From: Blasia pusilla
Taxonomy: Eukaryota
NCBI GenBank assembly: GCA_050084515.1
Contig: CM114271.1
Coordinates: 30,876,001-30,940,000, forward strand
DNA length: 64,000 bases
Direction of reading: 5' to 3'
Part shown: piece after piece, positions 1-64,000 of the stretch
Layout: each line of letters starts with the position of its first letter
Position numbering within the stretch: the first letter of the stretch is position 1
Notes under the pieces: model-generated
Told to the model about the DNA's origin: nothing
The model's input: only the letters and a program-made list of their open reading frames with translations
Databases searched by the model: none
Translations under genes and position numbers: made by a program

Positions 1-3000
1 CATCACGTGGTGCTGGGTAGAAAAATACTAACCGGCCACCTATTACGAGAAGCCGGGCTGCCATATCTAGTAAGTCATGCAAACACTCTGCCAAAGTATA
101 AGGTGCCGTAGAGGGAATGTGCTCTCTCCTCATATCTTCAGAAATGGTGTACGGATCTCGGATTCCTTGCAACATCTTGCGGCCCCCTGACTTACGCCCT
201 CCCGCTCGGACGCCATATGGCGGATCACATATAACTGCATCAAAGACCTACTCAACGGACAGTCAAAAACAAATTAGCACCTGCTCAATGACCAGCAAAA
301 CAAAATTAGCATCATTTCTCACACTGCCTCAAAGCTCCTTGTTTGTTTCCTCGAGAAGATTCTAGTGCACTTGAGCAGAAGTCAGAGAACCCAAATTATC
401 AAACCTTGGTCTTCACCCGTTTTGAAACAAGCTTGGTGGCCTGTAATCCTGATGCAAATACTCTTAACAGAAGATGTTCTAGAGTATGAAGAAGACCATT
501 AAAGTAGGTAACTCCACAATTGCATCCAGTATTATGCACTCAATCTAACAAGGGAAGGCTGAAGCACACCTCAGAGAGGCCAGGGCGCCAGGGTGGAATG
601 TTGTTGTCTGCTCGGATGAGACCAACAGGGGCTGGAAGATTATACTGGAGGACAATGTCACATGGCCTCGATGAGTTTAGTACAGAAAGTAGACAAATGC
701 TGGATAATGTATGCATTGTTGCAAGAATGTAGAGAGCATGGGCATCTCAATGTGAATATATATATACACACATGTGCACCAATATCAACCAGAAAAGTCA
801 CAGACCTGCTTGAAATTGCTCCAAACATTTTTGTTTGGTCCACGACCATCTCGAACTACCCTAATATCAATATCTGCACCCTACACTCAACCAACACAGA
901 TATGAGAAAGTAGTTGACAACTTCAGTTCTCTCTTGTTCTTCATAGTAGGAAAGCCAAGCTAATGAAATAATCTTTCCACATTACTGGCTTGTAGTGGTC
1001 AAGATGTCAAGAAACAGCAACATGATTAGGCATCTTTGAGCTGCATTTTCAAAGCCATTGCATTTGAACAGGTGATTTTGCTCCAATGATGAAATGAACA
1101 CTTCCTATTTATGTCAGCACAAGTTTGCACAATGGAAACCCAACATTCACAACTGTATTTGTTACCAGAAGGATCTTCCCAAAATAAAGGAATAGCCGTA
1201 AGAAAATAATTGCTTGCCACACTCATTGGTACATGCCTAGCTTTTTCTCATCTTGCTCTCAACTCTCTTAGTAAATATGTAAAAAGAACTGACCATAGTA
1301 AGTGCTCCAAAGTGCGCAGCAGCTACAAGTATACTCCCAGTCCCAACAAATGGATCATACACCAGCTTGCCTGGCTGGGCAAGAGCTTGATTTGCCATTA
1401 GGAGAGCAACTTCAGCATCCATAGCTGTAGGTCCAAGGTAGTTGCGTCGACTTAATTCATATTTTACAATCACCTTCCGGTCTGAGCATCCAATCTCTCG
1501 GCCAAAAATGATGGATGTATTGTCTGCGGGTGGTAATCCATTGTTCAAGTCATTGCCATCTGTCTCGATCACCCAGAATTTATGCTGTGGGTTCTTCAAT
1601 TGAACGTCACCCTAAGGATAGGAATTCCAAAACACGCTTCCACTAATCAGCATTTGCAGTGGTTGAAGCCTACTTCTGGAAAGCTCAAGAAAATAAAATC
1701 GTCCCACTTCAATAAGCCGAGATGAGATTTGAACACACCTTAAAAGGAATGTACGTAAATGAATGAATTCGCTTTGTTTGTTCTTCATTGGTAAAAATCT
1801 TCCCAAACGCATCCACAACAATTTTGAAAGTGCTGTTTTCATGCAGATATGGATCTTTTCTCTCTTTGGGGTAACTCTCAATGGCTGCCTGTAATTCCTC
1901 ATATGTTCTTCCTTCTCCCCAGACTTCAAATATCCCTTTCACAAGAACACCTGTACAAAACACCGAAGCAAAATGAGTGGGATGTGCCAACCCAACTGCA
2001 ACTGGAAAATGATCATGGCTTCCACAGATTAATTTGGAAATTTTGCTGCTCATTTGACTGGTTAGCTAGTAGAGGTAACCCCTCCTGAATCCGGAGAAGG
2101 AAATTGCATTTAAGTGCAATCAAATGGTAAAGGGTCAAAATATGAATCTGTACCCAGGAGTTGCAAGGTAACTCAAGTAATAACAAAAACGGACAAGCTT
2201 GTAGGAACGGTGAGGCTGTGTGCCAAAGATTGGGAAAGGCCAATCTGTTCGTCAGTAGAGGAGATCCATGCAGGGTCAGGTTTCCTTGACTTAGTCAAGG
2301 AAACTGTACAGTTCCCTTGGATGAGTCAAGGTATTGGACAAATCTGCCTATGCTGGCAATGTGGTGAAGGTACCGTATTTTTCCTGTTTCCACATGCCTC
2401 AATCAATAACAGACATTTTCATTGATAGTTTCAAGGACTTGCCCATCTTCATTTGGCATTTCTCTGATTCATTAGAGTATATGAAGTTCTAGAGAAAAGT
2501 CATTCCATGCAGAACATCAATAGATCCCTGTGTGGTGTGGTCAACTTGCTGCATTATACTTGAATCAAGCGACAATAACCAGCAGCGAACTTTGTAATGA
2601 CTATCTGAACACGAATTATCATTTACACCACCACTTCCTCATTACAGGTTCAGGATATTACCATAAGCTTTCCTTACGTTTTGAGTCTCTACTACCTACT
2701 GCTCCGGCAAGACACTTTAAGTAGTTTCCTAAAATATCTTTGTGAAAACAGTTCACTAGTGTAGCAAATGGGATGAGTGTAAAAGGAGGAGAGGTGAAGA
2801 AAGTACTACACGAGAGGACAGAGACTCATAAAACTGGCAGTAGTGCAAACAGAGCCTTAGTGTGGAGCTAACATGGTATCAGCCATGAAGCTAGTCACGA
2901 GCCAATCCACCATAGCTGAATTGGGACCACTACAAATATTATTACAATTCGGTGCAAAAGCTTTGGGCCACGATCTAAGCTTACAGGCTTGGAGCACAGC

Positions 3001-3844
3001 TATGGAAACACTACTTTTTTCTTTACAGTAAAACCCCTGAAGATTGCCATAATTTTAATTCATAAGTCAGGCATTCAAAATACCATTAAACCCGAATTTG
3101 CTACAAGACCTGAGAGAGAGAGTTTGGATTTATTTTTCTTGGCTTCATGGCCAATGTTCTGATGCTAGATTTCTTCCACTGCTTGAACTACTACTCAAGT
3201 TAGGGAGACTATTCACGAAGAACTAGCTTGACGACCATAGACCCCAGATCCTGGTTGGATAGTACTAGAAACTTGGATAACCACACAAAGAGGACGAAGT
3301 GAAGAAAGTACATATGAGAGAGACTCTCTCATAAAGTGTGAAGTCTTACCATAACTGGGGATATAGAATTAGTTGGTGAAGTCATTTATTGTAAGTGGGG
3401 ATCCAAGATTGGACATGGTGAGAGACTGTGCTCATTAGTAAGTGTCTGCACGTGCGTTGCGACCATACACCTCGAACCCTGGTTGGACGGTGCAAGTGAC
3501 AACGATAGGTGCAGGAGAAAGAAAATGTGGAGAAAGCACCATATGAGAGGGGGGAGATGCTCAGCTTAGTGTGAAAACTCACAAGACAGACTGTTTGTAC
3601 GGAGCTTCCAGGTGGTAGCGACGAGATCCTCTACAACAAAACCTACTTTACGCTTAGTTTAGACCCCAAAAGACATCTAACATCAACGACCAGCTCTGGT
3701 GATACTTGCCAATTTCCAGAAGTACCGAGGGGGATGGGGGGAGACTGTCTTCATTATGTAGGGTGGGGGAGAGAGAGAGAGAGACTGTACTCATTAAGTA
3801 GTGCCTGTCTTGCGACCATAGAACCCGCGCCCTGGTTGCACAGT

Positions 3845-3895
<51 letters not shown>

Positions 3896-4127
3896 GAGAG
3901 AGAGTGAGTGAGAGCGTACTGCGAGAAACAATCTTTCGGGCGATGTCTTCAGAAGGGAGATAGATGTAGTAGAAGGGAGAATCGGGATGGTGATGGGGTG
4001 ACTGTTTCCACCGCAATTGTGATGTTTCCTCCTCTGTGCAGCTGGCCTGGAATAATCTCGCTAATGAGTTGACTTCTGGAATACGGTAATCCAGCAGTCT
4101 GTGCAGAAAATAGCACAGGTACCACAT
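1..4127 (-). CDS. TRM11: tRNA (guanine(10)-N2)-methyltransferase TRM11/TRMT11 homolog; 3' end runs off the window. Exons: 4127-3920, 1950-1739, 1611-1294, 880-806, 644-570, 247-<1
   Basis: GT-AG joins keep the frame: MWYLCYFLHRLLDYRIPE...SRSVLVKGIFEVWGEG...YLGPTAMDAEVALLMANQALAQPGKLVYDPFVGTGSIL...GADIDIRVVRDGRG...NVWSNFKQYNLP...FDAVICDPPYGVRAGGRKSGG. SAM-binding DPFVGTG and DPPYG motifs are typical of TRM11. Confidence 0.95.
3771..3911. repeat. (GA)n/(CT)n microsatellite at the 5' end of TRM11 intron 1
   Basis: GA dinucleotide runs, longest about 3849-3883. Confidence 0.9.
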
Positions 4128-4849
4128 CTTCTTCCGCTGTCTTTTAGACCAGTCCCATAATGATTGTCAATACGCTGATGATGTATCCAATTCTCCAGTA
4201 ATGGTCTCAAACTCTTCTCCCTCCAACGACCAGATTCAATTTACCGGGTGCAAGAACACATCAGCCAACTGCAGGGATACAACATGATTTGCATTTTAGT
4301 GCTCTTGAACAACTTTCCTGGATAAACGGAATCCACGGCTATGAAGTTGCGACCTGCTCCGAGAACGGTACTCGCGACGTGTACTTCGTGATTGCAAAAA
4401 ACGCAAAAGTTCTGGCCTCAATACTTCTGAATCCAACAGCTTGCCAGGCTGCCTGTGGAAAAGCTCAAGTCAGGAATGATGAAAAGGCCCGAATGAAAAG
4501 TCGCAACCTTCATCTCCTCAATTCCCTCGTTACACTTCGGTTGAGGCACCATACAGCTCTTCGAAGGTAGGTGATACGGTGGGAAGATCCACAAGCATCT
4601 GAAAGGTCACCAACTATACCTCCTGCCTACGATTCAAAATTCCAAGCAATTGGCAGTGGCCAATGCAGACGTCCGCCGAGCTCAAATCACATAGACGACT
4701 GACCAAGCCCTACTGCTTAGAACTCCTGAACTTCCTTAATGTCACTCGTACAATATTTTGAAGCACTATTCAAATTGAATGATGCGTTGCAGACGTACAT
4801 GTTACCTGGAAGTAGAAGTGGAACGCGAGTCACAAGACCTTAGGTCATA

Positions 4850-4881
4850 CTCAGGCCCACACGCACGCAGGGTTTAGGGTT
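4850..4881 (-). promoter_or_regulatory. Probable TRM11 proximal promoter: site II-like GGCCCA plus telo-box (TTAGGGTT)
   Basis: AGGCCCAC near 4853 and GGTTTAGGGTT at 4871-4881 lie upstream of a likely 5'UTR intron donor (CAG|GTAAC on minus, near 4805). This motif pair is typical of plant translation-related housekeeping genes. Confidence 0.45.
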
Positions 4882-5007
4882 CTAGTCGTTCTTATTCCGA
4901 GTGAAGGGACTAGCCAAAAAAATTATTTTTTTAAAAATCGTGTTAGTAATATGGAAACTGTTTGAGTTTTTTTAATTTAACAGTTTGATTTTTTATTTAA
5001 AGTTTTA

Positions 5008-7268
5008 TGTCGTGCGCATACACATCGTTCCACAACATGCATTGTTGTCATCGAACACACATACAAACACGCACGATTTCATGTTAACTCAAGACGTCCA
5101 AACAACAAGTATCAAAATATCTCCAATAAAATAAAATTCAATCTTTCTCGCAACATCATAATTCTCACATGTGTGCAGTCTCACATGTCTCTCTCAATTT
5201 CAAACCAAACCCACTCTCCTAATGAGAGGCTTAGGTTATACACACAAAACAAACAAGATCATAACTCCGCCGCCTCACGCCAAAAGGTTAAACAAAGAGC
5301 GAATGAGCTCTCAAGCTCTCTCTCCTTGAGGTATACCCCTCCTCTCTCCCAAACTCTCTCCATGGTAACCTATCCTCCCAAGTCACCTCCTTGGCTCTTG
5401 ACCTGATGTAGGAGGTCAAGCGCCACTGACCAAAAATAGAAAGTCAATCATATACTCAAAATGATACTTATCTAAAATAGTATGTTTCTTAATATGGCTC
5501 CTAATGAGCCAAAATGAAGGGGAAACCTACTCTCTCAAGTTTCCTGGGGCCTCAGCAGGTAATTCTCAACCTGCTGAGCGTGTCCTCCACTACTCACGAA
5601 GGAGCTCTACTAGATCTCACCGATCTATCCTAAAACTCATGGCATCCAAACAACGAGACAAGAAGTACCAAGATATCTCCAATTGCCCTCCTAGTTCGTG
5701 GTTAGGTCCCTCTAACTCCAAATAGTCATCTATCCCTACCTACCATGACATACATCTCTCGGACGCTAAGAGCAAGAAGGCCGGGTGCTCATATGGCCCC
5801 ATCGTTAGTCGCCTTCTTGTCATCCATGTCATAGACACAAGTCGGAATGTAGAACTACCTACTCTATGTACATCTTGGACACATCCATCGTCCTTGAGGA
5901 ACCCTACTGAGAGATGGCGTCAAACATGCCATATGCCATCCTCTCGAACATCCATCACAGACTAGCATAGTGGCTGCACCACGGGCAGAACCACACAACA
6001 TACACTTCAAGCCTGCAGAAACTATTGCTAAGCTCGGATCAACTATACCGTCAATGTTCGGAAGATGATATGGCGCACAGTTACGCACATGGTCCTTCCA
6101 AACCATACCATCGTATCCCTCCAATAAGACAACACACGATGGCAAAACCTCACGCACTCTCAAGATGGTGCGCCCTACAGTCACATCCAACATCGTGGGT
6201 GTCGTCTATTGCAAGTAGACATAGTCTCCTTGATGAAACCTCCGGAGAGTAGGTCGATAATCACCTCCCGAATAGTCGCATACCTCAACGTATCCCGATG
6301 TTGTGCAATCGCCAAGTTCTCAAACGCCATGGGCATCACTCTCCGAAACAACTCAGCCCTCTGAGAACATGCTCGCATCCATACATCAGGGTCATCAAGG
6401 TTCAACACCTCACTAGTATATCGACGAATGGCCGCACGTAAATCTGGCTCTTAGCCATAATGCAACAAGTATGGTGAGAAAGACGCTAAGGATGCTTGTC
6501 TGCTGAATCTGTATCCCATCGCCAACCATGGCAACTGAAGGTCCTAATCTCCTAGGTGACCTCTGTGCAAGCCATACTTGCGTAGTCCTCTCTTTACCGT
6601 CTGCACAACCCGCTCCGCTAGTCCATCCGCCTTAGGATGATCTCGCGAAGTAATGCGGTGGTCGATTAGTGCCTGATCACATAAGGCCTGAAACTCCATG
6701 CGGAACTCTATACCCTGGTCTATCAACACCTCAGCTGATGCACCGCAATGACTTAGCACTGGATCTAGGAAGGCATATGCTACTCCCTCACTCGCTATGT
6801 CAGGCAATGCAACCAACTCTATCCACTTCGAGAAATGCTCGACCATCACCAACACATAACGACTATGGCGCTCTGTCAAAGGCAAAGGTCCTACAAAATC
6901 CAAACTCCATCTATAACCTAAATCCATGATCGAAATTGGATGCAACTATAGAGTTGGAGCATTGAACTATGCTCGGACTCGATCACACACCATGCATCTG
7001 GCAACAAACTGCTAAACGTCAATCTGCATGCCTCGCCACCAATACTGAATCTACAGCAAGCTGTATGTCCGCTTCACTCCAAAATGACCCAACTCTTCGT
7101 AGGCATGACGCACCGAACGTGCTCTCTCGAAAGGATGAGGCACTACACGCACTCTACCATCCTCCCACACTTGCAATACATGTGTGCCCTCCCAACGGAA
7201 CCGTCTGGCTCGTTGTAGGATCCGATCGCACTCTCTAGCACCCACTGTGCTCGCGAGGCTGCCAGTAC
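5008..7268 (-). mobile_element. Ty3/gypsy-type element, 3' part: integrase, PHD finger, terminal repeats (partial B1 5635-5682, A2 5127-5634, B2 5008-5126)
   Basis: Inverted copy of 12970-15326. Ends in ...CGCACGACA at 5008. Confidence 0.9.
5864..7260 (-). pseudogene. Retroviral-type integrase (HHCC + DDE) with C-terminal PHD finger, disrupted by stops and frameshifts
   Basis: ELGHFGVKRTY...CMVC; WSLDFVGPLP...VLIDQG...ADGLAERVVQTVK; PHD CMLC...LVCDGC..GWHMACL.P.L..VPQGRWMCPRC. Confidence 0.92.
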
Positions 7269-8210
7269 CACCATCCACCATCCATCATCGGCCGTTGCCG
7301 TTGCCTAGCGCTACTCAGAGCCGCATTTGGCTGTTGTCCACCCTTTGGTTGCCATTGCCGCCATTACGGAGTGGAGGATCTTCCACGACCACCATTGATT
7401 CTCTAACTTGGGTCGCCACCACGTACTTTGGTTTGGCCACCACCGTCATCGTAGATTCTCATCAACCAGTGATGGTAGGTGACCTCAGGTTATGGTATTT
7501 GAGTTTTCATTTCATGTTGCTATGTTGGGAATGGTAGCCGCTCGACGATGATCGAGTACTGTGCCGTGACGCCCGTAGCCGCAACGCGCCACTGATTGCC
7601 GCGCCGTGTCGCATGTGGCCGCACTGCACCATCTCGATCGCGAGCCGCTCCTTCACTAAGGTGAATGTGAATTTCTGATTGAGGATGGTATCCCGCTGAG
7701 TGCCGTGCCGTTTGTAGCCGTTCCGTGCCGCAACGGACCGCTGGACCTGCACTGCACATCGAGGAGGTTTGAGCAGCGTCAGTACGAGAGGAGTACAACT
7801 TGCTGATTGGAGGAGTTGTCTTCACGACCAAGTTGGGATCGAGATTTGCAGTTGTCGAGGAGCAATATCGACATTATTGTCAGGTTACCCATTCTAGTCT
7901 CTTACCCTACACGTGTGAGGGATTTTCGGATATTGGGAAGTGATTTGGGATATTGGGTTTCGTGCTGATGCTAGAAGCATCGATGATGTATGGGTTTAGG
8001 GGACATAGACCTATGTGGGATGTCCAGAGTTGAGGATGGTTTGTCGATGAGACGATAGATCGGTTGATTTGCCGCACCACGTTGCTTGTTGCCGCACAAC
8101 ACACATCTTAGTGAGAGAGTGTAGATTGAGTGCCGCAAGTTTAGTTTGAGTGATTGAGGGATTACTCACGAGATTGAGAGTGATCATGTGAGAGGGGCAC
8201 GAGGGCCATC

Positions 8211-10800
8211 ACGACGTCCTTTCGGGATTTTGAGAGGCGAGGTAGTGGACCTGAGAGTAGCTCTGGAGGGTTTACCCGGAGTGGTGCGAGGTTTCGAGGG
8301 TCTCCACATGAGAGACCACCTCGATCTCCTTTTGTGTCGTCTTCAGACAAGGGGGAGCATGTAGAGGAGTGTGTTAGTGATCCACCATACACATTGAGTG
8401 GTCCTAGCAGTTGGGTGTACGAGATGGACAACCGGGGTAGAGGACCGCGTAGGTTTTTGGGTGTTGTAGGCACCATAGAGCTACACGACTTCATTGCGGA
8501 GTTGAGGAGTTTGTGTGACTCACAACGGGCTAGGAACTCTAGAGAGTTCAACCTGTTTACAACATGGAACGGTATGTTCCAGCATTTAGAGGGGACGCCC
8601 ATGGACGATTACCATGAGTTCTCCCCCAGATATGCCTAGGAGATTGAGGCATGACGACTCTATTATGACCCACAATATGTTTCATGGACGGAGCCGTTCC
8701 TAGATGAGGAGGAGGAGTCAGGAGAGGCTACTTCCTCTTCCACTAGTGATTTTTTAGAAGGGGTCACTCGCATTGGAGCAGTTGCACCATCTAGTCGGGT
8801 TCGTCCCAAGTTCAACCCCGTGGTTGAGCTCTTTGTTGAGTTGAGGGCGAGCTACCAGGGGGTACGGATGGAGAAGTTGCGGAGCATCCACAACTTCCAG
8901 AGGCGCCCGGGTGAGAGTTTGCATGAGGCTTACACTTGCTTGCGTTGGTTGATCAACGTCACTCAGGGGATGACAGAGGCTCAGGCTATCCAGTCATGGT
9001 ACGCGATGTTGGACCGGATCCTGCGGACACGGGTGCGGGAGAGGGTGCTTATTATGAACACCTCCCCTACTTTGAGAGATGTTTTTAGGACCGTCGAGAA
9101 CATTGAGTGCAACATGGCGGAGGAGAGCGTAGCTGCCATGGGTTCTGGGCGAGAGCAATCACGATTGTCTACACCACCTGTGCAGCAACGTGGACTCCGA
9201 GATAGGTCAACTGTGGCACCACGAGCTCAAGGAGGATACCGGGAGGCCGTGCCACAAAGACCTGCACCTTCATATGGGGCTCACCAGCAACTGCCTACTA
9301 TTACTTGTTGGTCAAAGGTGGAGCCCATCATCAGCGCGATTGCACTCGTCAGGGTCATGGACGTGTGCCTCAGCATGGAGGAGGAGATGGTGCTACACCA
9401 AGAGGTTATCAGTGTGACTATTGTCAGAGGTATGGTCATACATGCGCCAGATGTTTCAGTTTACATCATGAGTTACGTCCGGACCGAGGGTCAGAGAGGG
9501 CACCAGAGTGAGTAGCCGGTCTGGGTGGGGCTAGAGGTCGTGCACCAGGTGGTCCAGTTGGGGGACGAGGAGCTGGAGTTTCCCGACATGGTGGTGGAGC
9601 TGCCCGTGGAGGAGGTAGAGTCCCTCCACCTCGACGCGTCGAGGGAGATGCCGAGCGTGAGGCTGGGATGGCTGCTCAGATACAATAGCTACAAGAGCAG
9701 ATTGCCGCCATGGCATTGAGGTTACCCGATGCCAGATTCGTGGCATCGACATCATATGGAGCAGCCAGAGACATGTAGGATCCTGGTTGGATGTGCAGGG
9801 TTGCCCAAATGGAGGCCGCCGTAGTTGTGACGCGTGGAGCAGCTGCAGAGTGGGATCCACAACGAGGGGAAGCGAGGAAATAGACTAGGCTTCCTCAGTC
9901 TTTCACGTTGTCTGAGGCGATGAGGACCCCATCAATGGATCCTGATCAGAGTTCCTGGAGAGTTGGTGATGTTGTTGGTGTGCAAGCACGGAGGGCGATG
10001 GGAGAAGCAAGTGCGAAGACTCCTATTGTTGATGCTCATGAGGGGCATGTGTCGAGCACGTTGTTGAGGGCGGCGACCGTCGTGTACCGCGCTCCTTTAT
10101 TTTCTGCTTTCAATGTTATGACGTTGGGAGGTATGCCCCCCGAGGTTTTTCTGCTGGCCGCAATGCTATGTGAGCATGGAGTTGGAGTTCCTACATCACG
10201 TTCAGAGGTGATTGCAGAGGAGGTGATGGACCTGCCCTTGGAGCGGATGCTCGGGCCATCCACGTCAGATTCATGGCAGGCTGCACCTGCTAGGATGGCG
10301 GAGATGCCCGCTAGACCCGCGATAGAGCGTGCTATGGTTTCTCCTGGTGTTGTGTTGATGGATAAACAGGGAGAGGTCTTCTAGTTGGTCAGGCCTGGAG
10401 GTAGAGCTTTTAGTCCGCAACGCATCTTATTGGATTCAGGAGCGCAACCCCTGATGTTGGGGAAAGCGTCATTCAGAGGATTGGGCTTGACGAGAGCCAA
10501 TGTGGAGCGTTGTCCATTCCGGATACAGACATCCTTGCGTGGAGCAAGTACCACTCAGTATATCATCCGACAGGAGGTCGTGGTGAGGATTCGCCCAAGA
10601 CATCCTACAGATGAGTCCGTGGTGCGAGCCAAGGCAATAGTGAGTGATGCAGAGTCCTACAACGTCTTGGTTGGTGGAGCAGTGTTATACCCGATGGGAT
10701 TTTCCCTAGATTACTGGGTGGAGTCTGCGTCGTATAGACCAGGATGGCAGTTAGGTGATGGGCGTCTTAGCTCATTATCTATTTGATTCACAGGTGCAGT
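8211..10800 (+). pseudogene. Gag (two CX2CX4HX4C zinc knuckles) and aspartic protease, degenerate
   Basis: Gag-like FQRRPGESLHEAY. Knuckles CWS(C)GGAHHQRDC and CDYCQRYGHTCARC. Protease active site ILLDSGAQ. Confidence 0.85.
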
Positions 10801-11145
10801 GATCGAGCGACGGCGAGGACATATGGCGACCTTAGCAGCATTTAGCAGTGCCATCACTCGGCTAGTGATTTGATTGAGGGACATGTCCATGCAGAGGAAA
10901 CTCCCGTTCTTGACATTTCTATGGAGAGGAGTGTCATAGTAGCTGCATCAGTTTGTGGAGGAGAGGTGCCGCTTTGGGGCTCGACTAAGGAGCTTCGACG
11001 CTTAGCCACTGAGCATGTGCAGACCGCGTGGAGCAAGATATTTGCACTAGAGTGTGACGGGTCAGAGGAACCCTAGGTAGGCAAGAGTGTTGCTATGACC
11101 CCTTTGGACACCACCCCAATTGTGTGGTGCATCCCAGAGAGGGGT

Positions 11146-11648
11146 TTTCGGGTGTTGGATCTCTTTGGAGGGATCAGCACTGGATTAGCTGTTGTTTTGC
11201 ACGGTGGAGTGCGCGCGCAGCAGTACCTATATGTGGAGATTGATGATGTTGCGAGGCGCGCTTCACTTCACCATGTGGCGCTTTTACGCCTCCATTTTCC
11301 TGACTTGTTGTGTGCGTCCGCCATTCAAGGTTACCAGAGTTTCCTACCGAGGGACATTTCATTGTTGGGGGCGTAGGACTTGGAGCGGGTAGGGACCATA
11401 GACTTGGTCATTGCTGGTTGGCCGTGTCACGGCCAATCAAGTGTTGGACGAGGTAGCGGGTTAGTTGACACTCGGTCCAGGTTGTTTTGGGAGATGATAC
11501 GGATCTTGCAACATTTACAGGAGCATCAGTCTCGTTCTCCAACATACATTTTGGAGAATGTGCCAATTTTGGGCGATTCAAGGTCCCGCGTGGTGACGAG
11601 TGCACATTAGGTGGGCGCATGGATCGGCCCGGAAGTGTTGTTAAATGC
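11146..11648 (+). pseudogene. C5 cytosine DNA methyltransferase domain, N-terminal half (motifs I-VI), in the polyprotein frame
   Basis: Motif I RVLDLFGGI, motif II YVEID, motif IV DLVIAGWPCHG (catalytic PC at 11422-11427), motif VI YILENV. One internal TAG; truncated by a deletion at about 11648. Confidence 0.93.
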
Positions 11649-12770
11649 ATGCAAAGGTCTTCAGTTCATCGGATTTTCGAGCCAGGTACCATCAGCTACC
11701 TATCAGATTGGAGGACAAGCAAAAGACGACATTTTGGGGCATCGATCCTCACGAGAAGGATTGTTTGTACCAGTGGCGGTTCTTACCATTTGGGTTTAAG
11801 AATGCCCTCAGAGGGTCATGGATAGGATCTTGGCAGGTCTGGATTTTGCTAAGTGTTATATTGATGACATCGTAGTCTTTAGCGCCACGGTTGAAGAGCA
11901 TGAGCGACATCTAGAGGAGGTGTTTTGATGATTGCAGTTACATGGGCTGAAGCTACATCTAGGCACGTGCAAGTTCTTCTACGACAAGATTGAGTACTTG
12001 GGTCATACGATATACCCTGGGGGCCTTTGTGTGCAATAGACAAAGGTAGAGGCTATTTTATGCATTCCACGTCCTACAGATGTGAGTTGAGTTCGTACAT
12101 TCATGGGATTGGCAAACTTCTATCGACGGTACGTCAAGGGTTTCAGTTCGATTGCGAAGCCACTAACCTTGATGACCAAGGTGGATCAGGAGTGGCACTG
12201 GGGGGATGAGCAAGAGAGAGCATTTCACATGCTCAAGGATCATACTCCTGCAATAAAAGAGCCCACCTCGCAAGCTTCCCTGTAAGCTTGTTGGACTCCA
12301 TCAACCACTTAAGTGGCTAATGATCAGTAATGATGGTAAAGGGATTGCCGAATAGATAGCATCTGAAATGTGCGACAACCCACATTACAGCCAAGCACTC
12401 ACCCTCATACGAGCTATACTTCGCCTCTGCAGCGTTGTTTGAGCGACTAGCATAAGTCACCATGAACTCTCTACCATCATCGTCATGCTGGGTGAGCACG
12501 GCTCCAAGCCCCAACATGCTCCAATCGGTATGCAACAGGAAAGGATGACCCTTGATCGGTCTCCTCAATATGGGCGCAGACGTCAATCTTTCCTTGACGT
12601 CATCTTGGTTTACCATCCCAGGTCTATGCACCACATGGAAGTCACTTGAGCATCTGAAATGCTCAAGGATCCATGTGGTGCATAGACCTGGGATGGTAAA
12701 CCAAGATGCAGATGGTTTGAGTCGTAACCCATGCCCGAGTCAGCGAGATGCGACTGGAGCTCGTTAGCAT
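11647..12770 (+). pseudogene. Reverse transcriptase and RNase H, degenerate; RNase H core (about 12240-12596) inverted
   Basis: HAKVFS.DFRARYHQ, KTTFWG, LPFGFKNA, CYIDDIVV, FMGLANFYRRYVKGFSSIAKPLT. On the minus strand LHTDWS..GLGAVL..YASRS..YSSYEGECLAV..TDH. Confidence 0.9.
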
Positions 12771-12969
12771 GGTGAGAGTGATGAGAGTGATAAGGAGTTG
12801 GTGCCAGGATGGTATGTGTCAGCCTATTTGGGCTTGTTGGCTATGGAGAGCCAGATTGCGGAGACTTCGATGGCGAGGTCTGATGGAGAGTCCTTAGATC
12901 CAGAGGCCGGTGAGGAGACGACAGGTGGCCGAGATATTCCCGACGATGGAGTGGTCTAGGAGTATCTAC

Positions 12970-14369
12970 GTACTGGCAGCGTCGCGAGCACAGTGGGTTC
13001 TAGAGAGCGGGATTGGATCCTACAATGAGCCAGACAGTTTTGGTGGGAGGGCACACATGTGTTGCAAAAGTGGGAGGATGGTAGAGTGCATGTAGTGCCT
13101 CATCCTTCGCAGAGAGCACGCTTGGTGCGTCATGCCCACGAGGAGTTGGGTCATTTTGGAGTGAAGTGGACGTACAGCTTGCTCCAGATTCGGTATTGGT
13201 GATGAGGCATGTAGACTGGAGTTCATCAGTTTGTTGCCAGATGCATGGTGTGTGATTGAGTCCAAGCATCGTTCAATGCTCCAACTCCACAGTTGCATCC
13301 ACTTCCGATCATGGGTTTAGGTTAAAGATGGAGTTTGGATTTTGGAAGACCTTTGCCTTTGACGGAGCGCCATAGTCGTTATGTTTTGGTGATGGTCGAG
13401 CACTTCTCCAAGTGGATAGAGTTGGTTGCATTGCCTGACAAAGCGAGTGAGGGAGTTGCGTATGCCTTCCTAGATCGAGTGTTGAGTCATTACGGTGCAC
13501 CAGCTGAGGTGTTGACAGACCAGGGTACAGAGTTCCGTAGGGAGTTTTAGGCCTTGTGTGATCAAGCACTGATCGACCACCGCACTACTTCGCGAGATCA
13601 TCCTGAGGCGGATGGACCAGCGGAGCGGGTTGTGCAGATGGTGAAGAGAGGACTATGCAAGTATGGCTTGCAGAGAGGTCACCTAGGAGATTGGGGCCTT
13701 CAGTTGACGTGGTTGGCGATGGGATACAAATTCAGCAGGCAAGCATCCTTAGCGTCTTTCTCATCCTACTTGTTGCTTTATGGTCGAGAGCCACAGCAGC
13801 AGCCATTCATCAATATACTGGTGGGGTGTTGAACCTTGATGACCGTGATGTATGGATGCGAGCATGTTCTCAGAGGGCTGAGTTGTTTCGGAGAGTGATG
13901 CCCATAGCGTTTGAGAACTTGGCAATTGCGCAATATCGAATACGTTGAGGTATGCGACCATTCGGGAGGTGTTTATCGACCTACTATCCGGAGGTTTCAT
14001 CAAGGAGACTATGTTAACTTGCAACAGATGGCATCCACGACGTTGGATGTGACTGCAGGGCGCACCATCTTGAGAGTGCGTGAGGTTTTGCCATCCGGTG
14101 TTCTCATATTGGAAGAACGCGATGGTATGGTTTGGAAGGACCATGTGCGTAACTGTGCGCCATGTCATCTTCCAAACATTGACGGTACAGTTGATCCGAG
14201 CTTAGCAATAGTTCTTGCAGGCTTGCGATGTATGTTGTGTGGTTCCGCCCGTGGTGCAGCCACTATGCTAGTTTGTGATGGGTGTTTGAGAGGATGGCAT
14301 ATGGCATGTTTGACGCCACCTCTCACTAGGGTTCCTCAGGGAAGATGGATGTGTCCCAGATATACATAG
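12970..14369 (+). pseudogene. Integrase with C-terminal PHD finger, degenerate
   Basis: HEELGHFGVK, WSLDFGRPLP, VLTDQGTEF, ADGPAERVVQMVK, then CMLCGSARGAATMLVCDGCLRGWHMACLTPPLTRVPQGRWMCPRY. Confidence 0.92.
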
Positions 14370-14550
14370 AGTAGGTAGTTCTACATTTCGACTTATATCT
14401 GTGACATGGATGACAAGAAGGCGACTAACGATTGTGCCACATGAGCACCCGGCCTTCTTGCTCTTAGCGTCCGAAAGATGTATGTCATGGTAGGTAGGGA
14501 TAGATGGTTATCTCGAGTTAGAGGGACCTAACTACCAACTAGGGGGGCGA

Positions 14551-15326
14551 TTGGAGATATTTTGGTACTTCTTGTCTCGTTGTTTGGATGCCATGAGTTA
14601 GCATGGGATCGTGCGTGTTTGTGTGTGTGTGTTTGGTGACAGCGATGTATGTTGTGTAACGATGTGTATACGCACGACAGTTATCATATCATTTAGGATA
14701 GATCGGTGAGATCTAGTAGAGCGCCTTCGTGAGTAGCGGAGGACACACTCAATAGGTCGAGAATGACCTACTGAGGCCCCAGGAAACCTAAGAGAGCAAG
14801 TTTCCCCTTCATTTTGGCTCATTTGGAGCCATATTGAGGAACTTACTATTTTAGGTGAGTACCATTTTGAGTATATGATCTACTTTCTATTTTTGGTAAG
14901 TGGCGCTTGACCTCCTATATCAGGTCAAGAGCCAAGGAGATGACTTGGGAGCATAGGTTACCATGGAGAGAGCTTGGGAGAGGGGAGGATTATACCTCAA
15001 GGAGAGAGAGGTTGAGAGTTCATTCGCTCTTTGTTGAACCTCTTGGCGTGAGGCAGCGGAGCTATGGTCTTGCTTACCTTGTGTGTGTAACCCAAGCATC
15101 TCATTAGGAGAGTGGGTTTGGTTTGACATTGAGAGACACATGTGAGAGCGCACACATGTGAGAACTATAGTGTTGTGAGAGAGATTTTATTTTATTTTAA
15201 TTGGAGATATTTTGGTACTTCTTGTCTCGTTGCTTGGATGTGATGAGTTAGCATGGGATCATGCGTGTTGTATGTGTGTTCGGTGACAGCGATATATGTT
15301 GTGTAGGGATGTGTATGCGTACGACA
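14551..15326 (+). repeat. 3' terminal repeat block: B1 (14551-14679), GT spacer, A2 (14682-15199), B2 (15201-15326)
   Basis: B1 and B2 are direct copies (TTGGAGATATTTTGGTAC...CGACA). A2 matches the reverse complement of 21523-22042 and 5127-5634. A purine-rich AGGGGGGCGA precedes B1. Confidence 0.88.
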
Positions 15327-15680
15327 CATGCCCAATTGCATCAAAAATCTCCTTAGGGGTGGGCATGGCATACCTATTGGCCTTCGTCTGCTGATTGATA
15401 GGTCGGTAATCTCCACACATTTGCTTATCCGTATAATTGCCATGCACATCCTTCTTGGCGGGCATGATAGTGGCACATGCATACTCTCCATGCGACATCT
15501 CCCCTAGTCCTGCTACAACCAAGTCCTGGCTCCTACTCTGCATCAAAGCCCTCTCCATGTCACTAAACCGGTAGGGTCGTCGGAAGATTGGCGCGTCACT
15601 CGACAACTCAATGTGGATCCCTAGACCCTTCAGCATACCCAAATCATGCATACTAAATGCAAAATATAACTCCTAAGGAA
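15327..15680 (-). pseudogene. Reverse transcriptase N-terminus
   Basis: IHIELSSDAPIFRRPYRFS...YACATIMPAKKD...MCGDYRPINQQTKANRYAMPTPKEIFDAIGH. Confidence 0.9.
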
Positions 15681-16059
15681 CTAGTGTATCCGGCGCCGCT
15701 CTCCTCCTGTCAACTTAGGGCCCTTATCTGGCTCCCAAGTCTCCATCTAAGGTAGGACTCTCCGACGTGGGTGTCGGTGGTTGCTATGGTGCAACCCCGT
15801 CTCGGACAATGGAACTCTCATCTCCACATGCAGCACCCGGAACTAGACTCGATGTTGTGGCTATCATCTCCTAGCGTACCTACAAAACATCCCAAGAAGT
15901 CCAAGGGTGTCTCTCCCGATCATCCCTGGTGTGTTGATCTCCTCGGGTCTCGCCCCAGCCGCTGCCTCAACCACCTCGGTAGGCATGGGCTCACCAACGC
16001 AACATCTGTCATCTGTTGCGTCCTCAAACGACGTTGCTCTACTACTCCTAAGCTGAAAA

Positions 16060-16996
16060 TCCATGTCAAGCAGTTCAGGTCCATTGCCTAACCCAAGACA
16101 TGACGACGTGATGCCTCTGATAGTGATGGTACTGTCGTCACTCTTGTGCGGAATCCCATCGCTCGCTCTCGCTCATCGGCGTTGGGCTCCACCAACCTCT
16201 GTACTTGGTCATCCCAAACCAAGCCAGGTCCGGACATCTTGAATGCATAGGAAGCGGGAAAAATCACCAATATGGGAAAGGCTACCCGTGGCCTCCCAAT
16301 CCTGTTGACCACAGTCAACGGCGGTCGATCATCTAGCCTCACTGCCTGTGATCGACGGCCTGGATCCAATATAGAATCCACCAACAAATCGGAGGGGCGC
16401 TTCACTCTTGCATATGTCCTCCGCAATACCTCATGTGGTACCAAGTTGGTCCACCAAAGACGCGGGTGATGTGCTCGTGAACCCACACTCGCCGCATCTA
16501 ACAACACTGTTGGGCCGATCCATGCGCGCACTTGATGTGCACTCATCACCACACGGGACCTCGAATCGCCCAAAATTGGCACATTCTCCAAAATGTATGC
16601 TGGAGAACGAGGCTGATGCTCCTGTAAATGTTGCAAGATCCGCATCATCTCCCAAAGCAACTTGGACCGAGTGTCAAAAACCCGCTACCTCGTCCAACAC
16701 CCGATTGGCCCTGATACGGCCAACCAGCAATGACCAAGTCTATGGTCCCTACCCGCTCCAAGTCCTGCGTCCCCAACAATGAAATATCCCTCGGTAGGGA
16801 ACTCTGGTAACCCTGAATGGCGGATGCACACAACAAGTCGGGAAAACGGAGGCGTAACAGCGCCACATGGTGAAGTGAAGCGCGCCTCGCAACATCATCA
16901 ATCTCCACATATAGGTACTGCAACACGCGCACTGCAGCATGCAAAACAACAGCTAACCCAATGCTGATCCCTCCAAAGAGATCCAACACCCGAATA
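16060..16996 (-). pseudogene. Full-length DNMT3-like C5 cytosine methyltransferase domain (motifs I-X); one frameshift, one stop, catalytic Cys changed to Tyr
   Basis: RVLDLFGGI, VEID, DLVIAGWPYQG, YILENV, DAASVGSRAHHPRLWWTNL (motif VIII), ERERAMGF (IX), RRHVLG*AMD (X). Confidence 0.93.
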
Positions 16997-17339
16997 CCCT
17001 TCTCTGGGATGCACCACACAATCGGGGTGGTGTCCAAAGGGGTCATAGCAGCACTCCTGCCTACTTGGGGTTCTTGTGACCCGTCACACTCTAGTACAAA
17101 TGTCTCGATCCACGCAATCTCCACATGCTCAGTGGCTAAGCGTCGAAGCTCCTCAGTTGGGCCCCAAAGCGGCACCTCTCCTCCACGAACTAATGCGGCT
17201 ACCATGACACTCCTCTCCATAGAAATTTCAAGAACGGGAATATCCTCTGCATGGACATGTCCCTCAATCAAATCAGTAGGCCAAGTGATGGCACTGCTAA
17301 ATGCTGCTAAGGTCGCCATCTCTCTTGGCCGTCGCTCAA

Positions 17340-19919
17340 TCATTGCACCTGTGAATCGAACGAGTAATGAGCTAAGACGCCCATCACTAACTGCCATCCT
17401 GGTCTATACGACGCTGACTCCTCCCAGTAATCCAGGTAAAACCCCATCGGGAATAACATTGCTCCACCAACCAAGACGTTGTAGGACTTTGCATCAGTCA
17501 CTATTGCCTCGGCTGGCACCACGGACTCATCTGGAGGATGTCCAGAGCGAATCCTCACCACAACCTCCTCTCGGGTGATATACTGTGTGGTACTTTCTCC
17601 ACGTAAGGATATCTGTATCCGGAATGAACAACGCTCCACATCGGCTCTCGTCAAGCCCAATCCTCTAAATGACGCTTTCCCCAACAGTAGGGGTTGCGCT
17701 CATGAATCCAACAAGACGTGCTGCGGACTAAAAGCTCTACCTCTGGGACTCACCAACTGGAAGACCTCTCCCTGGTTATCCACCAACACAACACGCGGAG
17801 AAACCATGGCACGCTCTATCATGGGTCTAGCAGGCATCTCTGCCATCCTAGCAGCCGCAACCTGCCATGAATCTGACGTGGACGGCCCTAGCATCTCCTC
17901 CAAGGGCAGGTACATCACCTCCTCTGCAATCACCTCTGAACGTGATGTAGGAACTCCAACTCCACGCTCACAAAGCGTAGCGGCCAGCCGAAACACCTCG
18001 GCGGGCGTACCTCCCAACGTCATAACATCGGAATCAAAAAATAAAGGAGCGCAATACACAACGATGGCCGTCCCCAACAATGTGCTCGACACATGCCCCT
18101 TCTGAGCATCAACAATCGGAGTCGTCGCACTTGCTTATCCCATCGCCCTCCGTGCCTGCACACCAACAACATCACCAACTCACTAGGAACTCTGATCAGG
18201 ACTCATCGATGGAGTCCTCATCGCCTCGGACAACGTGAAAGATTGAGGAAGCCTAGTGTGTTTCCTGGCTTCCCCTCGGTGTGGATCCAACTCTATGGCT
18301 ACTCCACGCGTCACAACTGCGGCGGCCTCCATCTAGGCAACCCCGCACATCCAACCAAGATCCTCCATATCTCTATATGATGTCGATGCCATGGATGTGG
18401 CATCGGGTAACCTCAATGCCATAGCAGCAATCTACTCTTGTAGCTGTTGTATCTGAGCAGCCATCCCTGCCTGACGCCTGGCGTCTCCCTCGACGCGTCT
18501 AGGTGGTGGGACTCTACCTCCTCCACGGGTAGCTCCACCAGCCTGTCGGAAAACTCCAGCTCCTCGTTCCCCAACGGGACCACATAGTGCACGATCTCTA
18601 ACCCACCCGGACCGACTACTCGCTCTGGTGCCCTCTCTGGCCCTCGGTCCGGACGTAACTGAGGAAGTAAACTGAAACACATGGCTCGTGTATGACCATA
18701 CCTCTGACAATAGTCACACTGATAACCTCCTGGTGCAGCGCCATCTCCTCCTCCATGGTGAGGCACACGTCCATGACCCTAACGAGTGCAATCACGCTCA
18801 TGATGGGCTCCACCACATGACCAACAAGTAATCGTAGGCGACTGCTGCTGATCCGCATATGAAGGCGCAGGTCTCTGTGGCATGGCCTCCCGATATCCTG
18901 CCTAAGCTCGTGGTGCCATAGTCGACCTATCTCGAAGTCCACGTTGCTGCACAGGTGGTGCAGACAATCGTTACTGCTCTCGCCCAGAACCCATGGTGAC
19001 TACGCTCTCCTCCGCCATGTTGCGCTCAATATTCTCAGCAATTCTAAAAACATCTCTCAACGTAGGGGAGGTGTTCATAAGAAGCACCCCTCCCGCACCC
19101 GTGTCCGCAAGGTCTGATCCAGCATCGCGTACCATGATTGGATAGCCTGAGCCTCTGTCACCCCTTGAGTGACGTTGATCAACCAGCGCAAGCAAGTGTA
19201 AGCCTCACGCAAACTCTCACCCGAGTGCCTCTGAAAGTTGTGGATGCTCGCAACTTCTCCGTCCGTACCCTCTGGTAGCTCGCCCTCAAATCAGCGAAGA
19301 ACTCAACCACGGGGTTGAACCTGGGACGAACCCGACTAGATGGTACAACTACTCCAGTGCGAGTGACCCCTCCCAAAACATCACTAGTGGAAGAGGAAGA
19401 AGCCTCTCCTGACTCCTCCTCCTCATCTGGGAATGGCTCCGTCCATGATACATACTGTGGGTCATAATAGAGTCGCCATGCCTCAATCTCCTGGGCATAT
19501 CTGTGGGAGAACTCATGGTAATCGTCCATGGGCGTCCACTTTAAATGCTGGAACATACCGTTCCATGTTGTAAACAGGTTGAACTCTCTAGAGTTCCTAG
19601 CCCGTTATGAGTCACACCAACTTCTAAACTCCGCAATGCAGTCGTGTAGTTGTATGGTGCCTACATCACCCGAAAACTTACGCGGTCCTCTACCCCGGTC
19701 GTCCATCTTGTACGCCCAACTGGTAGGACCACTCAATATGTATGGTGGATCACTAACACACTCCTCTACATACTCCCCCTCGTCTGAAGATGACATAGAA
19801 GGAGATTGAGGTTGTCTCTCACATGGAGACCCTCGAAACCTCGCACCACTTTGGGTAAACCCTCCAGAGTTATTCTTAGGTCCACTACCTCGCCTCTCAA
19901 AATCCTGAAAGGACGCCGT
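17340..19919 (-). pseudogene. Gag and aspartic protease, degenerate
   Basis: Homologous to 8211-10800. Knuckles CWSCGGAHHERDC and CDYCQRYGHTRAMC; protease VLLDS. Confidence 0.88.
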
Positions 19920-21522
19920 GATGGCCCTCGTGCCCCTCTCACATAATCACTCTCAATCTCGTGAGTAATCCCTCAATCACTCAAACAAAACATGCGGCAC
20001 TCAATCTACACTCTCTCACTAAGATGTGTGTTGTGCGGCAACAAGCAACGTGGTGCGGCAAATCAACCGATCTATCGTCTCATCGACAAACCATCCTCAA
20101 CTCTGGACATCCCACACAGGTCTATGTCCCCTAAACCCATACATCATCGATGCTCCTAGCATCAGCATAAAACCCAATATCCCAAATAACTTCCCAATAT
20201 CCAAAAATCCCTCATACGTGCAGGGTAAGAGACCAGAATGGGTAACATGACAATAATGTCGATGTCGCTCCTCGGCAAGTGCAGATCTCGACCCCAACTC
20301 GGTCGTGAAGACAACTGCTCCAATCAGCAAGTCGTACTCCCCTCGTATTGATGTTGCTCAAACCTCCTCGATGTGCGGTGTAGGTCCAGCAATCCGATGG
20401 GGCACTGGCGGCACGGAACAGCACTCGGCGGCATACCCTCCTCAATCAGAAATTCACACACTCTGCACCTTAGTGAAGGAGCGGCTCGGCGATCGAGACG
20501 GTGCGGTGTGGCCACAAGCGGCACGGCGCGGAAATCGGCGATGCGTCGCGGCTACGGGCATCTCGGCACGGTACTCGATCATCGTCGAGCGGCTACCAAT
20601 CCCAACATAGCAACATGAAATGAAAACTCAAACATCATAACCCGAGGTCACCTGCCATCATTGGTTGATGACAAAACTCTAATGATTGTGGTGGCCAAAC
20701 CAAAGTACGAGGTGGCGGCACAAGTAAGAGAATCAAAGGTGGTCGTGGAAGACCCTCCACTCCGTAATGGCGGCAATGGCAACCAAAGGGTGGACAATGG
20801 CCGAACGCGGCTCTGAGCAGCACTAGGCGACGGCAGCGGCCGACGGTGGACCGTGGACCGTGGACCGTTGAAGGTGATGGGTGACCGTTGATGGTGATGG
20901 TTGACCTTTGACGGTGATGGTTGACCATCGACGGTGACTATGACGGCGACGGCCGCCGCCGGTCCGGCGGCTGATTTAGGGTTTGAACAATTTAACCCTA
21001 AAAATCTCCTAGCAATGGCAGTTTTGCAAGATTGACCATAAATTTTTGCTCACAACTCCAAATTGTGTATCATTTGATGCACACCATGCACAACTTCACG
21101 ATCTACGACAACGTCAAAAACTATTTGGAATCGAACATTCTAGTAAAAATTGACAAGGACTGTTGTAAAGCCCAATGTCTCTTTCTCCTACACAAAATTT
21201 GTCAGCGCTTCCGCCCTGATTTCTCCCAACGAAAATGTAAAACATGTGAGAACACAAATCAGCAAGCTACATGGTGCTCCTAGGAGCACCAGCATGGGGC
21301 AACCTGCCCCCATACTCAATCCCTATCAAAAATTGGGCAGCGCTTCCGCGCGCCACTCTTCTACACGAAAAATCGGCAAAGGAAACATCACAAGCAAGCG
21401 ACTCTTGCTCCGGTGAGCACTCCCATGAACCGCTGAACGGGGGATACGATCCCCAACCTGCAAAACCAGCGAGTGACCACCGAGCTCCCCCATGAAGCTC
21501 TCTCACTCACTCATTCTCTCTT

Positions 21523-22042
21523 TGTAAAATAAGATCCAATCTCTCTCACAACACCATAGTTCTCACATGTATGCACTCTCACATGTCTCTCTCAATGTCA
21601 AACCAAACCCACTCTCCTAATGAGAGGCTTGGGTTACACACACAAGGCAAACAAGACCATAGCTCCGCCGCCTCATGCCAAGAGGTTCAACAAAGAGAGA
21701 ATGAGCTCTCGAGCTCTCTCTCCTTGAGGTATACCCCTCCCCTCTCCCAAGCTCTCTCCATGGTAACCTATGCTCCCAAGTCACCTCCTTGGCTCTGGAC
21801 CTGATGTAGGAGGTATAGGGCCACTTATGAAAAATAGAAAGTCGATCATATACTCAAAATGGTACTTACCTAAAATAGTAAGTTCTTCAATATGGCTCCA
21901 AATGAGCCGAAAAGAAGGGGAAACCTGCTCTCGTAGGTTTCCCAAGGCCTCAACAGATCATCCTCGACCTACTGAGCCTGTCCTCCACTAATCACAAAGG
22001 CGCTCTACAAGATCTCACCGATCTATCCTAAAAGACGTGACA
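21523..22042 (-). repeat. 5' terminal repeat A1 (520 bp, TG...CA), not followed by repeat B
   Basis: Aligns with 5127-5634 and, inverted, with 14682-15199. The sequence internal to it is unrelated to B. Confidence 0.88.
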
Positions 22043-24879
22043 AAGATTTGTGATGAACACTACTAATCCGATTTTGATGTGGAGTAACACGGTGATTGGA
22101 GTAATCCGATTCCGATGTGGAGTAACACGGTGATAGGAAAAATGAGAACATTAACTAACGCTAACATGGAATCTATTCAACCATGGTCATCCGACCGTTC
22201 AAAACTTCATATCCAAAGGTCAAAACTTCTGCACGGTAGCTTTCGTTCTGTGCTCGGAACCGCGTATTGTAGGGGGCGTAAATATTTTCCACGTGTCAAG
22301 TAGACCTGTCTTTGCAAATCCAAGAGGCACTCTCCATATATAGATATCAACATAATGTGCACATTTGAAGACCTATCCTGTTAGGAGTTGTCTCTAAGCA
22401 TTTCATGTTCTTGTTTTTGGGCATCGCTTTTAACTTTTAGTGGATAGGGGGAATGTCCCCTTCTTCTTTTTAAAGGCCACATGTGGCCTTTGGATACTTG
22501 ACTCTTTGATCCCCTTTTTTGTTTTTCTGATGGGTTTTCATCGTGCATAATTAGCCATAATTAGCCCTTCTTGTGTATAATAGGAGTGCCTACTAATATG
22601 AGATATTATCAATAGCAACCTTTCTTGCTGTGGAATTGGCGAACCTAGTCAACACAGTGCTGAGGGAGGGAAAATCAAGTCCGGAAGGAAGGCTGCTAGA
22701 TATTTTATTTGCTTATAAACAGGAGGTTCCCTTTCACGAACTAAATAACAATGAGTATACTCCTGACGTGTTTATTGAATGTTCCTTATATTCAATAGTT
22801 CACCATAATATTAAGTGCTCCTTATATTATGGTGAAATATTGAACCATGCACAAGACTACAAATGAAAAAAAAAAAGTAATATTATACACTTTCCTCCTC
22901 CTTTCTCCTTACCCATCCCCTCTCGCACATGTTCTCTCCCCTTAACCCAACTCTCTTCTTTCTTGACTTAGAGGAGTCCTCAAAAGATAGGAGTCAACAA
23001 TAGGAAGAGAGATTTTGTGAATCCCTCCTCTCTTAATAATACAAATAAATGTGTAAAATTTGAAGAGGAAAAGAAGTCACCATTTAATTGTAAAGGAGAT
23101 GGGAAGTGGTCACATATAACTATTTGGTACTACCCTGAGAAATGAAGGAGTGGGGTATTTAATATGGAATTGGTGGAAAAGCGGAATATTTTGTAGGAAT
23201 AGAATCCAAAAATACTTGTGCCAAGCATGAGTATGAAAGTAGTCAAAATAATCTATGTCGATTCCGGTTAGCACTCAATAGGGCAAGTAATTTCTGAAGC
23301 AGATCTATAGGGAACTATCATATCTTAAACAACCTCATTGGAACTAATGATGCTTCATTAGCCTCCTTACCTCTATGAGCCTGTTTAGATGTAAGTGAAA
23401 CTAGGTATACGGGTTGTAAGTTCCAATAAACTAACAGTGGGTAGAAAATATGATGTTGACTATAGTTGGATTGAAAGGCATAGTTGAGGAACAAAAAAAC
23501 TAGCGGTTGCAGAGGTGTTACATACAACAAGCAAGTGGCTAAAGCATGAACACGGGATATGTCATTAAACCAAAATTACTTTTGTTGTGCCATCTTGGTG
23601 GAATCATTGTGGACAAGAGCTCTACTTTTAGTTTGAAGCTATGTTGCCAAGGGTTGGAAGGATCCTTGCATCCAAGTTCGCCAAGTTGGAGATGGAACAA
23701 GAAAAAAAATCTGGAATTCCCTCTCACATGGATGATTAGGCAAGTACTTTCCAACAAAGCATGTTGATACATTTATCATGCTTGCACATTCAAAGGAAGT
23801 AGGCACATTGGAATTTGGAAAAAATAGTAGAGCCTTGAGGGTACATGAGAGGAAGAAATGAACACATATGTGGCATGTGCAGATCACTTATAGAGTGGCT
23901 GTTTTTTCTTGTCTAATCAAAGTTTTGTGTTCAATTCCATGGCTATGAACCACCATCATGAAAACATAGCTTAAACTCGTGATGCCTTTAAGATGGGGGA
24001 AGCCTTCACATACATTGCTTATCCATCCACATATAATCTTTCCAACTTCTTTTCTCTTATATGTACATTCTGAAAACCTCACTAAAAGTCTCTTATGTTG
24101 TCTCTTACCTTCAACTTTCCTGTATTTCAGTATGTTCACACAAACACAAAATATCTACGTGTATGCTCTCATGACAGTTTCTTTTTCACTCATCGCACAC
24201 TTTGCATTTAACATATGGATCTCCTACAAATTGCTCAAATTACTTATGACAAATGCAAACGAGATTATCATACAAGAGAAATAGAAAAGACACTCTATCA
24301 AAATTTTTGGTTTAGGGTCACATTTCAAATTCCTTCTCAACTTCAAACCTTCTCCACCTCTATCCCTAACACCAATTGAATCTACCTACTTCAAACTTTC
24401 TAATCTTCATTCCATATGTACTTAAAGACCATATAATTTCATCGACTACATTCATATCCTCTATAATTTCACTTCTTATTCCCTATCAACTTTCCCAAAT
24501 TTCAGTTCTCAACTAAGTAATCTTCTTTTCATCGAACACATTTTACACTACACTATTATATGATACGTCACCAAATTTTTCATTCCTACTTCCATAAGTA
24601 TATAACGTTTACTTGCACTTCTCTAACAAATACACTGTCTACCATTCTTTTTTGCCACTACCCATTCTATTTCCAATTATTTTCTTCCCTACTTTTCCAC
24701 CTTCTATTTTCTTCCACCAATTCTACATGTTTTACTTTCATAACTTTTTACCAAACTATTGCAAATTTAACCACCGTCACTTACTCGCCGCATACTTGTT
24801 CAATATAAACATGTCCCTGTCCCTAAATTCAACAAGTTCTAATTTATTTCTATATGTGATTTGTAGTTTACTAATCAAT

Positions 24880-26259
24880 AGTGATGTAGCGCACTGAATT
24901 CATATGCAATGCTCATTGTATGGAAAGACGCACTGATGACTCATCATCGTGCATTTGAGGCAATGAGTTGCACTTTACAAGATATTATGGAAGTGGTCGT
25001 GAGTAATCTTAGGCAAATAGTATTTGATGGAAAATCGATAATATTTGGTGGTAATTTTTTTTGAGTCTTACTTTTTGTTTGCTATAAGGACAGTCTAAAA
25101 ACTATCCAAACCACTATAAAGAGACCGTCTTTATGGTCTTATATAAAGGTGATGAAATTCATGACAAACATGAGAGTTCAAAGGTTGGAAGGTCATACAC
25201 ATGTTCCCCATCAAGCTTTTGGTAATTGGTTATTAGAAATGGAAGAGGATCATGTACATTGCCATCCTCATTTGGGAGATGACATTATACAATTTCTGTG
25301 TGATATGATTACCAAGAGTAATAAGATAGGTGATCTTATTGATACTATCTATGGAATTGATCTTGGCCAATTTTATGGCATCAACTTTTTTAGAGATACC
25401 AAAATTTTGACACCAAGAAATAGAAATATTGACAAAATAATCAAAGAAGCCAGGTCCCCTTTTCATGGAGCTAATAATTAATCATCTTTCTTTTTTTTCT
25501 TTTACCAATTTCCTTTATGATTATGGAAAAATAGCAAGCCTCCTTGCAAATTTATAATATATTATGTAAATGAGCATGTTTACCTTAATGTCAATTGTGT
25601 TTCAAATGATAAGATGAATCATATTATCCAATCAAATTATTAAACACATGCTTGTAATCGACTTCTAGAGTACCTCCATATCGTTTGTGTTTGAATATTG
25701 GAGTAGTAATCATATCCCTCTTCCGAAACGTGAAGGGATCGAAGGACAACCAAACGATACTTAATTAACGATTTGTAGTTTCATCCAGAATGTGATAAAT
25801 GTCGAAATCATCACATGGAAAAATATTGGAGACAATTTTTTTATTTCACTTATCCCATTCATTATATGTGATGCCGATCTACGTGTTTGACTTTCATCTA
25901 CCTTTTGATTTATGAAGATTGCAATTCCCTATTTGTCTAGCTATAGTTATTAAATAATGTTTAAATAAAACTTCACAAAATGTTGAAATTTACTTACCTA
26001 CTCTTTATTTACTCATGTTCAATTATACGTAGCATTATCTAGACTAGGTGAGAAGAGTTCAATCCATACTACTATTGAAAACAATGTACAATCAAATGCA
26101 AATAGAGAAGGTCATTACACGCAAAATATAGTGTAAGAAAGTAATTAGATGAAATAAATATTCACATTCTATTCTTCTTCGGCATGCCCATCTATATGTT
26201 TCATTATCACAACACTAATTTCTTGCAAGCATCCATGCATGGGACAAGCACTTTACTAG
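24880..26259 (+). mobile_element. Canonical Helitron 3' remnant: decayed PIF1-type helicase and 3' terminus
   Basis: HHRAFEAMSCTLQDIM, IIFGGNF, SLWSYIKVMKFMTNMRV, FGNWLL, ILTPRN, RLQFPI, FTHVQLYVALSR. Small hairpin TCCATGCATGGGA followed by CTAG|T at 26256-26260. Confidence 0.82.
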
Positions 26260-26273
26260 TTTGAACTAAAATT

Positions 26274-29200
26274 TGTAACATCTTAGTTTGACGTAGGTAG
26301 AGTTCTATCGCGTCGACAATATAGAGAGTCAGCGGGCTATTTGGGTGTAACTTCATCTTGAGATGTCGGATGAGGTTGGCGACAGGTCTATTGCATCGGG
26401 AACGTTGTTTATGGCGATTTCCCTATTTTGGTTTTAGTCTGTAGGGTATAAGAGTGAGAAAGATGGCTTTCTCAAGCCATCTTTCTCATGTTGAGCCTTA
26501 GGAGCGACTCTCTTGCATATACGTGTGTGGGTGTGTAGGAGTTAGGGTGCTAGCAGCCGGATTCTCTCATAGCAGAGGGTGGATGTGGTTCGATATGCTA
26601 ATGTAGATTCATGAGTGGAGTTTGAGGCCGGGTGAGCCGTTTTTACTACTCTTGATTTTACATGAGAAAGATGTGAGGGGGTAGAGAATTCGTTGTTTGC
26701 AGGTAGGCAAGCGAGTTGCCTCCTTCGGGAGCCCCTAGAGACGTTGAGTGACGTTTGTTTTTCATTTTTTCTGTTCAAAAGGTCGTGCGCGTTAGCGCTG
26801 TATGCTTTCTCAGGTTTTTGTCGGCGCAAACTGATTGGGGACAATGGCAGAGTGTAGTACGGTGTGGGGCAGCGAGTGTGGCATCGACGGGTGAGCGGCA
26901 CATGGTGAGAACGTTGGTAGTCGGGAAGAGAAGAGCACCTTTAGGTCTTGCAGCCGCCGGGGGCTGTCAAGTAAAGGCGGCTAGTTAGGGGTCTAGGGTT
27001 AGGTCATAGCCATATTTATAATTCGGACGTATATATTGGCAGGTAGGTACGTATACGTGTTGTATTATGGGAGTGGCAGCTGAGTGCGTTGGGCTTTGCG
27101 TGAGGAAGGAGACGGGAGATGGGAATGCGTCCATAGGGACGCGTGCCGTAGGGAGTTAAGGCGGGCAGGAGGTGCAAGAGGGAGCCGCGCGGGCTCTAGT
27201 GACAAGGCCGAGCCGCGGAGTAACGAAAGAGAGTTGGGGCTCCAAGTTAGGGGGAGCCGCCATTAAGGCTCCAGGATGGAGGGAGGTAGGAGAGGCGCAT
27301 GGGGATGTGTGAGCTAGGTCGGAAGGAGGAAGGGCAGACTCCCGGTAGAGCAGAGTGCAGGGCCCGAAGGGAGGCAGCTGGGTCTCGGAGCAGAAGGCTC
27401 TAGAGGAGAGAGTAGAAGTCGGAACTGCGAGGTAGCTGGGAAGGAAGGGAAGGCATAGGGACTCATGGAGCCATGTCGAGGGCGTGCATGGCGCAAGTCG
27501 GATGGGGTCGCATAGGGCAATGGGCCCAAACTGTAATAATGACACGGTCCGGGAATCTCCAAGCTAGGGCACGGGGCTGCGGGAGTAGTAGTCGGAAGCT
27601 GAGAGTGTGAAGCTAGGGTTCAAGGACAAGAAGGTGCGGGGTACAGGGCCGTGGTTAGGAGGAAAGAGGCTGGGTCAAGGCCAGAGGGTCCGCCAGAGAG
27701 AAGGGCAGCGTGCCTGAAGGAGGGTTGGGTAAAGGAAGCTCTTCATAGGGCCGCGTACGCAGTTGAGGCCGGACGGAGTAAGACAAAACGAACGGGGTAG
27801 GATGGACCGAACGTGGTAGGGTCGACGGTGTGGCCAGGCTACCAGGTTGGAGTCAGCCAAGGGTGGGGCAGAGTACGTGGTCAGAGCCACGATATGGTTG
27901 TAGGAGATTTACATGGTTGGGCGGATGTGGTGGAGCTACTTACATAGTTAGGAGAGCTTCGTGGTTGAGTGGGCTTGTACTGAGTTTTTCAGAGTTGAGA
28001 TTTTCTGGACAATATTTTTGGAAGACTGCATTGACTGACAATGGGTGAGTTACATCGACACTTTATGACGGGGTGTTACTGATGGAGTGTGAGTATGCTG
28101 ATGCTGACGGGTAGTCCGCATCTGTTGACCGGAGAATCGACTTGCTATGCGAGGAGATGGTTATGTTGCAGAGGTTGCCATACCACATGGAGGAGTCAGT
28201 GTTGACGGTGCAATAGACTGATGGCGGGCGTGTTCAGGTTATCCATTCGAGTCCCTTTTCCCGTACTTATCTTGTGTGATTGAGAGTGTTGGGTATCGGT
28301 AGTTGCTGGTGTTAGATGGGAGTAGTGATGGTGACGAGTGTAGACTCCTTTCATGTGTAGCATGTTGGTGGATATATGGTGGTTTCCAAGTAGGGGTCAC
28401 ATGTATGACGCGAGAGTGTCAGTAGTTAGGTGATTTAGTTGGGAGGCTCATGGTGAGCCCGAGTGTTGAGCGTGCGTAAGGCCGGGTGTGTCATCACGGG
28501 ATTGGCATTAGCATAGGTGAGCTAGGAAGGAGTGTGGGAGACTCTTGGTAAGTCTAAGTGCTTGAGCGAGTGAGACAGGGTTGTCATCACGGCGTTCTTC
28601 CAGGGTTTGGAAGAACGGGGTAGTACGAGTAGTGGTAGTGGAGTGACACTGAGTGGTGTGAGATATCGAGGGGTTTCGAGTGAGGAACCACCCCAACTCC
28701 CATCCGTGGCTGGATCATCATCACTAGACAGCGGGTCTGGTGACAAGATCTTGGACGGGGACGGTGATACGTGGAGAGAGATGGACGACATGGGCCACCG
28801 GGGCATGCGTCGTTTCTTGGATGCAGTAGGCACCATAGATTTAGATGATTTTATCCAGGAGTTCGACACGTGGTGCGACTTCTAGGAGATATGGATCCCT
28901 ATGCGGTTCAACCCTTTTATGGCATGGAAGGGGTTGTTCCAGCACTTGGAGGGTCCGCCGATGGATGACTATATGGAGTTTTGATCTCTATACTCTGTAG
29001 AGATCGATGCCGGGAGGGTTTATTGGGCTCCAGGGTATGTGTCCACTAGTGGATCGCGAGGCGTATGATGGGATAGTGAGGGCGGAGAGACCTACACCAT
29101 CAGCTCGGGGACTAGATGGAGAGGATGGCAGTGAGAGTGGTGAGGTGGCAAAGACCTCTCCTGGTAGAGGACCACCAAGTTTCAGTCCTACAATGGAGTT

Positions 29201-31410
29201 CTTCTGATAGTTGGGGAGGAGCTACCAGGGTGTGCAGACCGACAAGCTGAAGAGTCTACAGGATTTTCAGCGGAGATCGGATGAGAGTATGAGGGAGGCG
29301 TTCACGCGCATGCGACGGTTGATCGTTGCCACATATGGGGTGAGTGAGGCGCAGTCAATACATTATTAATATGGGGCGCTCGATGAGGAGCTACGGAGGA
29401 GAGTTCAGGATGCAATGGTGCATCACACGCGGAAGCCCACATTAAAGGTGGTCTCCAAGTTGTCTGAGCAGGTAGAGCTCAACATGAGTGAGGAGCAGGT
29501 GGGGACCACAGGATTTTCGCGCGATACAACGGGTCGACGAGTTGGAGTAGATCTACAAGTGCCTCAGAGAGTAGGGCGGGTATTGTGAGCCAATGAGGCA
29601 ACGGCCCGTTCCGACATATGTTTCCCAGCATGGACCATGGTTGGCTTGTTGGACTTGTAGTGGATCACATAGGCAGAGGGACTGCCCACAGCATGGGAGA
29701 GGGCCGCGGTCACCTCCGATTGCTCACGAGCCACAGAGGATGGCCCAACCACAGTTGCAATTTGATCATTGTCATCGATATGGTCACACTAGGAATAGGT
29801 GTTATGATCTTCGCCGAGAGGTACGTCCAGAGGTAGGCAGAGGACTTGGGGGCGAGAGAGTTGGTGGATGATCGTGGTGGTAGAGTGCCATCACCACTCA
29901 GGGAAGATAGAGGATGTGCATCCAATGCAGCGCTCCGATCCTCACTCGCATCGATGAGTTGGAGCAGAGGATTGCTGCCATGACAATGATGCAGCCAGTG
30001 ATAGGCACAAAGCCAAGAGTAGCTAGTGTGGCTCTAGCCTCCACGTCGTATCAAGATACGGGGGAGGACTATACGGGATTAAGGTTTATGAGTAGTGTAG
30101 CTCAGGTTGAGGTTGCTGCGGTGGTGACTTGGGGTGCTGCGAGAGTAACCGAGCAATCGAGAGTGACCCACAGGAGGGGACCGATGGGGCGGCACGCATG
30201 GGTTCCCAAGTCGTTCACATTTTTGGAGGCGCTTCATACGCCATTGATGGTGCCTCGACGACCGGTAGTACCCACGGGTGGGACAAGTGCATCGACGTCA
30301 TGAAGAGTTGGAGAGTTGACTCCTATACCAGCTCGGGTGGAGCCAATGTCGAGCACGTTGTTGGAGGTGGCCACCAGGGTGAGCCAGACTCTATTGTTTT
30401 TCGCCATGGAGTTGGCGACATTGGGAGTTGGACCAGCGGAGGTGTCCCGGCTGGCCGCCACGTTATGTGAGCGTGGAGAGGTGATTGCCTCTCATTCAAA
30501 GGTAGTTGAGGAGGTGGTGGACTTGCCCTCACAGTAGGTGCTCGAGACGTTCCCCACTGAGTCATGACATGCTACAGCGGCGAAGTTGGTAGATATGCCA
30601 CCTAGGCCAGCGATAGAGCAAGCTATGATCACGCCAAGTGTGGTGTTGTTGGATAACCGAGCTGGAGTGTTTCGCTTGGTTAGTCCCACAGGTACGGTGT
30701 ACCATCCGCAGCGCGTCCTACTTGATTCGGGAGTGCAGCCCTTGATGTTAGGGAAGGCGGCGTGTTTGGCGTTGGGTTTACGGAAAGGCGACAACGAGCG
30801 TTGTCCCTTTCAGATAGAGACCTCTATTGGGGGCGTATCACCCATGCAGTACATGACTCGGCAGGAGTTAGTGATTAGACTCCAGTCAGAGCATGAGACG
30901 GATAGTGCGATGGTGCGTACTTAGGCGATTACGACACCGGCAATGTCGTATGATGTGTTGGTAGGGAGTACGATGTTGTACCTTCTAGGTTTCATTCTGG
31001 ATTTTTGGGAGGAGACGATTTCTTATCGGCCAGGGTGGCGATCAGGTGATGGACGAGTGAGCCATCTACTGGTGCAGTATACAGGGAGTAGTGGTGGTCG
31101 ATCATATGAGGATACGGTGACCACGTTTGGCAATATTCACATGTGGTGTTCGCTGATCAGGAGGGTTCGGGGAGAGGAGCACAAATGCGGAGGACATTCC
31201 CGTATCAGATAGTCCCACGGAGAGACATGCCAGGATGGGTGTCTCTTCCCATGGTGCGAAGCTTCGTTATTGTTGATGGGGACGAGCATTGAGATGCGTG
31301 GAGTGCAGAGGAGCTCGTGAGGCAGGCGTGGAGCCGTGTCTATGCTTAGGGCAGGGTACGAGAATGTTAGATCTCTTCGGAGGGATCAACACGACGGGTT
31401 GCTGCAATGT
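26274..31410 (+). mobile_element. Diverged relative of the DNMT-gypsy family, 3'-truncated: leader, gag, protease, start of DNMT
   Basis: Begins TGTAACATCTTAG (compare TGTCACGTCTTTTAG). Gag RRFLDAVGTIDLDDFIQEFDTWCD; knuckle CWTCSGSHRQRDC; protease VLLDSGVQPLMLGK; RMLDLFGGI at about 31361-31387. Confidence 0.82.
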
Positions 31411-31419
31411 GGCAATGTT

Positions 31420-31570
31420 GTGGGGCTAACGGCACCAATGGTCATGTCGAGGACACATGTGTGAGCTATCTGGAATTAGGAGGACCCAATTGCAAAATAT
31501 TTTCTTGTTGCCCAATTGTCATGTGTCAAACATGCAAAACAAAAGACACTCTCCCATAATAATATATAGA
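31420..31570 (-). mobile_element. Helitron-like 5' end, same family as 22344 and 63835
   Basis: A|TCTATATATTATTATGGGAGAGTGTC...ATGTTTGACAC...AAAATATTT on the minus strand. Confidence 0.45.
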
Positions 31571-32621
31571 TGGGAAAGTTGTGGTTTGCGAGGGCTCATT
31601 ACCAAAAATGAATGGTGATTTCACACATTCGGTATAATTATTTCAGTCCTTCCGCTTTTGCAAGCACTAACGTTTCTTCCTCAGCCTTACCAAGCAAAGC
31701 CATGTGTGGAGCAAGGTAGAAATGGAAATGGTGGTAGCATTCCAAGAAGTGCAGCCCACCCATGAGGCGAAGTGAAGCCTACTAGCACCGCTCAACAAGT
31801 ACCATCCACACAAGCCAGATATGCGACGAATCAATCACCCACGAGAGGAAATCATGATCTTGATGGTGGGCAGATTGTTATACTACATCGGAAAGGCAAG
31901 AATCATAGGCCATGGAATCTGCTTGGATCCAAAGTAATGTTCTCATATTAACTTGGAAAATAAGATCAACGTTGTAAAATAGAGGTCGCCAACTTCCAAC
32001 ATGCAAGAGACCCATCCAGTGCGAAGGGGAGGGTTCCCAGTCTATCGACTTTACCACTCGAAATCACCCCGAGGAAGCGAAACTCCCACTATAGTTGAGG
32101 TTTACTGTACTCAAATCTCCACTGCTGAAGTGTTTGAACTGTGACCATCCACGAACGCTGCAGCTTGAGTCTTCACGGTAATGGTCTCGAATGTCCACTG
32201 CCCGTTGCTATGGATCTCCAAATGCAAATGCATCAGCTCGAGTCCGATCGTTTACTGACAGCTCCCTTGAATAGCTATCAAGTAGAGGCAGAGAAAAAGA
32301 CTGAAATTTCACCTTCGAAGATTGACAAAATTGATCACATGCTACCTGAATCATGACTCGAATCCCATTCACTTACATCTCACAGGGGAGGACAATGACT
32401 TACTCCCTCTTCAAAGATACGTGCAATGCCACTAGTGCCTCAGGTTCTGTAAGAGATGTGGACCTTCGCTCCACAATTGCAAATCATAAGAAGCTATAAG
32501 AACTCGCAAGGTTTACTTTAGGCAAGGCTGGATGGTTGCACTTCCTCATCTCAATTCAGATCATGTACATTCAGAGCAGAAATGTGAATACTAAGTGATG
32601 AATGACACAGCGCAGAAAACA

Positions 32622-35307
32622 TCATGTATCGTTTCCCACAGATCCGTCCAAATCCACATCCACTGCACTAACACAAGGGAACCAGTATCGCCGTTTCCTA
32701 TCTGGATGTCCATCATCCACCATCGCCAAGCCCTCCTACGAGACAACCCCCGATACTTTTGGTAAGAAGTCCGCAGCTTGATTGCTGAAGATACAAAATC
32801 TGCTATGAACCGAGTCATGAAGCTTTATGAAGAAGAACAAGCTACACAAGATATGATACATGATGTCACCAATAATACCTTCATCAATATATCCAGGGCA
32901 TCAATAACCCTCCCTGTCTGCCATGAGAATTTTTTCACAATCTCCTCCGTAGTCACATAGCCTCGACTCTGAATAAAACACGGGATTTGGTTACGAACAA
33001 ATCTTTCAACTACCAGAGCAACGGAATCCAAGGCTGCTTGCACGCTAACAAACTGTGGTTTCGATTAGCGAAATGTCATTTCCTTGCGTATGTCTAACTA
33101 GAGAACCCGTAGACCTATTTCTTGAACTACAGATCAATGGAGATGAACAATTTGGAGCCAAGATTTTAAAGGAGTTATAAGCATGTACAAAATGTAGCCA
33201 GAAATCTGTGTTCTGGATGCCAATAGCTACATGAGAAAGACAAATAAAGTCTCTTCGGTACTAATTTAGACGGCAACAAAGAAGGAGCACACGCATAGAC
33301 ATCAGGAAAAACAAATATTGCACAAACCTGAGCTTCTTCAAGAATTTGATTGTGATCCTTGTTAAGCTCTGTAGGAACTGAGCGTACAAGCTTTCTGCTC
33401 CCTACAGCGAAGACTTCAAAGCCACCACCCAATGCCTGTGGATCATGTCCCAAAGCTAGTCAAACGACCACAGCATTTCAAAAAGCAATACACCGAAGTC
33501 AGTGCTCTCAAACAAAAGAGAGCAAGCTAACATCGTTAGACCATACTTGATCTCTATTACCAACAAGCTTTCAATTGCAAAGGTATTGAAAGGTATTGAC
33601 CTTTAGCTTGCTGATTGCCCGCAAACAGTCATCACTCGTGATGGGTTCTCGAGAAGCCCTCCGTCTCTTTGCAAGTAATGTACGAAGTTCTTCAAGATCA
33701 ATTAAGCCTCCATTGTGTGGCCGGGTAGCGAGGCAGATATCCACAATTTGAACACCTGCTCGTTCAGACCAGACTCAGTTCAGGAGACCTGGAGTTCAAA
33801 GAAGAAATATCACATAATGTGCTATTTTTTATCATATGTCTAACTAGTGAGATCAACTCCACTTCACGTCTGAAATCTTGAAACCTCTTACGCGTGACAT
33901 GAATATAGAAACAACCATTGAGCAAAAACTTAGAAGAAATTATTTAACCACTAGGATACAAGAAGATTAAGCATGCTGTACCAAACTGGCCTCCTGATAC
34001 AACATATCCATCAGTGCTCTAAATGATCAAGAAAACGAAAATGCTTTTTGTGTTTACTGAAACAAGCGGAAGTGGAGGACCAGGAAAATAAAGATGGTTC
34101 AGGACAGAAAGGACGAGCGTACTACCTAGCTCATAGTAGAAATCACCAATGCCAAGCAGCTCAGCCCAGAATCCCTTGTTGGAAGCAAGAGGATCAACCC
34201 CAATTTTCGAGCACATGGTGTGAAATTGGGCCCTGAAAGCTGGACTCTTTTTTATGTCATTCTGAAACATCACGAGGAGAAACAGAGGTTCAAGTTTCAA
34301 CATGTACACTTGGAGTTTGAAGCTGCCATATGGCACGTGTGATCATGATGCATAGAAACTCTGACCCGGACGACGAACTATATGTAGCTCGGAGTGAATC
34401 TAGTACTTCGTTTGACTGGAAGAGGATGGAACGGTAACCCTAATGCCCAAGAACGAAACTACGCCACCAACTCTGCAGCGTACAACTAGAGAGAATGGAA
34501 CGACAAAGACGCAACAAAACTTTGCCACAATTCCAAGCTTGTCTCTATTTTGAGTTGGTTACTGTCTCGGAACGCTCTACTCGTGGCAAATATATGTGAT
34601 ATCCATGAGTGAGTGACAGAGTATCCTCCACAGATCAGACCCGCTTTCTCCTTTTCCCTTCTGTGATTCATTCCCCAGTAATCCTCACACGAAGATGATA
34701 GGTGGAAGAATGGAACATATTAAAAAATTCTCCTGAAAGAAAGATGAGGCACAGGTTTTTCTTCAACCCTATGACGCTCTCCTTTCATCTAAGAAACTAG
34801 AGCAGTTGTAGAGGATTGATGATGCGGGTGGAGATCTCAATCCCACTGCCCAAGGGATTCATCAGAGTTGCAGTGGATCTCAACTTCTTCCTCTGACAAC
34901 ATCACAATTCAAGCCGTATGAATCTTATCCTCCATGCTGCTTGAAGCTCATGGGATAGGTGCTTTTGAGAACGAAATTGGAATGACAAAACTTGTGGCAC
35001 CAAAGCATGCAAGATCAACGGACACGAGTGACAGTGAAAGGTGACAGTGCCATCCCAAGAAACTAATTGTTCCGGATGTTCAGTTCTAGCAACTACGCAC
35101 TGGTAGTAAAGGAATTTTACCGACAGGAAAAGAGAGAAAAATCACCTTATGCTTTCTCGCGAATTCCTCCAGTTGAGTTCTGAAAACAGAGAGCTGCTCC
35201 TTCATGAGATCTGTTCGAGCTTTGGCAACATCTTCGCCCAGTGACCGGTACTGATTTCTAGAAGCTGCAGCTGTCTGCAATCCAGCTATACCTGGACGCC
35301 TTCTCAT
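32622..35307 (-). CDS. VPS22: ESCRT-II subunit VPS22/SNF8/EAP30, 254 aa. Exons: 35307-35146, 34261-34126, 33755-33601, 33435-33328, 32968-32879, 32735-32622
   Basis: Six GT-AG exons total 765 nt in frame: [11 protein letters not shown]...[70 protein letters not shown]...[13 protein letters not shown]...EGLAMVDDG...RYWFPC. Confidence 0.97.
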
Positions 35308-36493
35308 CTCATCAACTCAAATCCACTCCGACGTGTAGAAACTTGGGGTTATAATTACAACGTTCTCGAAATTTCAGTTGCTCTGATTCAACCCTGCCAA
35401 ATCTCCGGTTGCTTGCGGGTGATTCCAAGCAAGTAAACTCCGAATCCCTAATTATAACTGGAATTGATCCACAGCTCAACTTAGAGGCTGACCAGTGGCA
35501 ACCTTTTATTGTCTATGTTCCTCCGGCTCGTGAGTACCTCAAACTTGGCCGCGCGCACAACAAATCACATTCGCTCTCTGAAATTCTCTATATTCCACGA
35601 CCACATTGGCTTGCTGCTAGCTGATCACAGAACAGATCTGTGCTTCTGCGCATACCGAGACTCCCTGCCTCTCCAACATACAATGAAAGCGCTGGAACTT
35701 TCAGCACTCGGCTTCTTTATTTTCAACCTAGAAACACCGGAAAGCACAAAAATTCAGACAACCAAGATCCTCTCCGATGGCCAGATTTCATGGTAGGTGT
35801 TCTACTAGACACACAATTACACCAGAATTTTGCAGGAACTGCCAGTGCACACTGCTGCATGCGACTCATCCGACCTGCATAACAGTGGCAGTCCACAGAT
35901 CTCTACGACATTCTCATACAAGGATCGAGTACGACCAGTTCCTCGCCCCGGATATCCGCCTAACCCGAAGCCAACACGCGACGCTGCCTGTCGCAATCAC
36001 AGTGCGAGTCGCACGAGCAAAGCGGAGCAGCAGCAAACGCAAAGATTGGAACCCGACCCCATCGGTCAAAGCTCCATGACAGTTCTTCGCTCCTGATTGC
36101 GGAAGCAAACGATTTCGTGGGGTCCACCACGACAATCCATGAATCGAGCGTGAATCCGAAAGGGTCCGAAAGTAGACGGACGTAGTCACTCCCCGCGCTT
36201 TCAAGTTCCGCTTCCAATCCTCGAGATTCGAGAACGTCGTGCAGAGAACCGAACTCCCACGGGTGCGAGTAAAAGCGATACTAACCTAGGGGACTTGTAT
36301 GAGGATTAGGGTTTAGCTTTATGTCCAAGGGCCTGTTTTATTTCCAGGGGTCATGGACTCATGGTTGCTTGACCTGTTTGTTTTATCCTTCATCCGGTAG
36401 GCGGATTGATTGGAAAAGGATCAGGGCCAGGACGGTGTTTGGTCAGCTGGAGAATTCTGCGGACTGCTTTGGGAAGTAAGGATTTGGGCACAG

Positions 36494-37905
36494 ATGAATC
36501 TATCGAACTGCATCAGAAAGGGGTTTGGACCTCTATCAAATGGGAGAGTGCTTCGGCCACAGCGCAATCAGGTTATAGCTTCGCGCTCCTCGCAAATTCT
36601 TGGCGTGGCAAGTAACTCGTCGTCGCCATTTCAGTATGCGGGTCGCTGCGTCCGTGTACACGGAGTTGGCGTGGGTAGTGAGAACTGCGGCACTCCACGG
36701 ATTGGTGCGTCGTATCGCACCTTAAGGTTCAGAAGTAGCTCAAGCGAGAAAGCGACGTCAGGAGGTCACATAACGGAGGATCACGCTCGTCGTTTAATCC
36801 TGTATAGCAAGCCCGGTTGCTGTCTGTGCGAAGGTCTAAAGGAAAAGTTAGCGATGGTGCTCACACCCCGTGGCGACAGTCCCTTGTCCGAGGTTCAATT
36901 GGAGGTTAGCTCGCTGTCTGGAACTACTACCTTCCCTATCATTACTATACAATTCCATAGTACCTGATTTGAAAGGGCGAGCAATTTCAGTAGCGCTGTG
37001 AGTAACATCAGATTTCTCGCTCCTAATGATCTATTCACTGCTCTAGAGGCTGTTTTTTTCTCCATTTGCGTCATTCGTAGACCTTTTGGACCCTCATCGT
37101 GTAATCACATACCTCCGATCACTGCCTCCAAATTCAACAATGCGTGAGAACTGTCGACTCTTTCACTCCCTACTCAGAGATTAGAAGTCCCCCACTTCAT
37201 CACTGCTTCAAATATGTCATAACCTTCACCCGCTCCTAGAATCCGTTAACTCTGTTATCGTTCGTTCATATGCTCCGTGTTCACTCTACATACTCACATC
37301 AGAAACACGCACACACACACACACACACCTTTTGACGATGTTGAACCCACGAATTCTACGAAATTCACAATTGGCATCGTTTCTTACCACTCCCTCTTCT
37401 TTTTGTTGAAGCTTCCGAGTCGTATCAGATTCACTGATGGGCTATGTAAAACTTTGGGGCTAAAGCAGCCGTTGAATGCTGCGTGATGTCTTTGAGCTAT
37501 GGTTTTTGGCCGAGACATCTCTAGAGAGCTTCCTCGCAGGAACTGGACTCCTAGGTTCCTCTTCGTTGACCGGGACTGCTGATGTGCCTCCAGGTTCGAG
37601 ACATTACGACGAAGGCAGAGTGGGAGAATGCGTACCAATACGAAATTCCGGTTTTGACGCGTCTCACAGATGATGGCATAGAGGTACCAAGTCCTACCTT
37701 CTCTCAATCCTCCAAATTGAGATGCGGTAAATGTGTTCGGCACCATGAGAATCGATCTAACTGGTTGTTGTCTGATGGCTGGCTCCTGACTATCCGGGCA
37801 AAACCACTCCCGTTCGTTGGTACTGAGCAGGAGGCACTTCCTCGATTTTCTCCACGGCTCAGCTCCGAGCAGATAGAGAAGAAGCTCGTTGCGCTTTTAA
37901 CTTAG
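36494..37905 (+). CDS. Glutaredoxin-like protein (DUF836 type) with probable organellar transit peptide. Exons: 36494-36904, 37594-37683, 37831-37905
   Basis: LILYSKPGCCLCEGLKEKL...EVRDITTKAEWENAYQYEIPVL...LPRFSPRLS; CxxC motif; GT-AG introns in frame; Ser/Arg-rich N-terminus. Start codon inferred. Confidence 0.9.
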
Positions 37906-38726
37906 GTTAAGGAAGCCTCGCCTTGCTTTGCAATGGCTGTGACAGTAGTGACAGAGCATTCGATCGATGGAGTTAGGACAGTCCACGAGAATATCAATGG
38001 AAAAAGCATGGCTTAGCCTAGCCTGCAGACTGATGGAACCCTATTCATGGGTCGTCGAGACAAGGCAATCAGCTCCTTTTGGGACCGTCATGACCTGTGG
38101 AATCACCAGAGACTCTGCAAATATGAACGTGCATCCGAGATGTGCACAATTTAAATTTGGAAGATGCAGACGGACGGACCAGTGCAGTTCTCAAATACTC
38201 AATTTTTTAGAGTACCGATTGAGGTGAAGTGAGTAGTCTCCTTTTCTTCCGTAGAGAAGAGACGATGACATCCTTTCATGCTGCGCAACCTTCTTGAGGC
38301 GTTTGCTAGGGTTCAGAATTCATCAGAAAACATGAAAAACAAGAAAAACCGCCTGTCATGAAAAACAAGAAAAACCGACAAATACTTTTTAAGCCCCACT
38401 GCTTGGGGATCCAGATGTAGCCTTCAAAGTTGGTGTACAAACTGAGCAGAGAGTTGTATAGATACTTCCATGGAACACGTTTCTGCTCAAGCCCACCTTT
38501 TCGACGAGTGAGGACTAGGAAAGATAAGTGCAGTCTCGACAACTTCCGCGTCAAGTTCGCTTTGTATTATTACTTAAGGTGGTGCTTTGCCTAACGAAAT
38601 TGAGGAGTCCGCATGTGGAACCGATTCTAAGTTGTGTTTGAGGTTCAGATCTAGAATAAAGAACACCAGCAAGCATTTTTCAAACGAGTACCGGAGCTCA
38701 TCGATAGCCAGAAGAATCGCGTGATT

Positions 38727-39950
38727 CTACACAAAAGCTCGGAGAGTCGGTGTAAACGCCCATACCAAATGATGTGCACGAAGGAACTTCCAATCTGGCA
38801 ACCAGGTCAATGTCTCCTCTTTGGACTTGTCAAAAACGAGCACCCTGAAGGTGGAGTGCTTAAAGTGATGCTGATGCACAATGTAGAAAACCCCACGTTG
38901 AGAGAGACTACGAACAGGCGAGAAATCTCTCCAATATTCATGTCCCTGCCATTCGTGGTCTAGGTTGACCAGATCGCAATCCATTTTTTTAATCTCGTCG
39001 CCTAAATACTGGAAGTCTGCGCGACTTTCGTCTCCTTCTTCCCAGCATTCGTTGTCATACCAATCCACCAAAATGACATCATCGTTATGTGCAACAATCT
39101 GGAAGTTGCTTGGGAAGATCGATAGACCCGCCTCTTTAACAAAACTCCATTCCTCCAGCTCCACATTGTACTTCAGCAGTGCCCTTTCGACCATGTGAAA
39201 GTTACGCATCTCATAATGTACAAACCAGTAAAGACATCCCCCTCTACAGACACCTCTATTCGTGCTCTTCCACATTCTTCTCTCCCCCCACTCTCTATTT
39301 TCCTCAGGATCGGAATTTACGAGCACGGGTAGCCATCCACCTTGTTTCCAAGAGCGGGTGAAGGAATCATACACGAAAGTTTCAAATGGACTTTCTTCGT
39401 GAATCCCTGCGGCCACCAATTTGTAATTTCCAGTTTCTGGATTTACAACCAATCCTAGTAACATGAACTCAAAAGGGCAGCATGAGAATTCTTCAGGTAC
39501 AAGTTTTGCAGCCAACTGCAAATCTCTGAATTGCTTGGAGATAGGGTTGTAAACGGTGAATCTGTTGGGTGCGAGGGCATTGCTAAAACACAGAAGGCCT
39601 CCTTCAACTGCGACCAATGTGTCAGCGATCGAACTATGCTTCGCAGCGAAGGGGATAATCTGTCTCTCCCACCTGCTGCTGCTCGAATCATGAAAGGCGA
39701 GGGACGCCTCTTCACATAGCTCCTCGTTCCCTGCCATCTCACCACCTGGGTGATGATAGAAGAGAACCGGCTTCGAAGACTCGCGTGGGTGTATGAACCC
39801 ACAGGAGTCTATGGATATCTTCCACCGCTTACAAACTGAACGAAATCGCATCAGGCTCTGAAAAGGAAGCTTTGAAAGCACCTTCTCCACCAGCTCGTAA
39901 TTCAGTTTCTCCCACGCCTCCAGCGCCAGCCGAATCGCCTTCTCGCCCAT
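38727..39950 (-). CDS. Intronless F-box protein with kelch-like/F-box-associated C-terminal region (407 aa from MGEK)
   Basis: WEKLNYELVEKVLSKLPFQSLMRFRSVCKRW F-box, followed by VAVEGGLLC, VYNPISKQFRDL, YKLVAAG, VYDSFTRSW, GCLYW. The listed ORF start at 40133 is a non-ATG codon. Confidence 0.9.
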   Translation of the reverse strand: MGEKAIRLALEAWEKLNYELVEKVLSKLPFQSLMRFRSVCKRWKISIDSCGFIHPRESSKPVLFYHHPGGEMAGNEELCEEASLAFHDSSSSRWERQIIPFAAKHSSIADTLVAVEGGLLCFSNALAPNRFTVYNPISKQFRDLQLAAKLVPEEFSCCPFEFMLLGLVVNPETGNYKLVAAGIHEESPFETFVYDSFTRSWKQGGWLPVLVNSDPEENREWGERRMWKSTNRGVCRGGCLYWFVHYEMRNFHMVERALLKYNVELEEWSFVKEAGLSIFPSNFQIVAHNDDVILVDWYDNECWEEGDESRADFQYLGDEIKKMDCDLVNLDHEWQGHEYWRDFSPVRSLSQRGVFYIVHQHHFKHSTFRVLVFDKSKEETLTWLPDWKFLRAHHLVWAFTPTLRAFV

Positions 39951-42900
39951 TCTAAAGCGACAGGTGTGGCAAAGGAGAGAGTAGAGAAGTCCGCCACCGA
40001 CCGCGCTCGACCAATCTCCGATCCGCAGCCCTCCGCCTCTCCGAATCGATTCCAAAACCACTACGTCCGAGTCCGCAAAATAACCAACGCCCGCGGAGTT
40101 CGCCGACGGTGCCTCCCAGTTCCGGATCCACACTGCGGAGAAATCCGATGCGCGCGCAACAAAGACCGACCTAAGAAAACCTCAAGCACACATAACTCCG
40201 AACCCAGTCCTCCTCCCCCGACGCGTTCCGGAATTTTGGAAGCTCCTCCGCAATTCAAACGCCGCCGGCCACACCTTCGGAATTCCCTTCCGCCCCAACG
40301 GCCATCCCTGCAGCAGACCGCCTCGCAAACCAGAACACGCCATCCATCAACCACAACCCCTGCGCTGCGAAAGAAATGCGATCGGGCGACCCCTGATGCC
40401 TCCTCCTTCTCATTCATCACGTCGCGGCCTCGCGCGAAAGTGCCCCATTGGTGAGTACGGGCCGCCGGACCGCTGCGATCCGCGAACGATCCCAAAGCGG
40501 AGGGCGTACCCACTTTGGGCGTCGTCGTCGGAATCAAAGTGACAGTGTGACGGATGCTATGACTATGAACGCCAATATTTGAACGCACGGAGACGAGAAC
40601 CCGCTCTCTTTCTTTTTTTCATAATTATTTTTTCGGTCCGATGCACACTTTTCTATTTTTGTTATGTTTTTCTCATTTTTTCTTATATTCAAATTTTGAC
40701 TGACTTTAGAATTGGTCAATTTTACTTTTAAATTAATTGAGAATAATCTTATTCGCTCATAAAGGGGAAGGTCGTAGTGTTAGTGGTTGAGAGTGTAAAA
40801 GAAAGTTTTGTGATATGAAAAAGCATTTTCCAATAATAATATAAAATTCATAATTTTAATCTTTCAAAATTTTTAAAAAATGATTATGTGACATTAATAG
40901 ATGAAATATACAATTTTTAGTGGCAAAATGCATTTTTGTAAGCATATTTAATTTTATAACCTTATGAACACCATGTAATTATTTTTTAGTAATATGAGTG
41001 AAGTTTTTTCATAATATTAAGTTTGAAATGATTGTGAGTAGATGAGAAAAAAGTATTTTATGATGGAAATAGACTTGAAAAATTTTGATAATTATGAACG
41101 GGATAGAATATTAGAGTTTGGATATAAAGATTGAAAAAAACTCGTCAAGAAAATTGGCAATGGAAACATAAGACAAGAGGTGTCTGGAAAAACTGATGAC
41201 AACATAAAACATAAGAGAAGACATTTGCTTGACCTTCCAAAAATGGGAAAATTTTCCACAAGAAATTTGAAATGTTGGAAACTCAATTGGAAAACTTTCA
41301 AGAGGAATTTTTTTTGTAAACCCCTATAATGCCAACCTACTTGTGCCTCATTAGCTCAATAAGAATTACGATTAACATTTATATGTTATTGTGTTGTTGC
41401 TTCATATAATTCTATTGTAAGAGAACTCTAGATGCGACATTGTTATGCTTCTTGAAGTAGTCCTCCACATAATAACTTTTGCTCCCTTATAAATTATAAG
41501 GTCTAGATGGTCAATAATCTTGATTTTGGCTATTTCCTAATGCTTTGAAGTTATCCCTTCCTCTTCCAGATTTTATTTTTTGACAATACTCTCATGGTTA
41601 TTATTTTTGTTTTAATCTTGATAGCCCTAGTTTTGTTCACCCTTATCCATAGCCAAATCTTCCATCATAGTTATAATTTCCACTATTAAAATTTCTATCT
41701 CTATCTCTTCCCCATAATTATTATGCATTAATATGAATCACTTGAAGATAAACTAATTGCATCTCTTAACTCTTAACAAGAATGCGGCCCCTGGCTTACG
41801 CGGAATAGATCAGTAGTCAAGGACATTTGTCGGAGTTGAATATGATGAATAAGCGTGCCTGTCGCGACCCTCATGACCAAACGAGGGCCAAAGCGGAACA
41901 TCGGAACATTAGCGGGCTCACGCTAAGATGGTTTGCGCGTTGGAGTGGTCTCGAAGAAGAGACAAGAGACGAGACGCAAGCGAGGCTTCGCGTTTCAGAT
42001 GTTATGGTCGCGATTGAGAAACCTGGACCAAACGCGGAACAAGACTTGAAAGGAGTTGAGTCTAGGAAGTGGGTTGCCAAAGGAAGAATCCGGATTTGGA
42101 ACGCCACTAGCGTTTGAGAGTTTCCAATTGTATTTATGGCCATAAATTTTAGCGCCGAGATGCGTTTGGATCGAACAAGGGTGCGTTGGAAGACTTATGT
42201 AAAGACGGTTCAAATGCACTAAAGATCTCTGCAAACGCATAAGCAGCAACTGAGAAACAACCCGGAAACGACTGTAAGTAGAGTCGGGTTGAGGGCCACA
42301 ACGAAGGGCCCTACCCTTCTTTTCCAAAGGGGGTATTATTGGAGAACCCCAAAAGTACTAGTAAGGGGGAAGGTCTCCGAGAGTGCTTGGAACTCGAACC
42401 CCACTTTGGGCGCCACGGGGCGGCTCAAGGGCATGGAACGGATCGAGAGTTTGGGGTTGGGTTGGAAAACTTGAACCAAGTCTATGGAGGCGATTTTAGA
42501 CTTCCCTCTTGGATTTCACCCCGCTACTCAATTACTTGGGTCTCGGTTTGGAACTCACACGAGGTTCGTTGAACAGTTGGGATCGCTAGGCGCGCAAGTG
42601 CCGTTTTAGGTCCTGGACTAATCAGGAAGTCTGTTCCAAGTCTTGGAGGACTTGCCATGTTTTGGGAAACTAGGAAGTAAGGAGGTTGAGCTTGATGAGA
42701 TGCCGAGTTGAGAACTCGGTGGGTTGGAACACTGGTTGGCCCAGACCCGACTAATGAGAATGCATATTTGGGTGCAGATCGGCGATGAGATCGTGTCCTA
42801 CTGAACGTATGCTTCCGCAACAATAAAGATTGACGTTCAAGGAGAGTAGGGGCGCGACAGTGCCGATCACGAAAAGGAAAGCAATGTTGAAAATAATAGT

Positions 42901-45900
42901 AAAAGTGGGTAAATTGAGGTACATCACTGTCCACATTATTGGTCATAGGTGGATAAATTGTTGATCTTTTTTTATAGTAGAATATCTTTTACATGGGTAC
43001 TTTATGTCCTATCTGTTAATATGTTGTGAATGTAATATATTATGGTGTTGTTGTGCGTTATTAGTGTTAGTAGTGCTCGACTTTAAACTTCCCGTGAGGG
43101 TGGCACAAGAAAATGGAGTATTTTTATGTTGTGAAGTAGGTGTTAAACAACCTTTTGTTGCTCAAATAAAGAATGGATGTACATATGAACAAACTTATGC
43201 ACTAAGAGGGTTGAATTATTAGCACACACAAATGCTAAGTCGAAATACAACAGAGAAACAGAGAATAGACAAAAAACATGAAGTATAATTTGAGACAATT
43301 GCAAACAATTGTTGGGGGCAGAAATTTATGTTGCAGAATTTGCAAATACTAAAAGTTAGATTACCCAGATGAGAATTGATGGCTCAAGAAGTATTAGAGT
43401 GATGTGAGGGTATAAGAGAGCCACATGTAACCTAGCACAGAGGAGGAGTGATGCACTACAATTAGCTAGTAAGATGAGCACAAATAAGGCATACAATGTA
43501 GGCTGGAATTCACAAAGACAAATGAAATTGCAGCATAGGTGACATAATTGCAAGACTCCTTTAATTGTGATTAAGTTAGTTAGTCACCAGCTTTACAAAA
43601 TAGAAGAGGTGGAAACAAGTGGTGTTTAGCAAGAAAAGAAATTGCAGTTGTGAGCCAGAATAGAACTTGCAGATTGCAAATAGCAAGAAAAACTAAAGGC
43701 GAGCCAAAATGTAAAATGCGTGGAAATTGTAGCTTTTGCAACTAACAATAGCTTCACATTAAACGACTAAGATGGTCAGGCTTGTAGCTAGACTTGAGAT
43801 GCAGTACATCAGGGAATTGTATTGTGTCTGGTTGGAGAACTTATATCTTAGCACACATATTTTTCAGATCCACAAGCCGCTTATGTAAATCTATATCGGA
43901 GCGATACTTCCACATACAGTGAGTCTCAAGTGAAAGTATGCCATCTAGAATAGCCTTAATTTGCTGTCGGAAACATAAGTCCTGCTCGATACTGAAGTTC
44001 TTATCTTCAGCGACTGATCCCATCATTGTTCGTAGAATATCATTTTGATATTCACTTTCATCGAGACGGTCCTAGATTATGCCGATATTTGTAAGCCTTG
44101 CGTTGAACAAAGAAATTGGAAATGTGTTGCTGCACTAGATTAGATCTCCCATCCTTGGAAGTTCAATCTCCGTGCTAGGTGAACAACACCGTCTTCTTCC
44201 TTTACGTGGTGCAGCCTTCCATGAGCAAGGAGTGTGGTAAGTATCACTTCCACGATATGAGAGACGTCTTGCAACAACAATTACAATACATTTGCATGTA
44301 GCAGGAGTGTCTTCATGAATTAAATGTGCTATATACAATTTCTGAGCTACTAGTTGCTAGCTACCTGCATCAGTGTACAACTATTTAAGAAGCTACTAAG
44401 TAGAGACTTAAAAATGAAACATAAATTTCACATACTAAATAAGATTAAAGATACAGCATCAAACATCAAACGCAGGAATGGAAATGCCCAACCATCATTG
44501 AACAAAATGAGACAACCATAAAGTAGGGACGACGGACATTATGCCATAAGGCAAACATGAGTTAAAAACACACGATGCAAAGGGAACAAAAAGTGATGCA
44601 TCAAAGCGGTTATAGTTGGGGTAATATGTTGTAAAATAGTTCAGCTAAGAGGTACAAGCCATAGTTTGAATATCTGAAAAGTAACTATGTGTATTGTAGA
44701 GGGAATAACTGAGAAGTTCAAATAGTGTGAATAGGGAAAATCTATTTGCTGAATAAACATAGGTACCAGCAAATATAACATAGTAGCCACCATGGTGGAT
44801 TTGCCATGCTATTGCATCATGGACTTTCCCTGGTACAAGATCAACAGAGAAGGCTGGATTAGATCACAAAATAGAGTGGACAAGAAAGAGTTGACATAAG
44901 GCTAGAATGAAAAAAAATCACTTGTTACATGTTAGCGGGATAGGCAAATTACCAAGATTAAACATATTTTCTTTTGTTTGGCGATTCAGGCAACAACGGT
45001 CCTTGGTAGGGTGTCGTGTTGTTGTACATCTGGGAACCTTGTAATCGTTTTGTGTGTGACACACTTTGGCTAGAACTTGGTGTGTCTAAGTAGCTATTAG
45101 GAATGTTGCGACCATATGCTCGTTCAATAACAAGTGTACCAGCTTCTTTGGCGATCTTCATGCGTTCCAGAAAATGTGCGGCTTTTTGAGCTGACAAATT
45201 TATCAACATGTTGAGTGGTACTTTCATTATCATGCGTAGTTCCTGAAATTGATCAAGCTTAATGCCACCAGTCAGTCTATAATAATGGATAGCAGCTTGT
45301 TTTCGGGTGAGGTCTGACTCATTGTATTGAACATTCTTGTAGTCCATGACTTCTTTTTGGATTCTTGGAATAGATGTCAAAATAACAAGCAGATTAGAGT
45401 GTGAAAAAATTTGTGCACTCATATTCAAAAAAGGGAGAAAATGTGAATTGGGAGGGAAGGTGATGTGTGTACCAATCAATGGTGGCTACTTTCTCAACTC
45501 ACAAAATAAAGTTGCCCAGTTCTTTCGCTGATCGATTATCCTGTTGAGCTGGTGGCTAGTAATATCGTCGTACAAATGGCAATGATCCAAACCTAGGTTG
45601 TTTGCATACCTAAGCTGAGCGTCTGTGGGCGGAACAAATTGAACAGTTGGCTCGTCGGGAAGGCTAGGCATGCCTTCAAGGATCATTTTTGCAAAATCAA
45701 TGTAGGACCTTGGCACATGAACAAAAAGGTTAGTAGATGGTTGCTGAATTGTAACAAGTAGAAGTGAGATAAAATCATCAACTACAAACTTGAGTGTCGT
45801 GTTGGCTGCCGTCAGGCTAAAATTCGGTCTATGGAGTTGCTTCAGGATTATTGTAGTCGTCAAAACCACTGTCGCTTAAGACAATTGGACTTGGTTGGGG

Positions 45901-45977
45901 AGCACCAAACAGAGGTGTGGGCACGTCTAGGACCGTTGGTGGACTTGGAATTGTTGCCGATCTTTGGCCTCGACCTC

Positions 45978-48900
45978 TCAAACTTCCCTCGTTGCTCGCC
46001 ATTCTGTGAAACTCGGTTGTCTGAGTGTAGCAAAGTTTGTCCTACTTATTCTCAATAGTGCATTGTTTGATTGTAGATGAACTATAATAATTGTCAACTC
46101 GTCATTGTTGTAGATACAATCAACAATAGTTGCAGATGCACCATTTGCAGCCTGAACGCTCATATCTATATTAGACGTGAGAAGAACCCTACAACCAATA
46201 GCAAGAAAGCTTGACTGCTGGAATGGTTGATCAGATATCCATTTGTTAAATTGGGGGTTAGGTGGGGCATCTGTAGATATATGAACCGAGATGATCGCAC
46301 CTACGCCAAATAGCCTCCATAGTGTGATAAGGTTGAACATCTGAACATCGACACGATGAGTGCATATAACCTGGGTGTCTTCATCAATGAAATCTAGCGC
46401 TTTGTCCTCATCAATGAAACAAGTGTGAAGACACTCGTTTATGTGTGTTTGCAGGGGAAAAGTAGTTTTGATGTTTGATAGGAATTTCAAAAAGTGTGGA
46501 TCGTCTGCGTGTCTCATTGGTATTGTCAGTTCATATCTAATGGTTGTTGAATAGAATGGAGAAGAGGAGATATGACACAATGAGCAAAATGGCTTGTCTT
46601 TATGCGTGCAAACATGGGGCAGTTGACACAAATCACATAATCATATTACAAGCTTGGTGGAGAAAGCATCGGTGGAGGATGGGCAGACCTAGTGTAAGCG
46701 CATAGCAATTATATGTAGCAATTTGGTTGTCAGCATCAAGCACTCATCAATAACGAAAACTCCAACATTCTCAAGGCGCATGTATTGGTCTGAAGCTGAA
46801 TACATTGAGGGAAAATCACCTTTGAGCAGTATGCCAAATGCTGAGTGGACAGGTTCAGTTGCGGAATGCAGTCTGACGGCTGCAATACTAGTGGTGGCTG
46901 AGAAAATTGTAGGGATACCTTTCTTTGCTTAATAGGATTGCATGAAATGAATAAAATACATCTTGCCACACCTTGGCAGGTCAGTTATGAAAACCAATCC
47001 AGACAAACGCAACCTAATATTTTCATATAAACGGAGCTGTTCTGCATTGAGTACTTCCACCGGAAATAGCGGGTCTATATAAGGAGCAGCATGCATGCTT
47101 GACATATCATAAGGAGCAGAGTTTTCAAAAAATGTTTGTGGTAGTATGTCAAATTGAAGATTGGGCTTAATGATGTCAAGTGTCTTAGAGTTTAGTTCAC
47201 TTGTATGAACCTCACTCTAGAGGTTAGCCTCGGCATGTTTTTGTATTTGGTCTACTACACATGAAACAATGTTAAATATTTTTTTGGATATGCACTCATG
47301 TAAATAAGTCTAGCTAGGAGAGGAAATAGGTAAGATTTTAGCCTCATCTCTTAAACATATATTATCAAGGAGTGTGGAATAAAAAGATTCATTCCGCTGG
47401 TGCAAGGGGTGGTATTCAATGAATTGGACAAGGCTATCTCTGTTGTAACCGAGTTTTTTATCAGATCAAGTCTAATGAAATTTTTTACATTACTTGTGCT
47501 GAGCTTTACAACGTCATGGTGAGTCCAAAACTGAATGAAAGTCATTTGAGATAACCACTAAGGCCTATAGCAATACACTGTGGTTGGGTGTATACATATT
47601 TTTGTTGCATTCTTGTACAATGTTGTTTGTCTATGGGATGGGATGGAATCTATATAGTGTAACCCTTGAGACCTTTGTATAACTGGGATCCTTAGTGCGG
47701 TGAGAGCAGCCTCGATGGACGACACAGGGCGGTTTAGCACAACACCAGATACTAATCGCAACCTTGTCTCATCTAAGCCTTCCACACCAAGAGGTTTTGC
47801 ACACTTTGTTGTAATGTTAAGGGCTCCCTGGGTTTCACATTTCAGAGCATACTTCAGTAGATAAAAGGACCATAGTACATTTGTTACTCTCTGCAAGTTC
47901 ATATAGCCCCCCCAAAGCAGTAGAACAGCGGGGTGGTATGGAATAACATTACGGTCCTCATGAGATTTTGTATCAATTAATGGATCTACTTGAGTATTTG
48001 TGGCAAGCGGGAAGCCTATACAAAAATATGGAGCATGGTCCCTTGTTGCACCAACAACACAACCACCCTGCCTACAAGAGTGCATCTGCTTAGTTGTCAC
48101 ATAGTGGTGTAGTTTATGAAGTGCAGAACATTGAGTATGTATGGTTGCAGTCTAGAGAACAATTCATCCGAGGAATATAGCAACATATCTCTATGGTGAC
48201 TCTATGGACATCTTTTTTGTCAACCCAGAGGATAATGTGGAAGTGTAGGCTTCCCCTACCCTGGAGCTCATACCTGATTAAGTAGTTACGCACAGTGCCA
48301 AGAATGCAGGATCCACCTAATACATAAGTCTGGAGAAATTTCTTAATCCTAGTGTGAAAGAGTACAGTGCACTCAGTTGTTGCATCGCGCCATGTGAATG
48401 CAAGGTTTCTACTTTTCAACACCTCCTCAATGTGCGTAATTTCAGGCCATTTGGTATCAGATACCTCATCAGAGGTAAGTGTTTAAAAAAAAATCATGCA
48501 TACCCTATTTCTTAACCATAGTCTTTAGGTCTCTCAGATGTCTCATGTGCCAACTTGGGCTGATGGGAATCTGGGCACTAATGGTGTACTTGGATAAATG
48601 AGAATAAAGTTCGTGCTCGGCAAGAGCTCAATATTTGCACTTAAATTGGTCAAGTTCTCTATTCAAAATACAAGAACGGGTAGTGGATGCTAATGCAATG
48701 GGTTGCCAAAGCTGGTGCATAATAAGAAGGTAGGGTTTATATAATGTGAACACGCTAAACAGTTGTCCTGTTCGATTGCAAAGGTAGTCGGCAAAAGAAC
48801 AGTGCCGTGTCAAAACACCTCGAAGATATGGAAAGAGAAATGGGAATATTACAATTTCAATAGTGAGCTTGGTATCTCGCGATATATCATTGTTGTCACT

Positions 48901-49640
48901 CAAAATTAAAAATCTTCTCTATTGTGGGCTTGCTCCCTTAGGAATATACTCCCACTTTGGAAAATATCTAAGGAATGCCTTTTTTTCACTAGAAGCGTAT
49001 CTTGGACATCTTGCAGAACATTAAGTTCTGCACTATACGAATCAATATTCATACTGTGCATTACCTTACCCTTCTCCTGGGATGCTCTGAGAATAGATTC
49101 AACGGAGGATGAAAGCACAATAACAAGACCACAGGTTGGATTTGGGAGCTCTATCAACGGGACGTACTGAGAGTACAACTGATTAACCCTGAGATTCACA
49201 AGTAAAACCCTCCTTACTTTTCTGTAAAGGAAATCAGGGTCTGCTGAAAGTGGCCATGAGAAATTCCAGCCAATATATAAGGGGGGGATCAATAAGTGAG
49301 TCAACCTGGAAAAAACCACCATAAAACCCATTGTATTTCGTCTCTATACCTAATCTAGAATCAACTATGGAAAGAAACTAGAGGTAAAGCGGTTCAATAC
49401 TTAGTGCATTGCGAATATATGCAAGTGTCATGTACACATTCTAGGCTGTATTTTTATTTCCACCCAGTTATTGGGCATATATGTAAAATTTTCCAGGAGA
49501 TGATATAACATAACGAGCCATATATCTATTACAAAGTGCATACGGTGGGTAAATGTCACTGATTGTAATAGTCATTCTCAACTGACTTGTACCATAGGAT
49601 ACGGCACCACAATAGCCACAACATTTCATCTGTGTAATTA
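45978..49640 (-). mobile_element. Decayed Helitron Rep-helicase (Helitron2/Helentron-like Rep); element boundaries not determined
   Basis: HUH motif RYELQGRGSLHFHIILW; NVIPYHPAVLLLWGGYMNLQ...YLLKYALK (Y2 motif); degenerate P-loop; VFVIDEC; LCQLP; LTIPMRHADDPHF; IGCRVLLTSNID...ANGA. Many stops and frameshifts. Confidence 0.88.
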
Positions 49641-50389
49641 GGTTTGAGCAATAGGCTTCCTAGTTCTGAAGTAGAACATCAATTGCAGACCAGGCAGTAG
49701 ATACATGTTGTCTGTGGAGCCTAGTTGAATGTGATATCCTACTCACAGCCTGAAGCTTGCATCATCGTAACCTAACCTTATCTAGTAGAAGCATCGATGT
49801 GGTTTGCATAGTCCTTCTAGGCCGCACCATGTTCTAGCACGTGTTATACTAAACAACGGATGAGGCAACAGTGGAACAGACCTCCCTCTAAATAGCTAGA
49901 TGGAAAGTATTGCAACTAATATACGTGTTGAACGATTGGCAGTTGTAGTCCTTATCAACTGGGCCTGAGGTGAGGTGCAAGGGCTAGCATGATCTCGTTG
50001 CTTCGACAATGCTTTTGTATTGTGAAACTCCGATAGTAAGCTATAGTGTCCACGTATTTGGAATTGATTGTGCCGGTCGTGTAGACCTTACTACCACTGT
50101 TGTGAGTATTATAGGTTCAGGTGAATTGTGAAGTTAAAAACAAGATAAGTGTGGTGCTGCAATGAGTTTTTGAGATATACCCACTTGTAATGTCACTTAG
50201 CATAGTTGGATTTTGAAATTCTTCCACCTACGGCAGATAAACCTCTGATTGGACAAAGCAAGTGTGTTACAGGCTCATTTTGTAAAATGGAAGCCTTATA
50301 TAGTTGGTGAGGAAATTAGAATGCAGTACAAGGACTTGCGAGTTTTCAATAATAGGTAAATGCCATCCAACTCTGATCGGTTCAGTGTA

Positions 50390-51440
50390 GTCGTTGGCGT
50401 TGTTGTTAGAAGGGCTTGCTTAACCCCTCCGACAGTATAGCAACAACACTGGAAAATGTCTAGAAACAATTTGGTTTGGTTTTTACAATATCAACAACAG
50501 TAATGATTGAGGAGGGGTCTGAATAAACATGACCAGTAGGTCTCCAAAAAACATTCTCTGGGTATTGAGCTTGTTGTATGAGAACTTTGGTAATACCTCC
50601 CTTCAGTGGTTCGCTCAATGTGCAGTTAGCTAATAGTAGGAAATATCGATGGCATGCTACTAAGGGGAGCCGAGTGTTTTATGAGTATCAGCAAGTGGTT
50701 ATGGTCTAATGTGCACTACTGTATATACACATGGCCTGATACTTGTTGAGGATGCCTATGTTAGCTAAGTGAAACTTAATTCCACTTTTTGCAACACGGC
50801 CAAATTGTGTGAGGGTGGCCGACAGTTTATGGGTGAGGCTGTGCTTTTGTGTGCACTTTGAAATACGACTGCAATCTGGTACAAGTAGCTACAAGTTTTT
50901 GATACTAGGTTAATACTCTCCAACTTTGATGTGTTTACTATTGTTGTTGTTGTTGTTGTTGTTGTTTTTGTTAGAAGAGGCTTTCTCAACCCCCCATACA
51001 TTGTAGCAACAAGACTAAAAAATGTCAAGAAACAATCTGGTATGGTTTTTTGCAGTACCAACCACAGTAATAACCGAAGGGGGGTTTTAAAGAAACGAGA
51101 TCAGTTGGCGCTTCTTGCAAAGATCCTCGGAGTCATGAGCTTGTCGTATGAGAACTCGCGTAAGATCTATCTTCAGTGATTTGCTCGGTGTACTTAGCTA
51201 ATAGTAGGAAATGTTGATGGCACGCTGCTAATGGGAGTTGAGCTTTTTATGAGTATGAGCAAGTGGCTATGGTTTAACATTTACCAATGTGTATACGCAT
51301 GGTCTGAAACCCATTGAACATGCCTATGTCAACTAAGTGGAACTTAGTTCCACTATTTGCAACACGGCCAAATTGTGTAGGAGTGACTGGTAGTGCAAAA
51401 GTTTATATATGAGGTAGTGCATTTGTGTGCATTCTGAAAC
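50390..51440. repeat. Diverged direct duplication with a period of about 570 bp
   Basis: AGAAACAAT, GTATGAGAACT, TTAGCTAATAGTAGGAAAT and TTTGCAACACGGCCAAATTGTGT each recur about 570 bp apart. Confidence 0.85.
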
Positions 51441-53999
51441 ACCTATGCAAAGTCAGCTGAACCAATTGGCTATAGGAAGTAGTTCACCAGTAGTGGATAT
51501 CTGTGAGTTACAAAGTAGTTAACTATCAGGCATGAATAGTCTACCTTAGCAGTAGCGGATAGGCAAGCACATCATCATTGATTTCATGAAGGAATAAAGT
51601 GATAACGTAAGTAGATGTGCCTTAGAGTCCCCAATCACGACGAAGCCTATGACACGTAAATCGGAGTGTTGCAAATGCAGCGTCAGGATTGAGACCTACA
51701 ACTCAACGAAAACTATATCTAAAGTACGTACATGGATGGCGTCTCTACAAAGTATGAAATTCATAATCGACAGAAGAATAAAAGTGAGAGAATTACCAAA
51801 GACAAAGCAAACTCAACATATAAGCACAAAAAATCGGATTGAAAAAATAGGGCCTCCTTGTACATACCTGAAGAATTCCTACCATTGCCTTATGAGCTTA
51901 ATATTGTCCACCAAATAGAAATAAAAGTCAGTTAGGTTTGCGTTAGGCAACTGAAAAAATCTCTTATGCATAAATTTTGGTATATCTTATTTGATTGTAG
52001 TTTTTGAAGATTTAAGTGAGTAATACTATCACCTTGTGTCGACGCCTAGTCAACAATTATAAAAATATGTCGACGTAGGATGCTTTTTACAAGAAAACAA
52101 TAAGAAATCTGGTTTTGCTTATGCACAGTGTTGGGATATTCGTAAATATACTTCCCACCATTGGTGGGCACACAACTGAGAGATAGGCTCTCAAGTATTC
52201 TGTAAAATTGAAGTAAAAGCCCGGTGAATCATGAAGCATTACCTGATATCCACACACGAACTGGAATAGGCGAGTGGGCAAATTGAGGTTTCTGCTCTGG
52301 GTTGCCGTTGGTGTTTTCGACTATCCCCTTCTTGTGACAAGAAGGTTGATTATACAGACATCGACAGGCCGCGCCAAGCACATAGATACAGAGAAAACCG
52401 CAGAGGAGTGATGCAAATGTAGACGGACCACTGAGAAGATGGGATCCTAGAGCAGAACTTAAAGTAGCTCGGAAAATGCCTGGGAGAGCAGACGACAATA
52501 AGCCGGGGTTGCTAGATTTACATCCGCTTGAGGTGCAGAGTCGGACCCGACGGTAAACTGACACAGAAAAGGAAATGGTTGCCCAAGAGAGAATCTCGAC
52601 GAGTATGGCCACCACCCCCGACAACGTAAAAAATGCAGGAACAATCACTAGAAGAAATCATTGTTTTTATGACTGGGTTATATGACACATACGTTACATT
52701 CCACGACTGGCAATGACTGACGACTACTTTAGACACAAAAGCCAAGTCATATTTGTCTGGCGACTAGGCTGACTAGGATGGTCGGCTTAGGTGGACGCTT
52801 GTTCATGACTAGAGGGTGTAGTCATGAGGCCATCACTGACATGTCACTTAGATGACGTGGAATAATGACACGTCAACGTATGACGTGGACTCATTGGTGT
52901 GACATGTCACTGATGACGTGGACTTCGGAAGATAACTCATGTAGTCATATATAGGGTATCTATCTAGTTACTACCAATGACTACAGTAGTCATGTAAAAG
53001 TACACTATATCCAATGACAATGTGACACGTGTATCCCATGGGTAAGGAATCCACTTGGCGGTAATAGTCATGTCTCCACCAAGTATTAAATTTTTGGATT
53101 CAGTGATAGCAACATGGCAACTCAACTACAAGGGGATGAAATGCAAAAAGAACAGAATTTGAGTGTCTTAAAAGTAAGATCTTACATCAAAATTAACACG
53201 ATTTCAAGTGATGCATGGCATACTACCATCATCTAAAATGGATCCAATCACTATTGATTACAAATCGTATCCCAAGATCTACTATTGAGGGGCGTGAAGT
53301 TGAAGATTGATAGATAACATTTATCTCAAGATACAATCCCTACATACGATCTTCCCATCACACGAGATGGAGTGGAACTCCCAACTTAACCGCCATGGCA
53401 CAATACATTTACCAAACCACATCCTACTCGCGGATCATCGTCAATGGAATCAAAGGTCTACACCATTTCCGGAGAAACTGAAGCTCTCCAGTTCCTACAA
53501 GTTTAGGAGCAGCTTACTCCCTATTCTCCGTGCTTGCCTTCACTCACCTGGTTTCAATCATCACAAAGTAACACCCGTATTTTGAATCTAATCATGAATT
53601 GATATACTTCGGCACATACATCTCTAAAGCTTTCCCTGGTGCACCCTGGCTAAGGAGAAAGGACTACCACAGGTGAAATGCAATTATAGTTCCAGTACTA
53701 CTCACTGATGCACTCACAAACTGATCATTAAGCATGAGAACTCCCAGATGAGTAGCATTCTACATAATTGTTGCAGAAAAGTCTTTCCATTCCAGTTATA
53801 TGGAGATAAGTAGACTACTCCCACCGGCACATTCTTCTCAAAGTCATGATTTGACAAGGAGTAATCGAAAGATGGGGGAACTCATTGGAAGTACAAAAAT
53901 GGGGGACTCGAAGAGTCTAGAACACCAGGGCCAAAACTGATTCTACAATCATAAAACCAAACATCCGGCACGCAATCGCAACCATGCAAATACATTATT

Positions 54000-54968
54000 A
54001 CCTCACCTTTGCTAGTAGAAGGAGTGCACATGTAGAATTAACTTGCGATTGAGGAGAGCACCTGCAAAAGAACATCGGCAACAGCTCAAATTCTAACATT
54101 CCTCAAACCCTACTGCATAATGCAGACGGTGTGAGTCTTATGACTGCCACTATGGAAAACGAAAATAGAATAGCAGCCCTTTTTGTCCGATGTTCCATAA
54201 TGATTTCTTTTACATAAGCACTCCAATGTGGCTGCACTAGGAGAAGATTGCTCTCTTGGCTATGATGGCTTGGAGATTCCTAAGATCCGAAATTCTTATT
54301 CATACCGTATTCTCCACAGGGCTTGACAGACAGGAGATAAGCAGAGCTATCCCCCCATTTCTTACAAACACCGTAGCATTTGCCGGATCTGCACACATAC
54401 AGATCTCTTCATGTCATTGAACAGAATTCGTTTGAATATAATAACTATGCCATGTTTGATCACATTCTTTGATGTAGGTAGGATAGACTCATGAAACTTA
54501 ACAGGGCAGTACCATGTGAGCATGGAAAATCCATGAATGTTCATCCATGGAAAGGAGCGTGATTTACAGGATGCAATAACGGGATAAAACTCTACATAAG
54601 AGAATAAGAGTGTCACACCTTCCGAAAGTACTCATAGTTCATGGGATCGTAGGCAAAGTTCGCCAAATGAGCGACAATTTGTTCTTTAGCTTCTGAAATG
54701 GCGAACATCAAGACTCGTGTTAAACTGACAATAACGTCAGTGACTTTGGGCAGAAACTTCAAAGGCAACCAAAAGAGTGAATGTACATCCACAATCTTTC
54801 TGGTCATGGCAGTGTATGAAAAGACAAGCATCTGAATTATTTCACCTCATACACTATACACAAACCACTGTCCTCTTAAAACCACATGAGCAAACACTTG
54901 GAGACATGAGCAAGCGGCTAGTACCCTCACTGAATGTATGCTGAAATTTTGTCACCAATTCTTGCAGG
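54000..54968 (-). pseudogene. Captured genomic fragment of an armadillo-repeat protein 7 (ARMC7)-like gene, introns retained
   Basis: Exon pieces ELVTKFQHTFSE | AKEQIVAHLANFAYDPMNYEYFRK | DPANATVFVRNGGIALLISCLSSPVENT | VLSSIAS*FYMC with GT/AG borders. LANFAYDP is characteristic of ARMC7. Confidence 0.85.
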
Positions 54969-56079
54969 GACCAATGAATGCAAAACTTCTTGTAAAAAAC
55001 AAGATAATGCCAATCCGTCATCCTCGATTCAATCATTCTTGAGCATGTCTCGGATACGTGACCAATTTCTTTATTATTCTGAGCTTCTTGGATGACAAGA
55101 TCTTTGCTTATGTCATCGATCTTAACCCCCAAAAAAGTGAACTTCATTGGGTTCCGCCACCCAAGTCTCTAATGTTTCCAAATTCTTGTACCAGTCTATG
55201 ATCACAGGCCCCCCACATTCTAACGGTCATGTTCTACAGAGTGCTTTGGTATGCACATGGGAATTAATGGCGGCAAGATTTTTTTCAAGTTCTTGTGATT
55301 GACATCCCTCTCTGGTCAGGATCCACCAGGTCTGGTGATCCCTCTCCATGTACCTGACTCTATGCACATGACAGTTAAATCCGCAATATGTGGGCGACGG
55401 GGGAATCCAGAGTTCCAAGACCTGAAGATACTCATCACGAGGTGTGCCGTATTTCCCAATCCGTTCCTTCTACCACTCTACATTGCTGAATATTGCGGAG
55501 ACTTAGTCCTTAAAAACAAATTTGATTGAGGCGCTCTTGTGATGTTCTCTGCTCATGGGACATCTGGCCTTCCTCTTCAATGCATTCATTCTCCTCTTTA
55601 TGGCTCACTCAAGGGCGAGCATCCAAATGACCTAACTCTTCTCCTCATCCAATGCCAAGCAAAGCAAATCCAAGTTTGGTATGAGGATCCCCTCGATCAG
55701 ACCTTCTGATCAAAGCAGAGCAGCTACGAAGCGATCTGCTGTTGCACTCAACGACCATGAAAACTCCACAACCCACCTCAACTCAAACGCTGAGAAGTAT
55801 CATCTCAGATAGCATCATGTTTGATAAGAAGTACAAAATCTGTGTTGAGGCAATGTAACTCTAGCATGATAAAGTTGAGGCAACAACTTTCGAGTTAGTA
55901 GCTATTGCTGATCTGTTTTGAATGCAAAAGATTTCTGGAAGAAATGCGGGTATATAGTCTCCAAACAAGGGTTGGCAGGGTAGGGAGTGTGGCAAAATAG
56001 ACAATAGCACTATTGACTATGACTCTTACTGTGTGTATCAGACAGCATCTACATTGCTTGTGTATATTTAGAAACTTTG

Positions 56080-56630
56080 TAAAGTCTAGCTTGATCCAAA
56101 GCAGCAAGTATCACACTTTGAAAGAGCAAGAAGATGTTGTGCAAGGCCTTTTTCAACAAGTGCACAAGCTCAGAGATGAGATTGCAAATGTTACAGAGCA
56201 GAGAGATGCCTTGCAAGTAGAACTTGAACTCTAAGAGCAAAAGGCAGCCAGTACTCGTGAAAAATTGAGCCTTGTTGTGAAGAAAGGGAAAGGAGTTGTC
56301 AAACAATGAGATGCGATCAAAAAATCACTTGCTGAGCAGGAGCAGCTAGTGCAAAGTACAAAGAAGAAATAGAAACCAAGGACTCTACTCTTGAAAGTAC
56401 CAAGAATGAACTGCTCTTGTGTGCATAACAGGTTCAGGCTTTGGAACTTGAGCTCTCTTCTTTGACAAAACTTACCTCAATCCTTGATCAAAAGCTGCAA
56501 GACAAAAGTAACACCTTGTAGGAGCTAGAGACAGTGCTTATTATCAACAACTCCTTAGCTGATTGGCAATCAAGGGACCTATTGGAGAAATTTGAGTGGC
56601 TGGTTTCAGCAGTGGCTGATGCCCAGAATA
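56080..56630 (+). pseudogene. Captured fragment of a long coiled-coil gene resembling TNO1 (TGN-localised SYP41-interacting protein)
   Basis: EQRDALQVELEL*EQKAASTREKLSLVVKKGKGVVKQ*DAIKKSLAE matches the REKLxxAVxKGK repeat I recall from TNO1-family proteins. Contains stops and frameshifts. Confidence 0.7.
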
Positions 56631-58033
56631 AGGCAATCCTAGCTGTTTCTACTAGCTTAGCTTAGCAATATCAGCATATACTCTCTATGTGTGTGTTATG
56701 AATGTTGGCAGGAGACCACAGGCAGAGTGGGCTAGAGTCATATCTAAGGCTAGGAGGACACTCCGTTTTGTACATGCACATCGGACAACAAGATGAGTGG
56801 ACATCTTTCTCACTCTTAGGTTTCTAGTGGCTCCTGCAACCATGAATAACAACCTACTTTCAAGTCTCAGAGAGTTCTGAAATTGCTCAAAAATAGTAGG
56901 AAACGAGGGTGCTATAAAATCTTTGAACATTCAGCATAAACTAAGTAAGAAACTCTAGACAAGAGTATGAGGTTGATCAGTGTCCTCAACTACAAAGCCC
57001 TGCAGTCAACGAGTACTTCTGAGCATGAGTCTCCTCTAGATCCTAAATTGGAGCCTATGCTTTCCCAGCCCCCTAGCAATCATGCGCATAGGGAGTTGGG
57101 GAATATGACAATGAACAATTTCTTACTTGGTGTGTATTTTCGTGTCGTAGCCTTGAGAGAGACTAAGAACGAGAGATTGAGTATGAGTGAGAATTTGCGC
57201 TTCCTTACCTCGGATTACTTGGAATTCCCCCCTCCTTCTTCAACTAATAGGTATAAATGAGAAATCACAACCTTCTGATAAGAGGTGCTTAATGAAATAT
57301 CCCCTCAAGTACGACTATCTATCAGTGGACCGCAGAGGCGAGGACAACAACATGAAATCTGCTTGGAGAGAAATGCCCAGATCTCATAGCACTTTTGAGA
57401 GGGACATCAACACGCATAGCACTGCTCACAGAACTCAAAACTGAAGCCTCAAAGGTTTATCTGATCCGGTTCTCATTTCATCTTGAGGAAATAATTTCAT
57501 GCGCCCATGTTGTTGGGAGGATTAGGTTTAGTGATGCAAGTTCAACGCTATCATTGGAGAGAGATAGTCAAGGACCTCGCAGGGGCAGCCCTTTGTTGAT
57601 GTCGCTCAACCCTTGCGCGCCCACAAAGGTACACACATTTGAGAGAGCAAGGGAGAGGTAGGCAGAGATAAGGAACAACCATATATCCAACAGAGTAGAG
57701 GGGGAGAGCATGCGACATAGCCACCGGAAGCTCATAAAGTGTAGATCTTGTCCTTCTTGTTCTCCGAGAGATAACAGGGCGACGCTATAGTGGCCTTGAG
57801 ACTAAGACATGAGTAAGTGATGAACAGACGGTCTGAGATAGGCAACAAAGGAATGACAAGAGAGTAATTTACAGGGCCTGCATAAAAATGTTGGATTCGA
57901 GAGCCTGGAGAAATTCGCAAGAAATGAAAGCGGACGAAGGTAAATTCACTGGAGAGAGAGAGAGTCAAGGACTTTGCAGGGAAAGCCCTTTGGTGATGTC
58001 ACTCGACCCTTGCGCACGGGCAAAGGTACACAC

Positions 58034-58036
<3 letters not shown>

Positions 58037-58083
<47 letters not shown>
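58037..58083. repeat. (GA)n microsatellite
   Basis: Uninterrupted GA run. Confidence 0.95.
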
Positions 58084-58086
<3 letters not shown>

Positions 58087-58804
58087 CAGTTTGCAAATCT
58101 GTGCACTCACACGGAAGTGGTTTTGGACGTAGGCTCTATCTCCAATTTTTTCCAACCTTCTCGCCGTCCTCACCAAAATCTCGCCGCCTTCGACATCAAG
58201 ATCTCCCTGCCTTCGACACGATACACTTGCAACATTTTTCTCAAGCTCCACATTACAAGCTCTCTCTTTGGTCGCAGACTCTCTCCTTTCCTTCTCTTTC
58301 TTACTCTCGTTCTCACACTCAAAGCTCTACGAGTTACTCAAAGCTCTCTCTCATAGGGTTCGTAAAGGAAAAACGCGGGAATCCACACGGAAGAGACCGG
58401 GGAATATGTGAAGACCACACTCTTCCTCTTCCGAAGGAGCTAAATGAAGCGCCAAGTATGGAATCTCACATGATAAGCCACTAGTAAACATGCCACGTCA
58501 ACCTAGAACCCCACTACTAAGACTCCCAAGATCCAAGTGAACAAAGAATTTATAGCTCAATACAAGAAGGGCCCATTTACACTAGGAAGTGACAACCATA
58601 ACTTGACGAGTTTTGAGTCTCGACAACTATTCAGTTCCATCAACAAGGTTATAAATGGCGGTAGTAAATACGCATCCTAGCATCTTGTCAAATCGTCCAT
58701 CGGAAAATAGGTACCAAACACTTTCCTCAAATCGGCCGTGAAATACATGCGTGTCCATGATTTGTGGGATAAAAATACATACCAATAAACACCTTTTTTT
58801 CAAT

Positions 58805-61210
58805 GACATGAAACTGCCACAAGGACTCGAAACAATCCTACTCAATGCCCTCCTTCTCCTTCTTGAAACCTCCTTCTCTATCAAGGGTCCCAAAAACAAG
58901 AAACTTTTCCTAGACAGCCACCCAAGCCCCATAAACACAAGGAAAAAGAAAAAATTCAAATGGCCACTAACAAATTGAATTAAAAATTGTAAACCCTAAA
59001 TAAGGACTTTCATTTTTTGTTTAATCATGGAGAACTAAGGGACAGATCTGAACCATTGAAATTGTGGAGGCATTTAGTAAGAAGGCCTCTGCCAACTTTC
59101 AAGATCATCCAATGGTTGGAAGAAGAGTCAACATCATACTAACATGAAATTGCAACAAGGACTCGAAACAATCCGAAGCTATATTATTAAAAGAGGATCA
59201 GGTAACCCTCCTAAGGTAACACGTAGTCTTTTATTTATTAAGTCTTTGTGTACAAAAGCTCAAAGGTACGATTAACCTACTCAATGCCCTCTTCCCCCTT
59301 CATGACACCTCTTTTTCTACCCTCCCCCTCAACTAGGGTTCCAAAAAGCAAGGAAATTTTCCTAGACAGCAATCCCAACCCCAGGAACACACGGCAAAAG
59401 AAAAAAACTTCAAATAACCACTCACACATTGAATTACAAATTGTAAACCTTAAATAAGGATTTTCATTTTTGGTATTAGCATGGAAGAATAAGGGACAAA
59501 TCTGAGCCGTTGAAGTTGTGGAAGCATTTAATTTTAGCACCTATGCCAAGTTTCAACACCATCCAATGGTTGGAAGAAGAGTAAACGCCATAATAACATG
59601 AAATTGCAATAAGGATTCAAAACAATCCTACTGAATGCCATCATCCACTTGCATGACACATATTTTTCTACCCTCTCCCCTCAACCAGGAGTCCAAAAAA
59701 CAAGAAACGTTTCCTAGACAGCCACCCCAACTCCAGGAACACAAATAAAAAGAAAAAACTTCAAATGATCATTCACACATTGAATTAAAAATCGTAAACC
59801 CTAAATGAGGACTTTCATTTTTGGCATTAGCATGGAGGGCTAAGGGATAGATCTGAAGCGTTGAAATTGTGGAGGCATTTAATTAGAAGGCCTTTGCCAA
59901 GTTTCATCACCATCCAATGGTTGAAAGAAGAGTCAACACCATTTTAACATGAAATTGCAACAAAGACTCGAAACAATCTTACTCAATGCCCTCATCCACC
60001 TTCATGACACCTCTTTTTCTACCCTCCCCCCTCAACCAGGGGTCCCAAAAACAAGAAACTTTTCCGAGACAGCCACCCCAACCCCTGGAACACAGGGAAA
60101 AAGACAAAAACTTCAAATGACCATTCATACATTGAATTAAAAATCGTAAACCCTAAACAAGGACTTTAATTTTTGGTATTAGTATGGAGGGCTAAGGAAA
60201 GATCTGAACCGTTGAAGTTATGGAGGAATTTAGTTGAAAGTTTTCTGCCAAGTTTCAACACCATCCAATGGTTGAAAGAAGAGTCAACAACATACTCGCA
60301 TGAAATTGCAACAAGGACTGGAAACAATCTTACTAAATGCCCTCCTCCCCCTTCATGACACCTCTTTTTCTACCCTCTCCCCTCAACTAGGGGTCCAAAA
60401 GACACGAAACGCTTCTTAGACAGCCATCCCAATCCTAGGAAGACGGGGCAAAAGAAAAAACTTCAAATGACCATTCACACATTGAATTAAAAATCGTAAT
60501 CCCTAAATAAGGACTTTGATTTTTGGTACTATCATGGAACGTTAAAGGACAGATCTGAATCGTTGAGCGTGTGGAGGAATTTAATGGTAAGTTTCAACAT
60601 CATCCAATGGTTGGAAGAAGAGTAAACACTATAATAACATGAAATTGCAACAAGGACTTGAAACAATTATACTCAATGCCATCATCCATCTGCATGACAC
60701 CTCTTTTTCTACCCTCTCCCCTCAACCAAGAGTCAGAAAAACACGAAACGTTTCCTAGACAGCTATCCCAACCCCAGGAACACAAAGAAAAAGAAAAAAC
60801 TTCAAATGATCACTCACACATTGAATTAAAAATCGTAAACCCTAAATAAGGACTTTCATTTTTGGCATTAGCATGGAGGGCTAGGAGATAGATCTGAACC
60901 GTTGAAATTGTGGAGGCATTTAATTAGAAGGCCTTTGCTAAGTTTCATCACCATCCAATGGTTGAAAGAAGAGTCAACACCATACTAACATGAAATTGCA
61001 ATAAGGATTCAAAACAATCCTACTTAATGCCCTCCTCCCCCGTCATGGCATCTCTTTTTCTACCCTTCCCCCCTCAATCAGGGGTCCAGTAACGGAGAGA
61101 ATTAATGCAAAGTCTTGTGCTAAGTTTTATCACAATCTTATGGTTGGATGAAAAGATATCTCCATGTTAACATGAAAATGACACAACGACTCTAAACAAT
61201 CCTACTCAAA
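58805..61210. repeat. Tandem array of about 340-360-bp units, roughly 6.5 copies, inside the CACTA element
   Basis: CATGAAATTGCAACAAGGACT...CAATCCTACT recurs near 58808, 59143, 59598, 59948, 60299, 60639, 60990 and 61171. Units also share CATCCAATGGTTG and ATTGAATTAAAAATCGTAAACCCTAAA. Confidence 0.93.
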
Positions 61211-63834
61211 ATTGGAGCATGAAATCATTTAAACATATGAGTCGTTGCTTATGACTCATCTTTACTAGGCGAGTGAAACAAGTATGACTCATCGTGACTA
61301 AAGGGTATTGAAAACTTCTTTAGTCATAAGAAGATGACTCAGTGAATTGTACGACCCTAAATTTTATGACTAAACCATTTAAGTCATAATTTGAGCCATT
61401 CTTTTGGTGAGTCATTTAAAGTCTAGTCATAAAAACCACTTATTTCTTCTAGTGAATCCGGGGCGATTGCAAACTCTGAATTACGGGCAGCGGGCATAGT
61501 TTAGGTAGGCCGGGATTCATTGGAAACGTGAGTGGGATCCTCACTATCCCAACAACAGAATGTCGTAATGCCAACGAAGCACTGTACTCAGGGAAAGAAA
61601 TTCAGGCAGGCTGATTGCGAAATAAAAAAAAACTTCATGAATTGACAAGCAGCAGTTCCGATTAGGAAAGTTTGGTAGCTCTTGTCCATTTCTGAAGTTC
61701 ACTCATATCGAGGGACACAAATATGGACCAGTCAAATGCACTTATCCGGCTAGAGCCATCACAAATGTGCGCAATGAAATCGGTAGTACAAACCAGAGTT
61801 GAAATTTGAATGTTGCCAATACCCACAGGGTGCAACCTAGATCACAAATGCGCATGGTGTAGAGTGTAGCAAGGAGGCCTAATAGCAGAGCGGGAGAAAG
61901 CAAGGGGAGAAGATATTTCCTTGGTCCTTAATCCTGATTTCTCCCTCCTGAGGTGTCGACGACGCTGTGCTCCGCCACCAACCACAGGCTATCCTTGGTG
62001 ACATGTCGATAGCGCGCTGATCCAGCTCGAAGTGCAAGGCACATTCAAACCTGAGAAGACCGAAGGTCTGGTGTGCGTTGGCATTCCTGCGACGTTGCTG
62101 AAAGTAGGAAAGCCGGAAGAGAAGGCGAGAAAATTCCGCAGCTTGAAGTGGAAATGGGGCCCAAATATTGCGCGTAGCGTCAGCCGAATACTAGTGCATG
62201 TCGTTCCTACCCCTCGCACCGAGAACTCACATTTTACACACGAAAGACAAGCACAACAAAGAACAAGAACGAAACACCACTACCTGCGCGAAAAAAAGGT
62301 AGGATTCAAAAGGGCGAGGTGGTGCCCAACCTTCATTATTACTCCTTATGACACACTCCTCTCACGGAGCACTCCACGCACGCTCCTACGCCACGGCCCT
62401 CCCTATCTCGTAAGTTTATGCCACACCACATCCCTAGATGAAGAGCCAACTGGGGAGTCAATCTAGCGACTCTACTATTTCCACGAGTGCTCGACGATAG
62501 TTTCCTTGCCCTGCCCACTCTGTGTCCGATTATGCGATGTGTGGTCACCACGCTTAATTGTGAAGTTTAAGGGCTATAGTAGGGGCCGTGATTAATTAGA
62601 AAGGAAATCTAAATTTGAAATATAAAAAATTAAGCACAACCTGTGAGAAATAAGGTACACTTTTTGAGAGCTATATCCTTGATATTTTCTCATCCTATGA
62701 AATATTTCTTAATTTAAATTTTTGGATTATAATAAATATTTTGCATAGAGATAAACTGGAGTAGAATTAAATTTTCCAAATAAAAATAATTTCTCTATTT
62801 TTTCTGAATAAAAAAAATTCATACCGATGGGAAAAAAGAATTAAACTGAGGGAAGCAAGGAAGAAATGAAAGGATATTGGGGATTTTTTTATATGGAATT
62901 AAAATCTATCCCCTATTTTTATTTATTCTCTCTTTCACTTATTAATACTTATACATATAGAAAAATAAGTCTTAATGAAAGGCTTTAGACATGGTATGTA
63001 AAGAGAGCTTTGAGAGAAAAGGGGAAATAAACTTGATAATTTAGACTTGTAATTTTTTGATTGTGCGATGGATTTTGGGTCAAGGATGAGGGAAACCTCT
63101 CTAACCCTTTGGAGAGGTCCATCCATGATTCCATTTTAGTCTCTTTGAAAAGAAGAAGGGATTCCATCCAATTTTGCATTCCCCTATTTATGTCCTTCTT
63201 TGTTGGGATCGAGGGTTGTCTCGTCTTTAGACAAAAGAGGATCCCTCCATTTTCCTTAATGCCCTTCCTTGTCCCATCCACCTTATTTTTATTTTCTAAT
63301 CTCTTCATCCCTTTATTATGTGAAGGATTCTTTGAAAATTTATCCTTTTCTCTCTTCTCCTTACATGTTAAAATTCAAATATTTAAAAAATTAATAAAAT
63401 CTCCTCTCTCTCTCCGTTTGTATTTCCTTCCCATATTAAAAATTAAATGTTCGATTCTTTCTCTACTTTTCTTTTTCAAATTCATCCTTATGTTTTTCTT
63501 CCACTCGTACAATCTATCTTCTATATTATCAAGGGAGTACTCTTTCTTGGCTTGTAAATACCTATGCACTCAACATATGACAACGAGACAATATTTTTTT
63601 TTGAATTTGAAGATATCATGATTATTTGGACTATACACTAGTTCAAGTTATTTTGCATTCCTTAATCTAATGAAAATCCAAAAGTGCTTCAGAATTTCTC
63701 ATAAAATGTCTCATATTCTTGCAAAAATGAAATAGAAGTTTAAAAAGCTAAAAAGTAGCCCCAAGACTTAAGTCCATGGATTTATTTTAATCACTTGAAA
63801 TAAACCATTCCAATTATATGATAATGTATACTGA

Positions 63835-63978
63835 TCTATATTATCCTTGGAGAATGCCTTCCTGAAAGTATGTTTGACAACCCGGGCGAGACAAAATGTC
63901 TCCCACGTAACGGCAGCAAAATATTTTTTGGAACTTGTGTGTAAGTACTTACTCCCTTCACTCAGTGTTGCAGTCTAG
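63835..63978 (+). mobile_element. Very short (144 bp) Helitron-like element
   Basis: A|TCTATATTAT...GGAGAATGCC...ATGTTTGACA...AAAATATTT...TCCCTTCACTC...CTAG|T, inserted between A and T. Confidence 0.55.
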
Positions 63979-64000
63979 TTTAAGGGGACAGCGGACTACT

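Follow-up and report, generated by a model that had tools for sequence, protein, structure and literature searches.

The window, a 64,000-nucleotide stretch of Blasia pusilla DNA, contains the remains of a Gypsy-type retroelement family whose polyprotein carries a C5-cytosine methyltransferase domain (DNMT) assigned to the DNMT3 type. With a probability of about 0.8, the family belongs to the streptophyte Gypsy-DNMT3 (KnitGypsy-Dnmt3) lineage, present also in Closterium, liverworts and Sphagnum; it is of high copy number, and dead in this window. Membership is based on a shared side of the tree split, the domain order shared with relatives in Closterium, Marchantia, Calypogeia and Sphagnum, and terminal repeats of the form A...B-A-B. 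DNMT-bearing retroelements were known before from one charophyte alga and from dinoflagellates; the lineage is now placed in land plants, including the genetic model Marchantia polymorpha.

The order of the element is gag (CCHC), protease (PR), DNMT, reverse transcriptase (RT), RNase H (RH), DDE integrase (INT) and PHD finger, with Gypsy-type proteins. The Pol order PR-RT-RNaseH-DDE integrase is that of Ty3/Gypsy, the DNMT being inserted between PR and RT. The features of the window are as follows.

5009..7268, minus strand: fragment C, 3' part of a third copy (self-BLAST: inverted matches to 12970-14599 at 90% identity and to 14692-15326 at 87%)
about 5009-5126, 5127-5635 and about 5636-5684, minus strand: fragment C repeat B, repeat A and 49-nt short B repeat; the PHD region is also present (alignments)
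6544-6945, minus strand: fragment C integrase core (rve E 4.9e-11)
7274..10324, plus strand: copy B, incomplete 5' untranslated region followed by gag (tblastn: residues 4-752 of Marchantia P0159/P0165 are colinear; ORFs)
near 9440-9490, plus strand: CCHC knuckle CDYCQRYGHTC of copy B gag, within the preceding feature
10325..10858, plus strand: copy B aspartic protease region (tblastn of P0043 482-593 and P0202 644-783)
11143..11648, plus strand: N-terminal half of copy B DNMT with motifs I, II, IV and VI (PF00145 E 2.3e-11; DNMT3A E 3.6e-9)
11651..14369, plus strand: copy B RT-to-PHD stretch overall (RT, RNase H piece, integrase, PHD finger)
11651-12285, plus strand: copy B RT (tblastn of Marchantia proteins)
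about 12239-12601, reads on minus strand: inverted RNase H piece of copy B (RT_RNaseH_2 E 1.7e-28)
13263-13832, plus strand: copy B integrase (rve E 2.4e-14)
14229-14360, plus strand: copy B PHD finger (PHD E 9.5e-11)
14540..15326, plus strand: copy B 3' terminal repeats: B1, A2 and B2 after the purine run AGGGGGG (alignments)
14551-14679, 14680-15199 and 15200-15326, plus strand: B1, A2 and B2 (end CGACA) of copy B (B1 against B2, 129 nt aligned)
15328..15979, minus strand: copy D RT N-terminus (ending ...IFDAIGH at about 15328) and DNMT-RT linker (P0167 723-831 and P0162 1248-1333 match 15663-15337)
15980..16998, minus strand: complete copy D DNMT domain with three breaks (ORFs, tblastn, B-D alignment)
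16999..20857, minus strand: copy D protease (about 17394-17816), gag (about 18413-19715) and leader (tblastn; identity to copy B)
20858-21524, minus strand: 5' region of copy D without counterpart in copy B (self-BLAST, alignments)
21525-22043, minus strand: copy D 5' repeat A1, beginning TGTCACG (self-BLAST, alignments)
28781..31170, plus strand: copy E, gag-protease fragment from a related family, more diverged, with no DNMT after it (tblastn of P0159, P0165, P0162 and P0202)

Copy E has no nucleotide match to copy B or D in the self-BLAST of the window. The locus consists of nested elements and is heavily rearranged.

The original prediction placed a C5-methyltransferase domain in the gag-pol of two copies, with coordinates that proved correct to within about 50 nt. 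The PF00145 model matches the copy B frame (44.2 bits, cut-off 22), and the copy D ORF has relatives at 8.6e-76. The predicted siting between protease and RT was borne out on both copies by colinear Marchantia proteins, two of which (P0162 and P0167) continue from the DNMT into RT. The protease stretches of P0043 and P0202 used in tblastn are those with Pfam Asp-protease matches; the copy B protease ORF itself has no Pfam match. The PHD finger downstream of the integrase was recovered as predicted, and an open frame exists among the relatives, P0202 carrying PR-DNMT-RT-RH-INT-PHD in a single frame of 2358 aa.

In copy B the frame 11077-11610, with its only internal TAG (11374-11376) read as X, contains LDLFGGISTGL, YVEIDD, AGWPCHGQS and YILENV. 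The domain ends at a deletion with ATGCA microhomology at the junction; downstream of 11648 its C-terminal half and the RT N-terminus are gone, and RT picks up at 11651. A total of 265 DNA reads link 15327/15332 with 11651/11652 on opposite strands, and read joints place the RNase H piece uninverted in other family copies. At the end of B1 (14679), 1565 reads stop matching and continue into unlike sequence. The three breaks of the copy D domain are a Cys to Tyr change in motif IV, a 1-nt gap after 16679 relative to copy B, and a TAG at 16088-16090. Its N-half (ORF 16645-17403, minus strand) reads LDLFGGISIGL, YVEIDD and AGWPYQGQS; its C-half (ORF 16088-16684, minus strand) reads YILENV, AHHPRLWWTN, ERERAMGF and RRHVLG, followed by the TAG and then by AMDLNCLTW (motif X). 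Taken singly, the two ORFs match 0 Pfam families at E<=0.01, and the C-half by itself reaches DNMT3A among PDB chains at E 0.15 only. The resemblance is not due to chance, since the 198-aa C-half ORF retrieves 729 protein clusters at E<=1e-3 (387 at <=1e-10), the best at 8.6e-76. Copies B and D are 90.6% identical over 4355 aligned nt, with a weak Ka/Ks of 0.60 over 165 codons of the DNMT N-half. Both DNMT-bearing copies, and all copies within the window, are pseudogenised, as had been noted from the sequence at the outset; the window's own copies are dead and without functional interest in themselves.

Across copies B and D together, motifs I, IV (Pro-Cys), VI (ENV), VIII, IX and X are all present in canonical order. 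The family profile ranks PDB chains in the order DNMT3A (1.7e-25), DNMT3B (2.7e-22), DNMT3C (3.3e-22) and tobacco DRM (1.9e-14), with DRM2 (2e-11), M.HhaI (4e-9) and DNMT2 (1.8e-8) further down; no DNMT1 or CMT chain was found at E<=0.01. The relative P0156 is intact and 67% identical to the window's C-half; its AlphaFold model has a pLDDT of 91. All Foldseek matches listed for this model are DNMT3A/B/C (target TM 0.41-0.84; 0.79-0.84 for chains consisting of the catalytic domain alone), and the model superposes onto DNA-bound DNMT3A/B. DRM enzymes have a permuted motif order, whereas the order I-IV-VI-VIII-IX-X is non-permuted in the window and in 133/190 relatives with contiguous N and C halves. 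The DNMT of the window is thus classed as DNMT3-type, as the original prediction had it, by PDB profile and fold ranking, the tree described below being one without cellular DNMT3, DRM, CMT or MET1. The best 150 relatives of the 198-aa ORF all have E<=8e-21, and each one with a typable domain order is retroelement-borne. In 19 relatives scanned, no Pfam match to PWWP or ADD was found upstream of the catalytic domain.

Whole-genome reads, mapped with an 88% likeness limit, give a summed depth of 445-865 over the copy D DNMT and 1100-1480 over gag, against 0-0.4 in the flank 22718-24000; depth drops from 566 to under 6 past about 22284. The domain is therefore family-wide and not confined to this locus. 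DNMT depth is just about 0.4-0.7 of that of adjacent gag and RT, and some family copies may lack the DNMT or carry one diverged beyond the 88% limit. In three runs, RNA reads cover the element strand-specifically, copies of opposite orientation being covered on opposite strands. The family is abundant and still transcribed in Blasia pusilla at the level of reads, an open DNMT frame in the transcripts not being implied; this appears to be new.

The nested state of the locus would suit a reading in which a host DNMT3 gene, split by transposon insertions, left the methyltransferase stretches behind as remnants that do not belong to the element. This is hardly credible, and the candidate was rejected: both copies share the junctions to protease and RT, the read depth of the domain is hundreds-fold over that of the flank, and relatives carry all domains in single open frames.

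For the placement of the element-borne domain, a DNMT tree was built from 181 full domains and the window's C-half, with no cellular DNMT3, DRM, CMT or MET1 included; none of the Closterium and Sphagnum domains passed its full-length filter. A 31|151 split (support 0.998) places the window with Marchantia, Calypogeia and the K. nitens protein GAQ93235.1 on the side of 31. All 6 proteins with 'DNMT before RT' fall on this side, and 0/133 of those with the order RT-RH-DNMT-INT. By its domains (CCHC, Asp protease and DNMT, in this order), GAQ93235.1 is probably one of the published KnitGypsy-Dnmt3 copies. The closest relatives of the window family are, judged from these comparisons, those of liverworts.

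The window composite and an independent relative (L026) lack two identical LTRs; the 5' end consists of A only and the 3' end of B-A-B. In L026 the ends are TG...CA and a duplication of 4 nt (AAGG) is present, although a match of this length is expected by chance 1 time in 256; no target duplication is readable within the window. The run AGGGGGG precedes B1 in both L026 and the window. With a DIRS backbone, a tyrosine recombinase is expected in place of the DDE integrase. The tyrosine recombinase of DIRS/PAT-like retroelements does not apply here, as an rve integrase core is present. KnitGypsy-Dnmt3 was first described in Klebsormidium nitens, where the odd split direct repeats A...B-A-B were noted (PMC5890265).

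It is very unlikely that host DNMT3 was captured by a bryophyte Gypsy element independently of the Klebsormidium element, the likeness being convergent. Uptake of DNMTs by retroelements is recurrent and the 2018 text has the acquisition 'in the K. nitens lineage' (PMC5890265); the tree also has no cellular DNMT3 outgroup. Against such a capture stand the identical PR|DNMT|RT insertion point in K. nitens, Closterium, Marchantia, Sphagnum and the window, the 0.998 split that unites the DNMTs of K. nitens, Marchantia, Calypogeia and the window, and the A...B-A-B repeats of the window and L026, which the 2018 legend also gives for KnitGypsy-Dnmt3 (PMC5890265). Common descent within the KnitGypsy-Dnmt3 lineage is accordingly preferred, and the novelty of kind implied by the original prediction does not hold. 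Its remark that no characterised land-plant example is known stands in so far as our literature search found no paper on land-plant Gypsy-DNMT3 elements, or on the abundance or transcription of such a family; existing annotations of Marchantia, Calypogeia, Riccia and Sphagnum do, however, list uncharacterised copies as hypothetical proteins. Marchantia polymorpha has 15 protein clusters of the lineage, annotated as hypothetical proteins only. The presence of the Gypsy-DNMT3 lineage in land plants (bryophytes) appears to be new, and the 2018 reading of a capture restricted to the Klebsormidium lineage is revised by these data.

Among the 181 domains, which were picked for full-length matches within predicted ORFs and are therefore biased towards intact motifs, the catalytic Cys of motif IV and the Glu of motif VI are each found in 181/181, the Args of motif VIII in 178/181 and 180/181, and residues of motifs I, VIII and IX in most cases in at least 174/181. 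The Pro of the catalytic Pro-Cys pair is found in 91/181 domains only, the commonest variants being GWECQ (Glu for Pro). Relative to the open copy L004, dN/dS declines with distance: 3 near pairs have 0.85-0.96, 18 middle pairs 0.40-0.72 and the deepest pair 0.18; the window's copy D against L004 has pN 0.217 and pS 0.768. Of 80 metagenome relatives fetched, 28 were examined: 4 have a stop-to-stop frame that spans the DNMT match completely, and in 2 others it covers 86-95% of the match. With catalytic residues kept in relatives and pN far below pS across deep pairs, the domain is judged to be under purifying selection, as the original prediction required.

The nearest solved chains of the PHD finger are those of PHF12, CHD4, KDM5A/B, KAT6A, DPF3, PHF21A, AIRE and UHRF1. 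These PHD proteins mostly bind the unmodified H3 tail. A mechanism of self-methylation can be proposed, although the odds for it as a whole lie slightly below even. The DNMT would be translated within Pol, travel with RT and methylate the new cDNA, or the fresh insertion, de novo; the integrase PHD finger, akin to readers of unmodified H3 tails, would keep integration clear of active promoters. On arrival, a copy would already resemble silent host chromatin; harm to the host would be limited, and the family could persist.

It is unlikely, though less so than a separate capture, that the domain is retained without methylating the element's own DNA, serving as a cDNA/RNA-binding or structural module, in RNA methylation, or in trans on host or rival-transposon DNA. 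In the only published assay of the KnitGypsy-Dnmt3 domain, made in yeast, no methylation was detected, a result called inconclusive; RNA methylation and effects on the host side are considered in the 2018 discussion (PMC5890265). The frequent absence of the Pro and the GWECQ variants point the same way. A scaffold would not, however, retain the invariant Cys and ENV Glu together with most residues of motifs I, VIII and IX, and the superposition on DNA-bound DNMT3A/B also speaks against this reading.

Plant transposons are kept in check mainly by cytosine methylation, and a transposon with its own de novo methyltransferase is therefore a paradox. As the lineage is present in Marchantia polymorpha, what a transposon gains from methylating DNA can be tested in a tractable land plant. 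A wider reading is rather doubtful: one ancient Gypsy-type lineage with a DNMT3 writer and a PHD reader would have existed across green plants since before land plants, the writer having moved once within Pol, with about a thousand or more copies, still transcribed, in at least one large-genome bryophyte. If true, transposon-encoded DNMT3 would contribute permanently to the methylomes of bryophytes, a source overlooked until now, and the pairing of a DDE integrase with split repeats of DIRS style would mean that these elements replicate by a scheme still undescribed.

Compared with known systems, the family shares with KnitGypsy-Dnmt3 a non-permuted DNMT3-type domain in Pol, Gypsy-type proteins, a DNMT under purifying selection and a DIRS-type repeat arrangement instead of two plain LTRs (PMC5890265). 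It differs in its very high copy number, as opposed to few copies in K. nitens (PMC5890265), and in its host, a bryophyte with an apparently large genome rather than a charophyte alga; the K. nitens protein is only 37-38% identical to the window's DNMT C-half. 'PHD' has 0 occurrences in the main text of PMC5890265, which hence makes no mention of an integrase-PHD. SymbioDIRS-Dnmt3 of Symbiodinium also bears a DNMT3-type domain on a retroelement, for which de novo CG methylation was demonstrated in yeast, but has a DIRS backbone, a dinoflagellate host and a capture reported as independent (PMC5890265). Polyproteins of green algae and metagenomes (Scenedesmus sp. PABB004 'pol', Haematococcus, Monoraphidium) have a homologous DNMT, 33-45% identical, and Gypsy-type RT, RNase H and integrase followed by a PHD finger, but in these the DNMT follows RNase H and precedes the integrase instead of separating protease from RT, and they fall opposite the window at the 0.998 split. 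The literature search found no paper on these RT-RNaseH-DNMT-integrase-PHD proteins, and they appear to represent a new sister group. The animal enzymes DNMT3A/3B/3C share the motif order I-X and are the top profile and fold matches, whereas the window domain is without PWWP/ADD, lies inside a polyprotein and is about 20-24% identical in structural alignment. Chromoviruses and the PHD-finger elements of Chlamydomonas also carry a chromatin reader on the integrase C-terminus, presumably for target choice (PMC8557442, PMC6673714); the window family, unlike these, joins the reader with a writer of DNA methylation in one polyprotein.

Pieces of related retroelements with Gypsy-type proteins are nested between 5009 and 22043, as seen by self-comparison and protein-to-DNA alignments, and a diverged piece of a related family lies downstream. 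The element order is gag (CCHC), protease, C5 cytosine methyltransferase (DNMT), reverse transcriptase (RT), RNase H, DDE integrase and PHD finger. The pieces, in window coordinates, are:

5009-7268, minus strand: fragment C, integrase-PHD-terminal piece
7274-15326, plus strand: copy B
11143-11648, plus strand: N-terminal half of the DNMT domain of copy B
15980-16998, minus strand: whole DNMT domain of copy D
22043 down to about 15328, minus strand: copy D
28781-31170, plus strand: copy E, diverged gag-protease fragment of a related family (protein-to-DNA alignment)

Over the gag N-terminus, copy E shares 55-58% identity with Marchantia; at the nucleotide level the stretch 28781-31170 matched neither B nor D, and no DNMT was found downstream of it. 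Elsewhere in the window, a 484-codon stop-to-stop frame (38727-40181, minus strand) matches the F-box family PF00646 (E 1e-10) and looks like an intact host gene. An ORF at 36410-36967 (plus strand) matches the start of the glutaredoxin-like family PF05768 (E 2.4e-7, only the first 24 profile positions) and is probably a host exon. At 58802-61088 the self-comparison showed tandem repeats of about 350 nt each, with 78-87% identity among units. The AT-rich stretch 25065-25481 (plus strand), with a weak PIF1-helicase-like match (E 4.9e-4, under the Pfam cut-off), may be a Helitron remnant.

The original prediction was that both copies B and D carry a DNMT3-like domain inside gag-pol, between protease and RT, and that all copies in the window are pseudogenised. 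The half domain of copy B contains the motifs LDLFGGISTGL, YVEIDD, AGWPCHGQS and YILENV, is interrupted by a single TAG (11374-11376), and matches PF00145, the Pfam family named with the prediction, at E 2.3e-11. Against PDB it matches DNMT3A chains at about 4e-9, the best bacterial enzyme at 8e-4 and DRM2 at 2e-3. The domain breaks off at 11648 and RT restarts at 11651, with ATGCA microhomology at the junction. The domain of copy D has three lesions: motif IV reads AGWPYQG, with Tyr in place of the catalytic Cys, a 1-nt gap follows 16679, and a TAG separates RRHVLG from AMDLNCLTW. Searched each alone, the two DNMT ORFs of copy D and the ORFs of protease, gag and the RT N-terminus matched no Pfam family, and the C-terminal half of the copy D domain alone reached only E 0.15 against DNMT3A. 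The ORF of this C-terminal half (198 aa) matched 729 clusters at E ≤1e-3 and 387 at ≤1e-10 (best match 8.6e-76) among 1.84 billion representatives. The presence of the domain is confirmed, by PF00145 for copy B and by these 729 clusters for copy D. The window's own copies are dead, B being truncated and carrying a TAG and D having three lesions.

The predicted position between protease and RT was confirmed by relatives. In Marchantia polymorpha, 'hypothetical proteins' 1150-1330 residues long (P0159, P0165, P0162 and others) are colinear with gag, protease and DNMT of B and D, and P0162 and P0167 continue from the DNMT into RT and RNase H. The metagenome protein P0202 is a single frame of 2358 residues with protease, DNMT, RT, RNase H, integrase and PHD; the related protein P0051 additionally has the CCHC knuckle.

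A family profile of 18 members (alignment A1) was searched against all PDB sequences. The best matches were DNMT3A (1.7e-25), DNMT3B (2.7e-22) and DNMT3C (3.3e-22), followed by tobacco DRM (1.9e-14), Arabidopsis DRM2 (2e-11), M.HhaI (4e-9) and DNMT2 (1.8e-8); no DNMT1 or chromomethylase chain was matched at E ≤0.01. The motif order of DRM is permuted, whereas that of the element DNMT is not. An AlphaFold model of P0156, an uninterrupted relative 67% identical to the window C-terminal half, had a mean pLDDT of 91 (34-row alignment), and every match listed by Foldseek for this model was DNMT3A, B or C (target-normalised TM 0.41-0.84; 0.79-0.84 for chains with the catalytic domain alone). Phylogeny does not enter into the designation 'DNMT3-type', which is based on this ranking against solved structures.

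Relatives were found in Marchantia polymorpha (15 clusters), Calypogeia fissa (5 clusters), Riccia sorocarpa (1 cluster), Sphagnum (2 clusters), Closterium (7 clusters), Klebsormidium nitens (GAQ93235.1) and the chlorophytes Scenedesmus, Haematococcus, Monoraphidium and Cymbomonas. The top identity to the window C-terminal half, 67-68%, was shared by Calypogeia and unnamed records. Klebsormidium surfaced through the cluster names of tree neighbours and was absent among the matches listed (39, 120 and 120) in word-indexed searches. Of 385 proteins, the 384 with at least one recognised domain were typed for domain order by phmmer. The order RT-RNase H-DNMT-integrase(-PHD) was found in 201 of the 384, DNMT upstream of RT in 15, and 168 were too short for domain order. 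A FastTree analysis of 181 full-length DNMT domains and the window C-terminal half divided two DNMT groups (31/151 split, support 0.998). The smaller side holds all six proteins in the tree with DNMT before RT, together with the window, Marchantia, Calypogeia and the K. nitens protein, in which CCHC is followed by aspartic protease and DNMT; the larger holds all 133 proteins with DNMT after RNase H. The full-length filter admitted no domain from Closterium or Sphagnum, and the placement of both is therefore by domain order alone.

Residues were counted in the 181 domains, a set biased towards intact ORFs. Neither the catalytic Cys nor the ENV Glu varies (181/181 each), and the ENV Asn (178/181), the motif IX Gly (179/181), the motif X Gly (175/178) and the motif VIII arginines (178/181 and 180/181) are nearly invariant. 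The Pro of the motif IV Pro-Cys pair is present in only 91/181, the commonest variants being GWECQ, with Glu for Pro. Loss of this Pro next to an invariant Cys is unusual for C5 methyltransferases. At the DNA level, 22 liverwort-type metagenome copies, several of them probably one sequence assembled twice, were compared with the open copy L004. The three nearest pairs gave dN/dS 0.85-0.96 (dS 0.05-0.06), 18 middle pairs 0.40-0.72 (dS 0.105-0.269) and the deepest pair, with metagenome locus L013, 0.18 (dS 1.8). This trend is constraint along active lineages, then neutral decay after insertion. Copy D against L004 gave pN 0.217 and pS 0.768 (319 codons, 47 skipped), left uncorrected because pS is saturated. 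Between B and D, Ka/Ks was 0.43-0.53 in gag and protease; the DNMT N-terminal half gave 0.60 (165 codons, weak). The whole DNMT match lay within one frame in four of the 28 metagenome loci examined (80 fetched); most relatives are dead as well.

The ends of the elements carry the following repeats; repeat B is distinct from copy B:

22043 to 21525, minus strand: 5' repeat A of copy D, 519 nt, starting TGTCACG
before B1, plus strand: purine run of the copy B 3' end
14551-14679, plus strand: B1, copy B 3' end
14680-15199, plus strand: A2, copy B 3' end
15200-15326, plus strand: B2, copy B 3' end, ending CGACA
L026 (metagenome relative), 1676-1975: repeat A
L026, 10238-10805: B-A-B, with gag to PHD between A and B-A-B

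Fragment C has the same B-A-B with the first B shortened. At 14679, 1565 reads cease matching and continue into unlike sequence (agreement 0.34), as expected for a true end of the element. Full-length L026 (1676-10805) ends in TG...CA, is flanked on either side by the 4-nt AAGG, and independently shows the same A...B-A-B plan. An ordinary LTR of 508 nt was rejected, both independent 3' ends being B-A-B and the 5' end A alone, as in L026. A read joint from 14550 to 21525 had been taken for an LTR-less junction; this was dropped for the simpler explanation of a normal A-to-B junction, with reads placed on the best-matching A and B copies. From the split repeats in the window and in L026 it follows that direct repeats split in DIRS style occur in this family alongside a DDE integrase.

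Copies B and D are 90.6% identical where they align (4355 bases). Transitions number 288, transversions 123 and CpG-to-TpG/CpA differences 95, the usual decay of methylated plant repeats. The right end of the internal deletion in copy B (11651) is the same RT position (IFDAIGH / AKVF) as the truncation of copy D (15326-15332, about 15328), and 265 DNA reads connect these two points on opposite strands; the two are contiguous in other copies. From the shared breakpoint, an inversion or template switch seems likelier than two separate breaks. In copy B the RNase H segment (12239-12601; minus-strand ORF 12317-12739) is inverted in place, and reads of other copies link 12232-12240 with 12589-12675 on opposite strands. 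Together with the layout of B, C and D, these observations point to a complex rearrangement. A single element made up of copy D and fragment C, with copy B lying inside it, would account for most of the layout; no matching target duplication was found in the flanks examined.

Host whole-genome reads (about 1 in 100 of one run) were placed on 11000-24000 at a likeness of at least 88%. Summed DNA read depths were:

flank 22718-24000: 0-0.4
DNMT of copy D: 445-865
gag: 1100-1480
integrase: about 1800
repeat A: 2250-2580

Among the 98,648 reads placed, likeness was 99% or more in only 269 and under 95% in 93,609. From depth and likeness the family therefore amounts to about a thousand or more copy-equivalents. 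The window copies are not young members. The DNMT part occurs throughout the family, its depth being about 0.4-0.7 that of neighbouring regions. Three RNA runs gave strand-specific cover of the element, with a dominant direction that reverses with copy orientation, even within the inverted RNase H piece of copy B. RNA depth was 3-22 on the DNMT of copy D and 75-166 on the integrase region 13170-14471. Read by the customary library convention, this cover is sense transcription of the family, which says nothing on open frames in the transcripts.

The DNMT would be translated as part of Pol, adjoining RT, and its simplest role would be de novo methylation of new cDNA or of a fresh insertion. The nearest solved chains of the integrase PHD finger are PHF12, CHD4, KDM5A/B, KAT6A, DPF3, PHF21A, AIRE and UHRF1. 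Most PHD fingers among these bind the unmodified H3 tail, which suggests that the finger would steer integration away from H3K4-methylated promoters. Such de novo methylation was proposed for the DIRS-borne Dnmt3 in the 2018 paper of de Mendoza et al. (PMC5890265), where the Klebsormidium domain is also reported to give no detectable methylation in yeast, in an assay that its authors call inconclusive. This negative assay and the Glu for Pro before the catalytic Cys in half of the family count against self-methylation, to which we give somewhat less than even odds.

The streptophyte literature found comprises PMC5890265 and the later citations PMC12344493 and preprint 10.64898/2026.05.21.726589. 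A full-text search, with subscription journals and supplements outside its scope, returned nothing on bryophyte copies, on the PHD-bearing RT-RNase H-DNMT-integrase group of green algae, or on a high copy number of a DNMT-bearing family. The present family extends the lineage to land plants, including the genetic model Marchantia polymorpha. In PMC5890265, KnitGypsy-Dnmt3 of K. nitens is a non-rearranged Dnmt3 within Pol of a Gypsy element, with the repeat structure of DIRS retrotransposons and Ka/Ks <0.2, and is interpreted as having been acquired within the K. nitens lineage. The DIRS-type repeats given in its legend agree with the split repeats of the window family. A retroelement-borne DNMT3 of this kind is thus already known, and the family in the window is a further member.

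What the first reader, a model, noticed from the sequence alone, without database searches (positions are those of the whole stretch)
14551..22042. Split-direct-repeat termini (A1 ... B1-A2-B2) on a DDE-integrase element
Seen: the 5' end has only the 520-bp repeat A (22042-21523), with no B and no recognisable tRNA primer site after it. The 3' end is B1-A2-B2 (14551-15326), and the second 3' end (5008-5682) has the same layout with B1 partly deleted. The B1/A2 junction reads ...CACGACA-gt-TATCATATC. That is the element's right terminus joined by 2 nt to a transition-mutated left terminus (TGTCACGTC), i.e. a stored circle-junction sequence. The outer termini are TGTC...GACA. Established: A1...B1A2B2 is the hallmark of tyrosine-recombinase elements (PAT/Ngaro/TOC1), not of typical gypsy elements. 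Inference: non-canonical end regeneration or priming in an integrase-using lineage. Standard LTR finders would mis-define these elements.
Basis: partly seen in the sequence, partly recalled or inferred. Interest (0 to 1): 0.8.

Follow-up and report, generated by a model that had tools for sequence, protein, structure and literature searches.

The report
Jumping gene with shuffled end repeats
This is a real, very common plant jumping gene whose two end repeats are arranged in an unusual order, most likely because its integrase cuts at a palindrome inside the repeat instead of trimming the tips; the odd layout was noted once before in an alga, but how it works had not been explained.

Summary
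The A...B-A-B layout is real and family-wide. It belongs to a Ty3/Gypsy element (gag-PR-DNMT3-RT-RH-rve integrase-PHD) with at least 1340 5' ends in this genome and 4-bp target duplications (19 of 24 copies). No tyrosine recombinase was found. The layout was already noted for KnitGypsy-Dnmt3 of Klebsormidium (PMC5890265, Fig. 4c legend). New here: the reverse-transcribed LTR appears to be B-s-A. B starts at the polypurine tract. A ends at a Tf1-type self-priming site, kept with different sequences in three families. The integrase termini sit head to head inside that LTR as a palindrome, GACA-nn-TGTC. The A2|B2 join varies and shows no clustering on a tree, as expected if it is made anew each cycle. 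The integrated form is thus a circular permutation of an ordinary two-LTR cDNA, cut at an internal palindrome. Unexplained: the mirror product A-B-s-A...B is essentially absent. Relatives occur in liverworts, Sphagnum and green algae.

The parts
21526..22042 (-). A1, the 5' repeat (517 bp); starts TGTCAC flush with unique flank
21728..21733 (-). TATA-like box, 28 nt before the primer stretch (promoter role inferred)
21690..21705 (-). putative self-primer at the inferred RNA 5' end
   Evidence: 16-nt perfect complement of 21525-21510; best of 300 shuffles 10 nt
21510..21525 (-). self-priming primer-binding site, directly after A1
   Evidence: 1340 exact A1/PBS junctions genome-wide
17370..19710 (-). 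decayed gag (two CCHC knuckles) and protease-like region
   Evidence: translation; tblastn to Marchantia proteins; no Pfam hit above cut-off
15980..17060 (-). DNMT3-like C5 methyltransferase domain inside Pol, frameshifted
   Evidence: the 67%-identical relative P0001 has DNMT3A as best solved match, E 6e-12
15327..15740 (-). 5' part of reverse transcriptase, cut at CATG
11646..14366 (+). rest of RT (begins at the same CATG), RNase H (locally inverted, about 12240-12604), integrase H2C2 + rve (about 13104-13604), PHD finger (about 14229-14360)
   Evidence: Pfam RVT_1, RT_RNaseH, Integrase_H2C2, rve, PHD above cut-off
14541..14549 (+). polypurine tract, ending exactly at the first base of B1
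   Evidence: same 10-mer in 41 of 58 copies
14550..14679 (+). B1 (start of U3 in the proposed LTR); ends ACGACA
14676..14685 (+). decayed palindromic junction s (GACA-nn-TGTC type): proposed head-to-head integrase sites
   Evidence: spacer AC 20, GT 13, GC 12, AT 10, other 3 of 58 copies; 348 exact junctions genome-wide
14682..15199 (+). A2
   Evidence: 90% identical to A1, inverted in the window
15200..15326 (+). B2; right terminus ACGACA
5008..7268 (-). second 3' end: integrase 3' part, PHD, PPT, B1 remnant with junction deleted, A (5634-5127), B2 (to 5008)
7268..11645 (+). internal fragment of another copy (UTR-gag-PR-DNMT part), 90% identical
26274..31400 (+). 5' part of a second, diverged family: A1 26274-26659, primer 26478-26491, PBS 26660-26673, gag-PR

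Best explanation
A Gypsy-DNMT3-PHD LTR retrotransposon whose reverse-transcribed LTR is B-s-A. (1) RNA starts inside A1; its first ~13 nt pair with the site just after A1 and prime the minus strand, as in Tf1 (inferred from conserved pairing). (2) The plus strand is primed at the polypurine tract, so the cDNA's left tip is the start of B (inferred; geometry shown). (3) Ordinary strand transfers give [B-s-A]-internal-[B-s-A], whose tips carry no integrase site. (4) The integrase cuts after CA on both strands of the palindrome s in the left LTR, leaving two processed ends with 2-nt 5' overhangs, and inserts them with a 4-bp duplication (duplication shown; cutting inferred). (5) The two original tips are joined end to end, giving A2|B2. 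The result is A1...B1-s-A2-B2. The joining may happen before integration (two-LTR circle), after it (host repair), or by an RT template jump; the data do not separate these, and the missing mirror product argues against a freely cut closed circle.
For: Layout constant: B1 followed by s-A in 25 of 29 copies; A1 flush with flank in 25 of 29, 3 truncated, 1 ambiguous. 4-bp duplications in 19 of 24 copies against 3 of 552 cross-pairs, and 3 of 3 relatives with both ends. B starts at the PPT end and the A|B join falls at the primer end in three families with different sequences; in family 2 the join is flush without shared letters (L269). Primer/PBS pairing: 15-17 nt in the window and 7 of 9 other copies; mean pair probability at least 0.66 in 21 of 24 copies from the assumed start; family 2 at least 12 of 13 pairs in 26 of 26 loci with a PBS, of 30 fetched. 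Join classes: flush 38, +A 14, other 6 of 58; flush/+A needs 13 changes on a 52-copy tree against 12.4 shuffled, while a control site 5 nt away needs 5 against 16.6. Inserted letters at the join in L061 and L177. Same palindrome core in metagenome relatives with otherwise different repeats (L131, L186). Precedent: foamy virus integrase cuts a palindromic LTR-LTR junction after CA leaving 2-nt 5' overhangs (PMC1180852 section 8).
Against: A closed circle has two identical palindromes, yet A-B-s-A...B was not found: 0 clean cases in four samples (29, 29, 29 and 26 sites), one ambiguous rearranged locus (L103). A...B (5 copies) and solo A-B (6 of 29) fit the model but equally fit recombination after insertion. 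The second control site on the tree was not clearly clustered (7 changes against 8.3) and half of the tree's forks are open, so the test has modest power. In family 3 only 2 of 10 A1 rows beat all shuffles; others are decayed or have lost the primer. The single lowest-energy folds of the window copy do not show the primer helix. RNA reads show no sharp start or end and run across both termini. No cutting, cDNA or circle was observed.
Confidence: 0.72

Rival explanations
1. DIRS/Ngaro-style templating: the RNA runs into B2, A2|B2 is inherited from the parent, and B1-s-A2 only serves as template from which strand transfers rebuild both tips of a linear cDNA that the integrase then trims normally.
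For: Explains the absence of A-B-s-A...B without extra assumptions. RNA reads continue past the B end into unlike sequence (22, 72, 39 loose ends in three runs). B1 and B2 of one copy are only slightly closer than across copies (6.3% against 7.5%; own partner best in 6 of 58).
Against: The A|B join sits at the primer end and PPT end in three families and its variants are scattered on the tree; a conserved primer site right after A1 fixes the minus-strand start at the A end, not at B. Read-through is also seen into the A start from flanks (20, 45, 24 reads), so those reads are not specific.
Confidence: 0.17
2. A tyrosine recombinase, encoded or borrowed, recombines a circle at the palindrome, as in PAT/Ngaro elements.
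For: Same repeat order as Ngaro/PAT-like elements (PMC6681497 passages).
Against: No Phage_integrase hit in 12 frames of the window copy; rve integrase 76-82% identical to its nearest relatives; random 4-bp duplications and TG...CA ends.
Confidence: 0.03
3. An ordinary element with A+B LTRs that lost B at the 5' end and gained B1 by local duplication, or an unrelated B-A-B mini-element.
For: Solo A-B units with duplications exist (6 of 29), and the window locus is rearranged.
Against: None of the 5' ends examined has B after A; B1 follows PHD and PPT in all 29 copies and 28 of 29; the layout recurs in a second family and in another host.
Confidence: 0.02

Closest known systems
KnitGypsy-Dnmt3 (Klebsormidium nitens; PMC5890265)
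   Same: Gypsy domains, DNMT3 in Pol, and per the Fig. [quoted passage not shown] K. nitens integrase-PHD proteins are 49-52% identical.
   Different: In the passages and two readable supplements I saw, no target duplication, primer site, junction palindrome or mechanism is given. The figure and the main supplement (too large) were not seen, so its domain order is unknown to me. Here DNMT lies between PR and RT; algal-type proteins have it between RH and integrase.
Tf1/Sushi and plant Tcn1 self-priming Ty3/Gypsy elements
   Same: PBS complementary to the RNA's 5' end instead of a tRNA (PMC4600332, PMC6317226 passages).
   Different: They have ordinary LTRs at both ends (recalled); this family has PHD and DNMT3, and no chromodomain hit. 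Its RT was not placed on a tree with them.
Foamy virus and HIV-1 two-LTR circle junction cleavage
   Same: Integrase cuts a palindrome after CA on both strands, giving 2-nt 5' overhangs (PMC1180852); circles can feed integration (PMC4372172 abstract).
   Different: There the palindrome is made by joining the cDNA tips and is a side route. Here it is encoded inside U3, and the tips carry no integrase site.
PAT/Ngaro/VIPER/TATE and SymbioDIRS-Dnmt3 tyrosine-recombinase elements
   Same: A1...B1-A2-B2 order.
   Different: They encode a tyrosine recombinase; this element encodes rve, has a PPT and a PBS and makes 4-bp duplications.
IS3/IS30-family circle junctions (recalled, no call)
   Same: DDE enzyme acting on abutted ends separated by a 2-3 bp spacer.
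   Different: DNA transposons; the junction is made by the transposase each cycle, not carried in a repeat.

Membership tests
Ty3/Gypsy LTR retrotransposon | PR-RT-RH-integrase order with gypsy-type RT/RH and rve | tested here: met
   relative P0047 has Ty3 Gag-Pol as best solved match, E 1e-91
Ty3/Gypsy LTR retrotransposon | TG...CA ends and target-site duplication | tested here: met
   4 bp, 19 of 24
Ty3/Gypsy LTR retrotransposon | the same full LTR at both ends of the integrated copy | tested here: not met
   A alone at 5', B-s-A-B at 3'
KnitGypsy-Dnmt3-like | DNMT3-type domain in Pol | tested here: met
KnitGypsy-Dnmt3-like | A-coding-B-A-B repeats with Gypsy domains | tested here: met
KnitGypsy-Dnmt3-like | one clade with the K. 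nitens elements; same domain order | tested here: inconclusive
   K. nitens integrase-PHD hits at 49-52%; no K. nitens DNMT among listed hits; no tree built; figure not seen
DIRS order (PAT/Ngaro) | tyrosine recombinase | tested here: not met
   no PF00589 in 12 frames at E 0.01; frames are decayed, so a very weak remnant could be missed
DIRS order (PAT/Ngaro) | split direct repeats | tested here: met
Tf1-type self-priming elements | PBS complementary to a stretch inside the 5' LTR just after the TATA box | tested here: met
Tf1-type self-priming elements | that stretch is the true RNA 5' end and is cut to give the primer | tested here: inconclusive
   no sharp read starts
junction-cutting integrases | integrase cleaves the palindrome on both strands | not testable with these tools
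   needs a biochemical assay

The most novel reading that the evidence does not exclude
A green-plant clade of LTR retrotransposons has moved its integrase sites from the cDNA tips into U3, so that cutting an internal palindrome is its normal route of integration, and DIRS-like split repeats arose convergently as a circular permutation of an ordinary LTR cDNA. A bolder add-on, untested (about 0.1): the element's own DNMT3 marks one of the two palindromes, which holds CAG/CTG sites, and so decides which is spared.
Probability: 0.6. Interest if true: 0.85.

Novelty: new member of a known kind. Interest (0 to 1): 0.68.

Why it matters
If right, this is a natural, high-copy case in which a retroviral-type integrase works by cutting an internal palindrome, an activity reported as a side route for foamy virus and HIV-1. 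It gives a simple path from ordinary LTRs to DIRS-like split repeats. It extends Gypsy-DNMT3 elements from one alga to liverworts, Sphagnum and chlorophytes, including proteins annotated as Marchantia genes. Standard LTR finders would take A1/A2 as the LTR pair, find no TG/CA end or duplication at A2, and drop or mis-delimit an abundant family.

Tried and rejected
tRNA priming: no TGG after A1; host tRNAs were not collected because the self-primer accounts for the site. A direct genome-wide count of B-s-A-PBS with a long-gap pattern was not accepted by the pattern search; it was replaced by samples and by pairing listed coordinates (only 26 junctions fall in the range both lists cover, and the PBS pattern catches 16 of 29 known sites). 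Own versus foreign B1/B2 identity was too noisy to use. RNA: no RNA holder was listed as such; three raw RNA runs with the same species label as a holder gave about 10:1 sense-biased coverage, mostly 90-95% alike, with no sharp start or end; that organism is not shown to be the window's host, so this is no evidence on the start site. What follows the extra s-A in L256 and the PBS stub in L224 was not seen. Algal-type loci L193 and L196 showed no B-A-B within the DNA held, though L193 has a GCACGACA like the right terminus. The history of the window's rearrangement was not resolved: A1 differs from A2 at 51 of 518 and from the 5127 copy at 58 of 508 columns, against 31-44 within eight full copies. 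Two look-ups of earlier findings returned nothing.

Full report
Observation. A1 runs 22042-21526 on the minus strand; B1-spacer-A2-B2 runs 14550-15326 on the plus strand, so the two are inverted relative to each other. The minus-strand piece carries gag, protease, a methyltransferase and the first part of RT, broken at CATG (15327). The plus-strand piece 11646-15326 resumes RT at the same CATG and continues through RNase H, integrase, PHD, PPT and B-A-B. A third piece (7268-11645, plus) and a second 3' end (7268-5008, minus) complete a nested, rearranged locus. The window alone therefore cannot show the element's layout; other copies can.

Family-wide layout. The host genome G000 has 390 Mb in 26 contigs; all 40 scored matches to B-A-B covered nearly the whole query at about 90%. 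I fetched both sides of 24 of these; wherever the copy's own 5' end was present it was A followed by the UTR, never B. With queries blind to the neighbour in question: B1 was followed by s-A in 25 of 29 copies and ended flush in 4; A1 began flush with flank in 25 of 29, was truncated in 3 and had a B end before it in 1 rearranged locus, L103; B-s-A was followed by B in 27 of 29, truncated in 1 and followed by a 26-nt PBS stub in 1; A|B was preceded by B1-s in 19 of 29, was a solo unit in 6 and was truncated in 4. Exact patterns give 348 B-s-A junctions and 1340 A1/PBS junctions, both lower bounds.

Integration. Of 24 copies with both ends in hand, 19 have a perfect 4-bp duplication; cross-pairing flanks gives 3 of 552. 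Two rearranged loci (L103, L106) were left out of that count; each matches at 3 of 4, so it is 19 of 26 with them. The four flush-ending copies are A...B elements, all with duplications. Pfam finds RVT_1, RT_RNaseH, Integrase_H2C2, rve and PHD above cut-off and no tyrosine recombinase in 12 frames. The methyltransferase is DNMT3-like. Named relatives come from Marchantia, Calypogeia, Riccia, Sphagnum, Klebsormidium, Monoraphidium, Haematococcus and Tetrabaena; the nearest are liverwort proteins, which suggests a bryophyte host.

Where the repeat boundaries come from. B begins at the base after the PPT. A ends at the base before a 13-16 nt stretch that is the exact complement of a stretch 28 nt after a TATA-like box inside A (16 nt against a best of 10 in 300 shuffles; 15-17 nt in 7 of 9 other copies). 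A second family in the same genome, with a copy at window 26274, has a different primer and PBS with the same geometry: at least 12 of 13 pairs in all 26 loci where a PBS was found, of 30. A third family, from metagenome contigs (72 loci), has a third pair of sequences; there the signal is weaker, 2 of 10 rows beating all shuffles, and some A1 copies have lost the primer. In all three the primer ends in GT and is followed by TGA(A/G)CC or TGAG, and an inverted repeat spans the inferred start; in the 3' copy this could hide the duplicate primer (speculation). PPT start and primer end are the two points that define the tips of an LTR cDNA (established knowledge), so the LTR is B-s-A.

The two joins. 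The B1/A2 spacer is AC, GT, GC or AT in 55 of 58 copies, which is what methylation decay of GC in CAG/CTG context would give (inference); with GC the junction is a 10-bp palindrome made of the two termini. Relatives keep this core (L131, L186). The A2|B2 join is flush in 38, has one extra A in 14 and other letters in 6 of 58. On a tree of 52 copies (6 odd joins left out; join columns excluded) flush/+A needs 13 changes against 12.4 shuffled, whereas a site 5 nt away needs 5 against 16.6; a second control was not clustered, 7 against 8.3. Inserted letters occur at this join in L061 and L177. This suggests the join is made afresh each cycle, with modest power.

Mechanism. Shown: layout, boundaries, duplications, domains, complementarity. 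Inferred: self-priming, a [B-s-A]...[B-s-A] cDNA, a staggered cut after CA at the left palindrome, and joining of the old tips. The cut has the geometry reported for foamy virus integrase on circle junctions (PMC1180852, abstract and section 8; PMC4372172, abstract and headings); two-LTR circles are described as products of end joining (PMC7197481 passages). Against a freely cut circle, the mirror product A-B-s-A...B was not found in any sample. An RT jump onto the left tip, or a cut made while only the left LTR is double-stranded, would avoid it; L256 (B-s-A-B-s-A) fits either. A...B copies are commoner among the relatives (10 against 6 with A after B1; short-read assembly could inflate this, but L147 and L182 have duplications) and may be one-LTR circle products or later deletions. 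RNA reads were inconclusive.

What is known. De Mendoza et al. 2018 (PMC5890265; passages; supplement list and search; figure and main supplement not seen) state that KnitGypsy-Dnmt3 has DIRS-like repeats with Gypsy domains. A 2026 preprint (10.64898/2026.05.21.726589, passages; supplements closed) and PMC12344493 (passages) cite these elements for streptophytes without, in those passages, discussing the ends. The plant LTR survey PMC6317226 (passages) required TG/CA-ended LTR pairs and has no hit for PHD, methyltransferase or Marchantia. Ten literature searches turned up no account of the mechanism or of bryophyte members; the library lacks most subscription papers and Repbase, so this is not proof of absence.

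Verdict. Real, family-wide and integrase-driven; the layout is a new member of a kind noted once. The explanation offered here, an LTR cDNA permuted at an internal palindrome, was not found in print, is testable with one assay, and is rated about 0.7.

Noticed in passing
window 12240-12708: The RNase H region of the plus-strand piece is locally inverted next to a ~108-bp inverted repeat.
   Followed up: partly
window 15327 and 11646: RT is broken and resumes at the same CATG on opposite strands, with the element's right terminus abutting one side; could be a one-ended self-insertion or a nested insertion followed by inversion.
   Followed up: partly
window 38730-40181 (-): 484-aa open frame with an F-box domain, E 1e-10.
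   Followed up: no
window 58800-61210: Array of about seven ~351-bp repeats, 60-90% alike.
   Followed up: no
window 50326-51450: Two tandem ~550-bp copies, 74% identical.
   Followed up: no
L193, L196, L197; proteins P0027, P0030: Algal-type relatives place the DNMT between RNase H and integrase, unlike the bryophyte-type copies (PR-DNMT-RT): the domain moved or was gained twice.
   Followed up: partly
proteins P0004, P0007, P0010 (Mp8g17980, Mp6g11220, Mp4g09160 as named by the source): Annotated Marchantia proteins are gag-PR-DNMT open frames of this clade, with the catalytic PCQ motif intact in P0010.
   Followed up: partly
L061:2452-3409, L068, L214, L256: Extra B or B-s-A-B units directly after B2; possible by-products of end joining or insertion at another copy's end.
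   Followed up: partly
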